In this document: positions 1 to 24,000 of the stretch, in pieces | Layout of the letters: each line of letters begins with the position of its first letter | Numbering within the stretch: position 1 is the first letter of the stretch | From: Rhodococcus sp. 4CII | GTDB taxonomy: Bacteria > Actinomycetota > Actinomycetes > Mycobacteriales > Mycobacteriaceae | Direction: 5' to 3' | Length of the DNA: 24,000 nt | Assembly: GCF_014256275.1 (NCBI RefSeq) | Contig: NZ_JACCFE010000002.1 | Span: forward strand, 4,222,489 to 4,246,488 | Notes under the pieces: generated by a model | What the model was told of the DNA's origin: nothing | What the model saw: the letters and a program-made list of their open reading frames with translations, nothing else | The model's database searches: none | Made by a program: the position numbers and the translations under genes

Positions 1-1
1 C

Positions 2-1024
2 CTCGTGGGGCTCGGCAGCGTTGGCGTCGACGTTGGTCGGACGCTCAGCCGACGTGAGGACTGCGCCGTGGTGGGCGCGCTGGACATCCAGCCTGCACTG
101 CATGGCCGCGGTGTCGGCGAGTTGCTCGGCGTGGGTAGCTCCAGAGGGGTCGTGGTCGGTTCAATCGACGCATTGCCGAAGGCGGACGTGGCGTTCGTCG
201 CGACCACGTCGTTCGTCGAGCCGATCGAGCCGCTGGTCACGGACTTGCTTTCGCATGGTTACAACGTCGTGTCGATATGTGAGGAATTGGGGTATCCGGC
301 GCACGCTCATCCCGAGTTCTCGGCGCGGGTCGACGAGGTAGCACGCGCAAACGGCCGCAGCGTGGTCGGCACCGGATGTAATCCAGGCATGTTGATGGAC
401 ACCCTGCCGTTGCTGCTCAGCAGTTTGACTCAGCGCGTCGAGAGCGTGCAGATCGAGCGGGCCACCCAGATGGTGCACTACGGCCACATCCTCGGAAAGT
501 TCGGTATCGGCCTGACCGAGTTGGAGTTCGTGCAGGCCCAGGACGAGGGGCGGGTCATCGGTCACGTCGGATTCACCGAGAGCATCGCCGCATTGGCGGC
601 GGGACTGGGGTGGGTGCTGGACACGATCGAGGTCGACAGTCCGGCACCGGCATTTCTTACCGACAGTGAGCGGATCGGTGACAATGTCATTGTGGCGCCG
701 GGAACAATTGCAGCGGTCCGCCATGCCGCCCGGGGGATTCGGGACGGCGAACCCCTCATCGAGGTCGCCGTCCATTTCGGCTTCTTCGAAGACGGCGATC
801 CAGTCGTGCCCGGCGACCGGTGGCTGATCGAGGGTGAGGAGCAGACTCTCGAGTTCATCGCGCCACGTGGGCTGGACAGCCTGCAGTCGACTGTCGCGGT
901 CGCGTCGAACGCGATCACGGCGATCGTCGACGCGGCGCCGGGCCTACGCACCATGGCCGATCTTCCGGTTGCGGCGGTCGCGTCGAAAGGTGCCCATCGA
1001 ATCCAGTCCACGGCTGTGGCGTAG
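2..1024 (+). CDS. NAD(P)H-dependent amine dehydrogenase / DapB-N-like oxidoreductase family protein (5' end cut by window edge)
   Basis: The frame is open to the window edge. N-terminal Rossmann-like GLGSVGVDVGR and the GTGCNPGMLMD motif are typical of the dihydrodipicolinate-reductase-N-like / 2,4-diaminopentanoate dehydrogenase / native amine dehydrogenase family. Third-position GC is strong. Stop is TAG at 1022-1024. Confidence 0.75.
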   Translation, partial: LVGLGSVGVDVGRTLSRREDCAVVGALDIQPALHGRGVGELLGVGSSRGVVVGSIDALPKADVAFVATTSFVEPIEPLVTDLLSHGYNVVSICEELGYPAHAHPEFSARVDEVARANGRSVVGTGCNPGMLMDTLPLLLSSLTQRVESVQIERATQMVHYGHILGKFGIGLTELEFVQAQDEGRVIGHVGFTESIAALAAGLGWVLDTIEVDSPAPAFLTDSERIGDNVIVAPGTIAAVRHAARGIRDGEPLIEVAVHFGFFEDGDPVVPGDRWLIEGEEQTLEFIAPRGLDSLQSTVAVASNAITAIVDAAPGLRTMADLPVAAVASKGAHRIQSTAVA

Positions 1025-1061
1025 TACCTGCCCCGAGTTCGAACGAATCGATACCACTGCG

Positions 1062-1098
1062 GATGCCGTGCAGTTCCCGATCGGAACTGCACGGCATC
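1062..1098. terminator. Perfect 16-bp stem / 5-nt loop hairpin between convergent genes (candidate bidirectional terminator)
   Basis: GATGCCGTGCAGTTCC-cgatc-GGAACTGCACGGCATC was checked base by base. It sits between the stop at 1024 (+) and the stop at 1103 (-). No clear U-tract is present. Confidence 0.55.
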
Positions 1099-1102
1099 AG
1101 TG

Positions 1103-1977
1103 CTATTCGGCTGAGAGTTTGACGATCGCGGCGAGGTCCTCGTTCGCGAGGCCGGCGGCGACTGCCCGGTCGAACACACCGGTGGTTGCCCGAATCATGT
1201 TGGCCGGTCCGTGCGGTGCCATGGTGTCGAGGAAGGTCTGACCGCCTCCTGGTAGACGGTGAGTGTCGCCCGCTCGGTGGCGAAAGTGCCGGTGTCCAAG
1301 CGGTTCAGGATGTCGTGGATCTCCTCGGAGAACTGATCGAGGGTGTGTGGCAGTAGGGACCGGAGCGCGTCGGTGCTGACACCGGCGTTGCCCATGTACC
1401 GGGCCGCCTCGATGAACGCCACCATGCTGGACATGTAGAAGGCGCCGACCAAGCCGGCGTCCATGACGTTGGCGGCGCCGTGGACGGTGCCGACATGCAG
1501 TGCCCCTCCGGCCAGCCCCCGAACGATGTCGCTGTGCGCCGTCCAGAGTTGCTCGGGGCCGGCGACCAGGATACGGGCCTCGGCGCTGCCGATCTGCTCG
1601 GGGAAGCAGAGGATTGCGCCGTCCAGATACGGCACGCCGTGTTCGGCCGTCCACGCCGCGAGTTCGTTGGCCTCGTCGGGTAAGCCGCTCGTCAGATTCA
1701 AGATCGTGCCGGCGACCCGGGCGGGGTCGATCTGTGTGAGCAGGGCGCGGACGTCGTCGGTCGTGCTGACACAGACGATGGTCAGGTCGGCGTTCTCGAA
1801 CGCCGACCTGACTTCGGTGAGGACGGTGGCGCCTGCATCGACCAGTCGCATGGCGCGCTCCGGGCTGCGATTCCATACTGCGACCGAATACTGCTTCGCG
1901 AGCGCAACCCGGGCTATCGCGGACCCCATGTTTCCGCAACCGATCACGGCCACATCGAGTTGATTCGTCACATCCAT
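1103..1977 (-). pseudogene. Imine-reductase / beta-hydroxyacid-dehydrogenase family NAD(P) oxidoreductase, interrupted by a 1-nt frameshift near 1247-1256
   Basis: The gene starts at ATG 1977 (MDVTNQLDVAVIGCGNMGSA, GxGxxG). That frame stops at 1195 after ...ATLTVYQEAV. The conserved C-terminus (QTFLDTMAPHGPANMIRATTGVFDRAVAAGLANEDLAAIVKLSAE) continues in another frame to the stop at 1103. Total length is 875 nt, which is not divisible by 3. It is colinear with the paralogue at 12218-13099, with room for exactly one residue at the junction. Confidence 0.7.
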
Positions 1978-2107
1978 GCGCACACTCCTCTTGTCAACCG
2001 AACAGAACAGACGAAACAAGTCTTTGTCCCGCGGGCGGAGCCGCCCCGATCGGGAACTCGCCTCGGCCCCGCCGGCTTCGGAGGTCGCCGGAGCGCCGCT
2101 GGGCGCA

Positions 2108-3562
2108 CTAGGCGAACTGAAGCACCCCATCGTCGGGATCGGCGCCGAGGATCTCCTTGGTGAGCTCGTGTACCTGCGGGTTCAGCCACGGGAGCCGATC
2201 GCCCTGCGACGGCATGTGATCCAGGTACCGCAGGAAGTATCCCGAGGTCACGCCGGTCATCCAGGGATCGCGGGGCATGTTCTCCTCGCCGGGACGCAAC
2301 ACCGGGGTCACCGACTTGGCGCCCAGCTTGTCCATTGTGGTGAGCAGTGAACTCCAGAACTGGTTGACCAGTTCGAGTCGCAGCGTCCACGACGAGTTCA
2401 GATAACCGTGTGCCTGCACCAGGTTGGGGACGCCGCTGAACGCGACACCCTTGTAGGTGTAGGTAGTGCTGAAGTCGACCGGGTGCCCGTCGACGGTGAA
2501 CGCAACCTTGCCGAGTGTGCACAGGTTCAGTCCGGTGGCGGTGACGATGATGTCGGCCTCCACCATTTCGCCGGACTCCATTCGGATGCCGTGCTCGGTG
2601 AACTCGGCGATGGATCCGGTCGCCACGTCGGCCCGGCCGGCCTTGATCGCTTCGAAGAGGTCGCCGTTTGGGACCAGGCACAGGCGCTGATCCCACGGTT
2701 CGTAGGACGGGGTGAAGTGCTTCTCACGAAACTCGGATCCGACGATCGCGTCGATCGCGTCGAACAGCGGCTTCTTGAACTCGTCAGGATGCTTGCGTGC
2801 GAACTGATAGTTGATCTGTTGCTGTTCCAAGTTGCGCAGGCGGACCGCGTCGAACGCGGCCTCGTCGCCGATTTCCGCACGCAACGTGATGGCGTCCTCG
2901 TCGACGTCGCTGTCGATCGCGACGTACGACGGCGAACGCTGCACCATCGTGACCTTGGTGGCGGTGCCGGCCATCGCCGGGATCAGCGTGATGGCCGTGG
3001 CACCGGAACCGATGACGGCCACTTTCTTGTCGGCGTAGTCGAGATCCTCCGGCCATTCTTGAGGGTGGACGATCGGGCCCTCGAAGTTCTCCTCGCCCGG
3101 GAATCGTGGTCGGTAGCCGTTCTCGTTGTCGTAGTAGCCCGAGGCCATGTACAGGAACGAGCACGTGATCGTTTCGTATCCGGCGGACGACCCGACCTGC
3201 ACCGTCCAGGTGCTGCTCTCGCTGGACCAATCTGCGCTCAGCACACGATGATCGACGCGAATGAAGGGACGCAGATGATGCTCCTCGACCGCCTCGTCGA
3301 GGTATGCGAGGATGGTTTCCCCGGCCGCGATCGTCTTCTCGTCCCGCCACGGCTTGAAGCTGTAGCCGAGGGTGAACATGTCGCTGTCGGACCGGATGCC
3401 CGGGTACCGGAACAGGTCCCAGGTGCCACCGAGGTTGTCGCGCTTCTCGAGCATGACGAAAGTCCGCTCGGGATGGGTGGTGCGCAGTTCGACCGCGGCG
3501 GCGATGCCGGAAAGTCCCGCTCCCACGATTACGACGTCGACGTGCGAATTTGTTGGCTCCAT
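2108..3562 (-). CDS. Type I Baeyer-Villiger / flavin-containing monooxygenase (EthA/MymA-like)
   Basis: 484 aa. FAD site VVIVGAGLSG, then GGTW, the BVMO fingerprint FEGPIVHPQEWP (FxGxxxHxxxW[P/D]) and the NADP site VAVIGSGATA. A GGGAG Shine-Dalgarno lies about 7 nt upstream of ATG 3562. Confidence 0.9.
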   Translation of the reverse strand: MEPTNSHVDVVIVGAGLSGIAAAVELRTTHPERTFVMLEKRDNLGGTWDLFRYPGIRSDSDMFTLGYSFKPWRDEKTIAAGETILAYLDEAVEEHHLRPFIRVDHRVLSADWSSESSTWTVQVGSSAGYETITCSFLYMASGYYDNENGYRPRFPGEENFEGPIVHPQEWPEDLDYADKKVAVIGSGATAITLIPAMAGTATKVTMVQRSPSYVAIDSDVDEDAITLRAEIGDEAAFDAVRLRNLEQQQINYQFARKHPDEFKKPLFDAIDAIVGSEFREKHFTPSYEPWDQRLCLVPNGDLFEAIKAGRADVATGSIAEFTEHGIRMESGEMVEADIIVTATGLNLCTLGKVAFTVDGHPVDFSTTYTYKGVAFSGVPNLVQAHGYLNSSWTLRLELVNQFWSSLLTTMDKLGAKSVTPVLRPGEENMPRDPWMTGVTSGYFLRYLDHMPSQGDRLPWLNPQVHELTKEILGADPDDGVLQFA

Positions 3563-3866
3563 GAAGTCACTCCCTACCGAACGGGCCGGCCGTTACTGAT
3601 GTCAGTTGGGTTGTTGTCGGGGCTCGATCGGATGCCACGGGGCGTGCTGCCGGCCGTGGAGCACCCGTATCTGAACCGAGGCAAAAATCTATTGACCTAA
3701 TCAAATGATCTGACTAACTAGTTTGCAGTAGGAACGGCATCCGCGTCAACAGTGCGAGCCGAATCGTAGCGCCGCGAACAGTCCGTTCGTCGATTTGACC
3801 TGCAATTTCCGTGGGCGGGGTCGCGCAACCGGGTCGGTGAACGAGTCGCGACCCGGCGAATGACCC

Positions 3867-3883
3867 TTGACGTCACCGGTGAC
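3867..3883. promoter_or_regulatory. Overlapping palindromes TGACGTCA / GTCACCGGTGAC in the divergent intergenic region (candidate operator)
   Basis: TGACGTCACCGGTGAC lies about 70 bp upstream of GTG 3953, inside the 390-bp divergent region between the BVMO gene and the plus-strand operon. A TTGACC and a TTGACG hexamer are present in the same region. Confidence 0.3.
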
Positions 3884-3952
3884 ACCCGCCACACTACTGA
3901 TCATATGACTTAGGCAGAGGTCTTGGTCAGTCTTTGAAAGGAGGTCGAGTAG

Positions 3953-4570
3953 GTGAGTTCTCTGACTGCAGAAGATGTGCTGGTCGCGGTCGAGCCGGAT
4001 CCGACGCCGCTGGTGTTGTCGGTGGCGCGGACGCTGAGGGCCAGCGCCGAGGTTCCCGAGTTGCGCGCGCTGATCGGCGGCACTACCGGGACGGTGGCGC
4101 TGAAGTCGGTCGCCGATCCGCAGGCGGTGACGCTCGATTTCGTCGACGGTCGCGTTCACGTGAGGCACGGAGTCGCCGGCGGTGTCGAGCCTCTCCAACT
4201 GCACTTCTACCCGGAATACACGGTCGTCGGAGGAGGTGAGCTCGGGGAGGCGGTCGGCCGGCTGCTCTCGCCGCCGCTGCCGGACTGGAATGTCGCTGCG
4301 CAGAAGTTCTGGGAACTCAACGCAGACTCGGCTGGATTCCCCGAGCAGCTGGTCATCGTGTGCACCGACGACGACGAGCGTGTCGTCTTCGGTGACGGCG
4401 GGGCCACTTTCGAGATCCACGGATCGGCTGAGTCATTGTCTGCAGTCCTCAGCGGCTGGTTCGATTCATTTCTCATCGCACTGGGTGTCGGTGCCGTCAC
4501 GATGGTCGGCTCGGCTGCGCAGGTCTCTGTGATGTGCGGTGCACACTGGAAGGTGCGGTTCAATGGCTGA
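3953..4570 (+). CDS. Hypothetical protein, possibly SCP2/sterol-carrier-like fold
   Basis: GTG start is preceded by GAAAGGAGG (3936-3944). 205 aa with good GC3. The pattern TVALKSVADPQAVTLDFVDGRVHV ... SAESLSAVLSG resembles SCP2-domain proteins, but this is a weak call. Its stop TGA overlaps the next gene's start (ATGGCTGA). Confidence 0.7.
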   Translation: MSSLTAEDVLVAVEPDPTPLVLSVARTLRASAEVPELRALIGGTTGTVALKSVADPQAVTLDFVDGRVHVRHGVAGGVEPLQLHFYPEYTVVGGGELGEAVGRLLSPPLPDWNVAAQKFWELNADSAGFPEQLVIVCTDDDERVVFGDGGATFEIHGSAESLSAVLSGWFDSFLIALGVGAVTMVGSAAQVSVMCGAHWKVRFNG

Positions 4571-5933
4571 AACAACGAGTGCCCGGGTCCGGCGGTGGCT
4601 GGACGAGCGGGCCATCACGTCGATTCGAATCGAGGCGACGAACCTCGACGGGACGTTCGTGGGAAAGTCGATTTCCCCGAAGAAGTTCCTGAGCGGACTC
4701 GAGACGGGATTTCCGTTCGCCGATGTCGTCCTCGGCAACGATCTCGGTAACTTTCCCCAGTTCGGTTTCGCCTTTCCGGAGTGGCGCGGCGATCTGCTGG
4801 ACATCTTCCTGCGTCCCGACCTGAGTACGCTGATCGAATGGGAGCCTGGCAAGGCATCCGTCATCGGCGACTTCTGGACCAAGACCGGCGCCCCGGTGTC
4901 GGTATGTCCGCGGAACCTCTTGCGCAAGGTGGAGCGGCAGGCTGCTGAAGAGGGCTACTCGGTGAAGGCGGCGATCGAGATCGAAGCGACCCTCTTCGAG
5001 GAGTCGGTTCACGAAGCGCGCCGCAAGGGATACAAGGATCTGACCCCGCTCGGCGGTCTGGCCGGCTCAGCCTATGTGCACGCCAAGTCCGGCGATTGGT
5101 GGCAGTTCCTGGACCGAGTGCAGCACCGTTTGGAAGAGCTGGGACTGGAGTGGGAGGCGTGTAACGACGAGGCGGCCGTCGGTCAGATCGAGATCAACGT
5201 CGCCGTCGCCGACATCGTCACCACGGCCGACAACTGGGCCCGGACCCGACAGGTCGTTCGTGAGGTCGCGAACGAGCTGGGTCGGTCGGTGACGTTCATC
5301 GCCAAGTGGTCCGACGCGTGGGGCCAGGCTTCGCATCTGAACATCTCGTTGGCGAACGAGGACGGCAACGCGTTCTTCGCCGAGGACGGACCGTCCGACG
5401 TGATGCGAAACTTCATCGGCGGCGTCGTGCAAACCATGCCCGGGGCAACCTCGCTGGCACTGCCGTTCATGACCTCTTACCGGCGGCAGATTCCGCTGGA
5501 AGGCCCGCCCACGACCGTCACCTGGGGCATCGACAACAAGACCACCGCCGTCCGTGCGGTGACCCGTCACCCGAAGTACTCGCGCATCGAATACCGGACG
5601 CCGGGAGCAGATTCCAACGCGTACCTGGTGGCTGCGGCGGTGCTGGGAGCCGGACTCCACGGTGTCGTCAACGGCGTCGAGCCGCCTGCCCCGTTCGTCG
5701 GCATGGCCTGGTGCAACCCGGCCGCCACCGAGACGCTGCCGCACACGATCACCCGCGCCGCCGATGCGCTCGCAGCCGACAAGGCACTGGCCCAGGTACT
5801 CGGGCAGGAATTCGTCGACTACTGGATCGGAACCCGACGCTGGGAATGGCTGGCGTTCCACACCATGGGTGGCGGCGACCCCGACTGCGGGATCACCGAC
5901 TGGGAACTCAACCGCTACTTCGAACTCGTATGA
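4563..5933 (+). CDS. Glutamine synthetase family protein, gamma-glutamyl-amine ligase type (PuuA / IpuC / GlnA4-like)
   Basis: 456 aa counted from ATG 4563, which overlaps the upstream stop. GS catalytic-domain blocks are AIEIEATLFEE, VTFIAKW, GQASHLNISL and RIEYRTPGADSNAYLVAAAVLGAGLHG. The track's start at 4539 is an upstream in-frame alternative. Confidence 0.9.
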   Translation: MAETTSARVRRWLDERAITSIRIEATNLDGTFVGKSISPKKFLSGLETGFPFADVVLGNDLGNFPQFGFAFPEWRGDLLDIFLRPDLSTLIEWEPGKASVIGDFWTKTGAPVSVCPRNLLRKVERQAAEEGYSVKAAIEIEATLFEESVHEARRKGYKDLTPLGGLAGSAYVHAKSGDWWQFLDRVQHRLEELGLEWEACNDEAAVGQIEINVAVADIVTTADNWARTRQVVREVANELGRSVTFIAKWSDAWGQASHLNISLANEDGNAFFAEDGPSDVMRNFIGGVVQTMPGATSLALPFMTSYRRQIPLEGPPTTVTWGIDNKTTAVRAVTRHPKYSRIEYRTPGADSNAYLVAAAVLGAGLHGVVNGVEPPAPFVGMAWCNPAATETLPHTITRAADALAADKALAQVLGQEFVDYWIGTRRWEWLAFHTMGGGDPDCGITDWELNRYFELV

Positions 5934-7042
5934 GCACGCGTATCAAGGCGGCAGTGCTCAACGCCGCGCCAGGTACGTTGGATATCGAAGAGCTGGTCAT
6001 CGACGACCCCGAACCCGACGAGGTGCTGGTCCGGATCGCGTACGCCGGTCTGTGTCATTCGGACCTGCACGAGATGGATGGAACCTTCGAGTCCGACACG
6101 CCGATCGTGCTCGGCCACGAGGCGGTGGGCGAAGTCGTCGAGGTCGGAAGCGCTGTGACGGAGTTCGGTCCAGGGGACACCGTCGTGACCTGTCTGTCGG
6201 TGTACTGCGGGTCGTGCGAATTCTGCCTGGCCGGGCAGCAGACCCTGTGCGCGCGTCGGGCGGAGTTGCAGCAGGGCCGCGCCCGGCCCCGTCTGACGAA
6301 CAGTCAGGGGGCGGCGGTGCGCGCCACTGCCGGGATCGGTGGTTTCGCCGAGATGGCACTGGTCCACAAGAACAGCGTCGTCGGGATCGCGCCGGGGGTA
6401 CGTCTGCAAACGGCGAGTGTGCTCGGCTGCGCGGTGACCACCGGGATGGGCTCGGTGCTGCAGAGCGCCTGCGTTCGTCCGGGGCAGACTGTCGCGGTGA
6501 TCGGGCTCGGCGGAATCGGATTCTCCGCGGTGCAGGCCGCCCGGCTGGCCGGCGCGGCTCAGATCATCGGCGTGGACGTCGTGCCGGAAAAACTGGAGCA
6601 GGCCAAGTTCTTTGGAGCAACGAACGTGGTGAATGCCCGCGAGACCGACCCGGTCGCGGCGGTGCGGGCGCTGACCAGCGGCGGCACCGACCACGCGTTC
6701 GAGGCGGTCGGCTCCGGGGCCACCGCAGGGCAGGCGTTCGCGATGCTGCGACCGGGCGGCGTGGCCACGGTGATGGGCATGATCCCGGATTCGCATTCGA
6801 TTCCACTTCGTGGATCCGAACTCTTCATGCAGGAAAAGAGCTTGCGCGGGTCGTTCATGGGATCGAACCACTTCAAGGTGGATATCCCCATGTATCTGCA
6901 GTTCGCACGGGCGGGACTGTTGCAGCTCGACGAGCTGGTCACCGCAGAATACTCACTCGAAACGATCAACGAAGGGTTCTCTGCCCTGGCATCAGGCAGG
7001 GAAATCCGCGTTGTCGCACGAATCGGGAAGGAGTCGACATGA
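5930..7042 (+). CDS. Zinc-dependent alcohol dehydrogenase (MDR family)
   Basis: ATG 5930 overlaps the previous stop (ATGA). Motifs are GLCHSDLH, GHEAVGEV, the structural-Zn cysteines CGSCEFCLAGQQTLC and the Rossmann VIGLGGIG. 370 aa. The listed 578-aa ORF is an upstream extension overlapping the GS-like gene. Confidence 0.9.
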   Translation: MSTRIKAAVLNAAPGTLDIEELVIDDPEPDEVLVRIAYAGLCHSDLHEMDGTFESDTPIVLGHEAVGEVVEVGSAVTEFGPGDTVVTCLSVYCGSCEFCLAGQQTLCARRAELQQGRARPRLTNSQGAAVRATAGIGGFAEMALVHKNSVVGIAPGVRLQTASVLGCAVTTGMGSVLQSACVRPGQTVAVIGLGGIGFSAVQAARLAGAAQIIGVDVVPEKLEQAKFFGATNVVNARETDPVAAVRALTSGGTDHAFEAVGSGATAGQAFAMLRPGGVATVMGMIPDSHSIPLRGSELFMQEKSLRGSFMGSNHFKVDIPMYLQFARAGLLQLDELVTAEYSLETINEGFSALASGREIRVVARIGKEST

Positions 7043-7821
7043 GACCACTCATCGGTATCACGGGCCGTTGCTATCGGCTGGAAATGGTGGCCGGTACATC
7101 GCCCCGCTTCACCGATCGGTTGACGAACTCCTTCTTCACCGACTTCGACCGGTGCGTGGCCGAAGCCGGAGGCATTCCGGTCAACCTTCCGTTCGTGTCG
7201 AGTTCGACCGGTGTGGCCGACAGGCTGGACGGGTTGATCGTGACGGGCGGACAGGACGTGCACCCGTCGCGCTGGGGTGGCATGCAGCCGGTCGACCCGG
7301 ATGCCGATCCGCGCCGGAACATCGACGTCATCGACTTCGAGCGGGACCAGTACGAGGCCGATCTGATTGCCGATGCGCTGTCTCTGGGCATCCCCATTAT
7401 CGGCGTGTGCCGCGGGCATCAGCTGCTGAACGCCGTCCTCGGCGGAACGCTGATCGAGGACATCGAGGAAACGTCAATCGTGCATTCTTCACCGAAGGCT
7501 GCCCCCTACGCCGGTGACGACAAGCATGTCGTCGAATTTTCCTCTGGCAGTGTCGGACGCCAGATCTACGGTGCCCATCGAACATCGAACTCATGGCACC
7601 ATCAGGCGGTCGACCTGCCCGGTGTCGGACTCACGGTCACCGGCCGAGCCACCGATGGAATTGCAGAGATGATCGAGCTGAGTGGCCGACCGGTTGTCGG
7701 CGTCCAGTGGCACCCCGAATGGCAAACCGAGCGTGACCCGATCTTCGATTGGCTCATCGAACGGTGCACGTGGACCATGGACGAGCGCCAAAAGGGCCAA
7801 CAGGACAGGAAGGTCGGTTAA
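7039..7821 (+). CDS. Gamma-glutamyl-gamma-aminobutyrate hydrolase family protein (peptidase C26, PuuD-like class I amidotransferase fold)
   Basis: ATG 7039 overlaps the ADH stop (ATGA) and follows GGAAGGAG. Nucleophile motif GVCRGHQLLN and the His/Glu motif VQWHPE are present. 260 aa. Confidence 0.9.
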   Translation: MRPLIGITGRCYRLEMVAGTSPRFTDRLTNSFFTDFDRCVAEAGGIPVNLPFVSSSTGVADRLDGLIVTGGQDVHPSRWGGMQPVDPDADPRRNIDVIDFERDQYEADLIADALSLGIPIIGVCRGHQLLNAVLGGTLIEDIEETSIVHSSPKAAPYAGDDKHVVEFSSGSVGRQIYGAHRTSNSWHHQAVDLPGVGLTVTGRATDGIAEMIELSGRPVVGVQWHPEWQTERDPIFDWLIERCTWTMDERQKGQQDRKVG

Positions 7822-7994
7822 CTCTCGGATCCGAGTTTCGGTCGAAATCGGCCTAGTCCACCACTGGATATGGTCAAGCGATTACACATGTTATGAGTCC
7901 CCGCACCCCAAAGGTGGTGCAAGCCAGCCCGTGTCGACAATCGTCTCGACAGGTTCGGGCTGGAGTTCAGTTACACGAGGAGTTGTCACCGGGT

Positions 7995-9245
7995 ATGGGT
8001 CTTCAATCTTCACTTGCCGCATTTCAGCGTTCCCGGAACAGCATTGGCGGCGGGGTCAGTTCGGGGCTGCGTGCGTCCATGCAGCCGCATCCGTTGTTCG
8101 TCGCGGAAGCTCGCGGCGCCCACGTCTGGGACCTCGACGGTGATCGCTATGTCGACTGTGTAATGGCATGGGGTGCAATGGTACTCGGTCACAGCGACGA
8201 ACGGGTGGTGTCGGCGGTCCGGGGAGTCCTGGACCGCATGCAGGTGGTCGGCACCGGTCACGTCCTGGAGTATGCGGCGGCGGAAGCGGTGCTGGACGCG
8301 GTTCCGCACGGTGAGCGCCTGCTGTGGAGCAACACCGGCACCGAGGCCGTGCAGGTGTCGCTGCGGCTGGCCCGGGCCGCGACCGGACGTCGACGCATCG
8401 TCAAGTTCGCCAAGAGTTACCACGGCTGGCAGGATTCGGTCTATGCGGGCATGTCGTCGGACGAGTACGGCAGGCCGACGCTGACCGCAACCAAAGGTCA
8501 GAGCCCGAGCGTCCTCGATGACCTGATCGTCTCGGAGTTCAACGACATCGAGATGATCACCGGCATTCTCGAGGACGCGCGCGAGCTCGAGATCGCCGCG
8601 GTCCTGCTCGACCCGATCATGAGCAACGCCGGGGTGACCGAACCGCTCCCGGAGTTCTTGCAGGCGGTGCGGGCGCTGTGCGATAAGGCCGGCGTGGTGC
8701 TCATCTTCGACGAGGTCATTGCTGGCTTCCGGATCGCGCGCGGTGGCGCCACCGAGCGCTTCGGGGTACGCCCGGATCTATCGGTGCTCGGCAAGGCGAT
8801 TGCCGGCGGGTTCACCCAGAGCGCGGTCGTCGGCCGCGCGGACTTGATAGATCAGGTCACCGACGGCGTGGTGCACGCCGGAACGTTCAACGGAAACCCG
8901 GTCGCGTTGGCCGCGGTCGAGGCGACGATGGGTGTGCTCGCGGACCCGGCGGTGTATGCGACGCTGGAGAGCAACGCGGCGCGGTTCCACGACCGGTTCG
9001 ATACGGTACTGGCCGACGCCGGAGTCCCGGCCCATCTGAACCGGGTCGGATCGTTGCTGCAATTCGTGCCGGAGGACGCGGCCACCGGGCTCCACGGAAC
9101 CGGCGGCATCTGGGGGAAGGTCCTGGGCGGGATGCTCGCCGAAGGCGTGATGTTCATGCCCTCGGGAAAAATCTTCCTGAGTACTGCGCACACCGCGGAA
9201 GACATCGACTTCATTGCCGAGGCGCTGAGCCGCGTCGTCGTCTGA
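7995..9245 (+). CDS. Class-III (PLP) aminotransferase, glutamate-1-semialdehyde aminomutase-like
   Basis: Motifs are WGAMVLGH, DEVIAGFR and LGKAIAGG (PLP lysine). ATG 7995 is preceded by GAGGAG. The track's start at 7893 adds 34 non-conserved residues. Confidence 0.85.
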   Translation: MGLQSSLAAFQRSRNSIGGGVSSGLRASMQPHPLFVAEARGAHVWDLDGDRYVDCVMAWGAMVLGHSDERVVSAVRGVLDRMQVVGTGHVLEYAAAEAVLDAVPHGERLLWSNTGTEAVQVSLRLARAATGRRRIVKFAKSYHGWQDSVYAGMSSDEYGRPTLTATKGQSPSVLDDLIVSEFNDIEMITGILEDARELEIAAVLLDPIMSNAGVTEPLPEFLQAVRALCDKAGVVLIFDEVIAGFRIARGGATERFGVRPDLSVLGKAIAGGFTQSAVVGRADLIDQVTDGVVHAGTFNGNPVALAAVEATMGVLADPAVYATLESNAARFHDRFDTVLADAGVPAHLNRVGSLLQFVPEDAATGLHGTGGIWGKVLGGMLAEGVMFMPSGKIFLSTAHTAEDIDFIAEALSRVVV

Positions 9246-9276
9246 GCTGTTGGCGCGCGCCGTCCGCTTGCCTGCT

Positions 9277-9290
9277 TGATCACGTGATCA
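9277..9290. promoter_or_regulatory. Perfect 14-bp palindrome TGATCACGTGATCA (operator or weak terminator candidate)
   Basis: Checked base by base. It lies 32 nt downstream of the aminotransferase stop, in the 281-bp gap before the dioxygenase gene. Confidence 0.3.
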
Positions 9291-9468
9291 GAAGGAGCGC
9301 CGATTCGGTGCCCGCTTCGGCATCGACGGCCTGAGTGACGCGTCCGGTCGGATTCGCGAAGGTGCACAGATCGTGGGCTAATAGTGCTGTACCACAGTAC
9401 TTTCAAGAGAAGGAACGACCGCCGACGCGGATGTGACGGATCTAACCAAAACCCTTGTCTGAACACTG

Positions 9469-9498
9469 ATCAAACGATAAAATCAAACGATTATAAAT
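9469..9498 (+). promoter_or_regulatory. Two direct ATCAAACGAT repeats followed by a TATAAA -10-like box in a locally AT-rich stretch
   Basis: ATCAAACGAT occurs at 9469-9478 and 9482-9491. TATAAA is at 9493-9498, about 29 nt before ATG 9527. GGATGGAGAA is the likely Shine-Dalgarno. Confidence 0.3.
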
Positions 9499-9526
9499 CA
9501 CCCGTCTACCGGATGGAGAACAAGAT

Positions 9527-10390
9527 ATGACTGTCGACCAGCAGGCACTGCAGCGAGTACCCGTGACCACGTCTGCGGAGAAGATTCTCGAGATCGTCCG
9601 CCGCGACGGCGGCGTGATCATCGGAGACTTCCTCACCGAGGACCAGATCAAGCGCTTCAACGCTGACATCGACGATCCGATGGCAAAGCTGCGCCCGGGC
9701 TCGACGCATGACGGCCTCATCGCCGAGTTCCACGGAAGCAACACCAAGCGCCTGACGAATCTGGTCACGCACAGCGAGACTTTCCGCACGGAGATCATCG
9801 AGCACGACCTGGTTCATGAACTGAGCGATCAGACCTTCGTCGAGGAATCCGGCACGTACTGGATGACCACGGCGCAGGTCATCGAGATCGGCCCAGGTAA
9901 CAAGGCTCAGATGCTGCACCGTGACCTGGGCAACTGGGCGCCCTTCATCGCCATGGGCCCGTCCGGCCCCGAAGCGTGCATCAACTTTCTGATCGCGCTG
10001 ACCGACTTCACCGAAGAGAATGGTGCGACTCGTGTCATCCCGGGCAGCAATCATTGGGACGACTTCGAGGACAACGGGACTCCGGAAGGGACGATCCCGG
10101 CGATCATGAAGGCCGGCGACGCGCTGTTCATCAGTGGTAAGACTGTCCACGGTGGCGGGGCCAATCTCACTGACAACAAGTACCGTCGGGCTGTTGCGTT
10201 CACGTTCAACGCCGGCTTCCTGACCCCCGAAGAGGCCTACCCGTTCATCGTCGATCTGGAGATAGCCAAGTCGCTGTCGCCGCGTGCGCAACGGCTGGTC
10301 GGATTCCGCTCGCAGTACCCGCTGACATCGCCTGGCCTGTGGCAGGTCGATTACAACGAATTGGCCGGAGTCCTCGGGCTCGACAGCTGA
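9527..10390 (+). CDS. Phytanoyl-CoA dioxygenase (PhyH) family Fe(II)/2-oxoglutarate-dependent oxygenase
   Basis: 287 aa. HxD in MLHRDLG, a distal His in GKTVHGGG, and a TRVIPGS block typical of PhyH-family enzymes. Confidence 0.85.
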   Translation: MTVDQQALQRVPVTTSAEKILEIVRRDGGVIIGDFLTEDQIKRFNADIDDPMAKLRPGSTHDGLIAEFHGSNTKRLTNLVTHSETFRTEIIEHDLVHELSDQTFVEESGTYWMTTAQVIEIGPGNKAQMLHRDLGNWAPFIAMGPSGPEACINFLIALTDFTEENGATRVIPGSNHWDDFEDNGTPEGTIPAIMKAGDALFISGKTVHGGGANLTDNKYRRAVAFTFNAGFLTPEEAYPFIVDLEIAKSLSPRAQRLVGFRSQYPLTSPGLWQVDYNELAGVLGLDS

Positions 10391-10449
10391 ATCGGTCGTT
10401 CGAGAATTCAGAGCAGCGGCACCGAGCCGCGCGAAAGGCGGAAGTAACC

Positions 10450-11955
10450 GTGGCAGTCGAAACTGAGACCCCGGGACGGGCCACACCCAACGAGTGGCTG
10501 GACGTCGAAATGCCGGCCGAGTTGCCGACCGCGATGTGGATCGACGGCGAGTGGGCGCAGGCAAGCGGCGGCAATACCGCAACGCATACCAGTCCCCGCC
10601 GCGGCGAGACAACGCAGGTGGCGAGTGCTGCCGAAGTGGATGTCGAGCGCGCGATACAGGGCGCCAAGAACGCCTTTCGCAGCCGGGTGTGGGCAGGCTT
10701 GGAGCCGCGTGAGCGTGGTGAGGCGCTGATCCGGTGGGCCGACCTGCTCGACCAGCATCGTGATGAACTGGCATTCCTTGTCGCGTATGAAATGGGTAAA
10801 CCCGTCACAATCGCGTGGAACGTCGAAATGCGTACCGCGATCAACACTGTGCGCTGGTACGGCGAGCTGGCCGACAAACTGATGGACGAGTCGCCGCGCG
10901 GGCGCAACGGCGCGGTCGCCCTGGTGACCCGTGAACCGGTCGGCGTCGTCGGCATCATCACGCCGTGGAACTTCCCGATGACACTGGCCATGTTCAAGAT
11001 TCCGGCTGCCCTGGTCGCCGGCAACAGCGTCGTCGCCAAACCGGCCAGTCAGACGCCGTTCTCGTTGCTGCGGGCCGCGGAGCTTGCCTACGAGGCGGGC
11101 ATTCCGTCGGGCGTGCTGCAGGTGATCACCGGCAGCGGCGCCAAGGTCGGCGAGCAGCTGGGCAAGCACGACGACATCGCGACCCTGGCCTTCACCGGAT
11201 CTACCGACGTCGGAAAGCAGCTGCTGTCCTACGCGGGTGCGTCCAACGCCAAGCCGGTGTGGCTCGAGCTGGGCGGCAAGTCGCCGAACATCGTGTTCCC
11301 CGACGCGCCCGACCTGGACCGGGCAGCATCAATGGCTGCCTGGGCGGTGTCCTTCAACAGCGGTCAAATGTGCACTGCAGGGTCGCGATTGGTGGTCCAC
11401 GAAGACATACGCGACGAAGTGGTGGCGAAGGTCGTCGACAACCTGAACGCGGCGGTGATCGGTGATCCTCTGGATCCGGCGACCACTCTCGGTCCGCTCG
11501 CCTTTGCCGCGCATCGCGACGACGTCCTGGCCGAGATCCGCAAGGGGATCGACTCGGGTGCCAAACTGGTTCTGGGCTCCGATACCAGGCGTGATGACGG
11601 CCTGTACGTCGACCCTGCTGTCTTCGTCGACGTCGATCCGGACAGCAGGCTCGCTCAGCACGAGATCTTCGGTCCGGTGCTGGCGGTGCACTCCTTCCGT
11701 ACCGAGGAGGAGGCGCTCGCGATCGCGAACAATACGGTTTTCGGATTGGGTTCGTCGGTGTGGACCGCGGATCTGAGCCGGGCTCACCGGATGGCGCGCG
11801 GGATCGACGCCGGTATGGTCTGGATCAACTGCTACGAAGAGGGCGACTCCTCGGTCCCGTTCGGCGGACGCAAGCTGTCCGGGCACGGTGCGGACAGGAG
11901 CAATCACGGTCTGGATAAATACACGCACCTCAAGACGACCTGGATCGAGCTGTAA
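10450..11955 (+). CDS. NAD(P)-dependent aldehyde dehydrogenase
   Basis: Motifs are WIDGEW, ITPWNFP, FTGSTDVG, ELGGKSP and catalytic Cys in GQMCTAGSR. GTG 10450 after AAGGCGGAAG was chosen as start. ATG 10510 is an alternative. The track's ATG 10339 overlaps the preceding gene. Confidence 0.85.
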   Translation: MAVETETPGRATPNEWLDVEMPAELPTAMWIDGEWAQASGGNTATHTSPRRGETTQVASAAEVDVERAIQGAKNAFRSRVWAGLEPRERGEALIRWADLLDQHRDELAFLVAYEMGKPVTIAWNVEMRTAINTVRWYGELADKLMDESPRGRNGAVALVTREPVGVVGIITPWNFPMTLAMFKIPAALVAGNSVVAKPASQTPFSLLRAAELAYEAGIPSGVLQVITGSGAKVGEQLGKHDDIATLAFTGSTDVGKQLLSYAGASNAKPVWLELGGKSPNIVFPDAPDLDRAASMAAWAVSFNSGQMCTAGSRLVVHEDIRDEVVAKVVDNLNAAVIGDPLDPATTLGPLAFAAHRDDVLAEIRKGIDSGAKLVLGSDTRRDDGLYVDPAVFVDVDPDSRLAQHEIFGPVLAVHSFRTEEEALAIANNTVFGLGSSVWTADLSRAHRMARGIDAGMVWINCYEEGDSSVPFGGRKLSGHGADRSNHGLDKYTHLKTTWIEL

Positions 11956-12156
11956 TCGCTGGGTGCGCGACAGATCGTTTCTGATGTTCGGGGGCCACTG
12001 ACGCCTATCCGCTGCGCGAACACGTTGTCTGCCAGGGCAATGCGATCGTCAGTCGACATACGTCCCGGGAACCGGAACACCCGGGTAGGCCTCGGTGACG
12101 CCGAACTCATTCTGAAACGGTCAGTGAGTAACGGTATTTCAATGAAGGCCATCGCT

Positions 12157-12188
12157 CCCCGGATCGCGCGGGCAAATGCGATCCGGGG
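12157..12188 (+). terminator. 11-bp perfect stem / 10-nt loop hairpin
   Basis: CCCCGGATCGC-gcgggcaaat-GCGATCCGGGG lies 200 nt after the ALDH stop and 30 nt before ATG 12218. No U-tract is present. It could be a terminator, attenuator or processing site. Confidence 0.3.
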
Positions 12189-12217
12189 ACCGGTGTCAAC
12201 GAGAGAAATGGATTGTC

Positions 12218-13099
12218 ATGTCCGATGTATCGGTTCTCGGTCTCGGTCTCATGGGGAGCTCAATCGCCCACACACTGATCGACAAGGGCTACTCGGTTAC
12301 CGTGTGGAACCGAACCACGGAGAAGGCCGCCCCCCTGACGGCGGCAGGCGGCAAAGCGGCCTTCACCGCTGTCGAGGCCGTCGAGTCGAGCCCCATCACT
12401 ATCTCCGTCCTCGTCGATTCCTCCGCTCTCGTCGAGTGTCTCGGTGACGACATCGATTTGACCGGTCGCACCATAGTGAATCTGGCGACAGGGACCCCGG
12501 CGGATGCACGTGAGCTCGAGCAGTGGGTCACCAAGCGGAACGGGCTGATGCTGTCAGGTACGATCTCGGCTTATCCAAAGGACATCGGCACTCCTGTGGG
12601 CGGGGTGAACTACGCAGGGCCCATTGAGCTTTGGAACCGGAATGCGGAGATGCTTCTCGCGCTCGGCGGCTTGAGCGGGCACGTCGGCGAGGTTATTACC
12701 GACGCGAGCACCCTCGACCTTTCGATGCTGATCTTCTACATGTCGAGCATCGCCGCGTTCCAGGAGGCGGTGGTCTTCGCGGAAGCGTTCGGTGTGAGTC
12801 CGGACCGGCTCGTCGAGTTCGTCAGGCCGGGACTGCCGGTCCTCGAACGTGAAGTCGACGAGACGGTGCGACGAGTCGAAAGTGGCGACTACACAACCGA
12901 CGAGGCGACGATCGGAACCTTCCATCACTGCATGGACCTCGTCTGGAAGGCGTCCGCCACGATCGCGGCCCGTCCGATTATCTCCTCCGCCGCCCGTGAA
13001 CTCTTCGCCCTCGGAGTATCGGAGGGCCGGGCGAACGAGATCCCGTCAGGTGCCGTCCCCCTATTGCGGCAGATCCGAGACCGCAGCCAACATAGCTGA
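12218..13099 (+). CDS. Imine-reductase / beta-hydroxyacid-dehydrogenase family NAD(P) oxidoreductase (intact paralogue of 1103-1977)
   Basis: ATG 12218 opens MSDVSVLGLGLMGSSIA (GxGxxG). The block DASTLDLSMLIFYMSS has Asp where beta-HAD enzymes carry the catalytic Lys, as in Asp-type imine reductases. 293 aa. Confidence 0.85.
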   Translation: MSDVSVLGLGLMGSSIAHTLIDKGYSVTVWNRTTEKAAPLTAAGGKAAFTAVEAVESSPITISVLVDSSALVECLGDDIDLTGRTIVNLATGTPADARELEQWVTKRNGLMLSGTISAYPKDIGTPVGGVNYAGPIELWNRNAEMLLALGGLSGHVGEVITDASTLDLSMLIFYMSSIAAFQEAVVFAEAFGVSPDRLVEFVRPGLPVLEREVDETVRRVESGDYTTDEATIGTFHHCMDLVWKASATIAARPIISSAARELFALGVSEGRANEIPSGAVPLLRQIRDRSQHS

Positions 13100-13102
13100 T
13101 CC

Positions 13103-13654
13103 GTGAACACGATTCCCGAACTCGAACCGGTTGATCGGGTGGTCGGGCTCGATGCCGGGATCAGGAGCCTGTACACGCTGTCGACGGGGGAGAAGATCAC
13201 CAACCCGCGTCATGAGGGCAGGGACCGTGCGCGGTTGGCGAAGGCGCAGCGGGTGCTGGCCAGGAAGGCGAAAGGGTCCCGTAACCGGGCCAAGGCCCGA
13301 CTGAGGGTCGCGAAGATTCATGGCCGGATCGCCGATCGGCGGCGCGATCATCTGCACACACTCTCCACTCGGCTGGTGCGCGAAAATCAAGTGATCGCCA
13401 TCGAGGATCTGAGTGTGCGGAACATGGTCAGGAATCGGTCGTTGTCGCGGGCGATCTCGGATGCGGGTTGGTCCGAGTTCCGGTCGATGCTCGAGTACAA
13501 GGCCGACTGGTATGGGCAGCGGTCGGTTTCGTCCTGAGTCTTCGTTGTGTCCTGCCGGGAAGCAGTTCGTTCGTCGGGGATCTCGATCTGCACCGGAAAC
13601 GATCGATGATCGTCCGGCGCACCGACACCGACATCGACATCGAACGAGCATCTC
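13103..13654 (+). pseudogene. TnpB (IS200/IS605- or IS607-associated RuvC-like nuclease) relic, 5'-truncated and frameshifted
   Basis: VGLDAGI (RuvC-I Asp), IAIEDL (RuvC-II Glu) and EYKADWYG are in one frame. Degenerate zinc-finger/RuvC-III traces ([12 protein letters not shown]; [11 protein letters not shown]) lie in other frames after 13537. The N-terminal half of a normal TnpB is missing. The relic starts 3 nt after the oxidoreductase stop and is cut at 13655 by the IS630 element. Confidence 0.65.
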
Positions 13655-14127
13655 TAGTGTCCCGCGTCAGAAATTCGTGAGATATATTTGGCGAGGGAAT
13701 CGAGGATCTCCTCGGCGGTCTTGTGCCAGACGAACGGCTTCGGGTCGTCGTTCCAGGTCTTGATCCAGTTGCGAACGTCTTTCTCCAGTGCTGCAACGCT
13801 TTTGTGTACACCACGGCGGAGCAGCTGATCGGTCAGGAATGCGAACCATCGCTCGACCTGATTGATCCACGAGGACCCGGTCGGGGTGAAGTGGACGTGA
13901 AAACGTGGGTGCTTGGCCAACCAGTCGCCCACTGCCGGCGTCTTGTGGGTGGCCAGGTTGTCGCAGACGAGATGCACGTCCAACTCGTCGGGGACGGCCT
14001 TGTCGATCGCGGTGAGGAACTTCTTGAACTCCACGGCCCGGTGACGTCGATGAAGCTCGGAGATCACCGTGCCGTCGGCGATGTTGAACGCCGCGACTCC
14101 CCCAAGGACTACGTCCAGGGAGGTACC
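13654..14127 (-). CDS. IS630-family transposase, C-terminal part in the -1 frame (second Asp and Glu of DDE)
   Basis: The -1 frame is open from 14127: [22 protein letters not shown]... VCDNLATHK ... [11 protein letters not shown]. The stop codon TAG (13654-13656) is built from the flanking TA target plus one flanking base. The join to the N-terminal part needs a -1 shift at CUG GGG G. Confidence 0.7.
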
Positions 14128-14825
14128 CCCAGGCTGGTGACGCCGCTGCGGGCGTAGTCATGACTGCGCCGTTCCGGCATGCCCGGCATCATCGGCAGCA
14201 CCGGCTGGGAACGGTTCAAGGCCTGCATCTGACTCTTCTCGTCCACACAGAGGATAACGGCATGCTCGGGCGGATTATGGTAAAGGCCAACAACATCGAC
14301 GACCTTGTCCACGAACTGCGGATCCGTGGAAAGCTTGAACCCGTCGGTCAGATGCGGTTTGAGTTCGAACTTGCGCCAGATCCGGCCGATCGTCGACGGT
14401 GACAGGCCGGTGCGCTTGGCCATCGAGGTACGCGACCAGTGCGTCGCATCGGCCGGGGCGGTTTCCAGCGTCGCGGTGACCACGTCTTCGACCCGGTCCA
14501 GCAAGATCGAGGGCGGACGACCCGGTCGAGGTTCGTCGACCAAGCCGTCGAGGCGTCGGTCGACGAAGCGCCCGCGCCATTTGTTGACCGTGTTAGCGGA
14601 TATCCCCAGGTCTGCCGCGACTTGCTTGTTGGTCATCCCCGGCTCCGCGCAGGCCAACACGATCCGCGACCTCAGTGCCAACGATTGTGGGGTTTTCGCT
14701 CGCCGCGACCATCGAACGAGTTGTTCGCGTTCGTTATCGGTCAACATCAACTCCGCCTTCGGGCGTCCGGTTCGAGGCATGCCTCAGGATATCAAGTTAA
14801 AGCACGAATTTATGGCGTACGACAC
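13657..14825 (-). mobile_element. IS630-family insertion sequence (1169 bp) with TA target duplication
   Basis: Terminal inverted repeats are GTGTCCCGCGTCAGAAATTCGTG (13657-13679) and the reverse complement of 14803-14825, GTGTCGTACGCCATAAATTCGTG; 18 of 23 positions match. TA flanks both ends (13655-13656 and 14826-14827). A DDE transposase lies inside. Confidence 0.8.
14109..14780 (-). CDS. IS630-family transposase, N-terminal part (HTH domains plus first DDE Asp)
   Basis: [24 protein letters not shown]... shows a paired HTH region, and LCVDEKSQ carries the first Asp. The frame stops at 14109, just after a G5 run (14126-14130). Confidence 0.8.
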
Positions 14826-14920
14826 TAGGCGGTCCGGATCGTCGACGATCCGCTCCGTGCTGGCGAAGGTCGTGTACCGATCTTCGTGTCGGACCTGTTC
14901 GGTGTCACCGGCACGGACAG

Positions 14921-15042
14921 TTGCTGGGGGCAGTCCCGGATGACAGCGCCTCCACGCAACACGCGGGAAGGCGATCAATGAGTGGCTGTCCCGCCACCCG
15001 CGGTTTCACCTGTATTTTACCCGCCTCGGCTATGTGGGCCGT
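14921..15042 (+). pseudogene. Relic of a second, different IS630-family transposase
   Basis: AVPDDSAST in one frame matches VCDNLATH of the intact copy. KAINEWLSRHPRFHLYFT in another frame matches [17 protein letters not shown]. The relic is frameshifted and truncated on both sides. Confidence 0.55.
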
Positions 15043-15110
15043 GACCGGCGGTCGCCCATTGGAGCCACGCCTCCGCAGCGACTCACTCAACGGGTGTGGA
15101 TTCCGTTGTT
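15043..15110. repeat. 68-bp repeat, copy 1 (matches 17859-17926)
   Basis: GACCGGCGGTCGCCCATTGGAGCCACGCCTCC... recurs at 17859 with a handful of substitutions. Confidence 0.85.
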
Positions 15111-15354
15111 GTGCGGTCGGGCTGGTAGATACGGACCGGCACCGAGACGTTCCCGCCCTCAGTGACCCCGGAGATGGTGCGGTCCTCGACCGAGGCCACC
15201 CGTGTCGTGCGGGGCGGGGGGAGTTGGCGCAGCGAACTTTCGAACACCGTCGAGCCCCAAGCGTATGAAGGGGTCCCGGCAGCAGTTCATCGAGCTGCTT
15301 GGCCACTGCCAGCGCATCCGCGTCCAGGACGTCCTGCCATTGCGAGTAGGTCAT
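15108..15354 (-). pseudogene. 5' fragment of an HSL-family esterase (decayed duplicate of 18217-19263)
   Basis: MTYSQWQDVLDADALAVAKQLDELLPGPLHTLG matches the N-terminus of the intact esterase. The frame is then lost through 1-nt indels. The copy ends at about codon 83 equivalent, before the HGGG and GDSAG motifs. Confidence 0.8.
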
Positions 15355-15484
15355 ATGCAATCACTCTCCGATCGCGACGATGATGTGGTGAGAAGCCGGC
15401 CGCTACGGGCGGCCGATGCGTTCGTAGGTCTGCGGCCGCACCCAAGGCAGGCAGTTCTCGTCCGATGAACTGAGCGCACGGATC

Positions 15485-15509
15485 TTCCGATCATGTCAGA
15501 TGATCGGAA
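15485..15509. promoter_or_regulatory. Inverted repeat TTCCGATCAT-gtcag-ATGATCGGAA (10-bp arms)
   Basis: The perfect arms were checked by eye. The core CGATCAT-gtcag-ATGATCG is conserved in the partner copy at 19400-19418, although the surrounding DNA has diverged. Confidence 0.35.
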
Positions 15510-15866
15510 GGGCGTCCACTGCGAGATGGGCGGTCCGGCTGCGTGGAGGCGGCAAAACGGAGACCTCCTCTTGCAGTCCCAGGCATCGTCCAGGTCATCC
15601 AGCTCGCGATACGTTCGACGACGTCTGCACGGTGTGCCTCCCGGTGGCGTATCCCAGGAGATCGCTCGCTCTTTCCGCTGTGCATTGACACACGCATTCG
15701 GCGGGCGCGCGGACAGGGCAGGCGAGCTAGCTGGGGGTGACGAGGAAGGTGCGGAAGGCGTTGTTGTTGGAGGCGGGTCCGGTTTGCCGCGGGAGGTCAA
15801 CCGTCGTTCCTCGTCCCGAGTCCGTCGACCGCGGACCCTCTCGCTGAGAACGGCGGTCGAAAATTA

Positions 15867-15882
15867 TGTGATGCGCATCACA
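15867..15882. promoter_or_regulatory. Perfect CRP/GlxR-type site TGTGA-N6-TCACA
   Basis: TGTGATGCGCATCACA is a perfect 16-bp palindrome centred about 123 bp upstream of the first porin ATG (15998), in an AT-richer stretch. It is the only perfect match to this consensus noticed in the window. Confidence 0.5.
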
Positions 15883-15997
15883 GTTACGAAACTGATCTCA
15901 GTCTCAGGTTAAGCTTCCCCAACATCTCGCGGGTGTGGCTACTTCCACCCAAACATTCTGCGACTGAATATCTTTGAGAAAGTTCTGAGGGAAGCAA

Positions 15998-16681
15998 ATG
16001 ATGAAGAACTCTGCATCGGGACTGCGCCGGGGCGTCCGTATTGCAGGCCTGGGTGCTGCTGCGGCTGCCCTACTCGGTGTGATGTCTACTGGTGCGGCGA
16101 GCGCGGATACTTTCATCCCGCTGCCTGATGGTTCGAAGACCGGCCCGAATGTGACGTTGACGCGGACGGCGGAGAGTGCTCTGTCGTCGCCGTCGTTGGC
16201 TGCCAATGGCGTCGGTCGTGTGGCGTGGGTGTCGGGCACCGTCGTTGCCGATGTCAAGGGCATCAAGGACGTCACCGACGTTCCGGACGCGAACAACACG
16301 ACGAACAATGCGGGTACCTACAACGGTACGAATGCGTCGACCACGCATGGTGTTTCGCGGGTGTCGACCGGGTACATCGTGGGTTGCCAGGTGGACATCA
16401 CGGGTCTGTCGGCGAACCCGTCGTTCAGTCTGGGTTTGGATTCGTTGTCGGCGAGTGCGGGTCTGACGGTTCCGTTGGCTTCGGGTGAGGTCAAGTACGT
16501 GCCGCTCGGTGGTAAGGACATCAAGAAGGACGGCGTCTACGCGCTGCAGTACCAGGATTCGGAGCTGCAGGTGCAGAAGTGCGGCGGTTTCGCGCAGGCT
16601 CGTTCGTACTCGGTCGTGGAGATCGTGGGCAACGACTACTCGAAGACCGTTCTGTACGGTGCGCCGTTCAGCATCGGCTGA
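15998..16681 (+). CDS. Secreted MspA-family porin-like protein, paralogue 1
   Basis: Sec signal MMKNSASGLRRGVRIAGLGAAAAALLGVMSTGAASA|DTF. The blocks GRVAWVSGT, GYIVGCQVD, KCGGFAQARSY and the C-terminal TVLYGAPFSIG parallel MspA blocks (TREWFHSGRA, GYQIGFP, GAAGGVLLRPFA, TTYGEPWNMN). GAGGGA is the likely Shine-Dalgarno. Confidence 0.8.
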   Translation: MMKNSASGLRRGVRIAGLGAAAAALLGVMSTGAASADTFIPLPDGSKTGPNVTLTRTAESALSSPSLAANGVGRVAWVSGTVVADVKGIKDVTDVPDANNTTNNAGTYNGTNASTTHGVSRVSTGYIVGCQVDITGLSANPSFSLGLDSLSASAGLTVPLASGEVKYVPLGGKDIKKDGVYALQYQDSELQVQKCGGFAQARSYSVVEIVGNDYSKTVLYGAPFSIG

Positions 16682-16752
16682 TTTCGGCTCTTTCGCAGTC
16701 CTTCCCACCCACTTTCTCGCGTGCGCGAGTTATCTACCCTTAGAGGGGAACA

Positions 16753-17436
16753 ATGATCATCAACCGTAAGAACGGTGTGCGTCTGGCCGCGGTCGGGGCC
16801 GCTGCTGCCGCGACCATGGGCTTCTTTTCCGTCGGTGCGGCGAACGCCGACACGTTCGTGCCGCTGCCCGGTGGCAGCATCACGCAGACCCTCGCGGACG
16901 GCACCGTGGTGACGGTGAACCTGACGGACGAGAGTGCGAACATTTCGCCGTCGATGGGGTCGACGCCGTTGCACCGCAACGTGTGGGTCTCCGGCAAGGC
17001 CGCCGTCGCGCTGCAGGGTGACGGTGTGCAGAGTGCGTACATCTATCCCGGCTACGTGCTGGCGTGCCAGGTCGACTTCGGTGCCGAGGCGGGCGCCGAG
17101 GGTGGGGCGGGGATGTCGTGGGCGGACATCGCGACCGGGTCGGTCGGGAATCCACTTGCCGGGGGGACAAGTGGCGGAATCACTCTCGGCCCCGGCCAGG
17201 CGATTCCGGTCGACATCCTGGACCAGGAATACGCCGACCCCTACGGCGGGGAGGCGCATTGGGGTGGCAACTACGTCGAGGGACCCACCGGTTCGGTCTC
17301 GTGGAGCGACTCCACCCTCGGGGTGAGCGGGTGCGCCGGCTACGCCCAGGCCCGGGCCTTCGTCAACGTCGAGGTCGAGACCGAGAACGTCACGAGCACC
17401 GTCACGCTGTGGGGCCAGCCCTTCAGCATCGGCTAG
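16753..17436 (+). CDS. Secreted MspA-family porin-like protein, paralogue 2
   Basis: Signal MIINRKNGVRLAAVGAAAAATMGFFSVGAANA|DTF. Blocks are HRNVWVSGK, GYVLACQVD, SGCAGYAQARAF and C-terminal VTLWGQPFSIG. Length (227 aa) is the same as paralogue 1, but the central loop region differs and is Gly/Ala-rich. Confidence 0.8.
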   Translation: MIINRKNGVRLAAVGAAAAATMGFFSVGAANADTFVPLPGGSITQTLADGTVVTVNLTDESANISPSMGSTPLHRNVWVSGKAAVALQGDGVQSAYIYPGYVLACQVDFGAEAGAEGGAGMSWADIATGSVGNPLAGGTSGGITLGPGQAIPVDILDQEYADPYGGEAHWGGNYVEGPTGSVSWSDSTLGVSGCAGYAQARAFVNVEVETENVTSTVTLWGQPFSIG

Positions 17437-17442
17437 GGGCCA

Positions 17443-17830
17443 TCACGGGGCGCTGGATAGGGACATCACGCCGTCGCGCCGCTGCCGGGCCCCGTACACC
17501 TCGACATCGTCCCGGATCGGGTCGACCTCCGCGGTCAGGATCAAGGCGGGCGGCAGCCGCGCGCGTTTCGGCGCGCACGGCTGCCGCGAGGTGTTCGTCG
17601 CCCGGTGTCTCGGCGGACGTATAGCTCGCAGAACCAGCGGACGTCCGAGGTCCACTCGTCGCGCCGGTGCAGGCAGACGGCAGCGGCGAGATTGCCGCCA
17701 GCGGAGTGGCGCCCGATTGCGATCCGGCGCGCTTCGATGTCGAGCTTCGGTGCCGCCGTGCAGGTAGGCGAGGGATGAACTTTTCGATACCGACGGGTGA
17801 ATTCCACCAACTCCACAACGTCACCCGCGT
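17443..17830 (-). pseudogene. Internal fragment of a second HSL-family esterase, multiply frameshifted
   Basis: IAIGRHSAGGNLAAAVCL matches the GDSAGG elbow in one frame. LPPALILTAEVDPIRDDVEVYG matches the catalytic-Asp block in another frame. The N-terminal HGGG region and the C-terminal His block are missing. The fragment abuts the 3' end of porin 2. Confidence 0.55.
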
Positions 17831-17858
17831 TCGCTGAACTCCCCCATCAGAGTCTGTC

Positions 17859-17926
17859 GACCGGCGGTCGCCCATTGGAGCCACGCCTCCACAGCCACTC
17901 ACTCAACGTGCGTGGATTCCGTTGTT
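17859..17926. repeat. 68-bp repeat, copy 2 (matches 15043-15110)
   Basis: Direct comparison of the two stretches. This copy overlaps the last 8 codons of the small gene at 17903-18202. Confidence 0.85.
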
Positions 17927-18202
17927 TCGTGGACGGCGCGGGTACGCCCGTGCCAGGAGTTGTAACTCCTCCAAGGCGCAGTTGGAATCCGGGATTTTCT
18001 GCCACAAGCGGTCGATGAACTGGAGTCTCGACAGTCCGAATCGAACGAGGATCTCGTCGTCACCAGCGCCCCCGTACGGTGCCCACATACTCGCGAACCC
18101 AATAAGGATCGCCGCCTCTTTGTCGCGATGCTTCCGCTTGTGATCGACCGCACCCCGTGCGGCGTGCCGCAGGTGCCCTCTGCCATCTTCGGTGGAGGTC
18201 AT
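17903..18202 (-). CDS. Small hypothetical protein, DUF3263-like (putative HTH)
   Basis: ATG 18202 lies 14 nt downstream of the esterase stop. 99 aa. The pattern AILIGFASMWAPYGGAGDDEILVRFGLSRLQFIDRL resembles the DUF3263 pattern (IL.F...W...GG.....I...FG.S......L). The Shine-Dalgarno is weak and the family call is from memory. Confidence 0.5.
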   Translation of the reverse strand: MTSTEDGRGHLRHAARGAVDHKRKHRDKEAAILIGFASMWAPYGGAGDDEILVRFGLSRLQFIDRLWQKIPDSNCALEELQLLARAYPRRPRNNGIHAR

Positions 18203-18216
18203 TCTTTCGTTGAACG

Positions 18217-19263
18217 TCACGCTGTGTGTCCACCGAATTCGACGACTCCTGACATTGCGTCCGTATGAGGGCGACTCGGCGTCTGTCCAAACGTGGTTGC
18301 GGGACCCAATCGGAACGCCAGTTGCAGGCTTTCGCATGCGTCCAGCACGGCGCGGCGACTCTTGGCGTAGGTCTGCACCTCCGGGAAGAACCCGTGGAAC
18401 ATGCCGGTGTATCGCTGGCGACGCACCGCCACGCCTGCCTCGTGGAGACCGGCGGCATATGCCTCGCCGTCGTCGCGAAGCGGATCGACCTCGGCGGTGG
18501 CGATGTGAGCCCGGGCCAGTCCGGCCAGCGAACCGGCCTTCATCGGAACCGCGAGCTCGTCGAGATCGGCGGGAGAATCACCGACGTACTGCCTCCAGAA
18601 CCACTGCGCGGTTTCGGCGTCGAGTAGTGGGGCGTCCTTGAAGTCGGTCCACGACGGCCTTGTGAACTGATCGTCCACCGCCGGATAGACGAGCAGTTGC
18701 ATCACGGGCTGAGCGATTCCGCGACGGCGGAGGTCGAGGCACAGCGAGGCGGCCAGTCCACCGCCGGCCGAATCGCCGCCGACCGCGAGCTGGGACGGGG
18801 CGACGCCCAGTTCGGCGGCGTTGGCCCGGAGCCAGTCATAGGCCGCGCGGACGTCGGTGATCGCCGCCGGGAAGGGGTGCTCGGGCGCAAGGCGGTAATC
18901 CACCGATACGACGACGCAGCAGGCCTCGTCGGCGATGATCCGGCACAGCTCGTCGACGCCGTCGAGCGAACCGACGGTGAAGCCGCCGCCGTGGATGTAG
19001 AGCAGCGCGCCGGCCCGGGTTGTGCGGTCGGGCTGGTAGATACGGACCGGCACCGAGACGTTCCCGCCGTCGGCGACTCCGGAGATGGTGCGGTCCTCGA
19101 CCGATAACACCTGTGTCGTGCGGGGCGGGGGAGTTGGCGCAGCGAACTGCCGAACACCGTCGAGCCCCAGCGTATGAAGGGGTCCCGGCAGCAGTTCCTC
19201 GAGCTGCTTGGCCACTGCCAGCGCATCCGAGTCCAGGACGTCCTGCCATTGCGAGTAGGTCAT
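18217..19263 (-). CDS. Alpha/beta hydrolase, hormone-sensitive-lipase family (family IV) carboxylesterase
   Basis: Oxyanion HGGGF, nucleophile elbow GGDSAGG, acid EVDPLRDD and His in MFHGF. ATG 19263 is preceded by GGAGAG at 9-nt spacing. The track's start at 19269 is a TTG two codons upstream. Confidence 0.9.
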   Translation of the reverse strand: MTYSQWQDVLDSDALAVAKQLEELLPGPLHTLGLDGVRQFAAPTPPPRTTQVLSVEDRTISGVADGGNVSVPVRIYQPDRTTRAGALLYIHGGGFTVGSLDGVDELCRIIADEACCVVVSVDYRLAPEHPFPAAITDVRAAYDWLRANAAELGVAPSQLAVGGDSAGGGLAASLCLDLRRRGIAQPVMQLLVYPAVDDQFTRPSWTDFKDAPLLDAETAQWFWRQYVGDSPADLDELAVPMKAGSLAGLARAHIATAEVDPLRDDGEAYAAGLHEAGVAVRRQRYTGMFHGFFPEVQTYAKSRRAVLDACESLQLAFRLGPATTFGQTPSRPHTDAMSGVVEFGGHTA

Positions 19264-19438
19264 ATGCAATCACTCTCCGATCGCGCGACGATGATGTGGT
19301 GGGAAGCCGGCCGCTACCGGTGTCCGATGCGTTGGTACGTCAGCGGCCGCACCGAAAGCAGGCATGTACTCGGTCCGACGAACCGAGTGACAGATCATAC
19401 GATCATGTCAGATGATCGGTTTGATGTCCACTGTGAGA
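19019..19438. repeat. Segmental duplication, intact copy (matches 15108-15526)
   Basis: See the partner copy at 15108-15526. Confidence 0.85.
19400..19418. promoter_or_regulatory. Inverted repeat CGATCAT-gtcag-ATGATCG upstream of the esterase gene (candidate operator)
   Basis: It lies about 140 bp upstream of esterase ATG 19263. An extra GATCAT half-site sits just upstream (19393-19398). The core is conserved in the duplicate. Confidence 0.35.
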
Positions 19439-19697
19439 CCGGATCGAGTGGAAGTCTCGGAAAGGAAATCATCTCGTCCGGGTGGGTGCCATTGACATCG
19501 CGCGTCCCACGAGGGTATCTATTCACTGTGACCAAGTTAACCGACTAGGTCAGATGAACAGTTGTGTACGACCACCAGCAACGAATGAATCGTTCTGTGT
19601 AAACCGTTCTCGGACAGGGAGTTGCGATGGGGCCATATGCATCGGACGTCGGTACGGTCGCGGCTGACGGCGGACTCCTCTCCCCGAAGGATCACTG

Positions 19698-20414
19698 GTG
19701 AACACTTTCCATACGGCGTTGCTGCTGATCGCCAACGTCTCGATGCTGGGCGCCGGCTACTATTACGGCGTCAAATTCCTTCGCCGCCAGCATAATCTTC
19801 TGCTCGGGATCGAGTGGCTGGTGATTGCGTTGTCCGGGACGAACGTGCTGTTCCTGGCCGCCACCGGGATCGTGCACTCGAGTTTCAGCTATCACCTCAT
19901 GGTGTTCTTCGACGCGTTCTCGCGTTCGTTCGGGATGACGCTGATCATCGTGCTCGGGATGATGGCGGTGACCCGCGGGTACCGTCCGTCGTGGATGGTG
20001 GACGTCGGCGCCGTTGCGGCAGCGGTCGCGGTGGGATTGAACCGCACACTCGAAGTACGTCCCGTCGAGTTGGGATGGGCGATCTTCTATCTCGTGATGA
20101 ATCTTGCGGTGGCGCTGTTCATGTTCGCGGTAGCAGTTCGTTTGTGGCAGATCCGTGAGCGACGGCACGCGGTGGGAGTCTTCGTGGCTACGGCCCTCGG
20201 AGCGTTCGTGGCGGTGATCTACGACTTCTTCCCGATTCCGGGTGATGATGCAGACCACACGCTGTTCTACATTCTGGCGTTGTCGGTCTGGGCTCTCATG
20301 CTCGTGACCTACTACCACGGATACCGCGTGCTGGGCGAGTACACCCGGGGCGCCTCCGGTGACGGTCTCGCGCCCGCGGCGGTGGAGGTGTCCGGCGTGG
20401 TCAGCCCACAGTGA
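19698..20414 (+). CDS. Integral membrane protein, about 7 predicted TM helices, unknown function
   Basis: GTG 19698 follows GAAGGA. 238 aa with seven hydrophobic stretches. Coding-type GC3 is strong. No family motif was recognised, and there is no rhodopsin-type Lys in the last helix. Confidence 0.7.
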   Translation: MNTFHTALLLIANVSMLGAGYYYGVKFLRRQHNLLLGIEWLVIALSGTNVLFLAATGIVHSSFSYHLMVFFDAFSRSFGMTLIIVLGMMAVTRGYRPSWMVDVGAVAAAVAVGLNRTLEVRPVELGWAIFYLVMNLAVALFMFAVAVRLWQIRERRHAVGVFVATALGAFVAVIYDFFPIPGDDADHTLFYILALSVWALMLVTYYHGYRVLGEYTRGASGDGLAPAAVEVSGVVSPQ

Positions 20415-20523
20415 TCAGACGCTTGACGAGCTTGCCCGTGTGCCTGCGCGGCAGGACGGTGATCGCGGTCCAATTCGACTTCACCAGTCCGAGTTCCAAT
20501 GCTGGGGAGCACGACCGGATCGA
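20401..20523 (-). pseudogene. Possible C-terminal relic of an AMP-dependent synthetase/ligase (acyl-CoA synthetase)
   Basis: LELGLVKSNWTAITVLPRRHTGKLVKRL followed by a stop resembles the conserved C-terminus (YK.P..I.FV..LPRT.TGK..KR.L) of adenylate-forming enzymes. Only about 40 codons are recognisable, and they overlap the 3' end of the membrane-protein gene. Confidence 0.3.
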
Positions 20524-20893
20524 CGTCGGTGCCGCCACGCGGCCTACCGGGTTGGGTGCCGCCCGTGTCCGAGGAAGAGGGGGGCGTCCTCGCACACGAG
20601 CGGCGGGCGGCCACCCGGCCGAGGGGGACCGGTCAGGGGACCTGGCTGCGTCTCGGGGCCGCCGAGCCCAGTGCAGCGTAAATGTCGGGTACCCCGCCGA
20701 TGGGCGAGTTACTCGGGCGCGGCGGAAATGTTGTGCGCCGCCGGTTCACCCCGACTACCTACCCGGCCGAAGAACAGACCGGACGGTACCGACATCCGCA
20801 ATGCGTCTCATCCCAGTTCGGCAGACGTGGGTCGCAAGTCGGCCGTCGGACGGGCAGTCGGCGATATCCTGAGGAGATGAATCGATGTAGTCG

Positions 20894-23800
20894 ATGACCG
20901 ATGTCGATCCGTTCGCGACCCAACGCGACGTGTCCGGTTCGGTCACCGCGGAGTTGGCGGCGGCCGGGTTCGACGACGCCCAGGAGATCGGTCGTGGCGG
21001 TTTCGGGGTGGTCTACCGCTGCACCCAGACCGCGCTCGACCGCACCGTGGCGGTCAAGGTACTCACCGCAGACCTGGACGCGGAGAACCGGGCGCGGTTC
21101 CTGCGCGAACAGCGTGCGGCGGGCCGGCTGACCGGGCACCCCAACATCGTCAACGTTCTCCACGCCGACGTTACGGAGAACGGCCGGCCGTTCATCGTCA
21201 TGCCGTATTGCGCGGGGAGTTCTCTCGACGAGCGCATCCGGCGCCATGGTCCGCTCCCACCGGACGAAGCACTGCGGTTCGGAGTCAAGACGGCCGGGGC
21301 GCTGGAGACTGCCCACCGCCTCGGAATCCTCCATCGCGATGTCAAGCCCGGGAACATCCTGATCACCGACTACGGTGAGCCCGCGTTGACGGATTTCGGC
21401 ATTGCGCACATCGCCGGCGGGTTCGAAACCGATGCCGGGATCGTGACGGGATCGCCGGCGTTCACCGCCCCCGAGGTGGTGGCCGGCGACCCGCCGAGTC
21501 CTGCCGCCGACGTCTACGGTCTCGGTGCGACGCTGTTCGCGGCCATCACCGGGCACGCTGCCTTCGAGCGCCGCAGCGGTGAGCAACTGGTGGCGCAGTT
21601 TCTGCGGATCACGTCCGAGCCGGTTCCGAACCCGCGCGAGCACGGCATCGCCGAGGACATCAGCGCGGTCATCGAGCGCGCGATGTCCGCGGAACCCGGT
21701 GACCGACCCTCCGCGGTGGAACTGGGCCGGCAACTTCGTGAGTGCCAACTGCATCACGGCTTCCCGGTCGACGAGATGGCGATGAATCCGGAACCCGTTG
21801 CAGTGCAGGGCGGGTTGCCCGTCGTGGGAGGCCGTTCGACGGAGGAAAGTGCGTCACGCAGGCCCGCGTGGTCACCGGCCGATTCGGGTCGGACGGGTGG
21901 ACTTCCGCTCGAGCTCACCAGCTTCGTGGACCGCCGCACCGAACTGGCCGAGGCGACGAACCTCTTGTCGACGTCGCGGCTGGTGACGTTGACCGGAATC
22001 GGCGGGGTGGGCAAGACCCGGCTCGCCCTGCGTGCCGCCACCAAGGTGCAACGGAACTTCTCGGACGGCGTGACGCTGGTCGAACTGGGTGAGCTGCGCG
22101 ATGATTCGCTGCTGCCGGGGATGGTGGCGGCTGCGCTGGGGGTGCGGGACCAGTCGGCGCGATCCGCTCACGAGGTGCTGGTCGAGTTCCTCGCCCCGCG
22201 GGACCTGTTGCTCGTGCTGGACAACTGCGAGCAGGTGGTGGCCGCGGCTGCGAAGCTCGCCGAGATCCTGCTTCGAGCGTGTCCGCAGTTGCGGATTCTC
22301 GCCACCAGTCGCGAAGCGCTCGGGATCGGCGGGGAAACGGCGCTGCTGATTCCCCCGCTGCCGGTCCCGGATCCCGATCACCTTCCGAAGGGTCTGCCCC
22401 GCAACGATGCGGTCACTCTGTTCGTCGAGCGGGGCGCCGCCGCCGTCCCCGGGTTCGAACTCACCGAGGACAACAAGGTCACCATTGCCAGGATCTGCCA
22501 GCGGCTGGACGGACTGCCGCTGCCGATCGAGTTGGCGGCCGCCCGGCTTCGAGCGATGACGCCCGACCAGATTCTGCGGCGGCTGACCGACCGCTACCTG
22601 CTTCTCACCCGCGGCAGCAGGGATGCGCCGTCGCGGCAGCAGACACTGCGGATGTGCATCGACTGGAGTTACGACCTGTGTACACCCGCGGAACAACGGA
22701 TGTGGGCGCAGCTGGCCGTGTTCGCGGGCAGTTTCGAACTCGAGGCCGCGGAACAGGTGTGCGGCGGCGGCGAGGCGGAGGACCTGCTCGACACGGTGAC
22801 CTTCCTCGTCGACAAGTCGATCCTGACACGTGAAGAGTCGGGTACCGCGGTGCGGTTCCGGATGCTCGAGACCTTGCGCGCCTATGGGTGCGAAAAGGCG
22901 CAGGAGAGTGGGGAGTACACCGAACTTCGCCGTCGGCACCGTGACTGGTGTGAGCGATTGGCGCTGGACGCCGATGCCGATTGGATCAGCTCCCGGCAGC
23001 TCCCGCTGATCGCCCAGCTGGGGCGGGAACAACCGAATCTCCGTGAGGCGCTGGAGTTCTGCGTGTCCGAAAGCCCGGACATCGGAGTGCGCATCGCCGC
23101 CGCTCTGTACCCGTTCTGGCTGTCCCGCGGATTGTTCGGCGAGGGGCGGCGGTGGCTCGGCCGCTTCCTCGATCGGCTGCCGTCCGAACCGACGAGCGAT
23201 CGCGCGACGGCGCTCTACGCCGGCACCGTGCTTGCCGGAGTACAGGGCGACATCCCGGTCTCGGACACCCTGGCGGACGAGGCGCAGGCGCTCGCCGCCC
23301 GGACGACCGACCCGATGGTGCGCGCCCACGTCGACCACACGGTCGGATACGCAGCACTGTTCGGTGGGCGGCTCCCCGACGCACGCGCGCGACTCGACCA
23401 GGCCGCCGAGGCCTTCGCGGGACGCAACGACCTCTACGAGGTCGCCGCCATCGTGGGCCTGGGTATGACGCACGACCTCTTGAACGACACGGCACGGGCC
23501 ATCGAATGCCATGAGCGCGTCCTCGCGATCACCGAGGCGCAGGGCGAATCGGTTTATCGGTCCTATTCGTTGTGGGCGCTGGCCGTGGCCGTGTGGCGGC
23601 TCGGCGAGAGGGAGCGCGCGGCGCGCCTCCTCGGGCAGGCACTCCAGGTGGACCGCCGGGTGAACGACCGGCTCAATGCCAGCGTCTGCCTGCAGGCGCT
23701 CGCGTGGATCGCCGCGGAGGAGGACAACGCGGAGCGGGCGGTCGTGTTGATGGGAGCCGCCGACGCGCTGACCCGGTCGGTGGGCAGTTCGGCGGTGTTG

Positions 23801-24000
23801 GTACCCGGTCTGAGCGTGTATCAGGACGAGTGCGAACACCGGACCCGGGAGGCGCTGACCGAGCAGGCGTATGCCGCGGCGCACGAAAGGGGTCGGGGGT
23901 TCGGCTTCGACGCAGCGGTCGCCTACGCACTGGGCGAGCAGGTGTCGTCCGCGCAGGCGTCGGCGTCGGCGGGTCCGTCGTCGAAGCCGACGAAACGGGA
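20894..24000 (+). CDS. PknK-type Ser/Thr protein kinase fused to a STAND (NB-ARC-like) P-loop NTPase and TPR-like repeats; 3' end beyond the window
   Basis: This ORF is not in the supplied track. I translated it by hand from ATG 20894, which follows an in-frame TAG at 20888, to nt 24000 without finding a stop (1035 codons). Kinase motifs are GRGGFGVVY, VAVK, HRDVKPGN, DFG and SPAFTAPE. The P-loop is LTGIGGVGKTRLA (GIGGVGKT = 21995-22018) and Walker B is LLLVLDNCE (about 22205). Helical-repeat segments alternate to the window end. GC3 is strong. Confidence 0.9.
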   Translation, partial: MTDVDPFATQRDVSGSVTAELAAAGFDDAQEIGRGGFGVVYRCTQTALDRTVAVKVLTADLDAENRARFLREQRAAGRLTGHPNIVNVLHADVTENGRPFIVMPYCAGSSLDERIRRHGPLPPDEALRFGVKTAGALETAHRLGILHRDVKPGNILITDYGEPALTDFGIAHIAGGFETDAGIVTGSPAFTAPEVVAGDPPSPAADVYGLGATLFAAITGHAAFERRSGEQLVAQFLRITSEPVPNPREHGIAEDISAVIERAMSAEPGDRPSAVELGRQLRECQLHHGFPVDEMAMNPEPVAVQGGLPVVGGRSTEESASRRPAWSPADSGRTGGLPLELTSFVDRRTELAEATNLLSTSRLVTLTGIGGVGKTRLALRAATKVQRNFSDGVTLVELGELRDDSLLPGMVAAALGVRDQSARSAHEVLVEFLAPRDLLLVLDNCEQVVAAAAKLAEILLRACPQLRILATSREALGIGGETALLIPPLPVPDPDHLPKGLPRNDAVTLFVERGAAAVPGFELTEDNKVTIARICQRLDGLPLPIELAAARLRAMTPDQILRRLTDRYLLLTRGSRDAPSRQQTLRMCIDWSYDLCTPAEQRMWAQLAVFAGSFELEAAEQVCGGGEAEDLLDTVTFLVDKSILTREESGTAVRFRMLETLRAYGCEKAQESGEYTELRRRHRDWCERLALDADADWISSRQLPLIAQLGREQPNLREALEFCVSESPDIGVRIAAALYPFWLSRGLFGEGRRWLGRFLDRLPSEPTSDRATALYAGTVLAGVQGDIPVSDTLADEAQALAARTTDPMVRAHVDHTVGYAALFGGRLPDARARLDQAAEAFAGRNDLYEVAAIVGLGMTHDLLNDTARAIECHERVLAITEAQGESVYRSYSLWALAVAVWRLGERERAARLLGQALQVDRRVNDRLNASVCLQALAWIAAEEDNAERAVVLMGAADALTRSVGSSAVLVPGLSVYQDECEHRTREALTEQAYAAAHERGRGFGFDAAVAYALGEQVSSAQASASAGPSSKPTKR

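Follow-up and report, generated by a model that had tools for sequence, protein, structure and literature searches.

Proteins that combine a protein kinase with a LuxR-type domain have been catalogued in Rhodococcus before. The survey of Santos et al. 2012 lists 'PKc+LuxR' and 'PKc+TPR+LuxR' as a Rhodococcus LuxR subfamily, terms the family Rhodococcus-specific and leaves its central NB-ARC-like NTPase unrecognised (PMC3466318). In Streptomyces, the transcription factor AfsR is phosphorylated by a separate kinase, AfsK, at its Walker A Thr and at other NOD and TPR sites, which raises its ATPase activity (PMC10936776). The NOD and TPR of AfsR inhibit its DNA-binding domain and ATP relieves this inhibition; in vitro, pre-incubation with ATP left the oligomeric state and DNA binding unchanged (PMC10936776). 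Thus, activation through oligomerisation does not hold for every bacterial NB-ARC regulator. MalT and the LAL regulators are described as being activated through an inducer- and ATP-dependent multimerisation, and PMC6468293 describes a double autoinhibition of STAND-TPR proteins.

The gene considered here lies at the end of a 24,000-nucleotide stretch of Rhodococcus sp. 4CII DNA, which was analysed as a whole and is referred to as the window (Table 1). Its product has the same architecture as the 'PKc+TPR+LuxR' subfamily and belongs to the same family, from which it shows no essential difference; the window gene is a strain or species variant. Related loci number 196 in species-representative genomes, with several per genome, and the kinase-NB-ARC-TPR-LuxR family was also found in Nocardia and Mycolicibacterium. 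Orthologues at 85-96% identity carry the RefSeq annotation 'protein kinase (domain-containing protein)', and a 'protein kinase/transcriptional regulator, LuxR family' from an R. jostii RHA1 plasmid (P0054) shares 71% identity with the entire visible part of the protein. The window gene is therefore a member of a large paralog family that is already annotated and catalogued, ordinary apart from its function, and this copy adds nothing beyond the databases and the 2012 survey. The family is nevertheless abundant. It couples both main signalling outputs of bacteria, phosphorylation on Ser/Thr and the direct control of transcription, to an NLR-like ATPase switch, and it is a reasonable target for learning how STAND switches control kinases. 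For none of its members did our literature searches turn up a ligand, DNA site or substrate.

Table 1. Features of the kinase-STAND gene and its surroundings (nucleotide positions in the window; residues of the encoded protein).
Feature	Residues	Position	Strand	Basis
Conserved 5' non-coding region, travels with the gene		20519..20893	+	
Antisense ORF, 332 aa, shadow not gene		20759..21757	-	GC pattern, empty Pfam scan
CDS, 5' 95% (1035/~1094 codons), predicted Ser/Thr kinase - NB-ARC-like STAND NTPase - TPR - LuxR(GerE)		20894..24000	+	
Predicted Hanks-type Ser/Thr protein kinase domain	28-277	20975..21724	+	Pkinase match, catalytic motifs
Variable linker between kinase and NTPase	291-336	21764..21901	+	37% mean pairwise identity among paralogs
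Antisense ORF, 670 aa, shadow not gene		21872..23884	-	GC pattern, empty Pfam scan
Nucleotide-binding oligomerisation module	337-672	21902..22909	+	AlphaFold: five-stranded NBD, helical domain, winged-helix domain
Walker A / P-loop GIGGVGKT	368-375	21995..22018	+	Alignment of 109 relatives
Walker B region LLLVLDNCEQ	438-447	22205..22234	+	Alignment of 109 relatives
GLPL-type motif DGLPLPIELAA	539-549	22508..22540	+	Typical of NB-ARC/AP-ATPases
Winged-helix motif VRFRMLETLRAYG	653-665	22850..22888	+	Inferred site of NB-ARC 'MHD' switch
Arm and TPR-like helical-repeat sensor	675-1012	22916..23929	+	TPR_12, AlphaFold
Low-complexity linker SSAQASASAGPSS, then T-K-R, residues 1-3 of the GerE/LuxR HTH		23930..23998	+	

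The N-terminal domain matched PF00069 (Pkinase) at 153.4 bits against a cut-off of 31.7 (E 1e-44), and kinase structures including PknB and PknA were matched at E 1e-35. The catalytic set consists of the Gly-rich loop GRGGFG 33-38, K55 (the VAxK Lys), E72 (the alphaC Glu), H147-R148-D149, N154, D167-F168-G169 and A192-P193-E194, and these motif residues, together with the activation-loop residues T179/T185, are invariant in 16 family members. By profile and catalytic residues, the window protein is thus predicted to be a Hanks-type Ser/Thr kinase.

Behind the kinase and a flexible linker comes an NB-ARC-related NTPase, whose motifs we followed through 109 diverse relatives at 38-65% identity. 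Walker A (G368, G371, G373 and K374 invariant, T375 conserved), the Walker B Asp, the sensor-1 Arg motif TSR (471-473) and GLPL (540-543) are all invariant or at least 98% conserved. In Walker B, which includes LLVLD 439-443 and reads hhhhDNCE(H/Q), D443 and E446 are invariant, as are G540 and P542 in the GLPL-type motif. The putative MHD site shows the pattern R-F/Y-R-M/L-L-E-T, the equivalence being drawn from the motif pattern rather than from structural superposition. At the position of the His, 101 of the 109 relatives have Leu, followed by Glu (79 sequences) or Asp (22). The MHD His hence appears to be replaced by Leu, provided that the positions correspond, so that nucleotide sensing may differ from that of classical NB-ARC proteins.

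The NB-ARC Pfam score of the window protein itself stays 0.6 below the cut-off (22.9 vs. 23.5 bits) and is partial (model positions 18-137 of 248). P0054 reaches 23.9 bits, and in relatives that share 43-50% identity the scores rise to 28-38 bits, with matches spanning as much as positions 19-247. The AlphaFold model (pLDDT 92.7, pTM 0.87) gave as best Foldseek match the STAND-TPR crystal structure 6mfv (E 1e-13), along with Apaf-1 (1e-9), the ZAR1, Sr35 and NRC resistosomes (~3e-9) and CED-4 (rmsd 3.5 A over 389 columns), all at probability 1.00. The modelled NBD-HD1-WHD fold resembles that of Apaf-1, CED-4 and plant NLRs. These proteins and the PH0952-type STAND-TPR protein (6mfv) share the order NBD-HD-WHD-sensor with the window protein (E 1e-13 to 1e-7), whereas identity is only 12-18%, their effector domains are different, and they have neither a kinase nor a LuxR HTH.

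The helical repeats that follow were recognised by TPR_12 (36.6 bits vs. a cut-off of 30.1), match LGN/Pins TPR structures and form ~17 consecutive helices at pLDDT >90. Of all folded regions, this one differs most between paralogs, with a pairwise identity of 55-58% as compared to 78% for the kinase, 73-76% for the NOD and 82% for GerE. After a short linker, the protein probably ends in a GerE/LuxR HTH, the last ~59 residues of the protein lying past the window end; the domain is seen in orthologues, e.g., in the 96%-identical P0001 (GerE 56.5 bits vs. a cut-off of 23.5, residues 1031-1083), where it matches the C-terminal DNA-binding domains of NarL and DevR. The initial annotation had described TPR-like repeats and guessed at a terminal HTH, both of which are confirmed by these matches (the second in orthologues), and every motif that it quoted (GRGGFGVVYRC, HRDVKPGN, DFG, GIGGVGKTRLA and LLLVLDNCEQ) was found in the translation.

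At 41-54% identity, the C-terminal module resembles NB-ARC-TPR-LuxR and SARP-NB-ARC-TPR proteins. Stand-alone NB-ARC-TPR-LuxR regulators of ~780 aa from Actinomycetes, annotated as 'ATP-binding protein' or 'LuxR C-terminal-related transcriptional regulator', align over their full length with residues 330-1035 (41-54% identity) and have the same motifs (GxGGxGKT, DNCEH, TSR, GLPLAIELAA and RYRxLET) and the same GerE end, but no N-terminal kinase. Among the best 150 representatives, this form of the chassis was the most frequent. MalT and the LAL proteins also combine a STAND NTPase, a helical-repeat sensor and a C-terminal LuxR HTH; they belong, however, to another STAND clade and have no kinase, whereas the window family matches Pfam NB-ARC. 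Membership in the LAL/MalT group was ruled out: the Pfam scan of the window protein gave no MalT-type match (TPR_MalT is weak in some relatives), PF25872 is what the precomputed domains of the family include, and MalT was absent from the top 50 Foldseek matches.

Domain identities, catalytic and nucleotide-binding motifs and fold follow from the results above, and the behaviour of MalT, PH0952-type STAND-TPR proteins, AfsR and Apaf-1 can be projected onto them by analogy. The explanation that we favour, with moderate confidence, is that of a cytoplasmic single-polypeptide regulator of ~1094 aa in which STAND multimerisation drives both a LuxR and a kinase output. In the resting state, its own arm and TPR sensor would lock the protein as a closed monomer with ADP bound. 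A small-molecule or protein ligand, probably specific to each paralog, would bind the TPR sensor and release this lock, upon which ADP would be swapped for ATP and the NOD would multimerise. The LuxR HTHs would thereby be brought together, bind promoter DNA and switch transcription. The N-terminal kinases, likewise brought together, would trans-autophosphorylate at T179/T185 and phosphorylate targets, which may be other transcription factors (cf. PknK and VirS) or the protein's own NOD/TPR (cf. AfsK and AfsR). The greater divergence of the TPR region among paralogs, as compared with the better conserved kinase, NOD and GerE parts, follows this logic of sensor and output.

The apoptosome activates caspase-9 by induced proximity. 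On this model, we tentatively propose a 'signalosome', in which ligand-triggered STAND oligomerisation would activate the kinase by induced proximity together with LuxR-driven transcription. It is likewise conceivable, though we would not call it probable, that the family arose when a PknK-type kinase became fused to another STAND clade, followed by expansion to many paralogs per Rhodococcus/Nocardia genome. If this reading were true, each paralog's diversified TPR sensor would respond to a metabolite or protein cue of its own, and the clade's loss of the MHD His would imply a non-canonical sensing of the bound nucleotide.

Sequence would accommodate the kinase as an output and as a regulatory input alike. 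The pairing of a Ser/Thr kinase with the NB-ARC-TPR transcription factor on which it acts is a logic common to AfsK/AfsR and the window family, and it could operate in cis: the kinase would mainly be an input that phosphorylates the NOD, TPR or HTH of its own or partner protomers and so tunes the ATPase switch, leaving transcription through the LuxR HTH as the only real output. This alternative, which overlaps with the explanation that we favour and differs from it in the direction of information flow, is in our opinion unlikely without being far-fetched. Over ~690 residues, the C-terminal module shares 44-45% identity with the SARP-NB-ARC-TPR proteins P0297 and P0300, the Walker A Thr on which AfsK acts in AfsR (PMC10936776) is conserved as T375, and the commonest, ~780-aa form of the chassis works without a kinase. 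However, conservation of the kinase among paralogs (78%) is on a par with that of the HTH (82%), and the kinase is specifically similar to PknK, which has external substrates such as VirS. Moreover, the SARP-fused relatives carry 'LET' instead of AfsR's reported His-Asp motif and are therefore not AfsR proper; the window clade has Leu-Glu at the inferred equivalent position. It should be noted that AfsR has an N-terminal SARP (Trans_reg_C+BTAD) and a separate kinase, as opposed to the fused N-terminal kinase and C-terminal LuxR HTH of the window protein, in which a Pfam scan found no BTAD or Trans_reg_C. Membership in the AfsR-type SARPs was ruled out, given the kinase at the N-terminus; what both have in common is confined to the NB-ARC-TPR regulator module.

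A quite improbable reading is that the protein is a functional orthologue of M. tuberculosis PknK (Rv3080c, P0121, 1110 aa), doing the same job in growth and translation adaptation on VirS-type substrates, with a C-terminal difference that has no functional consequence. Both proteins are soluble, with a kinase that precedes a STAND NTPase and helical repeats. Over residues 1-324 they are 63% identical (405 bits, compared to only 125 bits for PknB), including the common N-terminal tail MTDVDP.AT.RD; a close resemblance of the N-terminus to PknK had been proposed in the initial annotation. In addition, JGI and one GenBank record call family members 'PknK', and a bacterial kinome atlas preprint places several architectures in its PknK family. 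Beyond residue 324, however, BLASTP detected no similarity to PknK. Profile alignment with hhalign was collinear (probability 96.7%) with a C-terminal identity of 21%, so that the relationship over the C-terminal 770 residues is a remote one. PknK has a module with AAA_16/NPHP3_N-type matches, named MalT in the sources for its orthologues, without GerE in a domain scan, whereas the window family is NB-ARC-like with TPR_12 and GerE; the precomputed domains differ likewise (PF25873 for PknK, PF25872 (HTH_77) for the window family). Together with the NB-ARC relatives, these results support the earlier view that the C-terminus is of NB-ARC style rather than of the MalT-like kind of PknK. Moreover, many paralogs per genome are unlike a single conserved orthologue.

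We consider it very improbable that the protein is an anti-phage STAND defence protein (Avs/NLR-like) with a kinase effector. STAND NTPases with TPR sensors do include phage sensors, Avs3 was among the Foldseek matches (rank 22), the kinase matched PADLOC models such as PD-T4-6 and mad6, and several paralogs are located on large plasmids and in variable regions. The PADLOC matches were nevertheless all confined to residues ~24-314, which form the generic kinase domain, and no defence genes were found nearby. The proteins most closely related to it regulate transcription, and a LuxR DNA-binding domain is predicted at its C-terminus.

All of this depends on the reading of the + strand, which was translated from ATG 20894 to the window end and contains zero stops in 1035 codons. 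The frame opens at 20891 and an in-frame TAG at 20888-20890 lies just upstream, which makes this ATG the earliest possible start; the N-terminus MTDVDPFATQRD agrees with where orthologues and M. tuberculosis PknK are annotated to start. The CDS is truncated by the window end, with ~59 codons and the stop beyond, and is collinear with homologues of 1079-1100 aa. GC at codon positions 1/2/3 is 0.73/0.50/0.84, whereas the antisense ORFs show the shadow-frame signature of a GC1 (0.80-0.85) exceeding GC3 (0.71-0.73). In the orthologous DNA (L001, 93.8% identical), differences fall 34/15/115 on the three codon positions, corresponding to 115 synonymous and 42 non-synonymous codon changes, and Pfam scans of both antisense translations found no family even at E<=0.1. 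The codon-position GC, the bias of substitutions to the third position and the empty antisense scans establish the + strand as a real gene. We regard it as an intact Rhodococcus gene that is monocistronic and interrupted by nothing but the end of the window. That the + frame opened by chance in DNA of high GC content, and that the true gene is one of the antisense ORFs, has next to no probability: long ORFs on both strands are usual at 68-71% GC, but this reading is already refuted by the GC pattern, the substitution bias, the thousands of + frame homologues and the lack of any Pfam match.

The initial annotation was right that the frame is open over at least 1035 codons, that it is the largest gene in the window and that it is accompanied by two antisense frames, which exist as described and are both shadows. 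It was also right to blame the missing stop for the absence of the ORF from the ORF list, since the listing leaves out ORFs that run off the source. ORF lists that drop such frames missed the window's largest gene, whose antisense shadows should stay unannotated.

The proposal that the gene borders a mobile, rearranged region was borne out in part: transposase fragments lie 6-7 kb upstream of the gene and synteny with the closest orthologous locus ends at 20519. Neighbouring genes encode catabolic enzymes, porins, an esterase and a membrane protein. No conserved operon partner was found in five genomic contexts, which fits a self-contained one-component system. Within the 5' region, an inverted repeat rich in GC occupies 20558-20575 / 20587-20604, and a GCGATATCCT motif lies at 20862-20871.

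The initial annotation had read, on the + strand from the ATG at 20894, the largest ORF of the window, of at least 1035 codons, and had ascribed its absence from the ORF track to the lack of a stop inside the window. Both statements were borne out. Translation of 20894-24000 (+) gives 1035 codons free of stops, and the frame is missing from the mechanical ORF list because this list leaves out ORFs that run off the source, so that its absence is a tool artefact. The frame is open from 20891 and an in-frame TAG (20888-20890) directly precedes it; ATG 20894 is therefore the earliest possible start, and the N-terminus (MTDVDPFATQRD...) agrees with those annotated for homologues and for M. tuberculosis PknK. 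The two antisense ORFs indicated in the same region (20759-21757 and 21872-23884) are indeed both listed, and were refuted as real genes by codon-position GC, by third-position substitution bias and by empty Pfam scans. GC at codon positions 1/2/3 is 0.73/0.50/0.84 in the + frame, the pattern that genuine genes show in high-GC actinobacteria, whereas GC1 exceeds GC3 in both antisense ORFs (0.80-0.85 vs 0.71-0.73), as expected when codon position 1 of the antisense frame lies opposite position 3 of the real one. Compared with L001, the closest orthologous DNA (93.8% identity from 20519 to the window end), the gene shows 164 nucleotide differences in aligned codons, falling on positions 1/2/3 of the + frame as 34/15/115; 115 codon changes are synonymous and 42 non-synonymous (dN/dS ~0.1, as a rough estimate). 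Pfam scans of both antisense translations returned no family match, even at E<=0.1. These findings confirm that the + frame is the gene and that the antisense ORFs are its shadows.

In the window protein, Pfam detected a Pkinase domain (residues 28-277, E 1e-44), TPR_12 (residues 811-881, 36.6 bits for a cut-off of 30.1), in agreement with the TPR-like repeats noticed earlier, and a borderline NB-ARC domain (residues 361-474, 22.9 bits for a cut-off of 23.5), whose P-loop is also matched weakly by AAA_16, AAA_22, NACHT and nSTAND3. A search for homologues gave >7,500 matches, the best 120 of which are all Rhodococcus and Nocardia proteins of 1019-1118 aa. The closest among the matches listed, P0001 (Rhodococcus sp. 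NPDC056960, 1092 aa, 96% identity), is collinear with the window protein save one 2-residue indel. Homologues from the R. opacus B4 chromosome and an R. jostii RHA1 plasmid share 90% and 71% identity with it, the latter being annotated 'protein kinase/transcriptional regulator, LuxR family'. Full-length members of the family all have a GerE/LuxR helix-turn-helix at the C-terminus (residues 1031-1083 in P0001, 56.5 bits), so the guess that a terminal HTH would follow was correct. Alignment with P0001 places the window end three residues into this domain (...SSKPTKR), and ~59 residues are therefore missing. An exact-match search of the genome contigs with the last 60 nt of the window gave no match, and the C-terminus is thus taken from this orthologue.

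No kinase catalytic residue varies among 16 kinase-fused members (64-91% identity), nor do T179 and T185 of the activation loop. Mean pairwise identity in the family is 82% for GerE, 78% for the kinase, 76% for HD/WHD, 73% for the NBD, 55-58% for arm/TPR and 29-37% for two linkers. Judging from these values, it is the sensor-like arm/TPR region that diversifies between paralogs.

The gene is of an already known and annotated kind. RefSeq annotates orthologues of its protein, and 'PKc+LuxR' and 'PKc+TPR+LuxR' already figure among the Rhodococcus LuxR subfamilies of Santos et al. 2012 (PMC3466318); RHA1 has 9+2 members, R. opacus B4 has 6 and R. erythropolis PR4 has 1, numbers put down to lineage-specific expansion. 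A 2025 kinome atlas preprint reports more than one domain architecture in its PknK family, and a review considers that the STAND domain of PknK suggests a signalling hub. Our searches of the literature for Rhodococcus kinase-LuxR fusions of established function returned catalogue-level mentions only, and no functionally characterised family member. With each species represented by a single genome, a scan yielded 196 related loci in Rhodococcus and Nocardia, with several per genome; of the loci kept, one belongs to a Mycobacterium sp. MAG, and a Mycolicibacterium member was found separately. The present analysis adds, modestly, that the kinase-NB-ARC-TPR-LuxR family is not confined to Rhodococcus, that its central module is an NB-ARC-related NOD common to stand-alone LuxR and SARP regulators, that the kinase and C-terminal parts are discordant with respect to PknK, and that this clade probably lacks the MHD histidine, at a position deduced from motifs.

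For the comparison with PknK we used P0121 (1110 aa, cluster of 2,424 members), which is 100% identical to the PknK query and was returned with database entries including 'serine/threonine-protein kinase PknK [Mycobacterium tuberculosis]'. Resemblance at the N-terminus and departure at the C-terminus, both proposed initially, were confirmed. PknK and P0001 share 63% identity over residues 1-324, a stretch that runs from the N-terminal tail through the kinase domain to the juxtakinase segment, whereas BLASTP of P0001 against PknK found no similarity past residue 324. The PknK C-terminus matches AAA_16, NPHP3_N and AAA_22 and is devoid of GerE, and PknK orthologues are named 'MalT' by JGI. Profile-profile comparison of the window C-terminal superfamily (the 109-sequence alignment A2) with PknK orthologues (A5) gave 554 columns at 96.7% probability and 21% identity, indicating that the two C-terminal modules are collinear but very distant STAND-plus-repeat modules. 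In contrast, kinase-less proteins are 41-54% identical to window residues 330-1035 over their whole length. The discordant affinity of kinase and C-terminal module to PknK (63% vs 21%) suggests domain shuffling.

When the C-terminal module alone was searched, the top 120 homologues were mostly the kinase-fused family again; kinase-less relatives came to light only in an exhaustive representative search (131,984 cluster representatives at E<=1e-3, 62,670 at E<=1e-30). The commonest form among the best 150 representatives is ~780 aa long, with the match beginning within the first ~10 residues. Pfam analysis of samples of 10 and 9 proteins from the 109-sequence alignment revealed one NB-ARC-TPR chassis with several alternative N-terminal domains. 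P0249 and P0251 are stand-alone NB-ARC-(TPR)-GerE proteins, named 'ATP-binding protein' or 'LuxR C-terminal-related transcriptional regulator'. A Pkinase domain is fused in P0252, P0255, P0259, P0271, P0277, P0285 and P0362 (with GerE) and in P0295, P0306 and P0317 (without GerE), a SARP module (Trans_reg_C+BTAD) in P0297, P0300, P0352 and P0391, HTH_3 in P0332 and TetR_N in P0325. NB-ARC scores 28-44 bits in the sampled relatives, where the match spans as much as positions 19-247 of a model of 248 positions. In some representatives of 1,300-3,900 aa (P0250, P0256, P0257, P0267, P0291, P0333, P0360 and P0390), the NB-ARC-TPR module appears to be repeated in tandem, with 2-6 matched stretches per protein.

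Searched by sequence against the PDB, the C-terminal module gave TPR and GerE matches only and none for the NTPase, so structure prediction was needed to place the latter. The AlphaFold2 model of residues 330-1035, built from the 109-sequence alignment (mean pLDDT 92.7, pTM 0.87), comprises a five-stranded nucleotide-binding domain, a helical domain, a winged helix with a beta-hairpin and ~17 further helices. Its best Foldseek PDB match is 6mfv, a crystallised STAND protein that has a TPR sensor (E 1e-13), followed by Apaf-1, CED-4 (rmsd 3.5 A over 389 columns) and the plant NLR resistosomes ZAR1, Sr35 and NRC, all with probability 1.00; MalT was not among the top 50. The earlier description of the module as NB-ARC-style rather than MalT-like is thereby supported, with the nuance of a distinct NB-ARC-related subclade. 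In the 109 sequences, Walker A residues G368, G371, G373 and K374 are invariant, Walker B reads hhhhDNCE(H/Q), with D443 and an invariant E446 three residues past the Asp, and T471-S472-R473 and G540 and P542 of GLPL are conserved motif positions. Window aa 653-665, the presumed MHD position, read R-F/Y-R-M/L-L-E-T, with Leu for His in 101/109, which sets them apart from classical NB-ARC proteins. From the motif pattern, we infer that this site is the equivalent of the NB-ARC MHD switch, and the sampled NB-ARC-TPR-LuxR/SARP subclade would then be one without the MHD histidine. Since a His-Asp switch is reported in AfsR (2026 preprint) and Leu-Glu is found here, the SARP-fused relatives would not be AfsR-like at that position.

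Characterised STAND regulators at rest are monomers with bound ADP, kept closed by contacts of the arm and the sensor; once an inducer occupies the sensor, ADP can be exchanged for ATP, and the protein can open and multimerise (PMC6468293, PMC4381067). The DNA-binding domain of AfsR is inhibited by the NOD and TPR, an inhibition that ATP lifts (PMC10936776). By analogy, we propose that a paralog-specific cue would bind the TPR sensor of the kinase protein, upon which the NOD would shift to the ATP-bound state and then assemble. Assembly would activate DNA binding by the LuxR-HTH and, by induced proximity, trans-autophosphorylation of the kinase, which could then phosphorylate external substrates or its own protein. 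In the main rival reading, the kinase would act chiefly in cis to regulate the switch, making the protein an AfsK/AfsR pair fused in one chain; AfsK indeed phosphorylates conserved NOD and TPR residues of AfsR, including the Walker A Thr, and raises its ATPase activity (PMC10936776), and we give this reading about one chance in four. True PknK orthology, towards which the kinase domain points, is unlikely because the C-terminal module differs. A defence role is unlikely and was rejected, since PADLOC matches are limited to generic kinase models on the kinase domain, the output is an HTH and the surroundings are not a defence island.

The initial annotation also had the gene bordering a mobile, rearranged region, which holds in part: the flanks are variable, synteny with L001 breaks at 20519 and transposase fragments are present, but this debris is 6-7 kb away from the kinase gene, with the catabolic cluster on one side and the porin genes on the other.

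Features of the window upstream of the kinase gene
Feature	Position	Strand	Remarks
Amine-catabolism-like cluster	4539-13099 (~4.5-13.1 kb)	+	same-strand run resembling gamma-glutamylation-type amine/polyamine catabolism
Glutamine-synthetase-like enzyme	4539-5933	+	
Peptidase C26/GATase	within 5662-7821	+	
Class-III aminotransferase	7893-9245	+	
PhyH-family dioxygenase	9527-10390	+	
Aldehyde dehydrogenase	10339-11955	+	
RedAm-like NAD(P) reductase	12176-13099	+	
OrfB_IS605 (TnpB) fragment	13103-13537	+	144 aa, apparently truncated
IS630-like HTH_32/HTH_23 transposase, N-terminal piece	14109-14780	-	within debris 13667-14780
MspA-family porin genes, tandem	15998-16681 and 16753-17436	+	227 aa each
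Abhydrolase_3 esterase			between porin and membrane-protein genes in listed order
Predicted multi-pass membrane protein	19698-20414	+	238 aa, no Pfam match

The MspA profile matches the second porin fully (E 4e-42) and the first partially (E 7e-23). A 480-nt gap separates the membrane-protein gene from the kinase gene. The 3' part of the former is 90% identical to a 145-aa gene at the same position in R. opacus B4 (L002, 9124-9561), whose chromosome has this part, part of the 5' region and the kinase gene in common with the window; the membrane-protein gene is absent from L001, where homology begins only at 20519. In both L001 and B4, the kinase gene follows a glutamate dehydrogenase gene and precedes an amino-acid permease and WhiB; variable insertions also occur, among them a DDE transposase in B4. 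Plasmid paralogs (DK17 pDK3, PD630 pRoPD630_1) are solitary, with large intergenic gaps and unrelated neighbours. Their small upstream ORFs (60 and 75 codons) resemble, by eye, neither each other nor the window's upstream gene, and hence no conserved partner emerges. Given these synteny and plasmid contexts, the kinase gene looks monocistronic, without a conserved partner, in a variable region.

The kinase gene carries along its 375 nt of 5' sequence (20519-20893), which are 93.8% identical in L001 and partly kept in R. opacus B4; the sequence further upstream differs from L001. This region contains a GC-rich inverted repeat with 18-nt arms (20558-20575 / 20587-20604) and the motif GCGATATCCT, which recurs upstream of paralogs and in which TATCCT (20865-20870) fits a candidate TANNNT -10 element. 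No Rfam family matched anywhere in the window, and the long 5' region therefore holds no known RNA element. A GAGGAG precedes an 'ATG TAG' start-stop (20885-20890) by 8 nt and the real ATG by 17 nt. This start-stop, considered as a minimal uORF, was dropped as probably not functional, the plasmid paralogs having ACGTAG and ACG-AG. The surrounding sequence GAATCGATGTAGTCGATGAC (window 20871-20896) is invariant in the three closest loci.
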